The position numbers and the translations under genes are program-made. The notes under the pieces were generated by a model. That model was given only the letters and a program-made list of their open reading frames with translations, made no database searches and was not told where the DNA came from. Source: Podarcis pityusensis (Eukaryota). Taken from it: DNA of 64,000 nt. Numbering within the stretch: the first letter of the stretch is position 1; the number at the start of each line of letters is the position of its first letter. Below, piece by piece: positions 1 through 64,000 of this stretch. The stretch lies in NCBI GenBank assembly GCA_964106645.2, contig OZ067050.1; one strand, written 5' to 3'.

Positions 1-689
1 CTGTTTCTAACTGAGATAGCGTCAGCCAAGTGAACTTTTTGAAGAGGAAGAAAAGTTGAGTTAAAGAAATTACTTTGCTGATTCCTTTGAGGCAGCTAGA
101 ACAATGTAAACATATAGAGTATGACCTTTGCATAAGATTAGCACCAAGTTTGAAAGAAATTAAATGACAGTATAACAACCCTTTCGCCCTTTTTAATAAT
201 TGATGCATTTTGTATACTGTGTATATTTTTGACTTCTTTGCATTGAGTAATTCTTTTTTGGGGAAAAGCCAAATGAAGAAAAAAAAAACATAAATACATG
301 CTTTAGAATTTATTTAGGATTGTTTGTTAGTTATGTATATTATTTAAAACACACACATATATTCCACAAATGTAATAATTCAATGTTATACCCCCATATG
401 TATTAAAGGCCAACTAGCATAACCTCCTATGCTTAACCATAGAACAATTAAAAAGAAACAGAAAAAAACAGTCCTTTGTGCAATTTTTCCCATGTAAAAA
501 ATACTGTGCAAATGTGTTGTGAATCATGATGAAAAGGAAATAAATATATTTTTTTTTTTAAAATGGCGCAAAAGCAAGATGGTGATTGCTTCAAAACATA
601 GCTGGTTTTAAATCCTTAAGTATTATTTTAATGCATTCCACTTACATGTAATTGTGCTGAAAAACTGGAAGTTCTATAGAGATGTGATT

Positions 690-695
<6 letters not shown>

Positions 696-725
<30 letters not shown>

Positions 726-743
726 TAGATAGATAGATAGATA
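696..743. repeat. (TA)n(GATA)n microsatellite
   Basis: Direct reading of the sequence. Confidence 0.95.
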
Positions 744-1510
744 GGAAAAAACAACTAGAAGTAACTAGAGGCAATTTTGACCATAGCTGCAATGGCCAGA
801 ACCAATCACTGAGCCATGGTGTCTAAACAGTTTATAGATGCTCTAGGTAAAAGGTAAAAGGTTTTTTTATTAGGGTGAGGCAGGGAAAGCCATCATTAGT
901 ATCTGCCATCCCTGGGCATCGCCCTGCCCTACTCCCCCCAAAAAACCAATCTCTTAGAGTGCAAACTATGCAGGTGCCGCTCTGGACATTCCTTTTGTGA
1001 GAAACAACTGTCCCAGTTTTAATGTTTGCACCCAATGAATGATGGCATAGCAGTGATTAGCAATTTTGGAAATGTATCCAAATAGACAAAATGAAGTCAG
1101 TGGGTATATCATTCTGGGGAAGAAGCTTCCTAATTCGTTATTGAGCCATTTTGTTTGTTTTCTGCTAGTGGAGAAGTTACTGTTGTCCCAGAGAAAGAAA
1201 TGGTTCATTTTCTTTTGAGTGACAGAAATAGCTTTGTAACACACATAGTGGCCCTCTACGCACCAGCTGCAAACAAACAAACAAGCAAACAAACAAAAAT
1301 AGGAAATAGGAAAAATGATTTAGATAAAATTGCTATACAATGTTGTGGTGATTCTGAGATTTAATCTTAAATCAAGCTTGATTTGAATTGGTTGGTGTCT
1401 CTAGTAACTGCTTTCAATAAACCAATCTTTTGCATAGCTCTGTGTGAAGAGTATTTATTGGGCTGATAGGCACACACTTTGAACAACACACAGGTTAACT
1501 CTATGCACAA

Positions 1511-1813
1511 AGTTACAGATAGGTAGCCGTGTTGGTCTGCCATAGTCAAAATAAAAAAATCCTTCCAGTAGCACCTTTAAGACCAACTAATTTAGTTCTT
1601 GGTATGAGCTTTCGTGTGCAAGCACACTTCTTCAGATACACTGAAACAGAAGTTGCCAGATCCTTCTATATAGTGAGAAGGTGGGGAGGGGTATTACTCA
1701 GAAGGGTGGTGGGAATTGGAGATTGGCAGATAGCTGAGATGAGCCTGCTGACGACTCTTAACGACTGTAATAGGTCTTACAGGAAAAGGCAAGGGGTGAG
1801 AAGGTGAGAAATG
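1511..1813 (-). mobile_element. Penelope-like retroelement terminal (pseudo-LTR) fragment
   Basis: Contains a minimal hammerhead motif; near-identical to 56523-56743; flanked by direct repeat TCTATGCACAAAGTT (1500-1514 / 1824-1838). Confidence 0.8.
1602..1639 (-). ncRNA. Minimal type I hammerhead ribozyme (Penelope-associated)
   Basis: Minus strand reads GUAU-CUGAAGA-A-GUGUGC-UU-GCACAC-GAAA-GC-UC-AUAC: CUGANGA and GAAA cores, stem I GUAU/AUAC, stem II GUGUGC/GCACAC, palindromic AGCU stem III. Confidence 0.8.
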
Positions 1814-2079
1814 GCACAAAGTTTCTATGCACAAAGTTTCAGTTCTCTCATAGAAAGGTGTTTTATGGAATCATATGTGGGGTGGACACACCTAGGACCA
1901 TCCAAATGTACATGTAAAGTGTGTGTGTGTGTGTGAGTGAGCACGTGCACAAACAGAAATCTTACTCCAGTCATCTGCAACTCTCTTAACAACTAGACTG
2001 TCTGCTGCTAAAATCTAGGCCAACTAATACAGATTTTATTTATTTATTTCCCTTCCCCTTCACATCTGTGCTTTGTTAA

Positions 2080-3018
2080 TCACCTGCACAATACTTTTCT
2101 CAACACCTCCCTCACCTCTTTATTTCTTAGAGTATAGATGAAAGGATTCAAAAGAGGCACCACAATAAGATTGAAGATGCTCACTACTTTGGTTCGTTCT
2201 AATGAGGTCTGTTTAGATGGCTTTACAAACAGGAAGATAGTGGAGCCATACCAAATAATCACCACAGCAAGATGGGAGGAACATGTGGAAAAGGCTTTTT
2301 GTCTTCCTTTTTTGGAGGGGATGCGTAGGATGGTGAGGATAATGTAAATATAGGAAAGAAGGGTTGTCACACAGGAGCCTACAATGACAAATATAGCTGT
2401 GAAAAAAGCTGTTATCTCAAGAAAGTGGGTGTCTGTGCAGGAAAGAACTATCCAGGAATCTAGGTTACAATAGAAATTATTGATAACATTGGGGCCACAG
2501 AAAGACAATGTTGTGAGCAGATAGGTTGGTATACACATAGCAAGGAATCCACCAAGCCAACAGCCTCCTGCCAACTTGCTAGAAAGATGAATGTCCATAA
2601 TGGTGCTGTAATGAAGGGGGAAACATATGGCCAAATATCGATCATAAGCCATGATGGCTATTAGAAAATGTTCTGTGCACCCAAAGGAAAAAATACAGTA
2701 CATCTGCAAAATGCAACCTGTAAAAGAGATGCTTCTGCTTCTTCCGAGGAACATAGCCAGGATCTTTGGGACAGAGGCTGTTGTGTACCATATTTCCAAA
2801 AAAGAGAGATTGCAAAGAAAGAAATACATGGGAGTATGGAGACGGCGATTAGTTACTATTAGAAGGATAATACAGAAATTTCCCAAAATGGTCAAGATGT
2901 ACATATTTAAAAAGATGATGAAGATTGTTAGCTGGAAATGTGAAGACCCAGGGAAGCCAAGCAGAATGAATTCCATCACTCTTGATTTATTTTGCTCTTC
3001 TTTGTTGTTTTCTCCCAT
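2080..3018 (-). CDS. OR6F1-like: Olfactory receptor, class II family 6 (OR6F1-like), 312 aa
   Basis: LHTPMYFFL, LEIWYT, MAYDRYLAIC, KAFSTCSSHL, IWYGSTIFL, PLLNPFIYTLRN motifs; N-glycosylation site NKS; splice acceptor (TTCCAGCAG) 17 nt upstream of ATG. Subfamily from recalled similarity. Confidence 0.95.
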   Translation of the reverse strand: MGENNKEEQNKSRVMEFILLGFPGSSHFQLTIFIIFLNMYILTILGNFCIILLIVTNRRLHTPMYFFLCNLSFLEIWYTTASVPKILAMFLGRSRSISFTGCILQMYCIFSFGCTEHFLIAIMAYDRYLAICFPLHYSTIMDIHLSSKLAGGCWLGGFLAMCIPTYLLTTLSFCGPNVINNFYCNLDSWIVLSCTDTHFLEITAFFTAIFVIVGSCVTTLLSYIYIILTILRIPSKKGRQKAFSTCSSHLAVVIIWYGSTIFLFVKPSKQTSLERTKVVSIFNLIVVPLLNPFIYTLRNKEVREVLRKVLCR

Positions 3019-3300
3019 CTGTTCTTTTCTTTAACCTGCTGGAACACAATTTTGAATGAATATGCAGAACATTTCTCCTTACCCTCAATATGAATATTAC
3101 AGACAATCCTTGCACAAAGTTGGTAGAATTTACATCAATTGAGGTTTGGTTTTGGGGTTTGTTTGGTTTAAAAAAAAAAAAAAAAAAATCTAGACCACCA
3201 CCTAAAATGAATTCCCAGCATTGCTAATACAAAAACTGATATGAATTTTTGAATTATAACTGCATTTTGGGAGACAAGGTTACCAGAACAATATTCAGTA

Positions 3301-3561
3301 CAGTCATAACTTGGGTTACAGACGCTTCCGGTTGCACGATTTCGGGTTGCTCACTGCGCTGAACCCAGAAGTACTGGAACGGGTTACTTCCTGGTTTCGG
3401 TGCTTGTGCGTGTGCAGAAGTGCTAAATGCCGCTTTGCGCATGCGCAGAAGCACCGAATTGCGACCCGCACATGCGCAGACATGGCGCTGTGGTTCGCTG
3501 ATGCTGTGGGTTGTGAACGTGCTTCCCGCATGGATCACATTCGGAACCCAAGCGTCTACTG
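3301..3561. mobile_element. Tc1/mariner (Tigger/pogo-like) MITE
   Basis: TA on both sides; imperfect TIR CAGTCATAACTTGGGTT / AACCCAAGCGTCTACTG; internally palindromic. Confidence 0.75.
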
Positions 3562-3663
3562 TATTCTAATAGTATTTATAACTAGGGATCTGTTACTTTA
3601 ATATGAGAAAGAAACTGAGAGAAACCAAAATGGACAGATTTGACAATTCCTACTTGTGATCCA

Positions 3664-3998
3664 GGATGCGGGTGGTGCTGTGGTCTAAACCACAGTTCAA
3701 ATCCCCATGATGGGGTGAGCTCCCGTTGCTCAATCCCAGCTCCTGCCAACCTAGCAGTTTGAAAGCACGTCAAAGTTCAAGTAGATAAATAGGTACTGCT
3801 CTGGTGGAAAGGTAAATGGTGTTTCCGTGTGCTGCTCTGGTTTCGCCAGAAGTGGCTTAGTCATGCTGGCCACATGACCCGGAAAAACTGTCTGTGGACA
3901 AAAGTCGGTTCCCTCGGCCAGTAAAGTGAGATGAGCACTGCAACCCCAGAGTTGTTTGCGACTGGACTTAACTGTCAGGGGTCCTTTACCTTTACCTT
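3664..3998 (+). mobile_element. Sauria-type SINE (tRNA head partly deleted)
   Basis: A-box GGTGCTGTGG head, (ACCTTT)n tail, 13-bp TSD TACTTGTGATCCA (3651-3663 / 3999-4011). Confidence 0.9.
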
Positions 3999-5096
3999 TA
4001 CTTGTGATCCAACCAACTGAACACAGACCACCAAGCTTGCCTGAATGGTGCCAATGTGTCCATGGGAGCCTAGCAAAAACCCATTTTTGCTAAATGTCTG
4101 GAGCTGCAGAAACTCAAAATGTTGTTTTCTTGAGTTTTCTCATTTCAGTTTGGAATTCAAAGCACCAGTGTTGCTTAGTGAAAGACCAGGGTTCAAATTC
4201 ATATTCAGTCATGAAGCTAACTGGGTGATCTGAGCTCAGTTACTGAAATCAGATGGGAAAGTGGGGTATAAAACAATAAATAATATAAATCAATACATAA
4301 ATATTTAAAATGACCATCCGGTTGGTTCCATTTTGTGTTCTGGGTTCAGTTTGTAGAGGTTGCATATTGTATAGTCTGGTCTCAAAATCAGATTAAACGT
4401 GACTTTTAGATGTTTATGAGAGTTTTTTTTAAAAAATCCAAAATTTTAACAAATAGTGTTCTCTCTCTCTTTTTATATACAGGAAATCCAGCATGTAAGA
4501 TTCAATATCAAATTTATCTCAAAACCTACATGTTCTGAAAACAAACAGAGCTTGGAAGCTATTTGATTTTCTTAGGCAATATGCTTCCTTCACCTTTATG
4601 AGAATGAGAGTTTGGTTGCAATCCTGTACAGAGTCAAGACTGCTTTTATCCCACTAATGCGCATACTTGTGCTTGCTTCTTCAGTCAGTAAAAATGTTGC
4701 TCTAAATTCACTAACACTGCAATCCTATTGACCTTGGGAAATGTAGCTCTCCCTCTCCAAGGAAACAGAGAGAGGAGCATCTTTGAACTGTGAGATCAGA
4801 TTTCATAAGGCCCCCCAAAAGCTGCCATAAACCTTATCTTACTATTGCCAAAAAGACATGCCAAAGAATATTTGGTCATGCTGGACGTGGATCAGGGAAA
4901 AGCATGGATCCAAAGGAAACAAAGTCTTCCTATCCCCTGAAGCTGCCATATACATGAGAGGGACATTGTTAAGAAAATAGTAATAATAAAAAGGGGATAT
5001 AAAATACTGCTTCTCTCTCTCTTCAGCTCTTGCATCTTTAGTTTTCTCCCACTGACCAACACACTGGTAGGATTGCTTTATATGCATTTTAATGTA

Positions 5097-5820
5097 TGAT
5101 TTTATAGGGTGTTAGGGGGTGGGAGTATCTCTGGTAGGAGACATATTGTGCTCTTTTTGGGTAGCTTATCCACCTTTGACCCCCACTCTGCACTCAGCTC
5201 TCACCTGTGGCTCCTAGAAGCTATCAGCATGGGACAGAGGCCATACCCCCGAAACAGCTTCAGCTGGCTGGCTAAGCCAGATGAGGGTAGCCAAAAGGTC
5301 TCAAACCCTCAGAGAGTTAGGAACTTGCCCTGCATCTTAAGACAGGCTCCAGCAGATTGAATGGATGAGACCAATAGTGGATCCAGTGGTCAAGAAGGAG
5401 GTTTCTTTGTGTGCTGTAGAGAGAAGTGAGGTGCAGATGGGGCTCATTTACCTGGGAAGGTATCCCTCTAGGATAGGGAAAACTCTGATCCTAAACCTCT
5501 GCTGTCTTGTGGGATATCTTCAGGAGAAGAAAAGGCTAAGGAGTGAACCCTACCCAAATCTGGAGCCCATATGACATTAGGATGGGTCCTTGTGTGCCTC
5601 CTTCTGGCAACTCCTGCTCCTGCAGCCAAGCTGGTGCCAAACATATTGCTCTGCTTTCCCCTGGACCCCATCAGCAAGGCCAAGAGTGGGGTCTTGTTGT
5701 CTGGGCAGCCCAGGACCTCTGTACCTACTGCCCAGGCTTTGCCCCAGGGAGGTCACTAATGCAGCACTAATATCACTCCCAGAGGTGCACTCCATTATCT
5801 CTCAAGATGGCAAATGCCAA
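5097..5820 (+). mobile_element. Non-autonomous RTE-clade LINE derivative (5'UTR joined to 3' tail)
   Basis: 12-bp TSD CATTTTAATGTA (5085-5096 / 5821-5832); 3' end CCATTATCTCTCAAGATGGCAAATGCCAA resembles recalled RTE tails; no RT ORF. Confidence 0.6.
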
Positions 5821-8114
5821 CATTTTAATGTAAACAGATCAGCTGCTTCTCAGCTGGTCTTCATGCCCAGAGGCCAATTGTGACCCTCCCGACCTCTCTC
5901 TCTGCCCTTCCCCAAACGAGACTCCTCATTAGCCCTGCTCTGTTCCTTCCTTGAGTGCTTTTGCCTATCTGGAATGCGTCCTTCAGCTATCTTAATGGAT
6001 GTAAGGTGAAGATACAGGAGGAGTGGATTCTTTGCAGAAGCCTCAGGCTTTTGCATGGCTAGTATGTATTACAACAGTAAGAGTCACATCTGTTGTTTCT
6101 CTCCCCTTTGTCTCTAGTTTCACCCCCTTCTGGCATGTAGCTCTCTCATGTTGCAAACAAAGAACTGCAGCTCTTGGGCTGAGAAAGGTTCCCCTGCTCT
6201 GATTTTTTTATTATTATTACTGGCAGGGAAAGCTACAGGCCAGCTGTTCAAAGTAGTATTTTTTTCCATTTGATGAATTGCTGATCACAAATGCATTTAA
6301 TATTTAAAAACTGTCAGAAAAAATAAGTAAAGAAAGCCACTTCACAGATATTTATTGCATCATCCTTTCATATCCATACGCAGACAATATCGCTTTGAAT
6401 TTTCATAGCAACCCACTCACCCATCCTATAATTCACACATACTGTATACATTTTCAGTCTCTCAGTCATCAGCTACTTTATATTTATTACACCCCTCATT
6501 GTTTCTACTCACAGAGTCTAAAACCGAACCAGGAAAGCCCTTCTAAGCACCTCACATACAGACAGCTGACCAAGGCATATTTATATCATTGACACGATCA
6601 GAGCTTCCCTTTACATTTTATCTCCAAGGAATTCATACAAAATGTTCTCAAGCAATTATGGACTAGATAATTCCCACCCCCCCAGGATATTTCATATTTT
6701 TTTGTAATCAATTCTCTCCATGGTTTTGGATTGCAATGCTAACTCAAATTTCAATATGAAATTTCAATTTCTAATAGAGAATAATGAAAATGCCTGAAGC
6801 TAAATTAAACACCACTATGGGTATAAATAACAAGTACTCAAACTGGCTTTTCTAAAATTGCTGTTGTTGCTGCTGCTGCTGCTGTGCTGTTGTTTTATCA
6901 TTATTCCATTTATATCTCACCTTTCCTTCAAGAAGTTCAAGATTTTGTACATGCTTCCTATTTCCCTTCCTATTTTATCCTAATAGCAATCCAGTGGCAT
7001 AGGTTAGCTGGAGAGAGCATGGCTGGCTCAGGGTCACACTGTGGGCCTCATGGCTGAGTAATGCAACACTTGAATCATGACACCACACTCGCATCCTCAG
7101 ATGAATGTAAACTGCATGCAGCCCATTGGTTCAGCATTTTTGAACCTGTACTTTCATTTTCCAATGGGCATTTTTCTATTTTACATTTTAATCTATCACC
7201 CTTCCTTTATACTTGAGCACAGGATGGCTAACAACACACAATCCGTAGAATGATCTTAAAACCGAACTTTTTTTTTTTTTTTAAATTCCCAAATAATAAT
7301 AAAAATATAAAAAGACCACCCATGAAACGAACTCCACACCCAAAAGAATGTCCCATTTTCACTGCCACTGGTGGCACATCTATCACCACATAGTTTTTTG
7401 TAGGTGGACTGGGGGAGCTACTGGTGGCATAAGTATGTGTGTAATGCCACATCCAAGAGCCTTTTAAGTCAGTCTTTCAGGAGTTTTAGGATTGACCCCT
7501 TGTTTCATTTGTTAATTAAAAAAACACCACAGAAATTAGAGTTTTGTTTCCCCAGGCAGGTGCATATTTGTGGCTCATGGGTGTTGTGGAAATAATACAA
7601 AATGAACACCAGTTTTGGGAGAAATGAAGCCATAACTTTGATGATTAAACAGTAGGTGGAGGTAGTATGGCAGCAGGGTGAGGATCAAGTCTTTATTCCA
7701 CTCAGCTTCTACTGATGGAATGGCATTCCTTTCAAGGTTGGGAAGCACAACCCTTCACCTTAGGAGTCGCCCAGTACTGAAGTCATGTACCAGTGTTGAG
7801 CTCAGTACTGAACCAAGCATCCGGGGTCCCACCAGGGAACCCAGAGAGATATTCCAGGAAGGCAGTGTCAGGGACGGGCCAGTGGTTTCAAGTTCCCTGG
7901 AGGGAGGGGGGAACCTGGGAGTGGAAGAAGTGGTTGATGTGCCCGAGGGGGAGGGAGATACTGAGGAGAGATCTGTTAGAGTAAGCTTAGAGCAAGAAGC
8001 AGGAAGGGCGTAGGGAAAAATATGGGTTCGGAGCTGATTTGGGATCTAACAGACCCTAGGTCACACTCTCCTGTGCCCACTTTGGTGGTTTCCCACTGTC
8101 TAACACTCCTTCTA

Positions 8115-9457
8115 GGGTTATACTGTGTCCTCCCTAAAAGAGAGCACGTGTTGCGGTGAGACCTGGAGACCGACCTCCTGGTTGTGGGTGGGACTATTGG
8201 ATAGCCACAACACCCGAATTGGTAGGTCACTCATTGCTGGGTGTAATCTGACCAATGGGGTGCAGCCTAAACAATTCAAGGGACCTATTTAATCCCTTGC
8301 ACGTGACCCAGAGATTCTCTTTCGCCTCTTGCAAACGGAACAGAGAGCAACCTGTCCTGAGAGACTTGCCTTTGACGATTGTCAGTTGGTGATATTGATT
8401 CCTTTTATCCTCTTTCCCGGTTCCTTTCTAATTTAATTTATTTTCTCCTCATCTTAATTTAACCCCCCACCAACCCTTCACCTACAAAAGGGTCTTTTCC
8501 CGGCGTGGGGCTTTGCACCCAGTAAAAGGGAGCTTGCCGCTGTTCCATCCCCATCCCCCAATTAGGCTTCTGCAGCCCCTTTGAAAATAGGGATGAATTC
8601 AGCTGAGGCTGACATTGGGCTTACCCGATACAATGTGGCTTTTATTCGCGGAACTGCGCCTGCTTGGTGGTGCACTTGTAGGCACCCACCCTTCTTTAAA
8701 ATCTGAAGGGGGGGGGGCTTGGAAGAGTTGAGAGCAGCTCTTCCTGGACTCAAAAATTTTGGTCACTGATGGCAGTGATGTGTGTGGCTCGGTAGCCAGT
8801 TGCCCAGCTGCCACCGAGAGGGCCAGGAAGTGTGTCCAGAGCACAGCGGCCAAGAAGGTTCTGGCCTTGGGTAGTACGGTGATCTGTCACCCAGGCATTA
8901 CCTTCAGTGATCCATCCCTTTACAGGCTTGATGGGGTTCATCTGTCTGTGATTGGGAATGATTTGTGGCTGACTGCAGTGTTAGTGGGGTTATGGGATTG
9001 GTTACAGGTGTGAGTGGTTGGCGGTGGGTGCGGGTGCTCGTGTGGTGGATAGGCACTGGTTCAGGTGATAGGGATGGGAGAACGGTCTCGTCATCCTTAT
9101 GTGAAGGGTATTCCATTAAAGGAATCCAGGGACTAAACTTGGTTTGGTCAACCCCCAAGAGGGGGTTGTGCCTGTGCCTGAGTCCAGGGAAGCATCGGGG
9201 GGGGGGTGGACAGAGACTGTTCCCGGGCTTTCCACCTACCTCAGGTGTTCACCCTTGGCTGACCTATGATAGAGCTCTGGGTCAGCGCTACCTGGAACGG
9301 TGTAGGGACCTAGTCAAACCAGAGCCTATGCAACCACTCACTTTTCAGTAATCAATAAAGTTGTGGCCTAAATTCTGCCAAAAACCAAAACTAAAATTTG
9401 AGTCAAATGTGTTTTTATTTGGGGGGGGGGGGGATCCTCTGGGTCTGAACATGCAAC
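8115..9457 (+). mobile_element. Internally deleted Ngaro/DIRS-type (tyrosine recombinase) retrotransposon with SGNH hydrolase remnant
   Basis: ORF 8759-9013 contains ERARKCV...ICHPGI...LYRLDGVHLSVIGNDLWL (SGNH block V DGxH); family 3' motif AATAAAGTTGTGGCC at 9354; ends TGCAAC. Confidence 0.65.
8759..9013 (+). pseudogene. C-terminal fragment of transposon-borne SGNH hydrolase
   Basis: DGVHLS..GND.W motif; N-terminal blocks absent. Confidence 0.7.
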
Positions 9458-10429
9458 ACTTCTTCCACCAGCCAATTGTTTGAGTGAGTAACTGGTGTGA
9501 TCCTTACTGGCAGAGCCAGACAGGTCTGGCCAGAGACCTCAAAAAAGCTTCCAGTGTTGTTTAGGGATGTAGATTGCTCTGCCTCTCCTCATCAACTATG
9601 CATAAGATTGCATGGCAAGCCTGTTTTCTATTAATTAAACATTAAAATTATCTCCAAAAATGATAGCAAAACCTCTGTGGCAGAACAACTGAATCACTTA
9701 TGCAATTTGCACACACACTGGAGGTGGAAATGGTTGCCGTAATCCAACATGTCTTCCACACTTTTTATCTATCTGGCTTTTGGGAAGAACCAAGTGGAAA
9801 CAAAGCAGGTGGTAGGGATGGTAGAATCTGTCAATTTTGGTATCTCTCAGTTTCTCATTGTTTCCAATCTTCTCCACATTTCATCATCAGCTTGTCATGA
9901 TGATTATGATGATTTTATAAAGTCACTCAGTGAGCCATTTCTGCTCTAACTGCAACTGAGAGATTTAAAGGGCAGAAAGATAAAAGTTTATGACCCATTC
10001 AGGAGATATTGTGCTCTGTCTTCTCCTTAGATATTTCTTATCTACAAAAATAGATCTTGATCACCCAAGAAGAACAATAGATAAAGCAGCAGGGACGAGT
10101 AGGTCGGTTCCTATGGCTTGATGGGCCACATGAGGACATGAGCTTTGAGTTAGCCATCCCTACCTTAAACTGACCTTCCCCTCCCCCCAAAAAGCTCTAA
10201 AATTATTTGCTTATCTACAATTTCTTTTTTCCTTCAGTTACATCCTGAATAATGATTAACTGCAGGGATGTTCCAGATGCACACAACATAGAACCACACT
10301 TGCATATACTGTGTTTTTGTTGTTGCTTTTAAAAGAGAGATATTGAAACAGAGTCTTGTCACTATTAGCTGCTCATGGAATTTTTTTTTCCACCTGCAGA
10401 TGCTATATATAAATAAAGTTTGTGACTGA

Positions 10430-10842
10430 GTTTCCTCCTATACCCTAGGGAGAAAAACCCATTCTCCCTGATCCAATACAACTGGCACATTAAAATAAGT
10501 AAATAAATAGACAGACATTACTCCTGTGACTTAATAATAAAGCAAGCAACACCCATTGCATTTACTCAAAGTGTATAAATTTATTGACTATAGTCAAGAG
10601 AGAATTCCCAACAAAAATGCATAACGGTTGAAACACATGGGATCAGAAACTAAAAAATGTGTTGCAATGGATTAGGCAAGCACCATAAATTTTCAAGTGA
10701 GAATGCTTATTATTTTAATGCAAGAAAAAACACAGATAACAATAACAACTTTTTTATCTCCAAGGAATGCAGTTTTTTCTTTAATTGTGACACAGGGTCT
10801 TGAGGTCTTCATCAGCTTAATCAGAACAATAGAAAGGTAAGA
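10430..10842 (+). promoter_or_regulatory. Candidate promoter / non-coding first exon of the OR at 12118
   Basis: O/E(Ebf)-like TACCCTAGGGAG at 10441, TAATTG near 10791, donor AAG|GTAAGA at 10836/10837 that could pair with the acceptor at 12100. Confidence 0.4.
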
Positions 10843-12117
10843 ATTGTTTTTATTATAAATCACTTAGGGCACAATCCAGCACAAATTAATTGAACTAAAC
10901 TCTACTATTTCAATGACAGAAGTTTAGAATGTTCAGAAGAAGGGAAATAAGTTGTAGTTGTAAATGTAATGGTTAATGTGTGTAGATGTGATAGTAGGGA
11001 TTTCCCCAAGAATTTTATTCTTTCAAATTTCTTCATGGACTTTCCAATTAACTACTCTTGTTAAATGGAAAACAAACACAAAAATACACTCACATGTATG
11101 GGCTCTAAACAATTGGGACAACTGTATATACTTTTGCTATAATATGTGATCCCTATTCCATGGGACCACACAAGATCACAGCAGAGAGAAATGTCCTCCC
11201 TCCCCCACTGTTCCACAAGACCTGGCACTGCCACCTTCCCTTTTGGGTGCATAGTGGTCTGGACTGGGAAAATAATGGACTTCTCTTGCCCTATGTTGGA
11301 CAGCAAAATAACACAAGCTTAAAGCCATTGATAAAATCCCATTAAAGCCATCATTGTCAGCATCCTAACACCAGGAAAATCTTTATGAAAAACATTACAA
11401 AGTGAAACTTTTCTAGAGCATCTCCTTGCTTAATAGGTTTAAAGTTTGGATATAGCCCTCATGACAACAGTGTACCATCGTAAGAATATGAAGCAAAGAA
11501 AAATCTCTGATAAATTTAATGAAAATAGAATTTTATTAATAAGTTGCTGGAATAGTAAACTTCAGGGGAACATATATTATTTTCATTAGTGTAAATTATG
11601 TTCCTATGATAATTTATTTTTGTGTTGTTTGGTTTTCTAATATATTTATTTTTTGCTAATGATATTAATATGCCAAAGATCCAGAGAAAAAGAGAGTAAT
11701 TTTGCAAACAGAAATCAAAGCTTCTCTCTGCCCTTCTGGCTGAAAATGCAGCATGTATTCTAGACACCCACTAATTCTAGGCTGAAGACCTGTAACAAAA
11801 GTGTATAGAAAATATAGGTGTAAAAATGGACATAATAATATAAACTGATTTATGAATAGAAATCATTACAGTAAGACAAATTGATATTATATGAGAAGTA
11901 GTGATATTTCATTTGAAAAAGAAAGCATTTTGAACTAAAGTGCTAAATTAATAAAATCCTCTTACAATGAACTTTTGGCTTATATTTTTTTTTGTTAATA
12001 GTTATTCTATGGAGAGCATTATTAATATTTCTTCAAATAAGTGAGAGTATAAGAGCCACCATTTCCAATCACTAAGTTTTCATGAATGTTGTTTTGGCAG
12101 AAAAACACCTGATTCTG

Positions 12118-13080
12118 ATGAGAGAAGGAAATGACTCCACTGTGAAGGAATTCATCCTTCTGGGTTTCTCTGGATCTCATGAACTACAAATCTTCCTTTT
12201 CATCCTCTTTTTCTTTATGTACATCCTGACAATCACTGGAAATGTGGCCATCATAGCTTTAGTGCGAGCCAGACGACAACTCCACACACCCATGTACTTC
12301 TTCCTCTGCAATCTTTCCTTCCTGGAGATATGGTACACATCAGCCTGTATTCCCAAGACTTTAGCAATCCTTGTGTCCAAGAGCCACCAAACCATCACCT
12401 TCACAGGGTGCATCACACAGATGTACATTGTTTTCTCCTTGGGATGTACAGAATACTTCCTGCTTGCTGTCATGGCTTATGACCGCTATTTGGCCATATG
12501 CCACCCATTGCACTACCACACCATCATGTCCAAAATGTTGTCTGTCCAAATGGCACTGGGATCTTGGATATGTGGCTTTGCAGCGATTTCGGTACCAGCC
12601 TTCCTTATTACCCAGTTGTCTTTCTGTGACTCCAATGTTATCAACCACTTCTTTTGTGACATTGTGCCTTGGATAGTCCTTTCCTGTACTGACACGTACA
12701 CATTAGAAATAGCATGGTTCATACTTGCTGGTATTGTCATCATGGGCTCATGTGTGATAACTTTAATATCCTATGTTTATATCATCACCACAATATTAAA
12801 GATTGCATCTGCTGAAGGCCGTCAACGAGCCTTTTCCACCTGTTCCTCTCATCTCACAGTGGTGATAATATGGTATGGTTCCACCATTTTCCTACATATC
12901 ACACCTGCCAAGCATCAGTCACTGGAATTGACCAAAACAGTCACTCTCCTGAATACTATTGTAACCCCTTTGTTAAATCCTTTCATTTACACACTCAGAA
13001 ATACTGAGGTGCAAGAAGCTTTCAGGGCTACATTCAGATTCACAACTATGTTACAAATTAGCAGAAAAGACAGAGGCTGA
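12118..13080 (+). CDS. OR6F1-like: Olfactory receptor, class II family 6 (OR6F1-like), 320 aa
   Basis: MREGNDST start with NxS; LHTPMYFFL, MAYDRY, NHFFCD, AFSTCSSHL, NPFIYTLRN; acceptor GTTTTGGCAG ends at 12100 so the ORF-track ATG at 12082 is probably intronic. Confidence 0.95.
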   Translation: MREGNDSTVKEFILLGFSGSHELQIFLFILFFFMYILTITGNVAIIALVRARRQLHTPMYFFLCNLSFLEIWYTSACIPKTLAILVSKSHQTITFTGCITQMYIVFSLGCTEYFLLAVMAYDRYLAICHPLHYHTIMSKMLSVQMALGSWICGFAAISVPAFLITQLSFCDSNVINHFFCDIVPWIVLSCTDTYTLEIAWFILAGIVIMGSCVITLISYVYIITTILKIASAEGRQRAFSTCSSHLTVVIIWYGSTIFLHITPAKHQSLELTKTVTLLNTIVTPLLNPFIYTLRNTEVQEAFRATFRFTTMLQISRKDRG

Positions 13081-13317
13081 TGTTCTGTATATGTGTCATT
13101 TGCATGGTGCATGGGACATTTCCTGGCAGTGCACAGAATCATCTGTGCATTTGATGTAGGACTTCTGAATTGCTACAGTGTCCTTCCCTATTCTCACTGC
13201 TCTCTGTCACGACCATTCTTTATCATCCTCATCCATTTACTAAAGATGGAAGTATTAAACAGAAGCTTAAATCTCTCAAATTCACATCAAGTGAATTTCA
13301 TTTCAAAGGGACTAAAG

Positions 13318-13455
13318 TAGGCATAGGCAAACTCCAGCCCTCCAGATGTTTTGAGACTACAATTCCCATCATCCCTGACCACTGGTCCTGTTAGCTAGGG
13401 ATGATGGGGATTGTAGTTCCAAAACATCTGGAGGGTCGGAGTTTGCCTAAGCCTG
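13318..13455. mobile_element. Palindromic hAT-type MITE
   Basis: Nearly fully self-complementary, (T/C)AGGC...GCCTG ends, 8-bp TSD GACTAAAG / AACTAAAG. Confidence 0.85.
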
Positions 13456-16400
13456 AACTAAAGCATCCCTTTGACCCAATTCCAAATATCTGAGGAAAAT
13501 AATTTTATATCTAACATTGTTTCAGAAATTGTTCTCAATACAGGGTTGGCCTTCCCCCTAAATAATGCTACATTCTCTGATTTCAACAGGTGTAGGAGAG
13601 CCCCAAGAATGTGCATTATGGCCCCAGGTGCAGTGAGCCCGAAATTGTTGGGGTTGGAGCATAGGAAGAAGTAATAAAGCCTACCACACTTCTGAGTGCA
13701 AGCACACCCAGTTCAAATAAAATGGAGGCTGATCTAAGGCAGGGTCAGATTTCACTCAGGTCCACTTCAAAAGTCCAGCCCCTTAGCTCGCCCATGATTG
13801 GTCAATTCACGGGCAAGTCCTGACAACCCCTGCAAATGATGGAGGAGATTACATTGTCCATTGGTCATGTGGGAACAGGAAGTTTCCCTCCCGACTCCCC
13901 CATGACTGCACCAGTCCACAACTCTCATTGCCACTGGAACGGTAAATTGACTTTTCAGAAGAAGGCAAACATCTCAGACTCATACCATGTCCCTCTGTGG
14001 ATCAATGAGGAGAAACTGAAAGAAACTAAGACAAAGCAGTAAACTTATCATTGCTTCCCCTTAATTGTGTTTAACATGAAGGTCAACAGAATATGAATAA
14101 ACATTTAAATGGTTTAATATGCATTATTTACGGACACTTCAAGCTTCATGTACATTTTTACTGAACTACTGTTGCTGCTACTATTTCCTTATCTCTCCAT
14201 TGGTAATAGCACATACCCTCCAAATGCCCCAAAATTGCTGGGACTGCCACAGAAACAATTAAGCTATCACTGCCACAAGAAGTCCCAATTTAAGCTGCTC
14301 TTAAAGGGGCTTGCAGTTTTAGTGTAGCTGCAATTTTGTCCATGGCCCCTTTAATAGTAGCTTGGCTTCTCATCTTCTGCGCCGTCCATAAATATGTTAT
14401 GCAGAGAGGAAGACAAGGGGGCGTGAAACAAACATTGATGGTGGAGGGCATTTTTGAGTTATGGTGTTTTCAGAGCCTGCAGGACCCAGTAGGAGAGGAG
14501 AGGGGAGGGGAGGGGAGGGGAGGGGAGAGAGCACTTTCAAAATGTGAGTCTACCCTACTAGGAGGCTGGAAGTATCTTGGCTCTCTCCCCTTCCCTCTTG
14601 TGCCTTCAGACCAGGGTTTGCCAACTTTTTTTGAGCCAGTGGGCACATTGGAATTTTGAGGAGGTGCTATGGGAACCAGTCACAAAAGGACTATTGTGTG
14701 GTCATGGCACAACACAAAATGGCTGCCATGATTTCATGGCATAACATGAAATTGATGCCACAATTAAAAGAGCAGAAAAAGAGACAGGTATAGGTATGCA
14801 TCCATTACCTTCCTCCATCAATTGTGGGGGAGGGGTGCATCTATATAAGTCACCACTGCAGTCGCTCATGAAGAAAAGTTTTTTGCAGCTTCCCTTTCTT
14901 CAGAATGGGGTGGAGGGTGCATATCCATTCCTTATATCAAATGAAGCATGGGACTGCCTGAGAGGGTATGTTTAATAAAGGAGAAGTTGAACCAGTGCCA
15001 ACAAGATCTGAACAGGAAGAGCTAATAATCTCTGATACACTATGTTTTTTTGAAAGGATATATATTTAGAACACTTGCAGGTGCCATACTGGGGGGCACC
15101 CTGGTGTCTGTGGGTGCCATGTTGATGCATTCTTCAGAACATACCCTCATAATGCTGTGGTGATTCTACAATGGTGGCTTAGTTGATAAACACCTCGCTA
15201 CAAACTGAAACATACTACATTGGGGACAGGACCCAGTGGGGAGACCTAGATTCAAGCCATCACTCAGCCAGGCTCTGGTTTTTTTTGAACCAGTTACCAA
15301 ATGTGGTTCTTTAGTGCACATTTCTCCTTATATAAACCATTGTGCAAGCAATTTCCAATAACAGGATGCATTTTTGTATGTTGTCTCAACTAATCTATGC
15401 ATTCTAAAGCACATTTCTCCCTATTATATGTTTTTTGAGAATTTTGTTGTTGTTGGAGACCTAGGGTACTGTAGCCAAGCCAAGGTCAGTCGGCAAATGA
15501 AGCAAAGAAAGCTAAATCCCACTGATTTCAATAAAGTGCCGCCTTTCAAAATATTGTTAAATGTGTTTTATCAGTTCAGTAGAGAGGCAAATGTATGGTA
15601 ACTGGAAGAGAAAAGAGAGAGGAGAAGGAAGGTGGAGGAGAGAGAAAGATACCTTGTTGCCATCATTAGCCACATTCTAAGTGGATCTCCCAGCATTCCA
15701 TAAACTTATTAACGTAATAGGGCAGAGGTGGGATTTGTGACTAAGCAAAGCCATAAGAAGGAAATCTCTTAGGCTATGAGAAGTTAAAGCTCCAGGGTTC
15801 TGCTCATTTAGGATTTCTTGTTTGACTCTTTTGAAAAATTACATCACTCACATCTGAGCTTCTCATCATCTTGAAAGAGGACAGATGTAGAAGTGCTTCA
15901 ATAAGAATTTTAGAACCGTCCGTGAACTGGAATACAAGAAAGGGAGGTATGAGGAGGTCCGGGAAACAAACTAAGGAAAAATAAGTAATAGAAAATCTGA
16001 GTGTTTTTAATCATTTTTATTTTGTAATTTTTTTTTCTTTTTCATTTTTTATTGTAATATTTTAAAAATCCTAATAAATATCTTATTAAAAAAAAAAAAG
16101 AATTTTAGAACCATCCAAGTATGGATTTCCTTATTTTTTTACAGTTGCCTTTAGAAAGCATGAAGAATGGGCCATTGAAAGGTCTACCTTCTCCAGAACT
16201 ATTGCAATCCAATAACTAGTTAAAAAGAAGATGTGCAATGTAATTGTGTCTGTTCACAAGTAGGCATTGCTGAATCCAATGGGTCTTACTCTCAGGTAAG
16301 TGTGTACAAGATTTAAGTCTCAGGGTCCTAGATACATTGAAGCAGGACATGCTCCAGCCAAATTTAATAAGGTGCATTAACTCAATTTGAAGGCAGTTCA

Positions 16401-17766
16401 CATTCACACTATACATTTAAAGCACTCTCCTGTCACTTTAACAGTGATGGCTTCCCCCAAAGAATCATTCAAGCTGTAGTTTGTTAAAGGTGCTGTGAGT
16501 TGCTGTGGGACCCCTCACAGAGCTACAGTTCCCAGCACCCTTAACAAATTACAATTCCTAAGATATTCTAGGAGAAATCAATGTTTCTCCTAGCAATGTT
16601 TTGCAAATATTATACAGTAAATGTATTGTGTGGATATGACCATAAATTTGGCTGAAACAGACCAATTATTTTTAAAAATATATATATTCAGAGTTGTGTT
16701 ATAAGGATATGAAGAGATATTACAGAAACTGACAACCTGATTATGCCTGTGTTATTGTTTCCAAATCCAGTTTCATTAGAACTTGATAGCTTCAGCTTCT
16801 TTTTCTTCCTCCTCCACTAGCTGTCTGCATTTCAATAGGTCAGTGACAGCAGTGAGGTCATCATTTTTAGTTCATGTAGGTATCACATACTTTTAAGTAC
16901 AACCCTATATTACATAGAGGTCAATTGGGAAATTCCTATTTGTCATGATATTTGACTGTATTCTGAATTAGCAGTGGAGTATTTTGGTAACATATATTAC
17001 CTTTTTAGAGAGTTATGCTTTATCTCTCAATCTTGAAAACCATAGAGAATAGCTTGAATTGGTTTTATTATTAATTGAAAATATATAAATTGATGCTAGA
17101 CTCACAATCACATTTCAACTAGAATAAAACCTGAAGTGTATTTTGACAGTCCTGTACTATGTATAGCATCCAGTACTGTCTTCCCAGCTCTACAACAGAA
17201 ATTAGTGTTTGCCATGTGAGTTCAGGTTTCTCTTCCCCTTCCTTCAGCTTCTCATGCACATTCCAAAACCTGGTCCTGAAGGTCCCCCAACCTTCCAGAG
17301 CAGATTTTTGGCTGTATTGGGGTTGCAGTGAGGAGGAAAGAAATTTTAATCTCAGACCAGGAAATGGACCTTCAGCACACAATCAAAATTACAAGCCACT
17401 AGTAAATGCAAGTAAGATGTTCAAAATGAGCAACAGATGCTCTCCTGAATTGAAGAACAATAGCAAAGGCTGAATAAATCTCTGCACACATTTTAAAACG
17501 TCATTGAAATTGTTAATAATCACATGAGTAAGAATCTTGTGACTATTTTATTAGCTGCTGATCTACTTTTCATCTGATTTGCCCCGTTACTGATTTCAGA
17601 ATTTCCAGATTGTTTTTTTAGACTATGCCATAATTACTAGTATAAGTGGATTTATTGATATGACTGATGTCACTTTGCATGAATCAGTTTCACCCCCACC
17701 CCAAGAATTGTGCTTAGAATACTCTGTTTTTATTAACAGCGGAAGCAGCAATTAACCTACAGAAGA

Positions 17767-18738
17767 ATGTGGAACCAAACCTCACATGTAGAATTCATAA
17801 TTATGGGTTTCCCTGAACTTCCACAACATCAGTTATATTTATTTGCATTTTTCAGCACCATCTACCTTCTAACTCTTCTGGAAAATGTCCTCCTCATTTT
17901 GACCATTTCATTGAACAACCACCTTCATACTCCCATGTACTTCTTCCTAGGAAATCTCTCTCTTTTGGAAATATTCTATGTCTCAGTAACAATGCCCAAA
18001 TTGTTATCAAATCTGTTGTTGGGTGAGAAGACAATCACTTTGGAGGGCTGCATCACTCAGCTGTATTTTTTCTTATCTTTGGCTTCTTCTGAATGCTTTC
18101 TCTTGGCAACTATGGCCTATGACAGGTATTTGGCCATTTGCTACCCATTACATTATGCAACACTCATGAATCACAGAGCATTCACTGTCTTGAGTCTGGT
18201 TTCCTGGCTAGGTGGCTTCCTGGCTTCCTTTCCATCAGTGTTGATGATCTCCAACTTGCAGTTTTGCAGGAAAAATACAATCAGACACTTTTTCTGTGAC
18301 CTCTCACCTTTGTTGAGGTTGTCATGCACCGACACTTCATCCATTGAGATGTTGGATTTTGGGGCAGCTTTAGCAGTCCTCATGACTTCACTGGCTGTCA
18401 CTGGAACATCTTACGTATGCATCTTTTGCACAGTTGCAAAAATCCCCTCCGTCAAAGGGAAGCGGAAAGCTTTTTCCACCTGTGTCTCACACCTGGCAGT
18501 TGTTTCTATGTTCTATGCCACCACCATATTCATGTATGCACGACCCAAGGCCATTGGAACCTTTGATCTCAACAAGCTGGTGTCCATCCTCTACACAGTG
18601 GTGGCTCCGTTTCTCAATCCTATCATCTACAGCCTTAGAAACAGGGAAGTGAGGAAGGCCTTAAGGAGAGCTTTACATAACTCAGCCATGTTATCAAAAT
18701 GTTTTCAAACAGAGAAGCTAAAGCCATCACAAAACTGA
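17767..18738 (+). CDS. Olfactory receptor, class II family 6 (OR6B/6P-like), 323 aa
   Basis: NQT glycosylation site, LLEN in TM1, LHTPMYFFL, MAYDRY, HFFCD, KAFSTCVSHL, MYARP, NPIIYSLRN. Confidence 0.95.
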   Translation: MWNQTSHVEFIIMGFPELPQHQLYLFAFFSTIYLLTLLENVLLILTISLNNHLHTPMYFFLGNLSLLEIFYVSVTMPKLLSNLLLGEKTITLEGCITQLYFFLSLASSECFLLATMAYDRYLAICYPLHYATLMNHRAFTVLSLVSWLGGFLASFPSVLMISNLQFCRKNTIRHFFCDLSPLLRLSCTDTSSIEMLDFGAALAVLMTSLAVTGTSYVCIFCTVAKIPSVKGKRKAFSTCVSHLAVVSMFYATTIFMYARPKAIGTFDLNKLVSILYTVVAPFLNPIIYSLRNREVRKALRRALHNSAMLSKCFQTEKLKPSQN

Positions 18739-19562
18739 AAATTACCAAATTCAGATACCTTCTCCATTCACCATCAAGCTTCACATGATAACTTGTGCAA
18801 TGATAAAATACATTGGAAACTACGAAAACATTAAGAGGTTCTGATATGTGGCCTCTGTGATTTCAGGGTGGGTTTCAGAAAGTTACATTTCATCTAAGTT
18901 TTAATTTGTATTTTTTTAATTGTTGCTATATTTGTATTGTTCCTGTTATACCTAATTGCAAATTCAAATGTATCCCTATCATGTTTTATGACTTCCTTGA
19001 TATTGTATGTGGGCTGGAACTGGTCTGTGACCAAAATAATAAAATTCATTCATACATTTCATCAGGTTTTCCATCATACACTAAATCAGTTTATACAGTC
19101 TGATTTTGCGGATACTTCTTCCCATTTGTTGATTCCAAAATAAAGACATACCAAGCTGTCTAAAAGTTTCTGATTGCCAGGGTTTTTTTCTAAATAAAAT
19201 GTAGAATTGCACAGTGAGATGTGATCTGAATTCCAATGGATAATGTACATTGTTGCAACCCTCCTGAAAATCGCATGTCTTCTGGTGTGGATAAGTGTTC
19301 CCACGTCACATCTTGGAAAGGCAAGAACATTCATTTATCTAACAGGAGATTTTGGATATACTGATAAAATATAGACCAGAACGATGTCAGACATGGAATG
19401 GATCCTTAAGGATCTCATGAAAGAAGTCAGTGAATTCATGCTGTCGCAAACTGTATGTAAATGAATTGCTTCCAGGAACCTAGGCTGCAACCTAGGTCAA
19501 CTCTTCTAACTTGAAATCTGTCCATGTGAAAGCACCTTTACACCTTGATTCTAAACACATTA

Positions 19563-19804
19563 CAGTGGTACCTCGGGTTAAATACTTAATTTGTTCCGGA
19601 GGTCCGTTCTTAACCTGAAACTGTTCTTAACCTGAAGCACCACTTTAGCTAATGGGGCCTCCTGCTGCTGCCACGCCGCCGGAGCACGATTTCTGTTCTC
19701 ATCCTGAAGCAAAGTTTTTAACCCGAGGTACTATTTCCGGGTTAGCGGAGTCTGTAACCTGAAGCGTATGTAACCTGAAGCGTATGTAACCTGAGGTACC
19801 ACTG
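19563..19804. mobile_element. Tigger/pogo-like MITE (CAGTGGTACCTC TIR family)
   Basis: TIR CAGTGGTACCTCGGGTTA / TAACCTGAGGTACCACTG; same family as 48691 and 55352 in opposite orientation. Confidence 0.9.
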
Positions 19805-21208
19805 GAAGCATGTCTCACATTTATTTGTAATATGCTGACAGATTCTGGTGCTAGTTTTCAGCAGTACAGCCCAATAGGTAGAGACAGCAGAAAATTTATA
19901 AGCTATGCCACAGGTTACTGTTTCACAAGTTCTTTCATGGAAAATGCCATCAGCACTGGTGTGCTAAAAAGACATATTCAAGCATTACAAAAGCCTAACC
20001 ACAACAGTCCCACTCCCTTCATCCTGATCTTGCCACATTTAGTGGTGAGGCCTCAAGTGAGCTTATAAATATGCTCATCTGAATATGTGTATAACCCTCC
20101 TTTTAATCAGTGGTCCAAACACATGCGAAATCCCAAAACTGTGAAGCGCTTCAACTTGCCATTAAAAATGACAATGTGAGGGGTGGAGGGGCTGGGCCTG
20201 TCAGGCATATCTCCTCCACACATTGAATTTTGTAATGCCTTAAGAGTGATCAAAACTGGGAAGTCTGAGATTCAAATCATCATTCTGTGATGAAGCTCTC
20301 AAGGAAGGCTTGGGCCAGTCACTATCTTTCAACTCAACCTACCTTACAACTAGATACCTTCCAGATGGTGTTGGATTGTAACTCCCAACAGACCCTGCTA
20401 GCATGGACAATGCTCAGGGACAATGGGAATAGTAGCCCAGTGACATTTAATAAAGCATCATAGTAAAGGACAGGTGGCCATACACTCACCAAAATAGCGT
20501 TGTGTGCCAAATGGGGAGGCCTCATGGGCCTAATTAAACCAATAGGTTGTAGGCTCCCCACTACTGGTGTACAGGATTGCATTGAAGAGAATTAAAATGA
20601 AGATGGGCTGTGTCTGTTCACATGGCCTTGTGGTGCACCTATCAGCACCTCCATTCATGATAAGCCCTTAATGTAATTTGGTAAGAGCAGAATCCAGTCT
20701 CATTACCATTGAACACATACCCTCCAACATTTTTCCAATGAAAATAGGGATGTCCCATTCCATAATGATAATTTTATAATTTACATCCCACACATCTTAT
20801 TGAGTTGTGCCAGCACTCTGGGAAATTTCCAACATATATAAAACACAATAGAACATCAAACATTTTAATAAAATCTTCCCTACACAGGATTGCCTCCAGA
20901 TGGCTTGAGGGTTAGATAACTCCATACCCTCCAACATTTCTCCAATGAAAATAGGGACGTACTAAGGAAAAGCAGGACATTCCAGGATCAAATCAGAAAC
21001 TGGGACAGCTTCTCTAAATCTGTGACATCTCCGGAAAATAGGGATACTTGGAGGGTCTGTCAATATATTAGTTAGCTGTTAGATATCTTGAGTATATACA
21101 CTTGCTTTGTAAATTCAGAACATATTGATTTCAATAGGATATTTCTTCCCAATATAAATATTATCTTCAGGAGAAGGATTTTCTTCAGAATCCCAGTGAG
21201 GGAAAATA

Positions 21209-21467
21209 CTGTATTTTTTGCTCTATAAGACTCACTTTTTCCCTCCTAAAAAGTAAGGGGAAATGTGTGTGCGTCTTAAGGAGCGAATGCAGGCTGCACA
21301 ACTATCCCAGAAACCAGAACAGCAAGAGGGATTGCTGCTTTCACTGCGCAGCAATCCCTCTTGCTGTTCTGGCTTCTGAGATTCAGAATTTTTTTTTCTT
21401 GTTTTCCTCCTCCAAAAACTAGGTGCGTTTTGTGGTCTGGTGCGTCTTATAGAGCGAAAAATACGGG
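21209..21467. mobile_element. Tc1/mariner-superfamily (Tc2/pogo-like) MITE
   Basis: TA flanks; TIR CTGTATTTTTTGCTCTATAAGAC / GTCTTATAGAGCGAAAAATACGG. Confidence 0.85.
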
Positions 21468-23369
21468 TATATTAAATTTCCCCTTCATACCTGCTGCTAT
21501 TAATACTTTGAAAAGAGGGCAGGGTTTTTTGGTACACATTTTACATCACATTTATCTGATCCACATTATGTTTTGATCCACTCATTTGTTTTTGATCCAC
21601 CCATATGTTTAATGGTTCTAGTATATACAGTGAAACCATTATCCAAGATAAATTAGGGAGTGGTTTGTGAAATACCCTTCTATTAATTGTCATATATGTC
21701 TATAGTGTACCTTGGATTCAAACACCAGCTTCTAGCATCACACCCAAACAAAAACCAGGAAATCAAATTGATTTGGGTCTTAAATAGAGACTGATCATTG
21801 CAGGAATGTTACATCATCTGTTTTCATAAGATACTGACCAGGAAATAAAACAACTATTGAAGACACAACCTAAGTTTTGTGAACTTTGAGGAGATTCAGC
21901 AGCTGCAGGACTGTTTCCTAGTGATTCGTAATCCAACAGTGAGTAAATGAAACTGATATGCTACATTCTGCTTCAAAGAGCAGAAACTAGACCAACCTGT
22001 TTGACCACAAATACAAAAGCTAGACCAGTAGTTATGTGGGCTTTTGACTGCTGAAGGAAGTACGTTGACATGATGACTGCCAAATGAGGTGACAAATGGA
22101 GATAAGTTTAATGCATTTAACAATGGAAAATGGGGATCTGTCAATCCCCTCCCATATCCTCCTTCAGCGAGCTTTGTTTTGATAAGCATGGAGACATTTT
22201 CATTCTGAAACCAACTTTTTTCCTTATAAAAAAAAGTTCATTTTTATTCCTGCACTGCTATTGATCCAATGTTGCTATATAGAATTTTAATGGTAGGATT
22301 TTGTGTTTTTTTTAATTGTCAGTTGTTTTAAGGACTGTTATTCTTATGTTTCACAAGCTGTTGAGTCTAATGTATTACTTAACAGTATCTAATTAATAAT
22401 GACTAATGTCTTTCTTTCTTTCTTTCTTAACAAAGAAAAAAGAAAACCTTTTCCATTTACTGTCCTCGTATTTATCTTGCGATCTGTGAAGAAAAAACCT
22501 GCAACAATTCCTCTCCCACCTTTCCTCCATCTGGTTATACTACTCTCACATAGCAACGTCAGAATTTCTAAGCTTACATCTTGCTTAGTGTGTCTGAACA
22601 GATTTATGTTCACCTGTTTGCATATTCATATACTGTACACATTTTTCATTAGACAGCAGTTTTGCAAGATTCAGCTCTGGTCAAAAATCTCTGTGTCTAC
22701 ATTAAGAAAATAATAATAATAATCTGCATCAAAAATGTATACCATACTCCTAGGATATAGGAGGAACTTTGCTCTTACTTTCACATCAATGAGCAGTTAA
22801 GTTGGAGGCAAGTCACATTGACTGGATGTTCTACTGTGAATGCTAGCACAGTCTTATTATGTGTGTTTACTGAGAAGTATGTTTGTGTGTGTTTAGTGGA
22901 GCCTACACTCTAGTGAGTTTGTTTAGGTTTGCAGCCTTAGGCTATGCTGTTGTTCTGCCTATATTATTGTTTTCAATGCTGAATATACTTCTCCCCCCCC
23001 CCCAAAAAAAATGACCCCTGAATTTTTAAATTTTATTGATATTGATGCTGCATTTTATGTTGTATTTTATGCTGTTTTATGCTGTTTTTAAGTCGCATTT
23101 TAATCAATGTTTTATATTTGCTGTTAGCCACCCTGAGCCTGGTTTTTAAACTGGGACGAGTGGGGTATAAATAAAAATTAAAAATAAAATAAAATAGATG
23201 CAATGTACCAAGAGCATTATTCTTCTGATGTCTGACTAACTTAAGTGCCAGCACTTCAAAGCACATATCTGGATTTTCAAACTGAGATGAACTGCGAAAA
23301 AATAATCTCTAGACTGAAAGAGCACCTCAGTCTAGCCATATTTCCTACAAAAAAAGCTGTAAACAGTGT

Positions 23370-23710
23370 CAACCTATAAAATCATTAAACTTTGTTTTAT
23401 TACGCAGCGTCCCTTTAATTGCAACTTCTTTCTAAAAATGAAACTTGTGCAATTAATCACCCAAGGGCAGCTACCTAGACGTTAATGAGATGTGTCTCTC
23501 CAGATGATTTTTCTTGTAAATTCCTTGTTCCCTAATAATACTTCTGAGAATTTTGACTCTGGGCAGCAATGATTGGGTCCACAGTGACTAATTCAGCTTC
23601 AAGCCCTGTGGATCAGAAACGCTGAGATTTTGATTAATCTCCTGAGATACTATAGCAACATACAATGTGACATTTCTGTAACTCTAATGGGGCCCACAGA
23701 GAGCTGTTAG
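23370..23710. promoter_or_regulatory. Candidate OR cluster enhancer (homeodomain + O/E-like motif cluster)
   Basis: TCATTA, TAATTG, TAATCACCCAAGGG, TAATGA, GATTAATCTCCTGAGA, TAATGGGGCCCACAGAG within about 340 bp between convergent genes. Confidence 0.35.
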
Positions 23711-24179
23711 CAAAGAAACTTTTTTCCCTAAGACAAAATGCAGCTCTAAGCAGGGATCTCACTTCATGCTACTTTCAAAAAAATATCCTAGCACTGACAA
23801 ACATTAGACAAAAAAGGATATAGGTTTTGTGTGAAATATGCTTCTATCTGTGTCTGGCAATGGACATACACATGCAGTGAATTTCTGCTTTTATACAAGG
23901 ACACTATGTCATCATTTAAAATGTAATCCGGCATCTCAGCACTCAAAGGAATGGCACTCTGAGTCACAGTGATTACATCCCTGCTTCCTGTCACATGGCC
24001 AAAATAAACCTCTTCTGCATGGCTGAAATTTACACAAATTAACACACTATGTCAGAGTTGCTGTGCACATTTCAGTAAAATAAATGATAGTTTGGTAAAA
24101 TAAATGATAGTTTGTGTTCTGCTTCCTCACCTCCACCTCTACCTCCACCCCAGAGCAGCCGGCAATATTTGACCAAGAG

Positions 24180-24950
24180 GTTATTTTTTAATTAAATTTA
24201 TATACCCGCCCCCACTTTGCATGGTGGTTCACAGTATAAAAACACAAAATTAACCACAACCCCCCGACACACACAGTCATATTTTAAAGGCCATAGATGG
24301 TTTAATCAGTCAAAGGCCTGGGAAAAGAGGAATGGTTTTGTCTGGCACCCAAAGATATGTAATGAAGGTGTCAGATGAGCCTCCCTTGGGAGAGCATTCC
24401 ACAAACCAGAAGCCACACCCTCTGGACCTCATGGAGGGGACACAGGAAGAAGGGCCGCAGAATATTATTGCAGGATCTGGGTGAGTTCATATGGGGAGAG
24501 GCAGTCCTTCAGGTACTGTGGTCCTGAGAGATTGAAGGCTTTATAGGTCAAAAGTGGTGATTTAATTTGGACCCATAAACTAATTGGCAGCCAGTGCAGT
24601 CAGGCCATGATTGATGTAGTATGTTCAAAATGCCGTGCCCCAGCAAGCAACCTGGCAGCTTAATTCTGCAACAGCTGAAGTTTCTGAACTGTCTTCAGAA
24701 GCAGCTCCACATATAATGAGTTGCAGCAATCTAACCTAGAGGTTACCAGAGCATAGACAACAGTAGTTGGGCAATCCCTGTCCAGATAGGGGTGCAGCTT
24801 GGCTGAAGCTGATGGAAGGCACTCTGTGCCACTGAGACCACCTGAGCTTCAAGCGACATTCAATGGATCCAGTAGTAGCTCCAAGCTGTGTACCCAGGCC
24901 TTCAGAGGGAGTGTAACCCCACCAAGGGCAGGCAACATCCCATCAATCTG
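24180..24950 (-). mobile_element. L2 LINE 3' fragment
   Basis: Degenerate RT C-terminal region (LHWLP-type motif on minus strand near 24585-24600) and GGCGGGTATATAAAT tail; antiparallel similarity to 38640-39305. Confidence 0.75.
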
Positions 24951-25649
24951 GTTGAGGGAACCTTGCACTAAGCTACTGCTGGATTCAGAGGAGCAGTGGG
25001 AAGAACCAGCTGGGGAGCCTACAAGGAAATCCAAAAGGGAAGAAGGTGTAGAGCCAGGGGATTGGTGGTGAGATGACAATGAGTGGTCATAGGGACAAGA
25101 GGGAGCAGACTGGGGAGGAGGAGGTATCAGGAACTAAAGAGGTAACAGTGTTGTGAGAAGGGAGAGGCTGTGGCAGAGAGCAGTTCAGAATCAGAGGCTG
25201 AAGTGGAGGATGAAGAGGAGGGGGTGGACTAGAGGCAGGTTTCTGAAGAAGCCACGGGGTCTCCCCCAGCTGCACTGACCTCCCTCCTGGTCTCCCAGAA
25301 CCCACAACGGCATGAAGAGGGTGGAGTAGAAACATACAGATTGGGAAGGCCCCAGGAGAGGAGTAGACTTAGGGAACTGTAGGAAGGCAGGGACTTTTGG
25401 TCCTGGCAACTGCCTCATTAGGGTAGGATCTACTGAGAAGAACTGTTGTGCTCTATAGGCCTGAACTGTTTTGTTTCTTTGAATAAATAGTTAACTTCAC
25501 TGACACCTTGTGAGTTGTTGCTGACCTGTTCCTGACATATGCCCTGATATGACAGGCTTTCTGTGTTCCTATGTGTTCATTTATATGGGAAAACAAACAC
25601 ATTTAGTAGTCCTGCTTCATAGTCTTGATGTTAAGTGTGTAACAATTTA

Positions 25650-25891
25650 CAGTGGTACCTCTGGTTACAAACAGAAACCGTTCCGGAGGTCCGTTTGTAA
25701 CCGGAAACCGCTCGTAACATGAGGCGCCATTAGTGAAAGCGCGCCTCCCGCTGTGCACTGGCCTACAGCACAAGATTTCTGCTCACATCCCGGGGCAAAG
25801 TTTGCAACCGGGAGTGGCTACTTCCAGGTTACCAGAGCTCGTAACTCACAGTGTGCGCAACCAGAGGCATTCACAACCAGAGGTACCACTG
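25650..25891. mobile_element. Tigger/pogo-like MITE
   Basis: TA flanks, TIR CAGTGGTACCTCTGGTT / AACCAGAGGTACCACTG. Confidence 0.9.
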
Positions 25892-28379
25892 TATGGCTAT
25901 GCCTTCATAAGTACAGCTGTGCACTCAATGTCTCCATTGTTATTGATAATCATACTCTTTCCATGAAGATGGGGAAGGGGATGATTACTTAGGACATCAC
26001 TGTCCCTGAGTTAATGAACATGGGGACAGTAACATCCCAAACAGGATTCGAAAGTTAGCATCAAATGTGGGAGTTCTTCCTGCAGCAGCTGGCCTTCCCC
26101 ACTCCTTCATGTAAACATCTCTGCTCGCTCTATCCTCCTGACTGTGAAACTGTGTGTTAGATTTTTTTTTTTCATGTGATAAAGCTTTTTAGGTAATATA
26201 TTTGAGTGAGAAGCTGCAGCTAGCAGAGGAGTTTTTAAAATGATAATTAAGTAGCAACTAGTTAATAAGACTTGATTAAAAAATAATTATGATTTTGGCC
26301 TAGTGGAGCCAGAGGCTAGGCAAATGCACACATTATTGGTTAAAAAAAATTACCTCCCTGCTTCATCAAGTAGCTGAATTCGATTTTACAGTCATACTGT
26401 GTTAATTAATTGAAAGCTATGTGTAAATTCCCTTCTGAGGGCTGTAAACTGGCTGGAAGCCTAGAATATTCCCATTCCACTCATGAAATAAAAGGTAAGT
26501 TTAGAAACAAAGTTATGTGCAATGGTAATAGGACCTACTGGGAGCTATTAGTGGAAACAATGTTGGGGAAAGCTTAGCTCCAAGTCGGGATCCCATTGAG
26601 GGTGATTAAAAAGTAAAAGGAGCTTGATGAAATTAACTTGAATGAGCAAGACCAGAAAGGAAAAGGAAAACAGTTACCACCAAAGTGTATTTAGGAGGCA
26701 AAGCTGGGCAGGCTAGATGTCAGGTCACTTAATTGTCTCTCCTGAGGACAGCGAAGCAACTGTTGATAAATTCCTTTAGACTTCTAGAGAGTGAAGGAAT
26801 GTTTGCATTAACATTGCATTGAAAATGGTGCTTGAGCAAAGGGGAGCATCTCCCCAGCAGGAAAGACCTTTGTGCTTTTAGCATGATTCGGTGGAAGGAA
26901 GCAAAGCAAGCAAGCAGCATTTCAAACAAGTAGTCTCTTGATCACAGAAGGATGCTGAAAAACACAATTTTATGTAGGTACCTAGTTTAAATGCATATTC
27001 TACCCTTCATCCTAAGGCAGGGATAGCCAGCATGGTGCCTACAGGTACCTACAGCTACTTACATTCCTACAGTTGACTCCTTCATAGACCTCAATGTCCC
27101 CACTTCCATTTCCCCACTGAAATTAGGTTTGTCGTCAATAAACTAGATTGTGGGGGAAGGGTGCCTGGTTGTCAGGGCTGAGGAGTTGTTCCATCTTGCA
27201 AATATTCCCATTGGCCCCAAAAGGTTGGTGGGTTACAGCATTAGGCACTATATATAGTAGATAGCTGCCAAAACAAATAATTTAAATAAAAATAAAACCT
27301 TAAAACTAATAAGTCAGACAATCACAATGTTTGCCATATCTGAAGATATAAAAACTGTATTAGCAGAAATGGACAAAATGGCCTTCTTCAACAGAACAGC
27401 TGGGGTCCAGACCTACACTGTTCAATAAGGAGGGGGGTACAAATCAGGAGGGAATTCCAAATCATTGGGCTCACAATATTAAATGCATGATTCCTGGTAG
27501 ATATGAGCCATGAGCCATGGGGGACCACTAACAGCAACTCTTTTCAAGGCCTTGTATTGAAAGCAATCCCACATTCCAAGTTCCAGGCCTCAGAAACAAG
27601 GATAACAGACCAAGTTTCATAGCTAATAAACTGATACACTAATTGTACCAGTATGTGTGTATGGTCTGGCAACACCCTAGAAACACTAGCTTTCTCCAAC
27701 GAATCCTGGAAACTGTAGTTCCCACCTCACAGTGCTATAATTCTCAGCATATTTAGCAAACTACAATTTCTTGGCTTTTTTTGACAGAAATTCATCTTTC
27801 CATGGGTGGATGTGGCAGTTTCCTCTGAGATCTAGAACACAGAGTGTTTGGCATAAAAACTGAAAGGAGAGGTTAAAGCAACTAAGCTATCTTTTGCGTC
27901 ATGCAGTATAAGCAGGGGTGGAAATTAAGATAGGCATTGGTCAACCCTTGCCAGGATTGGGAAGCTGTGCCCCTCCAGGTCTTGTTAGACTACAACCCCC
28001 AACACCCCTGACTTTTGGCCATGTTGACTGAGGCTGGTGGGGGTTTCAGTTCAGCAATATCTGGAGGCCAGAGCTTCCCTATCCCAGACATGGTGGCATC
28101 TTCAGTGTGAAGTAATAGCTTCCCAATCTACCCCTGACTACCAGCTGACTAAAGGGAACATCCCTTTGGCCATGGGTGCTTCCCCCCTCTTTTATAATAC
28201 GGAAGCTGACCCCCCCACACACAAACAAACCTCTTTCAAATCAAGATCAGAGACAGGCAGGCTAGAAATAGGTATGTTTTTCTTTCATGTGTCAGACTGA
28301 TTTTCAGACAGTTTTAAAGCACTGGCAAATTTAGGAATGAAACTCTGAGGCTGTGTCCTCATGCAGTTTTTGATTAAGC

Positions 28380-29190
28380 ATGTTCTCCTTCATGGACAGC
28401 ACGTGTTGCGGTGGGGTCTAACAGGACACCCCCTCTTGGTTACTGGGCTGGACCATCTGGATGGTCATGACTGTGATTGGGCCAATTTGGGTTGTTGGGG
28501 AAATTTTGATGTTACCATTTAGAGGGTTGGCCCGAAGGTTATATATTCTTGGCATGCAGCTTTTTTCAGTCTCTTTTGCTGCATGCATTGGCTCGCCCGC
28601 CCACCCTCCCTAATTTAGGGCTGTTGCATTTGACATTGCTATGCCTGTCATGGGGTCATCTGCTTTTGGGGCAGGGGCCTGGCAGGAATTTTGTCCATTT
28701 GGCAGATTGGCTGGTACCATTTGGTTTTTGCCTACTGCATAGCAAATCATTACAACTTGTAAGGTTGCTGTTAGGCATTGGTTAAAATTTGGTTGGTGGA
28801 GGGGTAAGGGTTGGTTGTGCCTGCCCCTGCAATGCTGCTGCTGCAAGGGAATTCCATTAAAGGAATCCAGGGGTTTGCCATGCTTTTGTCCGTATCCCTG
28901 GCAAGGGGCTAGAGCCGTGCAAGCCCCTGGGAGCATGCGGGGAGGGGTGACAGTATGGTGCCCAGCCCCATTCTCTCCCCAATATTGTTTTCCCTTACTG
29001 GCTTTCACTGGAATCCGGAAGTCAGTTCTGTCCCGGGGCGAGGACAGATAGTCGTAGCCAATGCCTAAGCAACCACTCACATTATGTATTTTAATAAAGT
29101 TGTGGCCAAAATTATGCCAAAAACCTAAAACAAAAATTCCGTGTGAATTGCGATTTATTTGGGGGTGGTTTGGGGACCTCGACACGCAAC
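28380..29190 (+). mobile_element. Non-autonomous AATAAAGTTGTGGCC-family element (Ngaro/DIRS-related)
   Basis: 5' hairpin then GTTGCG; TTAAAGGAATCCAGGG and AATGCCTAAG blocks; family motif at 29093; ends CGCAAC. Confidence 0.7.
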
Positions 29191-29892
29191 TGCTGATTCT
29201 GGGTGCTGCTGAACTACAGTCACTGGATGGTATATTCAAATACTGACAAGATTAAAACCAGGACACTTGGTGGCAGCATAGAATAAGAAACGGACCCTAG
29301 CTGACATACCTAGCAACTGAATTACATTATTATGATGTTATTAAGGCCTACTTGGATTATAACAGCATTTTTATTGGGGGGTGAATAGTTGCATTTATTT
29401 TTCTCCCAAACGAAGCCCATTCCAACACAGAATTAGCTACAGGAAAGGCTTTGTGACTAACACTGAAATCCTGTTCATGTTAATTCAGAGCTCTATTCCA
29501 CTGTTTTTAATAGGGCTTAAGTATGTTCAGAATTGCAAGCTAAGGCCAATTCTGTGCACACCTTCTTGAGAGTAAACCCCATTGAATGCAGTAAATAATA
29601 GTATTGTGCTTGCCAATCCCCTCATTTTCTTTTTTCCCCTCCTCTTTTTACAATTTGTGGGTCTTTAATGAGAGCTTGCCCTGTAGAAGGGATGCTTGCC
29701 TCTTTAATGTGAAAAGATTCACCTGTGACTTCTGTAGATCAATTTATTGTTAAAGGCACAAGAGCAGGCCCAGTTATTTTCCTTGTTGTCAATACTATTT
29801 TTGCTGTGCCATATTGGATGCTGCTATACACCGTGATTGGGTTGTCTGAAACCAATGGACGATGAAGCAGCAAAGCATGCAGTATTTGGGAA

Positions 29893-30659
29893 GTTGGATC
29901 TTCCTAACAGAGGGTCCATGTTGTGCTCGGCCCCCGAAACTCTTCCTCAACCGGCTTGTGGGCAGGGCTTGCCCCGCTCCAAGCCGGTGGTGCCACAGTC
30001 ATGCCACTGGCCTTTAGCCAATTGGTATCGTGGCAAAGGTTGGGGGTATCTATTTGGCAGTGCAACGTAGGGACCTCCTTTTGCTTCACACTGCTGAACA
30101 CCCACCCGTTAATTAGGTCGTGTTTGGCCTTGCTTTGGACTTTGGTTGGTCGCCTGTTTTGGAATGGGGGCCGGGTAGGAATTTTTCCCAATATGGCAGA
30201 TTGGCTGTGGCCACTTGGGTTTTGTCTACCTCTTAGCAATCGTCACAACTTTGCAAGGTTTGTAAGGCATTGGTTTAGGGGAATGTGGGGAGGAGTGGTG
30301 CGGCTATCACCTGCCCCTTCAATGAATAGGGTATTCCGTTAAAGGAATCCAGGGGTCTGGATCTCGTCCAAAGCCCAGAGAGGGGCCAGAGCCATGCCAG
30401 GACCCCCGGGAACCTCATGGGTGAGACCTGTCGATATACACTGACGGACATCCCCCGCTGGTTGTTTACCCTTACAGGCTTCCTGCAGGGTGGGGCAGGA
30501 GCCAGATATAGTTTGATATCAATGCCTAAGTCAATACCAGTCACATTTGTGTATTCAATAAAGTTGTGGCCAAAAATTTCCCATTAACATTTAAGCTAAA
30601 TTCTGTCTCCACTGTGTCTTTATTTCCATGGGGGATGGGTTTGGGGGCTCGAAGCACAA
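29893..30659 (+). mobile_element. Non-autonomous AATAAAGTTGTGGCC-family element (Ngaro/DIRS-related)
   Basis: 5' hairpin GGATCTTC-ctaaca-GAGGGTCC; subterminal TTGTGCTCGGCCCCCGAAAC complementary to 3' end GTTTGGGGGCTCGAAGCACAA; family motif at 30557. Confidence 0.75.
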
Positions 30660-32164
30660 ATACTAAATCAGACCAAAGGCCCATATAGTCCAGCATCCAG
30701 TGGTCAACCAGATGTCAATCGGAAGCCTGCAAGCAGGACCTGAGTGCAGCAGTGCTTTCCTGACCAGGGATTTCCAGCAGCTGGTATTCAGAGGCATACT
30801 ACCTATGACATTAGTACATAGCTTACGTCTGTTAATCATTGATAGCTTTATCCTCCATGAATTTGTCTTTCAAAGCCATCCAATCAACTATGATAGTTTT
30901 TGCTTTTACACATCTCCTGCCTCCCAAATTTTCTTTTCACCTATACATTTTTAAAGCAGTCTGATTTGATATAAATTTATATCATAAAATATCCCAGACA
31001 CAGAGCAGAATCTATGTCAAGGACCTGATTGGTTTTGGGGGTTGGAGGGCATGGCAAGAAGAGAGAGGAAAGGAAATGTGTTCAGGGAGCAAGCCTGTTG
31101 TCAAATGTTTTGTGTTGTAAGCTGTAAAAGCAGCGAGGGAGCAAAGGTGTTCCCACTCCCCTTGAAAACATATTTGAAAGCTTTTCCAACAACAACTAAA
31201 TAAACAAGAAAGAGAGCACATATCAATCTAAGCATGTTTACTTAGAGATAAATAAGAGAGTAATAGAGATAAATAGAGAGTAATAAAATTTATTTCCATT
31301 TAGAATTGAATCATCTATCATTCATCATGTGACTCTCCATTATTTTATTAGACAATTGAATAAATCTAAATAAACATGCATATGATAAAATCCCCCAACC
31401 CCCGCCAGTCTCCCCTGCATGAAGCTAGGACCCCCCAAAAGTAGTTGTGTAATTAAAAGAAGATGAGAAAAATCAGCAAAGCAATTCTGTGTCTAATTGA
31501 ACAATTCCTTTAAATAGGGTCTATTAATGAAGTTTACACTTTTGACAACCAGTCTGATGCTTTTGCAAAAAAATATTCCTAGACACAAGACTTTTTAAAT
31601 TATTTTTTAATCCCTTTCAGTCTCCCATCTCGAGGCTAAGTACAGCAAACTGTACATTTCCACCCCTCTCTCCAAGGCTGGATTATTTACTTCTGTGTGC
31701 TTGTGTATCTGTGTCTCCCTTGTACCTATTAGGGACTATTCTCATGCCTTTCTTTTGATATCTATGCTACTGATTACTTCTGCCATTTTAATTTTAGAGA
31801 AAGTGTTTAATTTAAAAAGGATCTATACTATAGAATAACAATGGTAACAATACATTGAAGACAAGTAAATATTTTGGGAAGGGTGGTCCCAGAGCCCTAG
31901 AGCCACCATCCCAAAGAGGATAAAATGGGAGGACTTTGGTACTCTTTTGTCCTCCTTCCCCCAATGTCTTTCTCTCTATCTGAGCCGGCTCCCTGCCTGT
32001 TATGTTATATGTGGGGAAACCCCTGTGGGGTTCCTCTCCCTGTAAAATCTTCAAGCTGTTCCTGTGCACGCCTGACAAATCCGCCCCATTGTCAAAATTT
32101 ATCTTTCCCCCCACCTCCAGTCTCCGTTGTTGTGTGTCCTGGCTGAGGGGAAAAACATAAGATG

Positions 32165-32262
32165 GGTGGCCATTGGTCAGGGATGGTCTAGTTGAGATTC
32201 CTGCATTGCCACAGGGGTTTGGCTAGATGGCCCTCAGGGGCCCTTTCCAACTCCACAATTCT
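32165..32262 (+). mobile_element. CR1 LINE 3' tail fragment
   Basis: GGGGTTTGGCTAGATGGCCCTCAGGGGCCCTTTCCAACTCCACAATTCT resembles the recalled CR1 3' stem-loop and ATTCT end. Confidence 0.6.
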
Positions 32263-33147
32263 CTGGTGCAGGCTTGTGCAGAGTTTTAGGTACAAGTTGG
32301 ATGCAAGGGTGCATAGGATTGCAGCCCATTTTATGCACCTTCGGCTCAGGAATAAGTCCCACTGATCATGATGAGACTAGATTGCTGCTGTGCAGTCCTC
32401 TTTTTTAAATAAATGTTTTCCTTTTCAGATATTACAGAGCATGGTGAAAGCACAATAAATAAAACCTCCCTTTCAGTAGTTTCAAGCACTACTACAGGTT
32501 CCACATAATTATCTGTACTGCATTGTTTACTGTGACAGCACCTGCACTTTGGAACTCCCGGCCTATTGCAACAAAGCACATGCCTTTGCTAGACTCTTTT
32601 TGGGCACCTGCTAAAAGCATTCTTCTTTAGGCAAGCATACCTAGATGCTTAGGAAGTTGAAGTAATTTTAATCTTAATATTTTAGCTTTTGTATGTTTTA
32701 AAGTAGAATTGTGTTTTCTAAAGAATTTTTTACTGCTGTGGTGTTTCTTTTGTTTTGGTAAGCCACTTTGTAGGTATTTAAAAATAAAGTTTATTAAATA
32801 AATAAACAATAAATATAAATAAAATAACACAAGCCAAAATACAATCCATCCTGTAGATTTAAGTATCTGTCCATAGTTGCCTACTTCTTATCAGAGGCCC
32901 AGAATCCACATTCCTTTCTAAGAAAATATGAAATAACGTAAAACCACTTTTGTAGGCAAAATAAAATAAAATAAAAATAAATCAATGGGGGGTGGTGACA
33001 AGAAATTTTCCGCACCGGGTACCACCTGACCTTCCTACGCCTCTGATGCCACCATGCTCATTTGTACATCTGCACAACTATTTCACTGATGCACCATATT
33101 GTAGCTTTTGTTGTCTTCAGGCAAAAGGGCTAAGACTGGATACAGAT

Positions 33148-35321
33148 AATGACCGCTCCCCGCTTAAAACGGGGGGTGCCCTTTGCGTGGATGCGCGCAG
33201 CCCCTAGATCTGGAGCGGCTCCAACAGCATAGGCTTGGTTTGCCTTCCCTCAGGTGGGATACCTGGAGGTCTCCGCCTACCTCAGTCAGTTGTCCAATCC
33301 CACCTGGGGGAAGCGTTGCCAAGGAGACCAGGCCAGGTAGGGGAGGGATTACCTGCCCACACAATAGAGGGAGGATCTTACCTGGGAATCCTCGGGTGGC
33401 GGTATCAGGCCTTGGGCGGAATCCTTTAGTCCATCTTCCTCTTTGCGGCGGCGATACCAGGGTTCCCCGTTAAAGGGGTTTCTGAAGGGAGGCTTTGACC
33501 GTACGCCGAAAGGTCGTCATTGCTCTCCCCTGCGGCGGAGGCGTAACAGGGGCAGCTATCTCTGCTTGAACATATGTTGTCCAGAGCCGGCCCATCCCCC
33601 CCCCCACACTGGATAACCCTGATGCTCCCTAGGTCCCCGGCTGGGGACTGGGGAGGGAGAACGCCCAATGCCTGAGCCAAGGTCTACCCACATTTGAAAT
33701 TTAATAAAGTTGTGGCCAATTTAATCCCATAGCACGTTGTCATGAGTCGTTATTCCACATGACGGGGGGACCGTGCGGGATCTGGGGACTCCGTCTGTCC
33801 ATGCAATGACCGCTCCCCGCTTAAAACGGGGGGCGCCCTTTGCGTGGACGCGCGCAGCCCCTAGATCTGGAGCGGCTCCAACAGCATAGGCTTGGTTTGC
33901 CTTCCCTCAGGTGGGATACCTGGAGGTCTCCGCCTACCTCAGTCAGTTGTCCAATCCCACCTGGGGGAAGCGTTGCCAAGGAGACCAGGCCAGGTAGGGG
34001 AGGGATTACCTGCCCACACAATAGAGGGAGGATCTTACCTGGGAATCCTCGGGTGGCGGTATCAGGCCTTGGGCGGAATCCTTTAGTCCATCTTCCTCTT
34101 TGCGGCGGCGATACCAGGGTTCCCCGTTAAAGGGGTTTCTGAAGGGAGGCTTTGACCGTACGCCGAAAGGTCGTCATTGCTCTCCCCTGCGGCGGAGGCG
34201 TAACAGGGGCAGCTATCTCTGCTTGAACATATGTTGTCCAGAGCCGGCCCATCCCCCCCCCCACACTGGATAACCCTGATGCTCCCTAGGTCCCCGGCTG
34301 GGGACTGGGGAGGGAGAACGCCCAATGCCTGAGCCAAGGTCTACCCACATTTGAAATTTAATAAAGTTGTGGCCAATTTAATCCCATAGCACGTTGTCAT
34401 GAGTCGTTATTCCACATGACGGGGGGACCGTGCGGGATCTGGGGACTCCGTCTGTCCATGCAATGACCGCTCCCCGCTTAAAACGGGGGGCGCCCTTTGC
34501 GTGGACGCGCGCAGCCCCTAGATCTGGAGCGGCTCCAACAGCATAGGCTTGGTTTGCCTTCCCTCAGGTGGGATACCTGGAGGTCTCCGCCTACCTCAGT
34601 CAGTTGTCCAATCCCACCTGGGGGAAGCGTTGCCAAGGAGACCAGGCCAGGTAGGGGAGGGATTACCTGCCCACACAATAGAGGGAGGATCTTACCTGGG
34701 AATCCTCACTTGGCTCCAGAGATTCTCCCACCCTACCCACCCTCAGTTAATGTCTTATTTGCAGGTTAACTTTTCTTCACAGGTTTTGCAGGTTAACTTT
34801 TCTTCGCAGGTATGCGGGCGCTGCTACGTTAAGGTCGCTGTTAAAGGGCCGGAAAGGAATTTCCCTGCATTGGCAGGTTTCGCCTTTCCCGTAGCAAAAC
34901 GTCACAACTTTGGCGGTATCAGGCCTTGGGCGGAATCCTTTAGTCCATCTTCCTCTTTGCGGCGGCAATACCAGGGTTCCCCATTAAAGGGGTTTCTGAA
35001 GGGAGGCTTTGACCGTACACCGAAAGGTCATCATTGCTCTCCCCTGCGGCGGCGGCGTAACGGGGGCGGCTATCTCTGCTTGAACGTATGTTCTCCAGAG
35101 CTGGCCCATCCCCCCCCACACACTGGATAACCCTGATGCTCCCTAGGTCCCCAGCTGGGGACTAGGGAGGGAGAACGCCCAATGCCTGAGGCAAGGTCTA
35201 CCCACATTTGAAATTTAATAAAGTTGTGGCCAATTTAATCCCATAGCACATTGTCATGAGTCGTTATTCCACATGACGGGGGGACCGTGCGGGATCTGGG
35301 GACTCCGTCTGTCCACGTAAT
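33148..35321 (+). mobile_element. Head-to-tail trimer of a young non-autonomous AATAAAGTTGTGGCC-family element (657 + 657 + 857 bp)
   Basis: Units start at 33148, 33805, 34462, each with AATGACCGCTCCCC; third unit has 203 nt (34708-34910) replacing GGG; CpG-rich. Confidence 0.9.
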
Positions 35322-36211
35322 AAACCAACCTTCTTGAAGCAAAATAGGCCTGGGTTTGCCAATGTTTGATTGCACAATTCTATGCAGGCAGCCTACATAG
35401 GATTAAAATGCCTCTCCACTTTCCCATCTCTTATTTGATTTCACAGTTCATACAATACAATAAAGCCAAGGTTTGATGCACAGTGCATATTTTAATGGTA
35501 TCTAGTTTTGAATAATATTCTTTTCTCTCTTCAGCTCTACATTTTTTGTATTTGTTGTCTTCCCTAAAAACAAATAACCCTTCAAATAATCAACTGGGTC
35601 AAATAAATCATCAAAGCTCATGTACCAAATGACTGCAAAAGTCTGACAAATTATATTTCTGTCATTCAGTTCTAACAGGCAACTTACAGATTGTGTGCCT
35701 CCTCCATGAGAGGGTCAAAGGGTGGCAACATGAGAATGGACATTTTCTGTGGTAGCTCCCTGCTCTCCTCTTCTCCCAGGCCTTTGGCTAAGTAAACAAT
35801 CAATGGCCTTTAAAGCTGGGCAGTGGGTATTGTTTTTCTTTGTTATGATGGTATGCATTTTTTGCATTTTTATACAAAAATACTGCCCCATGATCCTCAG
35901 ATGAAGGACAGTATAGTAATTTAATTAATTAATTAATTAATACACATGATGCTAAGCTATGGTTATTATTAATCAAGGTTTATAAACCAACAACAGGCTT
36001 CAGAGTGTGGTTTCTTCATGCTTAATCAATGATGCTTAAGCCACCAGGCCAGGATGAAACCATGGCTTAGCATTAAGTGTGAACCAGGCCTGTGTTTTGA
36101 GCCTGTAGATTTATCTTGTTAATAGGAAGGTAATGTTAATCTATGCAATGATTCAGTCACATCCTACATTGTGCAATCACTTGAACCACCGATACATTTA
36201 TTAGAAGAAAA

Positions 36212-37147
36212 CTACTCTCTCTGGAAGAGCCTTCTGCCTACTAGCTTTGCAAGAGCTTCTTTAACATCAGTGTTTCTCAGAGAGTATATGAGTGGATTGA
36301 GGACTGGGGTTACTACTGAGTAAAGGATAGCAATAACCTTGTCTTCTTCTAAGGAGTAGGCTGAGGCAGGCCGAAGGAAAGTGTAGATAATTGTGGAATA
36401 GTAAAAGCTTACAACTAAGAGATGGGAAGAACATGTAGAGAAGGCTTTCTTCTTCCCCTCTGTTGAGCGGATTTTGACTATGGTTCTTAGGATAAATCCA
36501 TACGATGTTAATGTTAAGGCACAACTACCTATTGCAATTAGCACAGAAGCTGCAAAAACCATCATTTCATTCAGACTTGTGTCTGAGCAAGAGATCTTGA
36601 ACATAGGTGGTAGCTCACAGAAGAAATGGTTGATGATATTGGAGTTACAGAAGGAAAGCTGTGCTACCAGTCCTGTGTGTACTGCAGAATTTACCAAGCC
36701 TATTAGCCACAGTCCAGCCATTGCCCCAATGCAAAACTCAGTCCTCATGATGCTTGAGTACTGGAAAGGATGGCAGATAGCAGCATAGCGGTCAAAAGCC
36801 ATGAATGCAAGGAGCAGGAGCTCAGTTCCTAGAGCCAAGGTGAAGAGAAAGACCTGTGCAATGCAACCAGGAAGTGCAATTGTCTTTCTTGGTGCAAAAA
36901 TAGTTTGCAGCATTTTGGGAACTGTAACAGAAATAGAACACACATTTATTATAGACAAATTGATGAGAAGAAAATACATTGGCGTGTGGAGTTTGCTACA
37001 CGTGCAGATGGCAAGGATGATGAGGACATTGCCTACCAATGCTGCTGTATAGATGAAGGTGAATGCCCAAAATATAAATATCTGATGTTCAGGGGAGCTG
37101 GAAAGACCCTCCAGGATGAACTCTGTAATGGTAGAATGGTTCTTCAT
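36212..37147 (-). CDS. OR13G1-like: Olfactory receptor, class II (OR13G1/13A-like), 311 aa
   Basis: ATG at 37147 (ORF-track start 37156 is GTG); NHS site; LHTPMYFLL, ALGTELLLL, MAFDRY, NHFFCE, KAFSTCSSHL, NPLIYSLRN. Confidence 0.95.
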   Translation of the reverse strand: MKNHSTITEFILEGLSSSPEHQIFIFWAFTFIYTAALVGNVLIILAICTCSKLHTPMYFLLINLSIINVCSISVTVPKMLQTIFAPRKTIALPGCIAQVFLFTLALGTELLLLAFMAFDRYAAICHPFQYSSIMRTEFCIGAMAGLWLIGLVNSAVHTGLVAQLSFCNSNIINHFFCELPPMFKISCSDTSLNEMMVFAASVLIAIGSCALTLTSYGFILRTIVKIRSTEGKKKAFSTCSSHLLVVSFYYSTIIYTFLRPASAYSLEEDKVIAILYSVVTPVLNPLIYSLRNTDVKEALAKLVGRRLFQRE

Positions 37148-38639
37148 TTCCAGCACTGTGACTCTGCAGACCTAGACAAATAAATCACTCTATGTAGAGA
37201 CCATACCAGTTGATAGGAGAGATCCCTAATTCAGAAAAGAAAACTTTCCACACGTTGGATTTATTAATAATAGCATATGAAGAAAATTATGGTTCGCATT
37301 TAAGTCAAGGGCAATAAAAAAAAAAGAGTAACAGGTTACTTGCTAAGTTTTAAAATAATGCTAGGCAGCAAATACTGTTCACAGGCAAGATATCTACACA
37401 GTGGAACTTACAGTGCTATCCTATGCACATCTGCTCAGAAACAAACCCGCTAAATTCAATAGGACTTAATCTAAGTTAAGTATGTACAATAGTGCAGTTT
37501 TACTATATGCAGAATTGTATATTTAAACCAGGATCTGAAGAGCAACTGAAGCTCACACAAGACAGCTTAAATAGGCCCAGTGTCATTTGCAACTCTCTTT
37601 TTTAAAAAAAAAACCTTTAAACAGCTGGTCCTAATGTGATTTCTGGTTACTTGTGAGCAGTTATTGTATATATGTTGTTGTGAAAAAAAATTAAATTGCA
37701 ACTAGGATTTGGAAGAAATTCAATTCAGTTCATATTTAAAGGTTGGCCTATCTAATTTGCAACAAACCTGAAACAACAAACCAAACACAGCCATTCTTCA
37801 AAATCTACACTTTCCAGATTTTGCAGTAAAATTCTGCATCCAAGTGATGTGTACAAAAATCCATACATTGGGATATAGTGTACATACAAATGCATATAGC
37901 TGTGAAATACCAAAAATATCCCTGCTTGAAGGGAAAATGTTTACAAAATACATATATTTGGGGAATTGTGTAGAATAATGTATATTTCAAGAAATTCTCA
38001 CATACATGATAAATTTTAATTAGGAGTTGTTTTGTTGTTTTAAGCAAACTGATGTAGAAATGTGGAGAACTCAATTTAAGACTAGAGGGACAAGAAACTA
38101 CAACTGAGAGGTGCCCCTATCCTTAGTTACAACTTTACCATTTTCTGGTCTGATTTTTGGTTAATGATTACATTGCCTGTTTTGCCAACACACCCAAGAA
38201 GACTTGAGATAAGAAATATGGGGAACAGGTTATATTTATTACATTATAACCATAGAATTTGCTATCAGAATAATCCAACCAAATTAACCAAAACCTATCT
38301 AAAACAAAGAAGGAAAGAACAAACCCTTACCTCAATTCCAGTTTTTTCTGAAGAAATGTTTCACAGTCTTCTCCTGAAATGCATCAGTGTTCATGTTCAC
38401 TATATTTGCTGGCTGGAAAGATTTACTGATATCCTTTGGATGTATTTCTAGGCAAGCCAATATTGTATTACCTTGATGCTCATCTGACAAAAGCATAACC
38501 ATGTATAATTGGGCTCCACATACTTCCTTAAATAGGGTGTGGATGCCATTGGGAAAAACAAAAGACATTTGAGATTTCATGAGAACTATAACTACAGCTG
38601 TGTCCCTATCTGGGCAGGGATAGCCTAACTTCATCTATG

Positions 38640-39254
38640 TTCTTGTAACATCTAGGTTAGGATCTCTGAAGATGGTTCAGAAACTTCAGCTGGTACAGAA
38701 TTTGGTGGCCAGGTTGGTCACCGGGGCAATACAGTTTTAGTATATTACACCAATTCTGATGTGTGCAAAGGTTGGTCACTGGGGCAAGACAGTTTGAGTA
38801 TATTACACCAATCCTGACCTGACTGCATTGGCTGCCAATTAGTTTCCAGGCCCAATTCAAAGTGCTGGTTTTGACCTGTATAGCCATAAACAGATCAGGA
38901 CAGCAATACCTCAAGGACCACCTCTCCTGATATGAACTGACCTGGACCCTGCAATCATCATCTGAGGCTGTCCTTCATGTGTGTCCCCCATGAGAGGTCC
39001 AGAGGGTGGAAAGGTGAAAATGGGCCTTTTCTGCTTACCCTGGGTCTTACCCTGTAGAATTCTCTCCCCATACCCTCATTATACATCTTTAGGCAACAGG
39101 TGAAAATGTTCCTCTTCAACCAGGTGTTTTGCTGATCAACATTCTGTGTCCTTTAAATGTATTTGTGAGAAGGGGGATTATTGTTTTGTTTTTGTTTTTT
39201 ATTCTATATCTTTAGGCTGTGAATCATCCTGAGATCTCAGATGAAGAGCAGTAA

Positions 39255-39305
<51 letters not shown>
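38640..39305 (+). mobile_element. L2 LINE 3' fragment with (GAAA)n tail
   Basis: CTGCATTGGCTGCCAATT (LHWLPI) and KLQLVQN-like remnants; internal ~50-bp duplication (38711 / 38770); GAAA repeat 39257-39304. Confidence 0.75.
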
Positions 39306-39307
<2 letters not shown>

Positions 39308-39794
39308 GCTGTGTAAATTGCTTGTGTCTTAAAAGAAAGAATAACATTATACCATAGCCATAGGGAGGTGTTCCATTCAAATGTAAAAGCTACATATTGA
39401 GAAAGCACAGCAAATATGAGTGCACTAAAAGTTGGTTTTTAGTAATTTGGTTAAAAAGGGAAATTACTTTAGGTAAAATAAAAAGAATTCCCTGGATGCC
39501 TAGATCCAGGTTTTGGGAAGTACTCTGTAGGAGAGGCACAACAAAGATTTAAAATTACAAAATATGTTGCAAAGTAAAATGTGGAAATATAGGCTGCTAG
39601 ACCATTGAAACATCCCCTTCTAAGTTGATTCAAAAGTTCCCTACTGCTCTTAGCACAGAAAGAGACCACATGTTTGGTAAGTTAAAAATAGTTTACTTAC
39701 AAACTCTTCAAAGGTCAGATTTATGTGTTTTTTCATACAGCAGCAAGACAGGCAGTATAACTTAGGCCCTAAAATGGGCAATGTTTCTAAACTA

Positions 39795-40046
39795 CAGTGG
39801 TACCTTGGTTTAAGAACAGCTTAGTTTATGAACAACTTGGATTAAGAATGCTGCAAACCCGGAAGTAGGTGTTTTGGTTTCTGAACTTTGCCTTGGAAGC
39901 AGAACATGTTCTGCTTCCTGTTGAATGTGTTCCATTTGTAAATTGAGTCCTTCGCTGCTATGGGAAAACATGTCTTGGTTTAGGAATGCTTTGGTTTAAG
40001 AACAGGCTTCCGGAACGGATTAAGTTCATAAACCAAGGTACCACTG
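39795..40046. mobile_element. Tigger/pogo-like MITE
   Basis: TA flanks, TIR CAGTGGTACCTTGGTTTA / TAAACCAAGGTACCACTG. Confidence 0.9.
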
Positions 40047-40798
40047 TACTTATATAGGAACACAAAGGTGCCTTGCTTTGGCCACAAGGTTTAAGCTTGC
40101 AGCACTCAGCTTAGAGCTCCTCACTGCTAGGGTTCAGATGGTAGAAGAGAGAGAACGAAGAATTTGGTGACACTTTGGTGAGGGTGTGTGACCTAGCTAA
40201 GCCTGGCCAGACAGCTTACTTTAAGGTCTTGACTCCTTTCATGCATTAATTAGAGTTGAACATATAACCCACACTACACTCCTTCTTCTTAGCCCTCCAT
40301 CTCATTGAGCATAAATGTTTGCCATGTCTGTGAGGAACGGGGCTCCTGAATCTATGGAGGTTCATTGTGAAATTTTGAACCCTGTATAATCAGGTCCTCA
40401 AATCATGCAGAAAGCCTACACATGTACAGGAGACTCCTTACTTCACACCTTCATTATCCAAATGTTGGAGCCAATAGAGTGCATATTGTTAAAATCAATC
40501 ACTAATAGATGGAAGGCAGGATAATCAGTAAATTAGAAAACAGTTTATATAGACATAGACATAATTAAATAATTTAAACCTGCATTACCAAGAACTTGAA
40601 ATATCTGTTAAGAGGTATATGTCAGAATCCACATGCTTGTCGAGCAAACATGTAGCCTCATATACACTGCATTCCAGGGATCACAGTGAAGGTTTTAAAC
40701 ATCACTTGCACAGAACAATAAGCTGTGCTGTATGCATACAGAATTAGGGAAGTCTGAGTTTTATGTTCCACAACTGATTCCTAACCATATGAAGTGTA

Positions 40799-41650
40799 CA
40801 AGTGAAACTCGAAAAATTAGAATACTGTGGAAAAGTTCATTTATTTCAGTAATTCAACTTAAAAGGTGAAACTAATATATGAGATAGACTCATGACATGC
40901 AAAGCGAGATATATCAAGCCTCTATTTGTTATAATTGTGATGTTTATGGTATACAGCTGATGAAAACCCCAAATTAACAGTCTCAGAAAATTAGAATATT
41001 AAATGAAATCAGCAAAACAAGAACTGCAAATAGAGCAATATTGCACCTCTGAGAAGTAGAAGCATGCATATGTACTCAGTCTTGGTTTGGGCCCCTTTTG
41101 CATCAATTACTGCCTCAGTGCGGCAAGGCATGGATGCTATCAGCCTGTGGCACTGCTGAGGTGTTATGGAAGACCAGGAAGCTTCAATAGCAGCTTTCAG
41201 CTCTTCTGCATTGCTCGGTCTCATGTCTCTCATCTTTCTCTTGGCAATGCCCCATAGATTCTCTATGGGATTCAGGTCAGGTGGGTTTGCTGGCCAATCA
41301 AGCACAGTAATCCCATGGGCATTGAACCAGGTTTTGGTACTTTTGGCAGTATGGGCAGGTGCCAAAGTCCTGCTGGAAAATGAAATCAGTATCCCCGTAA
41401 AGCTCATCTGCAGAAGGAAGCATGAAGTGCTCCACAATCTCTTGGTAGATGGCTGCATTGACCCTGGACTTAATGAAGCACAGTGGACCAACACCAGCTG
41501 ATGACATGGCTCCCCAAATCAACAGAGACTGTGGAAACTTCACATTCGATTTCAAGCATCTGGCATTGTGTGCCTCCCCATTCTTCCTCCAGACTCTGGG
41601 TCCTTGGTTTCCAAATGAGATGCAAAAGCTGCTCTCATCAGAAAAGAGAT
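40799..41650 (-). mobile_element. 5'-truncated Tc1-family (DD34E) DNA transposon, frameshifted transposase
   Basis: FSDES, IWGAMS, FQQD, then after a frameshift LAPAHTAK...WPANPPDLNPIE (34 aa between D and E); ~200-bp terminus with repeated AAAATTAGAATA and outer TA; DNA-binding half and second TIR missing. Confidence 0.92.
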
Positions 41651-42595
41651 TTGGGTGCCTGCCTGCACTGAACAATATCAGTGAGGAACCAAGGTGGGCA
41701 AAATGTTCTTGTGGAAATGTCTCCACTGGCAGTGGCAGGCAGAAATCGAGTTTTTCAGGGACAGGGTGCTGGCCATAGCTGTCAATGTTTTCCATTTTTT
41801 AAGGGAAATAGCCTCATTCCGAATAGGATTCCTTGCAAGAAAAGGGAAAAGTTGACAGCTATGGTACTGGCAGGTGGAGTCCACTGAACTAAAAGCTTTG
41901 CAGATCCTCGAAAGGCCCTGATCCTCAGGCATGTGCATAAGAGGGAAATAGTCCCTAACTTCTATCTTGGTTGCTGTGAGCCTGAAGGAATTGTGATACA
42001 CCTCCGCTTCTCCCCAAGTACACTCTGTTGTATTGTTTTATTTATATGTTAGTTGAAGAATTAAAGAAAACCCAGAAACATCATATATAGCTAATGTATT
42101 ATTGTTCATAAGCACACAAATCTCAATGTATGAAATATATGCATATACTGAAATATGCTTTTTAAAGCTTTTGGTATTTTTTTTCTTTGCCATCGCACCC
42201 TGGAAAAAGACACATTAGCCAGACCATGGTGAAAATTGGTCATATTTATTCAAAATAAAACAGTAAAGAGGATATGCAAAAACAACCAATTGAAATAAAA
42301 TTTCCTAAAACACAAGGGAGAACTCCCTCCCCTCTCTGGGTCTAGAGTGCAATTACCATCATTGGCCTCATCATAAAAGATTGGAATGAATCCTTTTTCC
42401 AGCCTGAACCTGTTAAGTGAATCATGGACTTATGGTCTCAGCTTTTACCCTGGTGTGCATGCCAAGCTTAAAAGGCCCTCCAGGGTCCTGTAGGACAAAA
42501 CAATGTAAGATGCCCACAGAGGGCCCTTATTTCCCCACAAGATCTCATATTTCCAGCCTGGAAAGGCCAATTAAACCAATCCCATTAGCTCCATT

Positions 42596-42877
42596 GAGCC
42601 AGTATGGTGTAGTGGTTAGGAGCGGTGGACTCGTAATCTGGTGCACCGGGTTCGCATCCCCGCTCCTCCACATGCAGCTGCTGGGTGACCTTGGGCTAGT
42701 CACACTTCTCTGAAGTGTCTCAGCCCCACTCACCTCACAGAGTGTTTGTTGTGGGGGAGGAAGGGAAAGGAGAATGTTAGCCGCTTTGAGACTCCTTTGG
42801 GGAGTGATAAAGCGGGATATCAAATCCAAACTCCTCCTCCTCCTCCTCTTCTTCTTCTTCTTCTTCTTCTTCTTCTT
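42596..42877 (+). mobile_element. tRNA-CORE-L2 SINE (Squam3-like) with (CCT)n(CTT)n tail
   Basis: A box TGGTGTAGTGG, B box GGTTCGCATCC, CORE-like TGGGTGACCTTGGGCTAGTCAC, L2-type GCCGCTTTGAG...AAAGCGGGATAT end; empty site in the paralog near 49665. Confidence 0.88.
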
Positions 42878-43956
42878 CCATGCATAACAGTAGGAAAGAG
42901 GTGGGGGAGAGGAGTCCCAAAAGCAATCAGGGCCTTCCTGCAGAACAACTACTCAACACTGAAACAAGCAACTAGCAAAGCTTGTACTACTAAAAGAAGA
43001 GGGGACAATTTGGGGAGGAAACTGATCAAATAGTCTGGCTTCCTTCCTCTCCTGAGGAATCCACCAGGAGCCACCTCTTGCCCGGCCTGTTGCTGCATCT
43101 GACCCCATCACTATTACCTCATCATGAAGCAGGGAAGACAAGTGGCAATGCCACATGCCAGAGCACCCCCACTTTCGCTGAATGTGGTGAGGGAGGCACC
43201 TTTTGCAAGGCTTTGATGTTCATCTTGTCTGCCCCAGCAGGGCACAATTTTTCTCTCCAGTGCTATTTAACATTGATACGAGGCCTCCTAAAGCAGCAGT
43301 TAAGTGGTGTGTTTCAAAATACTATCATACTGTTAGTATGTTGGTGACACTCAACTCTGTTTCTCCATAACGTGTGAATAAGGAAGGGCATGTGGGCTTG
43401 GAAACATTGGTGGGAAGGATGCGGGAAAACATGTTTAGCTTTAATCTTTGACTCACTCAGGCTTCTCAATAATTTTCTGTTTGCGAAAAAGGAAGATTAT
43501 TCTCCAATCTGGTGAGAAATAAGTTTGGATGACAAGAAAGAATGATAAACAAGATATAGCAGATTGTTGTCTGAGAGCATTCAAAGGACCCCTACTTGAG
43601 TAGGAACACGGTAAATATAGCTGCAGGCTTTTAGCTATGACATTGAGGAGAAACCAATTCAAACAATAATATCATTGCCTGTTAAAGCACTTATGAAGGA
43701 CTCCTCTATCTATGAAATCACATCGTTTCCTCTTCAAAAACCATCCTAGTGGTAAAAAGGATGATTTTAGTGTTAGCTTTTATGTATTTTTAATGAAATC
43801 TATTATCTATTAGAGAGAGAATCATGAAAGCCTGAATCATAAGTTCCGCAATCGAGTTCTGAAGAACTGGAGCATATTTGACTACACATAAAGAAATCAA
43901 ACAGTTTACTGTTTCCAGTTTTCAAGTAGTCTTTATAATAAATGTATGTAGATCAA

Positions 43957-44907
43957 TCAACCTTGAGAAATTTGAAGCAGCCTTCCTCTTCCAGTAATTG
44001 TTTTGAATGCATCTTTGAAATCTTTGTTTCTCAGTGAATATACGACTGGATTAACAACTGGGGTTACCACTGTATAAAGGAGAGAAATAAATTTGTCTCG
44101 GTCTAGAGAGTAGACAGAGGTGGGCCTGATATATGTGTAGATGACTGAGGAGAAGTAAAAACTGACTACAATGAGATGTGAGGAGCATGTAGAAAAAGCC
44201 TTTTTCTTCCCTTCAGTGGAACGAATTCTGAGGATACTTCTTATGATAAATGAGTATGATGTTAGAGTCAACCCACAGCTACAAATCCCAAAAATCACAT
44301 CTGCCACAAAAGCCATAGTCTCATTCAGACTAGTGTCAGAGCAAGAGAGCTTTAAAAGTGGAGGAACATCACAGAAGAAATGGTTGATGATGTTAGAGCT
44401 GCAAAAGGAGAGTTTCAGCATGAGTCCAGCGTGAACAGCAGAGTTGACCATTCCAGCAACCCACACTCCACTTGCTATTCCAACACATACTTCCTTCTTC
44501 ATAATGACTGTGTACTGCAAGGGATGGCAGATAGCAGCATAGCGGTCAAAAGCCATAAATGACAGAAGGAAAAGCTCTGTACACAAAGCCCATATGAATA
44601 GATACACCTGTGTGATGCAACCATAAAAGGAGATGCTATTCACATGGGTCCAAAGAATTTGAAGCAATTTAGGAATTGTAACAGAGATGGAAAACATGTT
44701 CACTAAGGACAGATTAACAAGCAGGAAATACATGGGAGAGTGGAGTTTTCGGCAAGAGCATATGGTAAAGATTAGGAGGAAATTACTGCCTAAAGCGATA
44801 GCATAGATGAATGTGAATAACCCAAAGAGAAAAGTCTGGAGTTCTGGGGAGCTGATCAGACCAGCCAGTATAAATTCCATAGTAACCGACTGGTTCTTCA
44901 TGTCCAT
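43957..44907 (-). CDS. OR13G1-like: Olfactory receptor, class II (OR13G1-like), 316 aa (main coding exon)
   Basis: NQS site, LHSPMYFLL, MAFDRY, NHFFCD, KAFSTCSSHL, NPVVYSLRN. Confidence 0.95.
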   Translation of the reverse strand: MDMKNQSVTMEFILAGLISSPELQTFLFGLFTFIYAIALGSNFLLIFTICSCRKLHSPMYFLLVNLSLVNMFSISVTIPKLLQILWTHVNSISFYGCITQVYLFIWALCTELFLLSFMAFDRYAAICHPLQYTVIMKKEVCVGIASGVWVAGMVNSAVHAGLMLKLSFCSSNIINHFFCDVPPLLKLSCSDTSLNETMAFVADVIFGICSCGLTLTSYSFIIRSILRIRSTEGKKKAFSTCSSHLIVVSFYFSSVIYTYIRPTSVYSLDRDKFISLLYTVVTPVVNPVVYSLRNKDFKDAFKTITGRGRLLQISQG

Positions 44908-46088
44908 TTCTCTGATGTTACTTTCCTAAACAAATGAATTTTATTAATTGTATTTCCTGAACAAATGAATTGTATTAATTCAAATTAAGGATCAAGATTG
45001 AGCCATATTGCCTCCCTCCCTGCCTCCTTCCATCCCTTCCTTTTGTGCTAAGTGGAGAAGATTGACTGTTGCTTGAATTCGATCATTTTAAAAATTATGG
45101 AAAGCTGTGGTGGCAGCAGCAGCTCTGGTGAGGAGGGATTTTGGACTTCAGGCAAATTGGCCATTTTGCAGGTTTTTCACCTGCCTCATAGCAATCATCG
45201 AAGCTTCAGGCAGATAAGGCCTTGGGTTGGATTTTTAGTTCAAGGTTACACCCTTGAAGGGTTTTGGAAAGTGCAGTTTCTGTCCAGGGTTCCATATGGG
45301 CCAAGGCACCCTTCTTTAAAGCATATTGTTATGATTGCTCCAATTTGATCTGTGTCAAAGAGTACAAAATGCCTAAAAACATGTTTTCAGATAAACTTAG
45401 CATCATGGCGGATCCTACGCTTGAACTACATGTCTCCAAAATCTGAGTTGCAAATTGAGAGATCAGAAGGTAGCAAAAGGGGCTACCAAACAACTCTAAG
45501 GTAGCAAAAGTGGCTACCATACAACTCTAGATATTCCCCTGTACAGTCACAGATGATGTGTTTGCTGCTCCCTCACAACAAAGTGCCATACTTCATTACA
45601 CCAAGCATCTGATATAAAAGGAGCATGGGAGCACCAATGGCAAATCATTCCTAACTTAGCAGCAACTTTTAAGGGGGAAATGATCTGTTTGTAAATCACT
45701 GGGAAAATTGACAGCGGTGCCAGTGTAAGCGCTGGAGGAATAATCTACATTAAAATTGTTGTGATTTTTTTGGGAATATATGGGTGAATATCACCACCAC
45801 TGGACATTACCACCATATGTGCCCAGCCTGCAACATTGCATCCAACACTCCATAGATAGCTCTCGGTTTATCTTTCCCAACTTGACCTATGAGCAATACT
45901 ACTAGAATATGACTTTGTACACATATTCTTTGACTCATGCCAAAACCATGCAAAGTGGAAGCTTATGCCTTCGGATTTCCATGCTCCCTTTAATAATCAT
46001 TTAAGAATCAATCAGTTTATAATCAGAGTGTACAGTTGTTTGTTGTCAAAATTATTAGCTGTAAGGAGGCAGGAAGATGAAATGAAAT

Positions 46089-46300
46089 TTTTACCTTCAT
46101 ATCTATTTACATTTTTGTTTTGCTCCTGGTTTTCATTTGTTCACTTAATTCCCCTTCCTATAACTTAGAGCCAATTGTCTGCTATCAGCCTGATGTCTGA
46201 TGATAACTGGTTTGATGCCCTTGTAGAAATCCTTTCCAGTCAAAGCGAGCAGCCCCATTAAATATTTCTTTATGTGAAGTAATAGTGCCACTGGGAGCAT
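46089..46300 (-). promoter_or_regulatory. First exon and proximal promoter of OR at 44907
   Basis: ATGAAG|GTAAA donor at 46095/46094, TATTTAA-like box near 46258-46267, CTCCCAGTGGCAC O/E-like site near 46285-46297; all conserved at 54190-54400 and 60043-60226. Confidence 0.65.
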
Positions 46301-46891
46301 GACATCACATGCAAGATTAACATTGCTAATCATATTTCTGATGCAATATTTAGATACCTAAGGGGTAATCCAGACTCCCTTAGAAGCCAAAGTAATAACC
46401 TAGGTGGTTCATGCCACTTCTATTTGTACTAATTCTACCACCAAACTAACAAACAGCTAACATGATGGGAGTGCATCAGAAATAACTCATAAACAAAACA
46501 CAGTATGTTCTAAAAAATAAAGTTATTGTTTTTTGTGAGGTGATGCAATAGTAATTATATTGGGCTTTTCTAGAAACAGTACTCAAAAGTCTTTGCACTG
46601 ACAGACGGAAATATCTGCAGTGAGACTGTAAGAGCAAAGTATTTTGATTAATATCTTTGTACCCTGTTTTGCAATTGTTGCATTATATTGTATACATAAT
46701 ATAAAACAGATTCTAAAGAAGATTTGGCACACAATCTTAAACTGATGATGGTAAGAGTGGACTACTGAAGAGGCTCCTCATGAGGCTGGAGGAACACCAC
46801 CCGCCGATTGTTTTATTGATTTAATATGCTGTAAACTGCTTTGAGATTTTTATTAAAAATATAAAGCGGTATAGAAATGTTTGTTTGTTTA

Positions 46892-47548
46892 ATTGCATGG
46901 ACAGGCGGAGTCCCCAGATCCCGCGCGGTCCCCCCGTCATGTGGAATAACGACTCTTGACAACGTGCTATGGATTAAATTGGCCACAACTTTATTAAATT
47001 TCAAATGTGGGTAGACCTTGGCTCAGGCATTGGGTGTTCTCCCTCCCCAGTCCCCAGCCGGGGACCTAGGGAGCATCAGGGTTATCCAGTGTGTGGGGGG
47101 GGGATGGGCTGGCTCTGGAGAACATATGTTCAAGCAGAGATAGCCGCCCCCGTTACGCCGCCGCATGGGAGAGCAATGATGACCTTTCGGCGTACGGTCA
47201 AAGCCTCCCTTCAGAAACCCCTTTAACTGGGAACCCTGGTATCACTGCCGCAAAGAGGAAGATGGACTAAAGGATTCCGCCCAAGGCCTGATACCGCCAC
47301 CCGAGGATTCCCAGGTAAGATCCTCCCTCTATTGTGTGGGCAGGTAATCCCTCCCCTACCTGGCCTGGTCTCCTTGGCAACGCTTCCCCCAGGTGGGATT
47401 GGACAACTGACTGAGGTAGGCGGAGACCTCCAGGTATCCCACCTGAGGGAAGGCAAACCAAGCCTATGCTGTTGGAGCCGCTCCAGATCTAGGGGCTGCG
47501 CGTGTCCACGCAAAGGGCGTCCCCCGTTTTAAGCGGGGAGCGGTCATT
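46892..47548 (-). mobile_element. Solo inverted copy of the 657-bp element
   Basis: Reverse complement of unit 33148-33807 with few substitutions; AAT at both ends. Confidence 0.92.
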
Positions 47549-47984
47549 TCTGCACTACCTTTACTTCCAATAAACTCAAGTTATGATGTTGCACTGGTGC
47601 CTGCCTGCTCTGAACTACATCAGTGAGGAACCAAGATGGGCAAAATGTTCTTGCTGGAAATGTCTCCACTGGCAGTGGTAGGCAGAAAGCCCAGAAAAAG
47701 AATATTTGAGGGACAGGATGCTGGCAGGTAGAGTCCACTGAACTAAAAGCTCTCCAGATCCTCCAAAGGCCCTGATCCTCAGGCATAAGGGGGAAACAGT
47801 CCCTAACTTCTATCTTGGTTGCTGTGAGCCTGAAGGAATTGCGATACACCTCCGCTTCTCCCTGAGTACACTCTGTTGTATTGTTTTATTTATATGTTAG
47901 TTGAAGAATTAAAGAAAACCCAAAAACAACATATGCAGCTGATGTATTATTGTTCATAAGCACACAAAGCATATGCATCTCATC

Positions 47985-49540
47985 TCTTTTTTTGTAAATA
48001 ATTTTTATTGATTTTCAAATTAATAAAATTCCAAATGATAGCAATTCAGATCAAATCTTGCCACATCATAATACAAACAAAGCCAATTATACATTCTGAA
48101 TTAAAAAATAAACAAATAAAGGAGGACTTCCCATGTTCTGGATGTCTGGAGAAAGTCTCTTACAGTTGTTCCTGCATTCACCTCTCTTGTTTTTCCCCAG
48201 TTTCATAAGTCCGATCTTAATCCATTGTTTTGCCTTCGCGGTTCCGGTGTATGACTCTCTATCGTGTCCAGCAAATCAGTATTTCTTTTAACATGCAGAA
48301 GGCAGTTCATTCTATGTTGTTATCCTTCAATTGTTTTTTTTCAGCGTAGTTCTCTTAATAGTCCCATCTTTCATTTCAACATTTTATCTTCCAGGCTCTG
48401 GGCTATGTTACAGCTCTCTCAGCACGTGCCAACTCTCCTTCTTTTGATAAGATTTATGGTGAAGCAGTCTTTCAGTCTTTTAATGAGTTAGTATTCCATA
48501 GTGTTCCAAATTAATGTTTCAAGTTAGCATTCCAAATGAATATCTCCGTAGAAAAGCAATGCTGTGGGGTATGTTTCACTATTTTTGGGGGATTGTTTAA
48601 TTTAGATCCTCCAAGATCCGAGCTTGCTCCCATGGGCCCTAGGGAAGCCTGCCAAATCCAAGATTGACTCTACTTTCACATTACACCATACAGTGGTACC
48701 TCAGGTTACATACGCTTCAGGTTACAGACTCCGCTAACCCAGAAATATTACCTCGGGTTATGTACTTTGCTTCAGGATGAGAACAGAAATCGTGCTACGG
48801 CGGCGTGGCAGCAGCAGGAAGCCCCATTAGCTAAAGTGGTGCTTCAGGTTAAGAACAGTTTCAGGTTAAGTACGGACCTCTGGAACGAATTAAGTACTTA
48901 ACCTGAGGTACCACTGTATATTGAAAAGAAAAGTTCATGCAAGTAAATAGAATTTTTTATGTGAAATATTCTCCAATTATTCCATCAAATGTTCTCAGCC
49001 CCCGCCCCTCAGAGGAGGCCATTTTCTTTTTCTCCTGCGCCAGAGCCACCACCATTTTTTTCAGCCTGAACCTCCTTAATCTCTGATCATATTTTGCCAG
49101 TTCTAATTAGGGCTCTCCACCGAGAACTGCACAGCCCAGCTTCTAATTACTTTTTACAGTTCCTCCTGCACACCATTTGGATAATTAATTCTTTCTTTTT
49201 GTGAGGTTCAGGGAATCATAAGTAGCAAATGTAGAGAAAGAAATAACCACTCACCTCACTTGAAACACCATGATGAAAGTCCTTTTTAATTCAAAACTTT
49301 GGCATCCAGTGACTGATTTATTTAGCAGGTCTTTTTTATCTCCTTCTTTCCAGAACACGCCTGTTTTTTAGTCCAAATTTTAATGATTTTTTTGCAAAAC
49401 AGGGATCCTCCTGCTCATGGTGATGACTCTGGAGAGTGCCAATTCATGCAGTGCTCCTGACCCTGAGTCCCTGCCCAGGCATTCTGTAGTGAGCAGCAGT
49501 TATTGGGCGAACCACAGGTGTCGGTCAGCCCCCCCCCCAA
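47985..49540 (-). mobile_element. Probable degraded non-LTR (L1/Tx1-like) insertion, interrupted by a MITE
   Basis: Begins with poly-T/TTTATT; absent from the paralogous block 42130-42465; family assignment weak. Confidence 0.35.
48691..48916. mobile_element. Tigger/pogo-like MITE
   Basis: TA flanks, perfect TIR CAGTGGTACCTCAGGTTA / TAACCTGAGGTACCACTG. Confidence 0.92.
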
Positions 49541-50627
49541 GCTTAAATGGCCCTCTGGGGTTCTAAAGGACAAAACAATGTAAGATTCCCACAGAGTGCC
49601 CTTATTTCCCCCAAAGATCTTACATTTCCTGCCTGGAAAGGCCTATTAAACCAATCCCATTAACGCCATGCATAACCATAGAAAAGGGGGGGGGAGTCCC
49701 AAAACCTATCAGGGCCTCCCCCCAGAACTACTACTCAATACTCAAACAAGCAACCAGCAAAACTTGTGCATTACTTCTAAAAGAAGAAGGGACAATTTGG
49801 GGAGGAAACTGATCAAATAGCTTGGCTTCCTTCTTCTCCTGATTGGGCAATCAACCAGGAGCCACCTCCTACCTGGCCTGTTGCTGCATCCCACCCCATC
49901 ACTATTACCTTATCATGAACCAGGGAAGACAAGTGGCAATGTCACATGCCAGAACACCCCCACTGTTGCTGAACGTGGTGAGGGGGCACATTCTGCAAGG
50001 CTTTGAAGTTCATATTGTCTGCCCCAGCAGGGCACAATTTTTATCTCCAGTACTATTTAACATTGATACGAGGCCTCCTAAAGAAGCAGTTAAGTGGTGT
50101 GTGTCAAAATATTATGATATTTAGTTTTAATCTTCCACTCGCTCAGGCTTCTCAATAATCTTCTGCCTGCCAAAAAGGAAGATTATTCTCCAATCTGGTG
50201 AGAGATAAATTTGGATGGCAAGAAAGAATGATAAAAAAAAAAGCAGATTGGTGTCTGAGAGCATTCAAAGGACCCCTACTTGAGAAGGAATATGGTAAAT
50301 ATAGCTACAGGCTTTTAGCTATAACATTTAGGAAAAACCAGTTACTACAATAAAATCATTGCCTGTTATAGTACTTATGAAGGACTCCTCTATCTATGAA
50401 ATCACATCGTTTCCTCTTCAAGAACCATTCTAGTGGTGAAAAGGATGATTTTAGTGTTAACTTTTAAGTATTTTTAATGAAATATATTATCTATTAGAGA
50501 GAAAATCATGAAAGCTTGAATCATATGTTCCGCAAACGAGTTCTGAAGAACTGAAGCATATTTGACTGTTCATGAAGTAATCAAACAGTTTACTGTTTAC
50601 TGTTTTTTAATAGTATTTCTATATATT

Positions 50628-50658
<31 letters not shown>

Positions 50659-50700
50659 GTGTGTACATATATATATATAATTTATATGTATGTAGATCAA

Positions 50701-51645
50701 TCAACCTTGAGGAATTTGAAGCAGCCTTCCTCTTGCAGTAATTGTCTTGAAAGCATCTTTGAAATCTTTGTTTCTCAGTGAGTATATGATTGGATTAACA
50801 ACTGGAGTTACCACTGTATAAAGGAGAGAAACAAATTTGTCTTGGTCTAGAGAGGAGTCAGAGGTGGGCCTGATATATGCGTAGATGACTGAGGAGAAGT
50901 AAAAACTGACTACAATGAGATGTGAGGAGCATGTAGAAAAAGCCTTTTTCTTCCCTTCAGTGGAACGAATTCTGAGGATACTTCTTACAATAAATGAGTA
51001 TGATGCTAGGGTCAACCCACAGCTACAAATCCCAAAAATCACATCTGACACAAAAGCCATAGTCTCATTCAGACTAGTGTCAGAGCAGGAGAGCTTTAAA
51101 AGTGGAGGAACATCACAGAAGAAATGGTTGATGATGTTAGAGCTGCAAAAGGAGAGTTTCAGCATGAGTCCAGTGTGAACAGCAGAGTTGACCATTCCAG
51201 CAACCCACACTCCACTTGCTATTCCAACACATACTTCCTTCCTCATAATGACTGTGTACTGCAGAGGATGGCAGATAGCAGCATAGCGGTCAAAAGCCAT
51301 AAATGACAGAAGGAAAAGCTCTGTACCCAAAGCCCATATGAATAGATACACCTGTGTGATGCAACCATAAAAGGAGATGCTGTTTGCACGGGTCCAAAGA
51401 GTCTGAAGCAATTTAGGAATTGTAACAGAGATGGAAAACACATTCACTAAGGACAGGTTAACAAGCAGGAAATACATGGGAGAGTGGAGTTTTCGGCAAG
51501 AGCATATGGTAAAGATTAGGAGGAAATTACTGCCTAAAGCAATAGCATATATGAATGTGAATAACCCAAAGAGAAAAGTCTGGAGTTCTGAGGAGCTGAT
51601 CAGACCAACCAGTATAAATTCCATAGTAACCGACTGGTTCTTCAT
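50701..51645 (-). CDS. OR13G1-like: Olfactory receptor, class II (OR13G1-like), 314 aa (main coding exon)
   Basis: Same motifs as, and nearly identical to, 43957-44907. Confidence 0.95.
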   Translation of the reverse strand: MKNQSVTMEFILVGLISSSELQTFLFGLFTFIYAIALGSNFLLIFTICSCRKLHSPMYFLLVNLSLVNVFSISVTIPKLLQTLWTRANSISFYGCITQVYLFIWALGTELFLLSFMAFDRYAAICHPLQYTVIMRKEVCVGIASGVWVAGMVNSAVHTGLMLKLSFCSSNIINHFFCDVPPLLKLSCSDTSLNETMAFVSDVIFGICSCGLTLASYSFIVRSILRIRSTEGKKKAFSTCSSHLIVVSFYFSSVIYAYIRPTSDSSLDQDKFVSLLYTVVTPVVNPIIYSLRNKDFKDAFKTITARGRLLQIPQG

Positions 51646-52601
51646 TTCAATAACCGTGGCACTGGTGTCCTAAACAGATAAATTATATTAAGTAGAATTA
51701 ATGATCCAAATTTATACATACACCATCCTTCTTTCTCTCTTTTTGTGCTAAAAGGAGAAAATTGGCCCTTATTTGACTTCACTAGTCATTTTTAAGATTG
51801 TGGCAAGCTAGTCTGTCATCATAGAAAATGTGGACTCTGAAGTTATCCCTTGCACTATACTCAGAAAATAGTCTCATTGACATTGAACATTACTAAAACA
51901 ATACTTCCCACTGCAACCCCAAAACAAACACACAAAAGATGGCCACTGCTTAGGAAAATGCAGGAATTTTAAAAAAGAACACTGCTAGCAGTAATTGCTG
52001 ACATTTGTATTACCTAATGAGGATGAGAACCACCAAGTAGTTTCAGTAAATGACACAATGCTTACCCTCGTTTATATCAGTTTTTGTTAATTGTCAACAT
52101 TTGTTGAGACATGCTGATTATTCCCTCCATTTCAAAAGGTCTCTGTGGCCATTTTGTTCATACTTAAGCTGGTTAATTAACTATATCTGAGTGGAAATGT
52201 ATTGCTGCAGTGCTGCAGGATTTGTACAGGTAGATGTATCAGTCCACTCAGGGGGATGTAGTCAGGTGGAGGATCCTGTGATTGCAGATACAGATGCAAA
52301 GCCTGACAAGGGCTAATTCATCATGCACAATTGCTTGTGCCCATCAGCTCTGTAGGGAGCAAGGCCCAATGAACATAGTAAGGCTTTCATCCAAGAAAAC
52401 TTCCATCAGATTGTGTTGTTTAGGGTGATATCTTGGATCTTTGTTCATAAAGGATATACTCATTTCACCATGATATCTGGTTAAACCAGTTTTGTGAGAT
52501 GTTGCATTTTTAAAAATTATACTAAAAAGGAAGTTTTACTAGTGAAATAAATAACACAAAAATACATTCAATAAGAGAGATACTTTATACTTCATACTTC
52601 A

Positions 52602-52675
52602 ATCAAACAATAATCAAACACAAATCATCAAATTTAAATGACTATTTGATGATTTGTGTTTGATTATTGTTTGAT
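52602..52675. repeat. Perfect inverted repeat, 32-bp arms, 10-nt loop
   Basis: ATCAAACAATAATCAAACACAAATCATCAAAT (52602-52633) and its exact reverse complement (52644-52675). Confidence 0.95.
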
Positions 52676-54188
52676 ATTTTATTCCTCATTGACAAAAAAT
52701 CATGTATTTTTTATTCTTCATCATTTAATTTGAATTGATATAATCCAATTGTGGTTTAATTAAATCCAGTTATACAACTTCTAACACCTCATTTCTATCA
52801 TTCAAATATCAACTCTTATTATTTCTGTTCTTGTTAAACTTGCCCTGCTGTTCCAATCATTTTTTGGGGGTGGGGCATATTCATTCATAGAATAAGCTTA
52901 TATCTTATTTTATGTATTAATAATTTACTGTGCTGTAATTTACTTTGCCACTCTTTTAAAGAAGGGTGCTCCCCCATCTCTCCTTTCAAATACAGTTTTT
53001 AACCACCAGTACCTGAGCAGAGACTGACATACTCACAATCATATTTCTACTCTTAATGAAATTTATTTCAGCCTCAGTGTTACATTACCCAGCAGACAAT
53101 CTTGGTGGCACATTCCATGACACTGCGCATGAAATACATATCAAAATATAATACTATATAAAGCCTCATTTTACAACCCCTTAAAAAGTGGTTTGAAAGG
53201 GGTTTATCAAAGCACAACAGTTTCTTATTTATATGTATTTATTGTGTATTTATTTCTTCCCCACCCAAAATTAGCTGAAGAATTACATTAAAAAGGATAA
53301 AACACTAACAATAGAGAATAGAAACAGGAAAACTACAGTAGGGGTCAACTGCTTGGTAATATGATGTAATTATTAGAGAGGAGCACAGAATGCCTGATAA
53401 CATGTTATCAGGTAAACCTAGCATCATAGGTGATCCTATGCTTGAACTGAATGTCTTCAAAATCAGAATTGCACATCAGAAGGTCAAATTGGCCTATTAC
53501 TGGTTGCCAAAAGTGGCCACCATGTTTCCTTTGAACTAATAAGCTCCAGATATTTTCCTGCACAGTCACTGATGATGCGGTTAATGCTCCCTCTCACCAA
53601 AGAGTCACACTTTATTCCACCAACGTTCTAATGTTAGAAGAGAATGAGAGGACCAATTATGGGAGATTTCTAACATAGCAGCTGGCAATAGAACAAGAAC
53701 GGATTTGTAAAAATGTTACATGGGGAAAAAAATACAAGGCGTTACACTTACTTCTGTAAAACAAGAAAATCCTTAATAAAATATTTTTAAAAAAGAAAAA
53801 AAGAATGAGCTCTTTGTAAATCAATGGCTTCATTTCCATTAGAGAAATCAACAGCAGTGCCAATGTTAGTTCTGGAGGGATAATCTGTAGTACAATTGCT
53901 GAGAATTTTTGGAAAATGGGAGTCCAAACTGCTGCCATTATTGGGCAAGACCCCCACATGTGAATAATATATGCCCAGCCTGCAACATACCATCCAGAAC
54001 TTAATAAACAGCTTTCAGTTTATCTTTCCAAACTTGACCAATGAATAATATCATTGGAGCACTACTTTGTACATATATTCTTTGACTCTAGCTGAAACCT
54101 TTTGGAGCAGGCGCATGTACCAGGGGTTTTTCATGCTCCTGATTTTATGCAACCGATTTAGGTTCAGAGGAAACAGATGAAATCAAAT

Positions 54189-54402
54189 ATTTACCTTCAT
54201 ATGTTTTTGCATTTGCTTGTTTGTTCCTATTATTCATTTGTTCATTTATTTCCCCTTCTTATAATGTAGAGCCAATATCCTCTTATCAACCTGATTTCTG
54301 ATAATAACCAGTTTGATATCATCGAAGGCATACTATCCAGACAAAGCTAGTAACCAGCGCTAAATATTTTTTTAAGTGACGAGATGGTGCCACTGGGAGA
54401 AA
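54189..54402 (-). promoter_or_regulatory. First exon and proximal promoter of OR at 51645
   Basis: ATGAAG|GTAAA donor at 54195/54194; CTCCCAGTGGCAC site; homologous to 46089-46300. Confidence 0.65.
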
Positions 54403-55002
54403 GACATTTGAGGTATCATCCGGGAGATGATGATTAATTCTGTTGCCAAAATAATTGCACATGTACATTTGCATCATTTCCATGTTTAGCACACTTGTCA
54501 AATTCACTTCCTATCATTCAACTTTTAGAAACCTGAGGCAAAATTCACATTCCCACTGAATTTAAATTAATATGAGTGTGTCCTTGGGTGAATCATGCCA
54601 CTACTATTTCTACAAATAAAGTTATTGTTTTTGTGAGATGATGCAACCCTAATATAATTGGGTTTTTCTATGAACACTACCAAAAAGTCTTTGCCTGGAA
54701 ATATTATAAGGTAAAGGTGACATAATATATATACACATGTAATATATGAATGAAATAAACAACTATATTTAAAATATGTGCATGTCAAGGAAAGTATTTT
54801 GGTGAATTAATTTGTATGCTGTTTTGCAGTTGCAGCATTATATTTTGTGCATATTATTTTGTGTACCCCTAAACATTCTTATTTTCAAGATAAACGAATA
54901 TAAGAACCAGGAGCAGGGAAGAGCAATTGCAGTCATCTAGCTAGTATTGTAAACACCTGAAACACTGCAGCTCTTCGGTTGAAGGAAAACAAAATTCATT
55001 TG

Positions 55003-55737
55003 TGTTAGGAGTCCAGGTTTCCAGCTTGCTAACACAATAAGTGTAGATAATTTAAAAAGGAGACTTTATTGCAAAACAAACAGCTCCAGATGGCTCTAAC
55101 AAAGCCTCCAGAATCATTACTCAAGATGACTCTTCTGAAGACTCCTTCCAGTGTCTACAGAATATATTGAACTTTCGCACCTTACATCTCTTGTTTTCCT
55201 TCCTGTCTAGCAGCCCTCCCATTCACTGACTGTGTGGACTTATTGGATCAGCTCCAACCTCTTCCTTTTCAGGGAGGCTGTCTCTGAGTTTGTTTGCGCT
55301 GTTTTGTGCTTCCTGTGAGCTTTGGCCTGCGTTCTAGCCTGCTCTAAGCTACAGTGGTACCTTAGGTTACAGACACTTCAGGTTACAGACGCTTCAGGTT
55401 ACAGACTCAGCTAACCCAGAAATAGTACCTCGGGTTAAGAACTTTGCTTCAGGATGAGAACACAAATTGTGTGGCGGCAGCAGGAGGTCCCATAAGCTAA
55501 AGTGGTACCTCAGGTTAAGAACAGTTTCAGGTTAAGAACGGACCTCCAGAACGAATTAAGTTCTTAACCCGAGGTACCACTGCACTGCCTTATCAGCCAG
55601 CCTGTCACGGTCAGGAAGAGCTGAAGTCTGCAACTCCCTGGCTCTCCCCTGCCTGACTAACATCTTAGTCTCTCTGTTCCTGGCTGCTTTCTGCTGTTGG
55701 CTGCAAACATTCACTCGGAGCTAGCTCATTCCTGACA
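55003..55737 (-). mobile_element. Solo LTR with nested MITE
   Basis: TGTTAGGA...TCCTGACA termini, 5-bp TSD ATTTG (54998-55002 / 55738-55742), AATAAA on minus strand near 55065. Confidence 0.8.
55352..55582. mobile_element. Tigger/pogo-like MITE nested in solo LTR
   Basis: TIR CAGTGGTACCTTAGGTTA / TAACCCGAGGTACCACTG. Confidence 0.9.
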
Positions 55738-55888
55738 ATTTGTTGTTAAAACTGGAACAGCCCATGTTTTGCCCTTCAGTTGTTTTTGGAGTATAGCTCC
55801 CTCCAATATTCTGTTACCATTGGCTATCATAACTGGGAATTGGACTCCAACAAAACCTGGAGGGCATGACACTGACTTCTGTGTTAAA

Positions 55889-56232
55889 AGGTAAAGGTAA
55901 AAGGTAAAGGACCCCTGGAGGGTTAAATCCAGTCAAAGGCGACGATGGGGTTGTGGTGCTCATCTCGCTTCCATGCCGAGGGAGCCAGTGTTTGTCCACA
56001 GACAGCTTTCTGGGGCATGTGGCCAGCAGGGTGCACGGAAACACCGTTTACCTTCCTGCCACAGCAGTACCTGTTTATCTACTTGCACTGGCGTGCTTTC
56101 GAACTGCTACATTGGCAGGAGCTGGGTCAGAGCAACAGGAGCTTACTTCATTGCAGGGATTCGAACCACCAACCTTCTGGTCAGCAAGCCCAAGAGGCTC
56201 AGTAGTTTATACCACAGAGCCACCCGCATCCT
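55889..56232 (-). mobile_element. Sauria-type SINE
   Basis: (AAAGGT)n tail at left end, head matching 3664 copy at right end; 40-bp flanking direct repeat. Confidence 0.9.
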
Positions 56233-56522
56233 AACAAAACCTGGAGGGCATGACACTGATTTCTGTGTTAAACCAATAGTTGAAAGAGCAAGTTAAACCT
56301 TGTTGTTGTTGTTAATTCTTTTCTGTCCCCACAGCTCCTGCCCTTGCCACACACCCATGTCTAATCTGAAAGGATTAATCTGTAGTTTTGGGTTTCCCAT
56401 TTTTCCAATCCTAAAATCAGCTCTACACATTTGTCTTGAAAAAAGTCCTTATGTAAAATTGTCAACCTTTTACTGTGGATTACTCCTACTATACATATCT
56501 GAAAGCATGTCTTTCCTATTAC

Positions 56523-56743
56523 AATAAAAAAAATCCTTCCAGTAGCACCTTTAAGACCAACTAAGTTAGTTCTTGGTATGAGCTTTCGTGTGCAAGCACA
56601 CTTCTTCAGATACACATCTGAAGAAGTGTGCTTGCACACGAAAGCTCATACCAAGAACTAACTTAGTTGGTCTTAAAGGTGCTACTGGAAGGATTTTTTT
56701 TATTTTGACTATGGCAGACCAACACGGCTACCTATCTGTAACT
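56523..56743. mobile_element. Penelope-like inverted pseudo-LTR insertion (perfect palindrome)
   Basis: 89-bp arms 56523-56611 / 56616-56704, loop ACAC; TSD CTTTCCTATTACA (56511-56523 / 56742-56754); same family as 1511-1813. Confidence 0.88.
56576..56613 (-). ncRNA. Minimal type I hammerhead ribozyme
   Basis: Identical to the motif at 1602-1639; a second copy on the plus strand (56616-56651) has stem I truncated by the inversion junction. Confidence 0.8.
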
Positions 56744-57480
56744 TTCCTATTACACACACTCTCTCTCTTTTGCAAAGAACTTTCTCTAATATAATACATT
56801 TTGTATACTATGTTCAGAAATATATGTATTTAATGCACTCTATCTAGTATATGCATATTTCTCCATATTATGGTTGTGTTTTGGGTTGCATGTTGTTTAG
56901 AAAAGTTCGCATTAGGTAGATTCAGCTTTACATGCAAACTGAATAGAATTCCCCCTTTCATCCCTAGTCCATACTCTATTTCAGCAGTTTGGGATAAACC
57001 ATTACTCCTTTGGTTTTTGTTCCACTTCAATTCAGTTCGAATATCATTTCAGTTCAGTTCAGTTCAATTGTCACATTTAACAAGGTCACTGTCAGGTTAA
57101 GGAACAATATGTTTAAGTTAAGTATATTCATGCTGGGTTCAGTGGCTAAATATAATTCAAAATTAACTTTCAACTGGCTGCTGATACGTCCATTTTTAAG
57201 AATAATATTTTTATTGAATTACAGAAAATTACAGTGGTTCTTGTCTTTACTCCTAAATCCATACACAATTGTGCATTGCATCATCATTGTTATTTTTTAA
57301 AAATTACAACTATGTGTGTCTTTAAAAGGCTTACAACTCACAAACTCACAAAGTGCTCCTAATATTCATTGCTAACTAGACAATTTGAAGAGATCCAGCA
57401 ACATCATCTGTATATATTGAACTTTAGATAATATAATGCACTGTTCCAAGTTACAAAAACAGGCAGAATATTAGGAATTA

Positions 57481-57725
57481 TAGTGGCACTTTGGTTTGCA
57501 ACCACTTCAGATTACAACCCTTTTGGATTACAACCACGTCAAACCTGGAAGTGTGTGTCCCTTTTTGGGGATTACAACCCATTTTTTTTTGGATTACAAC
57601 CAATTTTTTTTTTTTGGGGGGGGGGGGAAGAACCCATTGGTGAAAGCATGCCTTGGGTTACAACCTGTTTTAGTTTACAACCAGACCTCCAGAACGGATT
57701 ATGGTTGTAAACCAAGGTACCACTG
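57481..57725. mobile_element. Degenerate Tigger/pogo-like MITE
   Basis: TAGTGGCACTTTGGTTTGCAACC / GGTTGTAAACCAAGGTACCACTG, TA flanks, internal GGATTACAACC repeats. Confidence 0.8.
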
Positions 57726-58222
57726 TAGACTATTTCAAACATTCCATGGGACACCATTTCACAATGCGTGTATTGGAATTGTGTCTGCAATAACTACTGA
57801 AGACCTCCATGCTTGAGTTCTGCAGTTCTAAATAAGGCTAAGGCACATGAAAGGCTTATGTATGTGCAAAAGGCATGTTCCCCAATTGTGTGCACTGATG
57901 TACATGTATACTCTCTCTCAGAAACCCCCTGTATCTTTTTTTTTTTTTAAAGAAGCTGTTTATACACTGGGATACTGCCATTCTATACTTGTATTTTCAG
58001 CAGTAATACCAATGAGTTCAGGGGAGCTTATACTTAGGTTGTTTCCTAAAATAGATTGCTTCCTAAAATATGCTTATTATTTAAGCACCATGTTTGATTC
58101 TCAAGTACAAAATATGTCATCTGAAACATCTTACGTCAGCTAAACATAAACAATATCCTGTTGTCAACCTTTTCTTTCAGTTCACATATTTTTAAGTATG
58201 CTGCTCTAAAAGGATATGGAGT

Positions 58223-59167
58223 TCATTCTTGGAGTATTGGAAGCAGCCTGCTTCTTCCACGAAATGTCTTGAGTGCTTCTTTAAAATCTTTGTTTCTTAG
58301 TGAATATATAAGGGGATTAACAACAGGGGGTACCACTGTATAAAGGAGAGAAACAAATTTGTCTTTCTCGGGGGAGTAGTCAGAGGATGGCCGGATATAT
58401 GTGTATATGATTGAGAAGAAGTAAAAACTGACTACAATGAGATGTGAGGAACATGTAGAGAAAGCCTTCTTTTTCCCTTCAGTGGAACGAATCCTAAAGA
58501 TAGCTCTCATGATAAACAAATAGGATATTAAGGTTAACCCACAACTTCCAATCCCAAATATCACATCTGCCACCAAAGCCATAGTCTCGTTCAGGCTGGT
58601 GTCAGAGCTTGCGAGCTCTAAAAGTGGAGGAAGATCACAGAAGAAGTGGTTGATGATGTTGGAGTTGCAGAAGGACAGTTGCAGCACAAGTACAGTGTGA
58701 ATGGCAGAATTGCCCATTCCAGCAACCCATACTCCACTTGCTATGCCAAAACACACTTCCTTCCTCATAATGACTGTGTACTGCAAAGGATTGCAGATAG
58801 CAACGTAGCGGTCAAAAGCCATAAATGAGAGAAGAAAAATCTCTGTTCCTAAAGCCCATATGAATAGATACACCTGTGTGATGCAGCCATAAAAGGAAAT
58901 GGTCTTTGTGTGAGTCCAAAGAGTCTGGAGCAATTTAGGAGTTGTAACTGAGATGGAAAACACATTCACTAAGGACAGGTTGATGAGTAGGAAGTACATG
59001 GGTGTGTGGAGTTTTCTGCAACTGCATATGGTGAAGATGAGCAGGAAGTTTCCAGCCAAAGCAGTAGCATAGATAAATGTAAATACCCAAAAGAGAAGAG
59101 TCTGTAGTTCTAAGGAGCTGCTTAGGCTGACCAGTGTAAACTCCATAGCAGTAGACTGGTTTTTCAT
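58223..59167 (-). CDS. OR13G1-like: Olfactory receptor, class II (OR13G1-like), 314 aa (main coding exon)
   Basis: NQS site, LHTPMYFLL, MAFDRY, NHFFCD, KAFSTCSSHL, NPLIYSLRN; LELASSD replaces the usual LxLSCxD. Confidence 0.93.
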   Translation of the reverse strand: MKNQSTAMEFTLVSLSSSLELQTLLFWVFTFIYATALAGNFLLIFTICSCRKLHTPMYFLLINLSLVNVFSISVTTPKLLQTLWTHTKTISFYGCITQVYLFIWALGTEIFLLSFMAFDRYVAICNPLQYTVIMRKEVCFGIASGVWVAGMGNSAIHTVLVLQLSFCNSNIINHFFCDLPPLLELASSDTSLNETMALVADVIFGIGSCGLTLISYLFIMRAIFRIRSTEGKKKAFSTCSSHLIVVSFYFFSIIYTYIRPSSDYSPEKDKFVSLLYTVVPPVVNPLIYSLRNKDFKEALKTFRGRSRLLPILQE

Positions 59168-60042
59168 GTCAATATCTCTGATGCTGATGACCTAGACAGG
59201 AAAATTGTGTTAACTTGGTTATCCAGATAGAAACTTAGTTTTTCCATTCACTTTCTCCCTCTCTCACTCACACTAGAGATTTGGCAATTTCTTTCTTCAG
59301 CTGGCAAATATTTGTAAAGCAATTGTTCTTTCATTTGAGATCACAAAAAAAAAATCATAACTTCTTTTGAGTCTCATGGCTAACAATATACTTTCATTCA
59401 TTATTAAATTGGCTGTCTTTTCATTAAAGAGCAGCATCTACTATGGCCTAAATAACTTGTTAGTTGATCTTTATAACCTAAATTGTATTAATATTAGCCA
59501 TAGCATCTTATGGACTGCCAAGCCTTGAAATAAATAAATAATAAATAAATAAGGCCTAAATAACCCAATTTCATCTTTATATTCATCCTCGGTAAATATC
59601 AACATTAGTAAGAATAGGCTGCCTAAATCTTTCCACCAGTTTTTGAAAGTTTTCCATAATTCAAATTCTTCTCTAAGAGTTGGTTAATCAGAAAATAGTT
59701 ATATTCAAATCTTCTGTGTCCTTTTAAAAACACGTACATGCAGTCATCATAACTCAGCCAGAAATATCCACTTTTAAAATATTCCCATACATATCCAACT
59801 GGGCTGTTTCAAAGCCCTTAAATATAGATATATGTGAGTCTCTGAAAATGAGATGACATTTTTTGTGCAAGAAGTTAGAGTTCAGAGATTTAAGTGATTG
59901 TGTGAAAATGCTATGTGAAATACTATGTCAAGCCACATATTACAAACCCTTTAAATGGGGTTGGGCAAAACACAAGTCATTTATTATTCTTTAATAATTA
60001 ACCAATTTACATTATGAAGAAACTCTTAAGTAACATGAAAGA

Positions 60043-60228
60043 TTTACCTTCATCCCTATTTGCTCTTTTGTATCGTTGCTGGTATTTTATAACTTGGAGC
60101 CAATTGCCTTCTATAAGTTGGATGTCTGATGAAAACTGGTTTGATCTCATTGTAGACAGGCTTTCGAGGAAAGCTATCAGCTACCTTTAAATCTTACTTT
60201 AATTGAAGTGATGGTGCCACTGGGAGAA
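60043..60228 (-). promoter_or_regulatory. First exon and proximal promoter of OR at 59167
   Basis: ATGAAG|GTAAA donor at 60048/60047; CTCCCAGTGGCAC site; homologous to 46089-46300. Confidence 0.65.
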
Positions 60229-61230
60229 GGAACTCTGAGGCACCTGGAAGATGATGAGGATTTGTTCTATTCATTCTACTGATGTCAACATTTAGCCCAT
60301 TTTTCAAATACACTTATAATTCAAATTTCAATGTTGACAATGCTTCATTTCCAAAAAAAGGCAGTTTTCATTTCCAAAAGGAGTCAGTTTTCACTTCAAA
60401 CTGCACAACAGTAATATTTGCAATAATATATTGTCACTTCTTTTAATCTTTGCCATAATCTTTGATCCCTATATATAAGATTAATTATAGGAGGAATTAA
60501 GTGTCATCTAAATATTACTTTGTAGGTGTTTTGCTTCAAGATATGCTTTCAAACCCACAAAGTATCTAGTGGGATCTCTTGTCCCATATCTATCCCCCAT
60601 TTGAATTGATAGGTGTTCATTAACACATTTAAACCCCAGTGCATTCCAAGGTACTATAGAGTATTCAGGGCGGGGGGAGGCAAAAGGAACATGATGTAAC
60701 TAACAGAGCAATAATAATACTCTGAGGAAGGGGAAATGAAATTTAGTCAAACCATCACATCTAAAGCGCAGGCTCACTTAGTCCTTGTTTGGGAGAGTTA
60801 TATATCTCTGGGATGGAAATAAGCTACACCAGCTCTAGGACTGTCATAGTTTCAATGACAGATCAGAAGAATGGAAAACTTTTGGACTCTGTGTATCGAC
60901 AGCCTCTCCCAGCACACCTCTTTTTTACACTCTCTGACACCAAAGTTCTGACGTAGAGAAGCAACAGACGTGATTGGTTTTCTCTCCACCGGCAGAGAGA
61001 GAAATCTAGAAATTTATATTGTCCTTCAAAGATCTTATCAACGGTCATAGCATTAATTTATAAATTGACTTATTACAGGTTTATTTTTAAAATACCTAGG
61101 CAAAGGCAGGTTCATCTAGCCCCCATTTTGATGAATGAATGGAGGAAGGGAGGAAGGAAATTATACCATTGTTGCTCTTATTCTTGTTTTTACTACAATG
61201 ATTTTTATAGAATACAGGCTGTCTGGCTTA

Positions 61231-61845
61231 TGCCTTGGCTGGTCCGATATGCTTGAGAGACGACAGTGGTGCAACCCAGTCCCAGTGGGAATCAATTGTG
61301 CTTGGAAAAGGGCTAGCTGCACAATTAGGTGCTGCATATTGCAACCTAGTGGCTGGGTGATCTAGCACCCCAGTATTACATTCTCAGAAGAGACATTTTC
61401 TACACAGGAAATGATATTTGGTTGGCAGACATTGAAGGAAGTATCAGGGTTTGAATGCAGATGTGAGTGGTTTGGCAGTGACTGTTTTGCTCGATTGGCG
61501 GTTGGGGCATTGGGACAATTCTTTGTCTTGGATGGAGGGAAGGTTGTAGTCTCCACCTGCCCCTCCAAATGCTGGGGTATCCTGATAAAGAGATCTGAGG
61601 GGAGTGGTCATGTCTGTGTGCCCAGGTGGGCCAAGGCTGATGGTACTCCCCCAGACAGCAGTCCCTGTGGAAGTCCACTTATTTCATGTAAGTTTTAGGA
61701 ATCCACGCCTGGGTTGACCTACGCATCATTTCCAGTGGGTGGGCCAGAAGTACTCAATAAAGTTGTGGCCTGTTTCAATCCAAACCAGACTTAGTCGTCT
61801 TTTATTTATCTGGGGGTTGGGGAGCATGATGCCTGGACTTGCAAC
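61231..61845 (+). mobile_element. Diverged AATAAAGTTGTGGCC-family element
   Basis: Family motif at 61756, TTTATTT then G-run, ends TTGCAAC; 30-bp flanking direct repeat 61201-61230 / 61861-61890. Confidence 0.6.
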
Positions 61846-63824
61846 TACTTTGGTGGTATTATTTTTATAGAAAACAGACTGTCTGGCTTATTAACTACTA
61901 GGGGGAGTTCCTGGTGCTGGAAATTAAAAGGCAGCCCTGTTGAGGGAAGTTTTTAATATTTAACGCTGTACTGTTTTGAACACTTGATTAGGAGCCGCCC
62001 AGAGTGGCTGGGGAAACTCAGCCAGATGGGCGGGGTATAAATAATAAATTATTATTAAATTATTATTATTAAAAGAAATTTGTGAGTTTGGGGGCTGTAT
62101 GTGTATCATATGAACCAACTCCTAGGGGCCAAGCTCGCTTCAACCCCCCAATGAAATATTTGAGGGGCTGGCTGGGTCCCCCAAACTTGATGGACATTGC
62201 CATCCAAATGGTGTGTGTGTGCTGTGTCTTGTGATCAATTATGCAGGATAGGGCTTTCCTCCCCCCCCCCCCATTTTATTCAAGTTAGTACCCCTGACAT
62301 GTATATATCAAATCTGGTGAAGTTTTACCAAATGGGGAACAATATCTTCAGTGGCATCAAAATTGACTTGTTTTGGACATTGCATGCCCCAAAACATGTG
62401 AAGTCATACCCAAGTCATGCTTTCTACCACAGGAGCGCCATCTCCTAAGGACCAAGCCCCCCCCCCCCATGTTTAAAGGTGGCAGAAGATGAAAATCATG
62501 GAGCTAAGTGTGGCACAGCTGGCTCCTTCTCCTCCTGCTGCTGCTAGAGAGGAAGAAGCAGGAAATCAGCCCCCTGCTGGTGGCGGTGGCAGCAGCAGGA
62601 GGAGTTGTCATGGCCACTGAAGCTGTACTGCCAATACACTGCCACTGTGTTTGGCTCCGTCCTGGCTACTCCCAACATCCTGATATCACACACTCTGTGA
62701 CATCAGCCCCCATTCTCCCTTGGAAGTTGGTGCCTTTGGTCCACCATCTTGATTCTAAATGGCACCAGGCATCCAAATATTGATGAAGGCCACAGGCCCC
62801 ACCTCAGGAACTCTCATGCTGAGTTTGATGATAATATATTAAAAGATATTATCTAACCTATTGAGAAAAAGAAAACCATTTTTCAAAGTTTGTAGTACAT
62901 AATGATAAGAAAATAAAACGTGCCACAAAAACTTTTCTAATGTTACATTGGCCATGTAGAACAGGTCAGACATCGCCATCAGAGACTTGTTATGGTGATA
63001 TGGGGTGGGGTGGGGAGAGAATGTGAGCAAAGTATTGGGAGTAGGTCAATCCCAGGCTGCATTCATTTCATTTGCTCTGATTGGGAAACACCAGGGATGA
63101 AATGATGCAATGTTCTGATGAATCTTCAGAGGGGTTGTTAGCCTTATTGCAATAAAATATAATTTAACAAGGAACTTTTATGGTAAATCGAAGAGAAAGG
63201 GGGGATTTGTGTGATGTCATTTCATAAACAAACTAAAATTTTAATTGTTCCTTTAGGGTCCAATATGGAGTTGCTTTGGGAATTTTTCTCCCTGTAGTCA
63301 CCTATATATTGGCATGTTCTCGCCCATTGAGCGCATTGTAACATTATCTGTGTTCTATGGTAACAGAGCTAACCTAAGTAGTAAGAGAACAGAAGCATGG
63401 AAAAGCAGTACTTTGATGACATGTAAATATACTATCTTTTGGTCTTTTCATAAGAAGCAATCGTTTGTCTTAGTCCTTGCAGGACCTCACTAAAATATAT
63501 TGTGAGTTATAGAAATTTTACTATTTGGTGATATATCACAATAATGTTTATGATAGCTGTTGTGCTTTCTAGCCATTCCATGCTGCTAGAACTCTTAATA
63601 ATAAATGTGAGCTTAAAAAACAGAAGGGCCAAAATGCTTAAATTTTAATATCGATGTCCCAATATAACAGTTAGCTTTAAAGGAAGTGAAATAAATGTTG
63701 TTAGAAAAGGAGGAGGAAAGCAACTGTCTATTGATATAAAACATTACTTTAACTACACTTGTTTATCATAGTTGTTGATTCGTGTTATAGAGAAGCTATC
63801 ATGGACATTCTTTTGCATCAACAG

Positions 63825-64000
63825 ATCATGTGGCCAAGTTGCAGTAAGGAACAGGAGCTGTGTGACCGCATTCACGATGATGGGCCTCTCTGAGCATCCC
63901 AAGCTGCAGATCTTCCTCTTTATTCTCTTCCTTTCCATTTATATCGTTGCCCTGATCGGAAATGCAGCAATCATTGCTGCCATCTTTTCTTATCCCAAAC
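63825..64000 (+). CDS. Olfactory receptor, 5' part (runs off window)
   Basis: Frame from 63841: AVRNRSCVTAFTMMGLSEHPKLQIFLFILFLSIYIVALIGNAAIIAAIFSYPK (NxS, TM1 with GN); acceptor TTCTTTTGCATCAACAG ends at 63824; missed by the ORF track. Confidence 0.85.

Follow-up and report, generated by a model that had tools for sequence, protein, structure and literature searches.

An internally deleted Ngaro retrotransposon with one duplicated block as the probable origin of a head-to-tail trimer in Podarcis pityusensis

How did a non-coding sequence come to stand three times head to tail, with what look like circle junctions between its units? The question arises from a 64,000-nucleotide stretch of Podarcis pityusensis DNA (assembly GCA_964106645.2, contig OZ067050.1; hereafter the window), in which an earlier note, made from the sequence alone, had described a trimer with one AAT common to each joint. 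That description stands. Two short units (33148-33807 and 33805-34464) precede a long one (34462-35321), all on the plus strand, and CATGCAATGACCG is found at positions 33800 and 34457. The repeat is far above chance (alignments with E=0; 0 matches for a reversed control pattern). The note's solo copy is present as well (46892-47548, minus strand), and each of its ends is AAT. The note had taken the long unit for the parent and had proposed either a self-standing 657-bp element that circularizes and re-integrates at its own ends, or multimerization by rolling-circle replication. We searched the genome (1.5 Gb, 336 contigs) for relatives of the trimer; individual loci are referred to by L numbers.

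The relatives carry genes for a reverse transcriptase (RT), a tyrosine recombinase (YR) and an SGNH hydrolase between the same A and B repeats, which confirms the earlier placement in the order DIRS with a tyrosine recombinase. Two of them, L093 and L094, measure 6825 and 7031 bp from A to B, and it is this 6.8-7.0 kb coding element, not the long unit, that proved to be the parent. Frames of L093, L094, L037 and L038 match the Pfam families RVT_1, Phage_integrase and Lipase_GDSL_2 in that order. For L094, RVT_1 was matched at E=2e-11 and Phage_integrase at E=3e-6; its RT has the motif YLDD and its recombinase the R-HxxR-Y set (GALR, HSFR and a terminal Y). The Lipase_GDSL_2 match, in a 202-aa frame after the YR, has E=5e-7 and 30.9 bits, under the curated threshold of 32.9. 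No methyltransferase family was matched by any of the four frames of L094 that were scanned, the 577-aa RT frame gave no RNase H match in Pfam, and the 555-aa first frame matched no family; several RT homologues bear the UniRef name ribonuclease H. The closest homologue of the RT is a Zootoca protein (85% identical), followed by proteins of other squamates and amphibians. We note that some family copies have received other insertions. A 5.5-kb insertion with long frames, resembling a Gypsy-type LTR retrotransposon, lies inside the RT region of one copy (L088:4331-9812), and insertions in or beside family copies at L038:4754-8042, L042:6598-9887 and L089 are 97-98% identical to each other; from an RVT_1 match, we take these to be a CR1-like LINE.

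The arrangement of repeats around these genes was most complete in more distant families. An SGNH search yielded 1507 candidates, of which 150 were scored and 20 sister-family loci chosen. Sixteen of the 20 have the complete order A1-ORFs-B1-A2-spacer-B2; their spacers measure 160-181 bp and their repeat copies are 99.5-100% identical. The remaining four showed no such repeats. Loci L154-L173 hold several very young complete sister Ngaro families, 7.1-8.4 kb long with repeats 99.5-100% identical. In the trimer's own family, none of the loci retrieved holds A1, all ORFs, B1, A2 and B2 in a single copy, so its full layout is drawn from the sister families and from deleted copies. Coding copies of the family have either A1 and one B, or B1-A2-B2 with A1 lost or cut. 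In young copies, B1 and B2 differ at 0/406 positions in L088, 2/406 in L091 and 3/404 in L043, and at L092 A1 and A2 bear the same derived alleles.

Split direct repeats and a hydrolase after the recombinase define vertebrate Ngaro elements in the description given by PMC9210276. By its repeat layout and the ORF content of its relatives, the trimer almost certainly derives from a Ngaro retrotransposon (order DIRS). We rejected the DIRS1-like superfamily, since the repeats are direct and no methyltransferase was matched in the L094 frames, and also the PAT-like superfamily, which PMC7192593 characterizes by split direct repeats and a methylase, with no hydrolase; here SGNH is present and a methylase was not detected. 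Xenopus DIRS-53_XT, a Ngaro-like element with an SGNH hydrolase (PMC9210276), has the split direct repeats A1 ... B1-A2-B2 in common with the trimer, and of its ORF order as described there (gag-like, RT, YR, SGNH) the relatives here match RT, YR and SGNH, preceded by a first frame that may be gag-like, again with no methyltransferase match. The trimer differs from it in having no ORFs, one duplicated block and a 184-bp spacer between A2 and B2, and the A and B repeats are 265 and 411 bp here versus 236 and 152 bp in DIRS-53_XT.

Read against this layout, a short and a long unit together amount to a whole split-repeat element that lacks coding sequence. L091 and L092 are built in the same way, and these two loci and the window copy have all four repeats (A1, B1, A2 and B2). 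Unit 1 is A1-deletion-B1. Its A1 (33148..33393) covers A positions 1-246 of ~265 and shows two CpG transitions, at unit positions 30 and 45, that are private to it; its B1 (the first copy, 33397..33807) is 411 bp long with AATAAA at 33703. Between them lies the deletion joint (33391..33396), made of CTC microhomology and GGG, the three bases of the parent's internal region just 5' of B1; relative to the coding copies, ~6.2 kb of coding sequence is missing here. Because the short unit retains these three coding-parent bases, it is not a deletion derivative of the long unit. Unit 3 is A2-spacer-B2, with a 265-bp A2 (34462..34726) that starts at the second B|A junction, a unique 184-bp spacer (34727..34910), and B2 (34911..35321) as the element's right end. 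The spacer includes a 27-bp tandem repeat (34758-34811) with pyrimidine-rich, CAG-ending motifs resembling splice acceptors; several solo units elsewhere are ~27 bp shorter. The circle-like joint of the trimer, seen in the B1|A junction at 33797..33849 (AA(T) core, 33805-33807), corresponds to the B1|A2 junction that any Ngaro element with split direct repeats possesses. It is identical to the predicted circle junction, as had been claimed; being a built-in part of the element, it is not a trace of re-inserting circles. Retrozymes are tandem retroelements with a self-cleaving ribozyme in each unit. This identity was rejected, as Rfam over 33000-35500 gave only 4 matches (E 1.4-3.1), all far under gathering scores, and no ribozyme.

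The ends of the element indicate how it was probably inserted. The junction had been written CATGC-AAT-GACCG, which is present in the trimer; the family form is CACGC-AA-TGACC, with CATGC a CpG-decayed variant. Right ends of 39 solos read ACGCAA in 34, ATGCAA in 4 and ACACAA in 1, and A occupies position -2 in 30/39. The proposed AAT boundary holds at the left end of all 39; at the right end, AA is followed by T in 24, by A in 14 and by C in 1. Sister families begin AAG, AAA or AGA and end CAA (13 loci listed). Since the left AAT is constant while the base after the right AA varies, and given the sister starts, the core shared with the target is likely AA, with the left T belonging to the element, rather than the trinucleotide suggested earlier. 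The outer ends of the trimer do show AAT, within a shared stretch that is in fact four bases, TAAT at 35318-35321 matching TAAT at 33147-33150. Contigs of three of four runs (X2, X15 and X18, from three different related organisms) carry the empty site, in which 33146 is joined to 35318 with one TAAT, and contigs of the fourth run (X1) span both filled ends. An ordinary target-site duplication is absent, in agreement with the note. The extra T at the trimer's right end, found in 0/49 solos, may be a point mutation or a target base. An AA core without duplication fits the published DIRS1 recombinase model, in which a short core is common to circle junction and target and no ordinary duplication is made (PMC3266345, PMC7192593). 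As described in these two sources, DIRS1-like elements share with the family YR integration at a short core; they differ in having inverted terminal repeats, an internal complementary region and a methyltransferase, and the core here is AA, not a fixed trinucleotide. According to PMC7192593, inverse PCR gave no junction product even for DIRS-1.

Family copies are numerous, and the long 860-bp form predominates. Pattern searches gave 384 left ends (<=1 mismatch), 711 spacer-to-B and 29 internal-to-B boundaries (<=2 mismatches), and 9 B|A junctions (<=2 mismatches), which are spread over 8 loci, the window contributing two; ratios among these counts are rough, because the patterns differ in length and mismatch tolerance. 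The long unit, A2-spacer-B2, is the common solo form, as the 711 boundary matches indicate. The first 30 of the 384 left-end loci comprise 21 A-spacer-B solos (two incomplete), 3 A-deletion-B copies and 6 A-only fragments, and none has B upstream of the left end. The exact 657-bp form occurs three times genome-wide, always within this window. If units docked into each other's ends, most pairs would be expected to be long-long, and 0/7 resolved junction loci are. Their left partner is clearly internal-type in five, undeterminable in two and spacer-bearing in none, although spacer-bearing units exceed internal-type ones by 711 to 29, and the chance of 5/5 internal-type left partners is ~1e-7. 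On these grounds we rejected self-targeted integration, and the proposal of a self-standing 657-bp element re-integrating at its own ends is not supported.

Recombination between repeats after insertion has independent support, from a unit difference between two duplicates and from an excess of young copies at junction loci. L043 and L106 are segmental duplicates with the same flanks (L043:6433-9329 versus L106:5882-7920, 99.5% identical, about 320 kb apart), but at the end of the element one of them has an A-spacer-B unit more than the other; the flanks being shared, we rejected this pair as a second local hop. The young subfamily accounts for 4/7 junction loci versus 1/48 solos (p=0.0005), which suggests that the junction state decays with age. 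Two junction-bearing copies, L042 and L089, have A1 cut to 13 and 9 bp, which fits junctions persisting where homology has been lost. Two counts speak against our account: 5/18 young copies are already single-B, and spacer solos exceed internal-type B ends by 711 to 29, the opposite of the prediction from repeat length and distance alone. Scattered isolated A-B units are also known from the Ngaro elements of Cafeteria burkhardae, whose solo AB repeats PMC8547959 ascribes to recombination between 5' and 3' repeats. What the present survey adds to that account is a count of solos (711 versus 29 internal-type ends, with 9 junctions) and a duplication that is likely the reciprocal product. The long unit also resembles SIRE of Trypanosoma cruzi VIPER, an abundant short element of A2, a unique piece and B2 (PMC6681497); SIRE belongs to the VIPER superfamily of kinetoplastids and has a spacer of ~30 bp versus 184 bp here, and its own mobility is left open in that source.

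The distribution of differences among the units suggests why there are three. In B, units 1 and 2 differ at 0/408 positions and have eight derived alleles in common, whereas units 2 and 3 differ at 17/408 (Fisher p=1.3e-5). In A, unit 2 equals unit 3, the two changes being found only in unit 1. Unit 2, the duplicated block, has no private change and is probably a chimera: it equals unit 3 at both A differences, in the A start, and unit 1 elsewhere, including the deletion joint and B. An A like that of unit 3 combined with a B like that of unit 1 points to a likely late unequal crossover in A, not to a concatemer. As judged from these alleles, units 1 and 2 appear far younger as a pair than the insertion. 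We put at roughly three in four the probability that the trimer is an internally deleted, non-coding Ngaro copy whose first block was duplicated long after insertion by unequal crossover in A. On this reading, it is an ordinary product of decay and duplication.

The proposed history has three steps. First, the deletion would have arisen during reverse transcription, when the strand copying A switched near the A end onto an incomplete cDNA by microhomology. Second, following the published model, the closed cDNA would have entered the genome at an AA core through the recombinase of a relative, so that each end of the insertion bears the core. Third, B1 and B2 would have decayed apart to 4%, and A1 and A2 would have mispaired, with a crossover between A positions 46 and 246 yielding the short-short-long order; the reciprocal product of such a crossover would be the solo A-spacer-B unit that fills the genome.

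Breakpoints near the A end recur across the family. In 14 of 18 internally deleted copies, the 5' breakpoint falls at A 215-265, an interval set after viewing the data, with 0.23 expected if breakpoints were uniform (L004, L005, L037, L077, L091, L092, L095, L096, L098-L101, L107 and the window copy). Without the window copy and two copies found by the short-unit query, the count is 11/15. The 3' landing points of the 14 deletions range from ~3.5 to 6.7 kb of the reference element, and the independent deletions at the A end mostly show short microhomology, some with filler bases. Six of seven A-only fragments (L061, L065, L068, L072, L079 and L116) have a precise left end, stop at A 245-263 and continue into unrelated DNA. 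From these breakpoints we infer strand transfer at the A end during reverse transcription. As single-stranded DNA, the B|A junction is predicted to form a nested stem-loop (z -3.6 to -4.1) whose outer stem has the AA at its end; in the window, this stem would pair 33797-33806 with 33840-33849, and the inner hairpin lies in the start of A. Sixteen sister junctions from about four sequence groups have similar predicted folds (z -1.8 to -6.8, 60 shuffles each), and the older-subfamily junction of L090 folds weakly (z -0.9 and -1.5). The structure comes from single-sequence folds: junction-stem covariation was not obtained with RNAalifold on a MAFFT alignment, which was out of register and gave 6 pairs, nor with an ungapped pair count, in which the register was wrong for 7/12 junctions. 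A literature search returned no title on breakpoint clustering or on a folded Ngaro junction, which is weak evidence, and older Ngaro papers may describe deletions or solos.

The three-unit state rests on one assembly, and the same Ngaro remnant could be a dimer in the real allele, with unit 2 created by a mis-join between identical parts of A1 and A2. The CpG-type differences that the earlier note saw between units 1 and 2 near their start are real (two CpG C>T sites, the unit positions 30 and 45 given above), and it had used them to argue against an assembly artefact. The argument does not hold, because unit 2 equals unit 3 at both sites and a mis-join is compatible with them; a mis-join within identical A would leave the same alleles and a unit 2 with no private change, as found. 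We nevertheless consider a mis-join improbable, as the assembly is chromosome-scale (336 contigs) with no N in the window, natural gain or loss of a block occurs at L043/L106, and a 2.2-kb array is short relative to long reads, if the assembly was built from such reads.

We give similarly little credence to an account in which a recombinase acts on the chromosomal B1|A2 junction, excises an A-deletion-B circle and re-inserts it both into the element's own end and 11.6 kb away. In its favour, the internal junction has the sequence predicted for a circle junction and a stable fold (z -3.6 to -4.1), the deletion joint is confined to three neighbouring copies, and single-B and solo forms are the leftovers that excision would produce. 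However, both unit-1 changes would have to postdate the re-insertion and yet lie in the first 46 nt (p 0.005-0.03), the solo lacks the 827 and 847 alleles common to all trimer B copies, other nearby pairs show no sign of hopping (5 pairs at 0-3 alleles, the background level), and the A1 repeats cut to 9 and 13 bp in two junction copies fit survival via homology loss. It is likewise unlikely that the B1|A2 joint is, in general, a live folded site at which the Ngaro recombinase excises A-B or A-ORFs-B circles and re-inserts them without reverse transcription.

The inverted solo (46892..47548, minus strand) carries the trimer's deletion joint between AAT ends of its own, in unrelated flanks. This joint has exactly three copies in the genome, two in the trimer and one in the solo, and its confinement to the window relates the solo to the trimer by a local event. 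The solo is without 827T and 847T, present in all three trimer B copies, so the unequal-crossover account needs an extra event. Trimer and solo flanks show a short likeness (CAGA left, AAAC right) and no alignment; the prior for a second insertion falling within 12 kb is ~1% per locus. Tentatively, and with somewhat less than even confidence, we regard the solo as an insertion in its own right, with gene conversion between it and its neighbour accounting for the shared deletion joint; otherwise, it would be a local hop or a sibling insertion. We listed 9 nearby pairs of family copies, of which 8 were scorable. Five pairs have 0-3 non-CpG derived alleles in common, no more than the background over all pairs; L069 shares 6 with L113 or L114, a set of alleles resembling subfamily markers; and the sole near-identical nearby pair is a segmental duplication. 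We therefore rejected local hopping in general.

Other duplications were seen in passing. At L113 and L114, a solo unit lies within a segment that was recently duplicated in tandem (99.7%, ~15 kb period). In the window, colinear blocks at 41654-43940 and 47596-50625 (88-94% identity) represent a local duplication or a long repeat starting beside the solo's left end. A ~950-bp repeat has four copies (36247-37185, 43934-44947, 50676-51691 and 58236-59183; 72-95% identity), and a 182-bp near-perfect palindrome (97.8%), MITE-like, lies at 56523-56704, with a related piece at 1509-1641.

Insertion of the trimer in one event, as a rolling-circle concatemer, is very improbable. The head-to-tail order with one shared core per joint would suit it, and a rolling-circle intermediate belongs to the DIRS1 model as published in PMC3266345. 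Even decay would be expected, yet the B differences are split 0/408 to 17/408 between the unit pairs (p=1.3e-5), against the rolling-circle multimer of the earlier note; the trimer is the only locus with two junctions among the 8 junction loci, and units 1 and 2 alone would have to be homogenized later. A non-autonomous Helentron/Helitron2 rolling-circle element on the minus strand can be dismissed: Helentrons have an offset inverted repeat, a terminal hairpin, a TT target and a Rep/helicase partner with the same ends, and the trimer does offer an offset inverted repeat, a hairpin near one end and TT ends on the minus strand, but the coding relatives refute this identity, as their RT, tyrosine recombinase and SGNH genes lie between these very ends and the 11 frames scanned matched no Rep/helicase family.

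The trimer illustrates that split direct repeats may pass for circle junctions. If the B1|A2 joint were a live site after all, the solo would be a local hop caught in place and the trimer a self-insertion, the ~700 solo units would in part be a mobile DNA mini-element, and the deletion clustering at the A end would show where strands are transferred when Ngaro elements replicate. More is to be gained from the family survey than from the trimer itself, because the sources cited here leave the model of how split-repeat elements replicate largely untested. It offers three handles: (i) deletions and A-only fragments that stop at the A end, with 3' landing points spanning kilobases; (ii) a two-letter target core; and (iii) a similar nested stem-loop at the junction in sister families of divergent sequence. 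The very young complete sister elements in this genome, with repeats 100% identical, would be suitable substrates for testing.

Follow-up and report, generated by a model that had tools for sequence, protein, structure and literature searches.

Three olfactory receptor (OR) genes of Podarcis pityusensis, members of a squamate OR13G-like clade, probably keep the ancestral split-start structure of that clade, in which the start codon lies in a short upstream exon; the upstream AUG would be joined to the receptor exon by splicing at a conserved junction and translated in Podarcis as well. The junction is conserved and the upstream ATG is obligatory in relatives that have no Met at codon 11 (Met-11), and the layout is therefore read as an ancestral split start codon.

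Receptor genes and proposed upstream exons in the window

The window, the whole 64-kb stretch of DNA that was analysed, contains four intact genes of this type (genes 1 to 4), all on the minus strand. Their products of 314-316 aa match Pfam 7tm_4 at 161-172 bits (cut-off 27) and 7tm_1 at 118-132 bits, and carry an NQS/NHS sequon at residues 3-5, HSPMYFLL/HTPMYFLL and MAFDRY. Their nearest relatives are squamate proteins named OR13G1/13A1-like, which places them in the squamate OR13G1-like clade. They are 93-99% identical to models from Podarcis, Lacerta and Zootoca; for Rhineura, gecko, skink, anole and snake models the figure is 63-83%. No sequence identical to any of the four was found in the protein collection searched.

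Genes 1, 2 and 3 would each consist of a short first exon, formed by the 5′ leader and ending in the start codon and one further codon (ATG AAG), a phase-0 intron of 0.9-2.5 kb, and a second exon in which eight poorly conserved codons precede the (M/I)KNxS glycosylation site and the seven-helix body. In gene 1, the proposed start codon and Lys (46095..46100) are the last six bases of exon 1 (exon ends are marked here by a slash). The donor GT (46094-46093) opens a proposed intron of 1169 nt (44926..46094, gtaaaa...tttag), and behind a tttag/G acceptor the coding part of exon 2 (43957..44925, stop at 43957-43959) begins at 44925 with the 24-nt spacer (44925-44902, ESNIREMD); there are ATGs within this exon at 44907 (MD...) and 44901 (MKNQS). 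In gene 2, ATG AAG lies at 54195..54200 and the donor GT at 54194-54193, followed by a proposed phase-0 intron of 2525 nt (51670..54194), a tttag/G acceptor, the coding part of exon 2 (50701..51669), which starts with the spacer DTSATVIE (51669-51646), and the MKNQS ATG at 51645. The corresponding features of gene 3 are ATG AAG at 60048..60053, the donor GT at 60047-60046, a proposed phase-0 intron of 856 nt (59192..60047), a ctag/G acceptor, the coding part of exon 2 at 58223..59191 with the spacer VISIRDID (59191-59168), and the MKNQS ATG at 59167. The original prediction had set ATGAAG/GTAAA at these minus-strand sites (46100-46095, 54200-54195 and 60053-60048) and a TAG acceptor exactly 24 nt 5′ of each MKNQS ATG with no stop between (exon starts 44925, 51669 and 59191). 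Its coordinates are exact to the base, and its spacer translations behind MK are recovered when the exons are translated separately. Read from the exon-1 ATG over the phase-0 intron into the main exon, the ORF is intact in all three genes (ATG AAG, 24-nt open spacer, receptor ORF).

The upstream blocks of genes 1-3 are homologous, yet differ strongly outside ATGAAG, as the original prediction had described. ATGAAGGTA has only three matches in the 64 kb, both strands included, and these are the sites of genes 1-3. When up to 3 mismatches are allowed, a 19-nt pattern across the junction finds the same 3 sites, against 0.08 expected from shuffles. Three unrelated ORs in the window do not have the arrangement of a YAG acceptor and 24 nt. 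The upstream blocks also share a ATTGGCTC box on the minus strand (46168..46175 in gene 1, 54276-54269 in gene 2 and 60104-60097 in gene 3), which recurs at the corresponding position in python and Rhineura and close to it in Eublepharis; this box is possibly a promoter element or part of the leader.

Gene 4 is a more distant paralogue. The coding part of its exon 2 (36212..37171) follows a ctag/G acceptor at 37171, and the MKNHS ATG is at 37147. The fourth gene was said to keep the 24-nt spacer in a different sequence, and so it does: the stretch 37171-37148 is open and reads VCRVTVLE, behind the same kind of acceptor. An ATGAAG/GT exon was sought within 8 kb upstream of this gene and none was found. 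A candidate first exon ending in AAG/GTAATA (38472..38502, minus strand) is where the NCBI model of the P. muralis orthologue starts; if it were joined directly to 37171, its last ATG alone (38483-38481) would be in frame.

Conservation of the junction and the role of codon 11

Eleven loci, from ten named squamate species and one Logan contig, were compared with the window. In every OR13G-like gene of this set, a YAG acceptor stands exactly 24 nt ahead of the M/I codon, and the frame between is open, with no indel. ATGAAG/GT precedes the gene, on its own strand, in Podarcis genes 1-3, P. muralis, Lacerta and Zootoca, and also in Liasis (twice), Eublepharis, Heteronotia, Anolis, Rhineura and Tiliqua; the ATG AAG of gene 1 in particular is kept in its Zootoca orthologue and in distant squamates. 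Thus the junction and the spacer, which the original prediction proposed to look for in other squamates, occur in all distant lineages sampled. The same prediction spoke of a clade of lizard ORs with an N-terminal extension; the structure holds, but it is spread over Squamata, python included, and is wider than proposed. Logan contig L008 was considered as a transcript and rejected, since it is genomic, with the intron acceptor intact; none of the Logan contigs was found to correspond to the Varanus model P0048.

The 12-mer ATGAAGGTAAAT has 12 exact matches in eight of the 11 loci, all on the gene strand, and A-ATGAAGGTAA is the sole invariant run in an alignment of nine sequences with 54% mean identity (alignment A1). 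The ATG of this run falls outside the -3..+6 span of the splice-donor consensus. A purine occupies -3 at 8 of 9 ATGAAG sites, and most upstream ATGs in the leaders are closed by a stop before ATGAAG. One alternative is that the three ATGAAG/GT sites and their open spacers coincide by chance among recent tandem duplicates. Eight random codons are open about 60-68% of the time, and since the three genes share ancestry, the window by itself proves little. However, the same junction sequence recurs in several squamate families, and the 12 matches to the 12-mer, all on the gene strand, stand against a rough estimate of far less than one expected in about 230 kb on both strands. Together, the shuffle count in the window, the 12-mer matches and the alignment refute coincidence, which is left with next to no credibility.

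It is also conceivable, though very improbable, that ATGAAGGTAA is not a start at all but a splice donor with an exonic enhancer, or a promoter-proximal element, in which an in-frame ATG is incidental. AAG/GTAA is a near-consensus donor that would be conserved regardless, and the spacer shows no constraint at the peptide level: the codon-position test on the 24 nt gave no excess of change at third positions, so that there is no argument for selection on the spacer peptide, and the idea of purifying selection on it was dropped. Even so, the invariant run goes three bases past the donor consensus, exactly over the ATG, and in every gene the spacer has the same length, a multiple of three. Moreover, receptor ORFs stay intact in genes whose codon 11 is Ile, Arg or Thr, although these genes have no alternative start that would retain the glycosylation site and the first transmembrane helix (TM1).

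Codon 11 is ATA or AGA in the Liasis, Eublepharis and Rhineura genes that were read, and Ile, Arg or Thr in python, Eublepharis, Rhineura and many other RefSeq models. In the Eublepharis and Rhineura genes, and in one Liasis gene out of three, the acceptor TAG itself stops the frame; the remaining two of Liasis have CAG acceptors, with 14 codons open. Ten of the 14 non-Met models checked have their next Met at residue 54-67, behind TM1. Since codon 11 is not Met and the next Met comes too late, such genes have no usable start but the exon-1 ATG; on the sequences read, relatives lacking Met-11 cannot do without it. Gene models of the other species were predicted automatically, and 24 of 128 relatives' models have exactly M, one residue and eight residues before this position, the commonest extended form. 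Met is absent from codon 11 in 70 of the 102 models sampled, and at least 15 changes between Met and non-Met are required on a tree of these 102 proteins; Met-11 can therefore be dispensed with, while the upstream start stays constant. The separation of geckos from other squamates dates back about 200 million years. It is possible, if rather doubtful, that the two-codon stub ATG AAG has been the obligatory start of a whole expanding clade of squamate ORs since before that split.

Choice of start codon in Podarcis and other lacertids

A ribosome scanning the spliced mRNA would reach the exon-1 AUG first, and translation from it would give a 324-residue receptor with an extracellular tail longer by 10 residues. 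The base at -3 of this AUG is a purine in genes 1 and 3. In gene 2 it is C, and the leader has one out-of-frame upstream ATG whose frame stays open past the start, which counts against the model; gene 2 also has an additional in-frame ATG 12 nt 5′ of ATGAAG. Because codon 11 is Met in Podarcis, a 314-residue form would be possible as well, through leaky scanning or a transcript without exon 1. Lacertid annotations begin at the exon-2 Met (314-316 aa). The claim that single-exon annotation misses ten residues is right in that lacertid models do start inside exon 2; its other half, use of the junction and translation of the upstream AUG in Podarcis, we infer. A search for sequencing runs gave DNA runs only, apart from RNA runs of a sister species. 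In four of these RNA runs, of unspecified tissue, gene 3 and exon 1 of gene 2 have zero depth, which therefore does not count for or against the junction; reads within 54190-60189 fell only on interspersed repeats at 55190-56789.

The main competing explanation, which we consider unlikely but not negligible, is that the exon and its junction are real but that initiation in lacertids has moved to the exon-2 Met. The exon-1 AUG would then be an in-frame upstream AUG (uAUG) of the leader, giving at most a minor extended isoform or damped translation, and the ATG would survive through lack of time for its loss or through its position next to the donor. In each of the four window genes Met-11 has a good context, with G at -3. 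Within this block lacertid orthologues are so alike (93-99% identity) that conservation of the ATG among them says little. The original prediction named failure to conserve this ATG in orthologues as a refutation; the ATG is kept in 10 of 11 lacertid sequences, but not in gene 3 of P. raffonei, which has GATAAG at the ATGAAG site, a 1-nt deletion having removed the ATG. Since the receptor ORF of that orthologue is intact, at least one Met-11 gene can do without the upstream ATG, as the competing explanation would have it. The NCBI model of the same orthologue (P0126) uses the same donor and acceptor as gene 3 and begins at a far-upstream ATG, the sole exception among lacertid models of the orthologues of the window genes.

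Against a shift of initiation to exon 2, genes 1, 2 and 3 are old paralogues with strongly diverged leaders, and all three have ATGAAG, which a gecko (Heteronotia) and an anole also keep in genes with Met-11. The 24-nt length of the spacer and its open frame are retained throughout the ten Met-11 genes sampled. By the scanning rule, an exon-1 AUG with a purine at -3 would take up a large proportion of ribosomes before they reach Met-11. Mouse ORs offer a comparison here: coding OR genes have upstream ORFs (uORFs) in 86% of cases and in-frame upstream ATGs in 21.5%, and the latter were deliberately not called split (Barnes et al. 2020, PMC7055050), which favours the competing explanation. Squamate leaders resemble those of mouse: an AUG precedes the annotated start in a 5′ exon, and the same leader contains short uORFs. 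Unlike the mouse upstream ATGs, the squamate AUG is invariant over about six families, many relatives having no other usable start, so that it is not an incidental leader AUG.

Relation to mammalian split receptors and significance

The premise that a minority of mammalian ORs have their start codon in an upstream exon is borne out by Barnes et al. 2020 (BMC Genomics 21:196, PMC7055050), who describe 13 human and 41 mouse split ORs with the CDS over two exons, and a mammalian sub-class with both a split and a single-exon ORF, 3-15 N-terminal residues apart. The squamate genes share with mammalian split ORs a start codon in an exon upstream of the main coding exon, an intron in the extracellular N-terminal tail, and an initiator Met and junction conserved among orthologues or paralogues. 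They differ in that the squamate exon 1 gives two codons only and, for Podarcis, in that the structure is predicted from genomic sequence. Mouse split ORs go back to 23 separate events and are confined to small clusters (PMC7055050), whereas the squamate structure is clade-wide, in geckos, skinks, lacertids, amphisbaenians, anoles and snakes. Barnes et al. also apply a strict filter, which excludes genes where a conserved Met further downstream yields an ORF of correct length within one exon. Genes read in python, Eublepharis and Rhineura pass it, as do most of the 14 non-Met models; the Podarcis genes fail it because Met-11 (MKNQS) gives a full-length single-exon ORF of 314 aa. Human OR13G1 has two exons, of which the short first one is non-coding (HAVANA coordinates, supplement of PMC7055050). 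Its acceptor is 238 nt before the ATG and its CDS lies wholly in exon 2, so that the split start is not common to it and its squamate namesakes.

NCBI models named 'olfactory receptor 13G1-like' in snakes, geckos, Varanus, Tiliqua and Rhineura begin with M-K/Q/E, eight residues and (I/M)KNxS; examples are P0073 of Liasis, P0069 of Eublepharis and P0078 of Tiliqua, and the first two codons are on the ATGAAG exon wherever the DNA was read. NCBI models of other paralogues, by contrast, carry assorted long and inconsistent extensions. A search of mainly openly accessible literature found no description of the shared squamate structure. A 2025 rattlesnake study treats ORs as typically having the whole coding sequence in one exon, and functional ORs of reptiles are counted by pipelines that seek a complete single-exon ORF (for example PMC10869828).

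Many genes of the clade have no ATG in the main exon and would be scored as truncated by such a procedure, or started at a wrong Met behind TM1, and annotated lacertid proteins may be short of their first ten residues. If the stub is the obligatory start throughout the clade, single-exon OR mining would misclassify the majority of its members as truncated or as pseudogenes, since 70 of 102 models sampled have no Met at codon 11. An eight-residue linker before the glycosylation site, maintained in frame only and free in sequence, would in that case serve a purpose of its own, such as spacing the sequon from the N-terminus or coupling translation to correct splicing. The conserved ATG-AAG exon offers a simple rule for correcting gene models over Squamata and marks promoter positions. 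How the receptor is known to work is unchanged; the finding on mammalian split ORs would be extended to an old, clade-wide case.

Structure of the receptor genes

A tandem set of four intact odorant receptor (OR) genes occupies the minus strand of the window: gene 4 (CDS 36212-37147), gene 1 (43957-44907), gene 2 (50701-51645) and gene 3 (58223-59167). Each matches the Pfam 7tm_4 profile with 161-172 bits. For gene 3, translated exon 2 shares 99% identity with P. raffonei and P. muralis models, and genes 1 and 2 have 94-97% identity to Podarcis and Lacerta models; an exact-sequence look-up of the four proteins matched no entry of the collection searched. Lacertid annotations of these genes start inside exon 2, the main coding exon, giving proteins of 314-316 aa, with the single exception of the P. 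raffonei model P0126.

The original prediction was that the coding sequence of genes 1-3 begins in a short upstream exon ending in ATGAAG. The sequence features on which it was based are confirmed in every detail. ATGAAG followed by GTAAA is found on the minus strand at 46100-46095, 54200-54195 and 60053-60048, upstream of genes 1, 2 and 3, respectively, and these sites are the sole matches to ATGAAGGTA on either strand of the window. A 19-nt junction-spanning pattern with up to three mismatches also matches only these three sites, the expectation from shuffles being 0.08. The minus-strand acceptors (tttag/G or ctag/G, the slash marking the splice site) have their first exon bases at 44925, 51669 and 59191, exactly 24 nt before the MKNQS ATG, and the stop-free spacers translate as ESNIREMD, DTSATVIE and VISIRDID. 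Gene 4 has a matching minus-strand acceptor at 37171 and likewise keeps an open 24-nt spacer.

Three further intact ORs of other families (2080-3018, minus; 12082-13080, plus; 17767-18738, plus) have 41-46% identity to gene 3; none has an acceptor at the 24-nt distance from its start region, and in two the in-exon N-terminus is longer. Between genes 2 and 3, at 55190-56789, RNA reads of a sister species reach depths of up to about 1000; 97% of these reads run on into unlike sequence, with identities mainly in the range 90-99%, which marks the region as a transcribed interspersed repeat family, not a local gene.

Conservation of the upstream ATG in squamates

The relatives' loci read come from P. 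raffonei, P. muralis, Lacerta agilis, Zootoca vivipara, the python Liasis olivaceus, the geckos Eublepharis and Heteronotia, the amphisbaenian Rhineura, Anolis carolinensis and the skink Tiliqua. In all genes at least 63% identical to gene 3, a YAG acceptor precedes the counterpart of the Podarcis Met codon by exactly 24 nt, and the spacer frame is open with zero indels; the acceptor and spacer are therefore universal in the OR13G-like clade sampled. The upstream ATG, whose presence in orthologues had been proposed as a check, is found in the lacertid orthologues, two Liasis genes, Eublepharis, Heteronotia, Anolis, Rhineura and Tiliqua, and is missing from P. raffonei gene 3. It lies on the gene strand, 0.7-9 kb upstream, as ATGAAG/GTAAAT, with the donor variants GTAAGT in Eublepharis and GTGAGT in Tiliqua. 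The 12-mer has 12 exact matches in 8 of the 11 loci, in every case on the gene strand; a rough estimate puts the chance expectation for about 230 kb of loci, both strands included, at far below one. In a 236-nt alignment around this end (nine genes, six families, 54% mean identity), A-ATGAAGGTAA is the sole run of invariant columns. Since the splice-donor consensus spans positions -3 to +6, splicing does not explain the invariant ATG at -6 to -4.

At the position of the Podarcis Met, Liasis, Eublepharis and Rhineura have ATA or AGA. The acceptor TAG doubles as an in-frame stop in the genes of Eublepharis and Rhineura and in one of the three from Liasis. The remaining two Liasis genes have CAG acceptors; 14 codons are open there, and the exon-2 part of their models contains no earlier Met. 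Of 14 non-Met models checked, 10 have their next Met at residue 54-67, in the PMYF motif that follows TM1. Lacking the exon-1 ATG, these intact genes could not produce a receptor that includes the glycosylation site and first helix. From such gene structures, the upstream ATG must be a start codon in the clade. Met followed by exactly one residue (K, Q, E, R and others) and eight more before codon 11 is found in 24 of 128 relatives' models and is the commonest extended form among them. In a tree of 102 proteins from which the N-terminus was left out, codon 11 changes between Met and non-Met at least 15 times; the in-exon Met is thus dispensable and flickering while the upstream ATG is constant. 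The window genes thus retain the clade's ancestral structure.

Several Rhineura models (P0004, P0006 and P0016) start with METAIK followed by the spacer. Their IK could be ATG-AAG turned into ATA-AAG, a new ATG in the same frame having arisen four codons further upstream; in that case, exon 1 would be keeping an in-frame start by replacement.

Start codon use and variation in Podarcis

In the window genes, Met-11 (the MKNQS ATG, counted from the exon-1 ATG) has G at -3, and because it is present a single-exon ORF exists. The P. raffonei orthologue of gene 3 counts against necessity: a one-base deletion gives GATAAG/GT in place of the GATGAAG/GT of the window (L001, the P. raffonei locus, 10085-10105, corresponding to window 60053-60045), removing the exon-1 ATG and leaving the receptor ORF intact. 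P0126, the NCBI model of 356 aa, has a donor and acceptor identical to those proposed and starts at a far-upstream ATG (MRSNQF..., window about 60150) that the deletion puts in frame. A search of sequencing runs found no RNA run that contains the stretch. Four sister-species RNA runs have zero depth over gene 3 and gene 2 exon 1, which speaks neither for nor against the junction, since OR expression is confined to the nose and the runs come from unspecified tissue.

On the side of the exon-1 start, genes 1, 2 and 3 are old paralogues that keep ATGAAG despite strongly diverged leaders, and the Met-11 genes of Heteronotia and Anolis keep it too. All ten Met-11 genes sampled retain the 24-nt length and open frame. 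A purine stands at -3 of the ATGAAG ATG in eight of nine genes (C in gene 2), and of the upstream ATGs within the final 130 nt, most run into a stop ahead of ATGAAG. Since scanning meets the AUG nearest the 5' end first, the exon-1 AUG would be encountered before Met-11. The extended form is fairly likely to be a substantial product in Podarcis. The split-coding interpretation thus stands for structure and conservation, and its use in Podarcis is what we infer.

The eight spacer codons are variable, with most change at second codon positions and no third-position excess. Length and frame are preserved and peptide sequence is not. The extension behaves like a free linker at the N-terminus, preceding the NxS sequon; that it affects trafficking or translation, as originally suggested, is speculative.

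An ATGAAG exon is absent from gene 4. In P. muralis, the model of the gene-4 orthologue (365 aa) begins in another exon, which ends AAG/GTAATA and has a minus-strand counterpart at window 38472-38502; direct splicing of this exon to 37171 would leave two of its three ATGs out of frame. One Anolis gene whose MKNHS start resembles that of gene 4 does have ATGAAG/GTAAAT 6.4 kb upstream (Anolis locus L009:12039), so lacertid gene 4 may have swapped its first exon. Copy number also varies: against window 42847-53699, P. muralis (locus L002:7946-12052) has one gene in place of genes 2 and 1. The 5' part and CDS of this single gene are 98% identical to gene 2, its CDS and 3' flank also 94.6% to gene 1, and Zootoca has a leader of gene-1 type, which suggests deletion via unequal crossing-over in P. 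muralis, not new duplication in the window.

Minus-strand blocks upstream of the start exon (60097-60253, 54269-54400 and 46168-46300) are common to the paralogues, some occurring also in python, Eublepharis and Rhineura. They contain TCTCCCAGTGGCAC then TCAATTAA or TCACTTAA, a AGAAAGATTTC-like block, ATCAGAC and ATTGGCTC, and may correspond to the O/E-like and homeodomain sites known from OR promoters in mammals and to a half-site for NF-Y or NFI.

Comparison with mammalian split receptors

The 'split' ORs curated by Barnes et al. 2020 (PMC7055050), 13 in human and 41 in mouse, have their initiator Met in an upstream exon and an intron that mostly falls within the N-terminal tail; in one class, split and single-exon isoforms occur that differ by 3-15 residues. 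Genes whose downstream conserved Met yields a full-length single-exon ORF were left out, and very short upstream coding parts were described as hard to trace (PMC7055050). The Podarcis genes are exactly this excluded, hard-to-trace case. Their snake and gecko relatives pass even that strict filter. The split start is absent from human OR13G1, because its first exon is non-coding and its acceptor lies 238 nt before the ATG.

For many squamates the MK start is already part of NCBI's automatic models; no published description of the structure was found in the literature searched, and a 2025 rattlesnake study describes ORs as typically having the entire CDS in one exon. The squamate split start is notable in being clade-wide, old and merely two codons long, and it matters in practice wherever OR censuses of reptiles rely on single-exon ORFs (e.g. 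PMC10869828).
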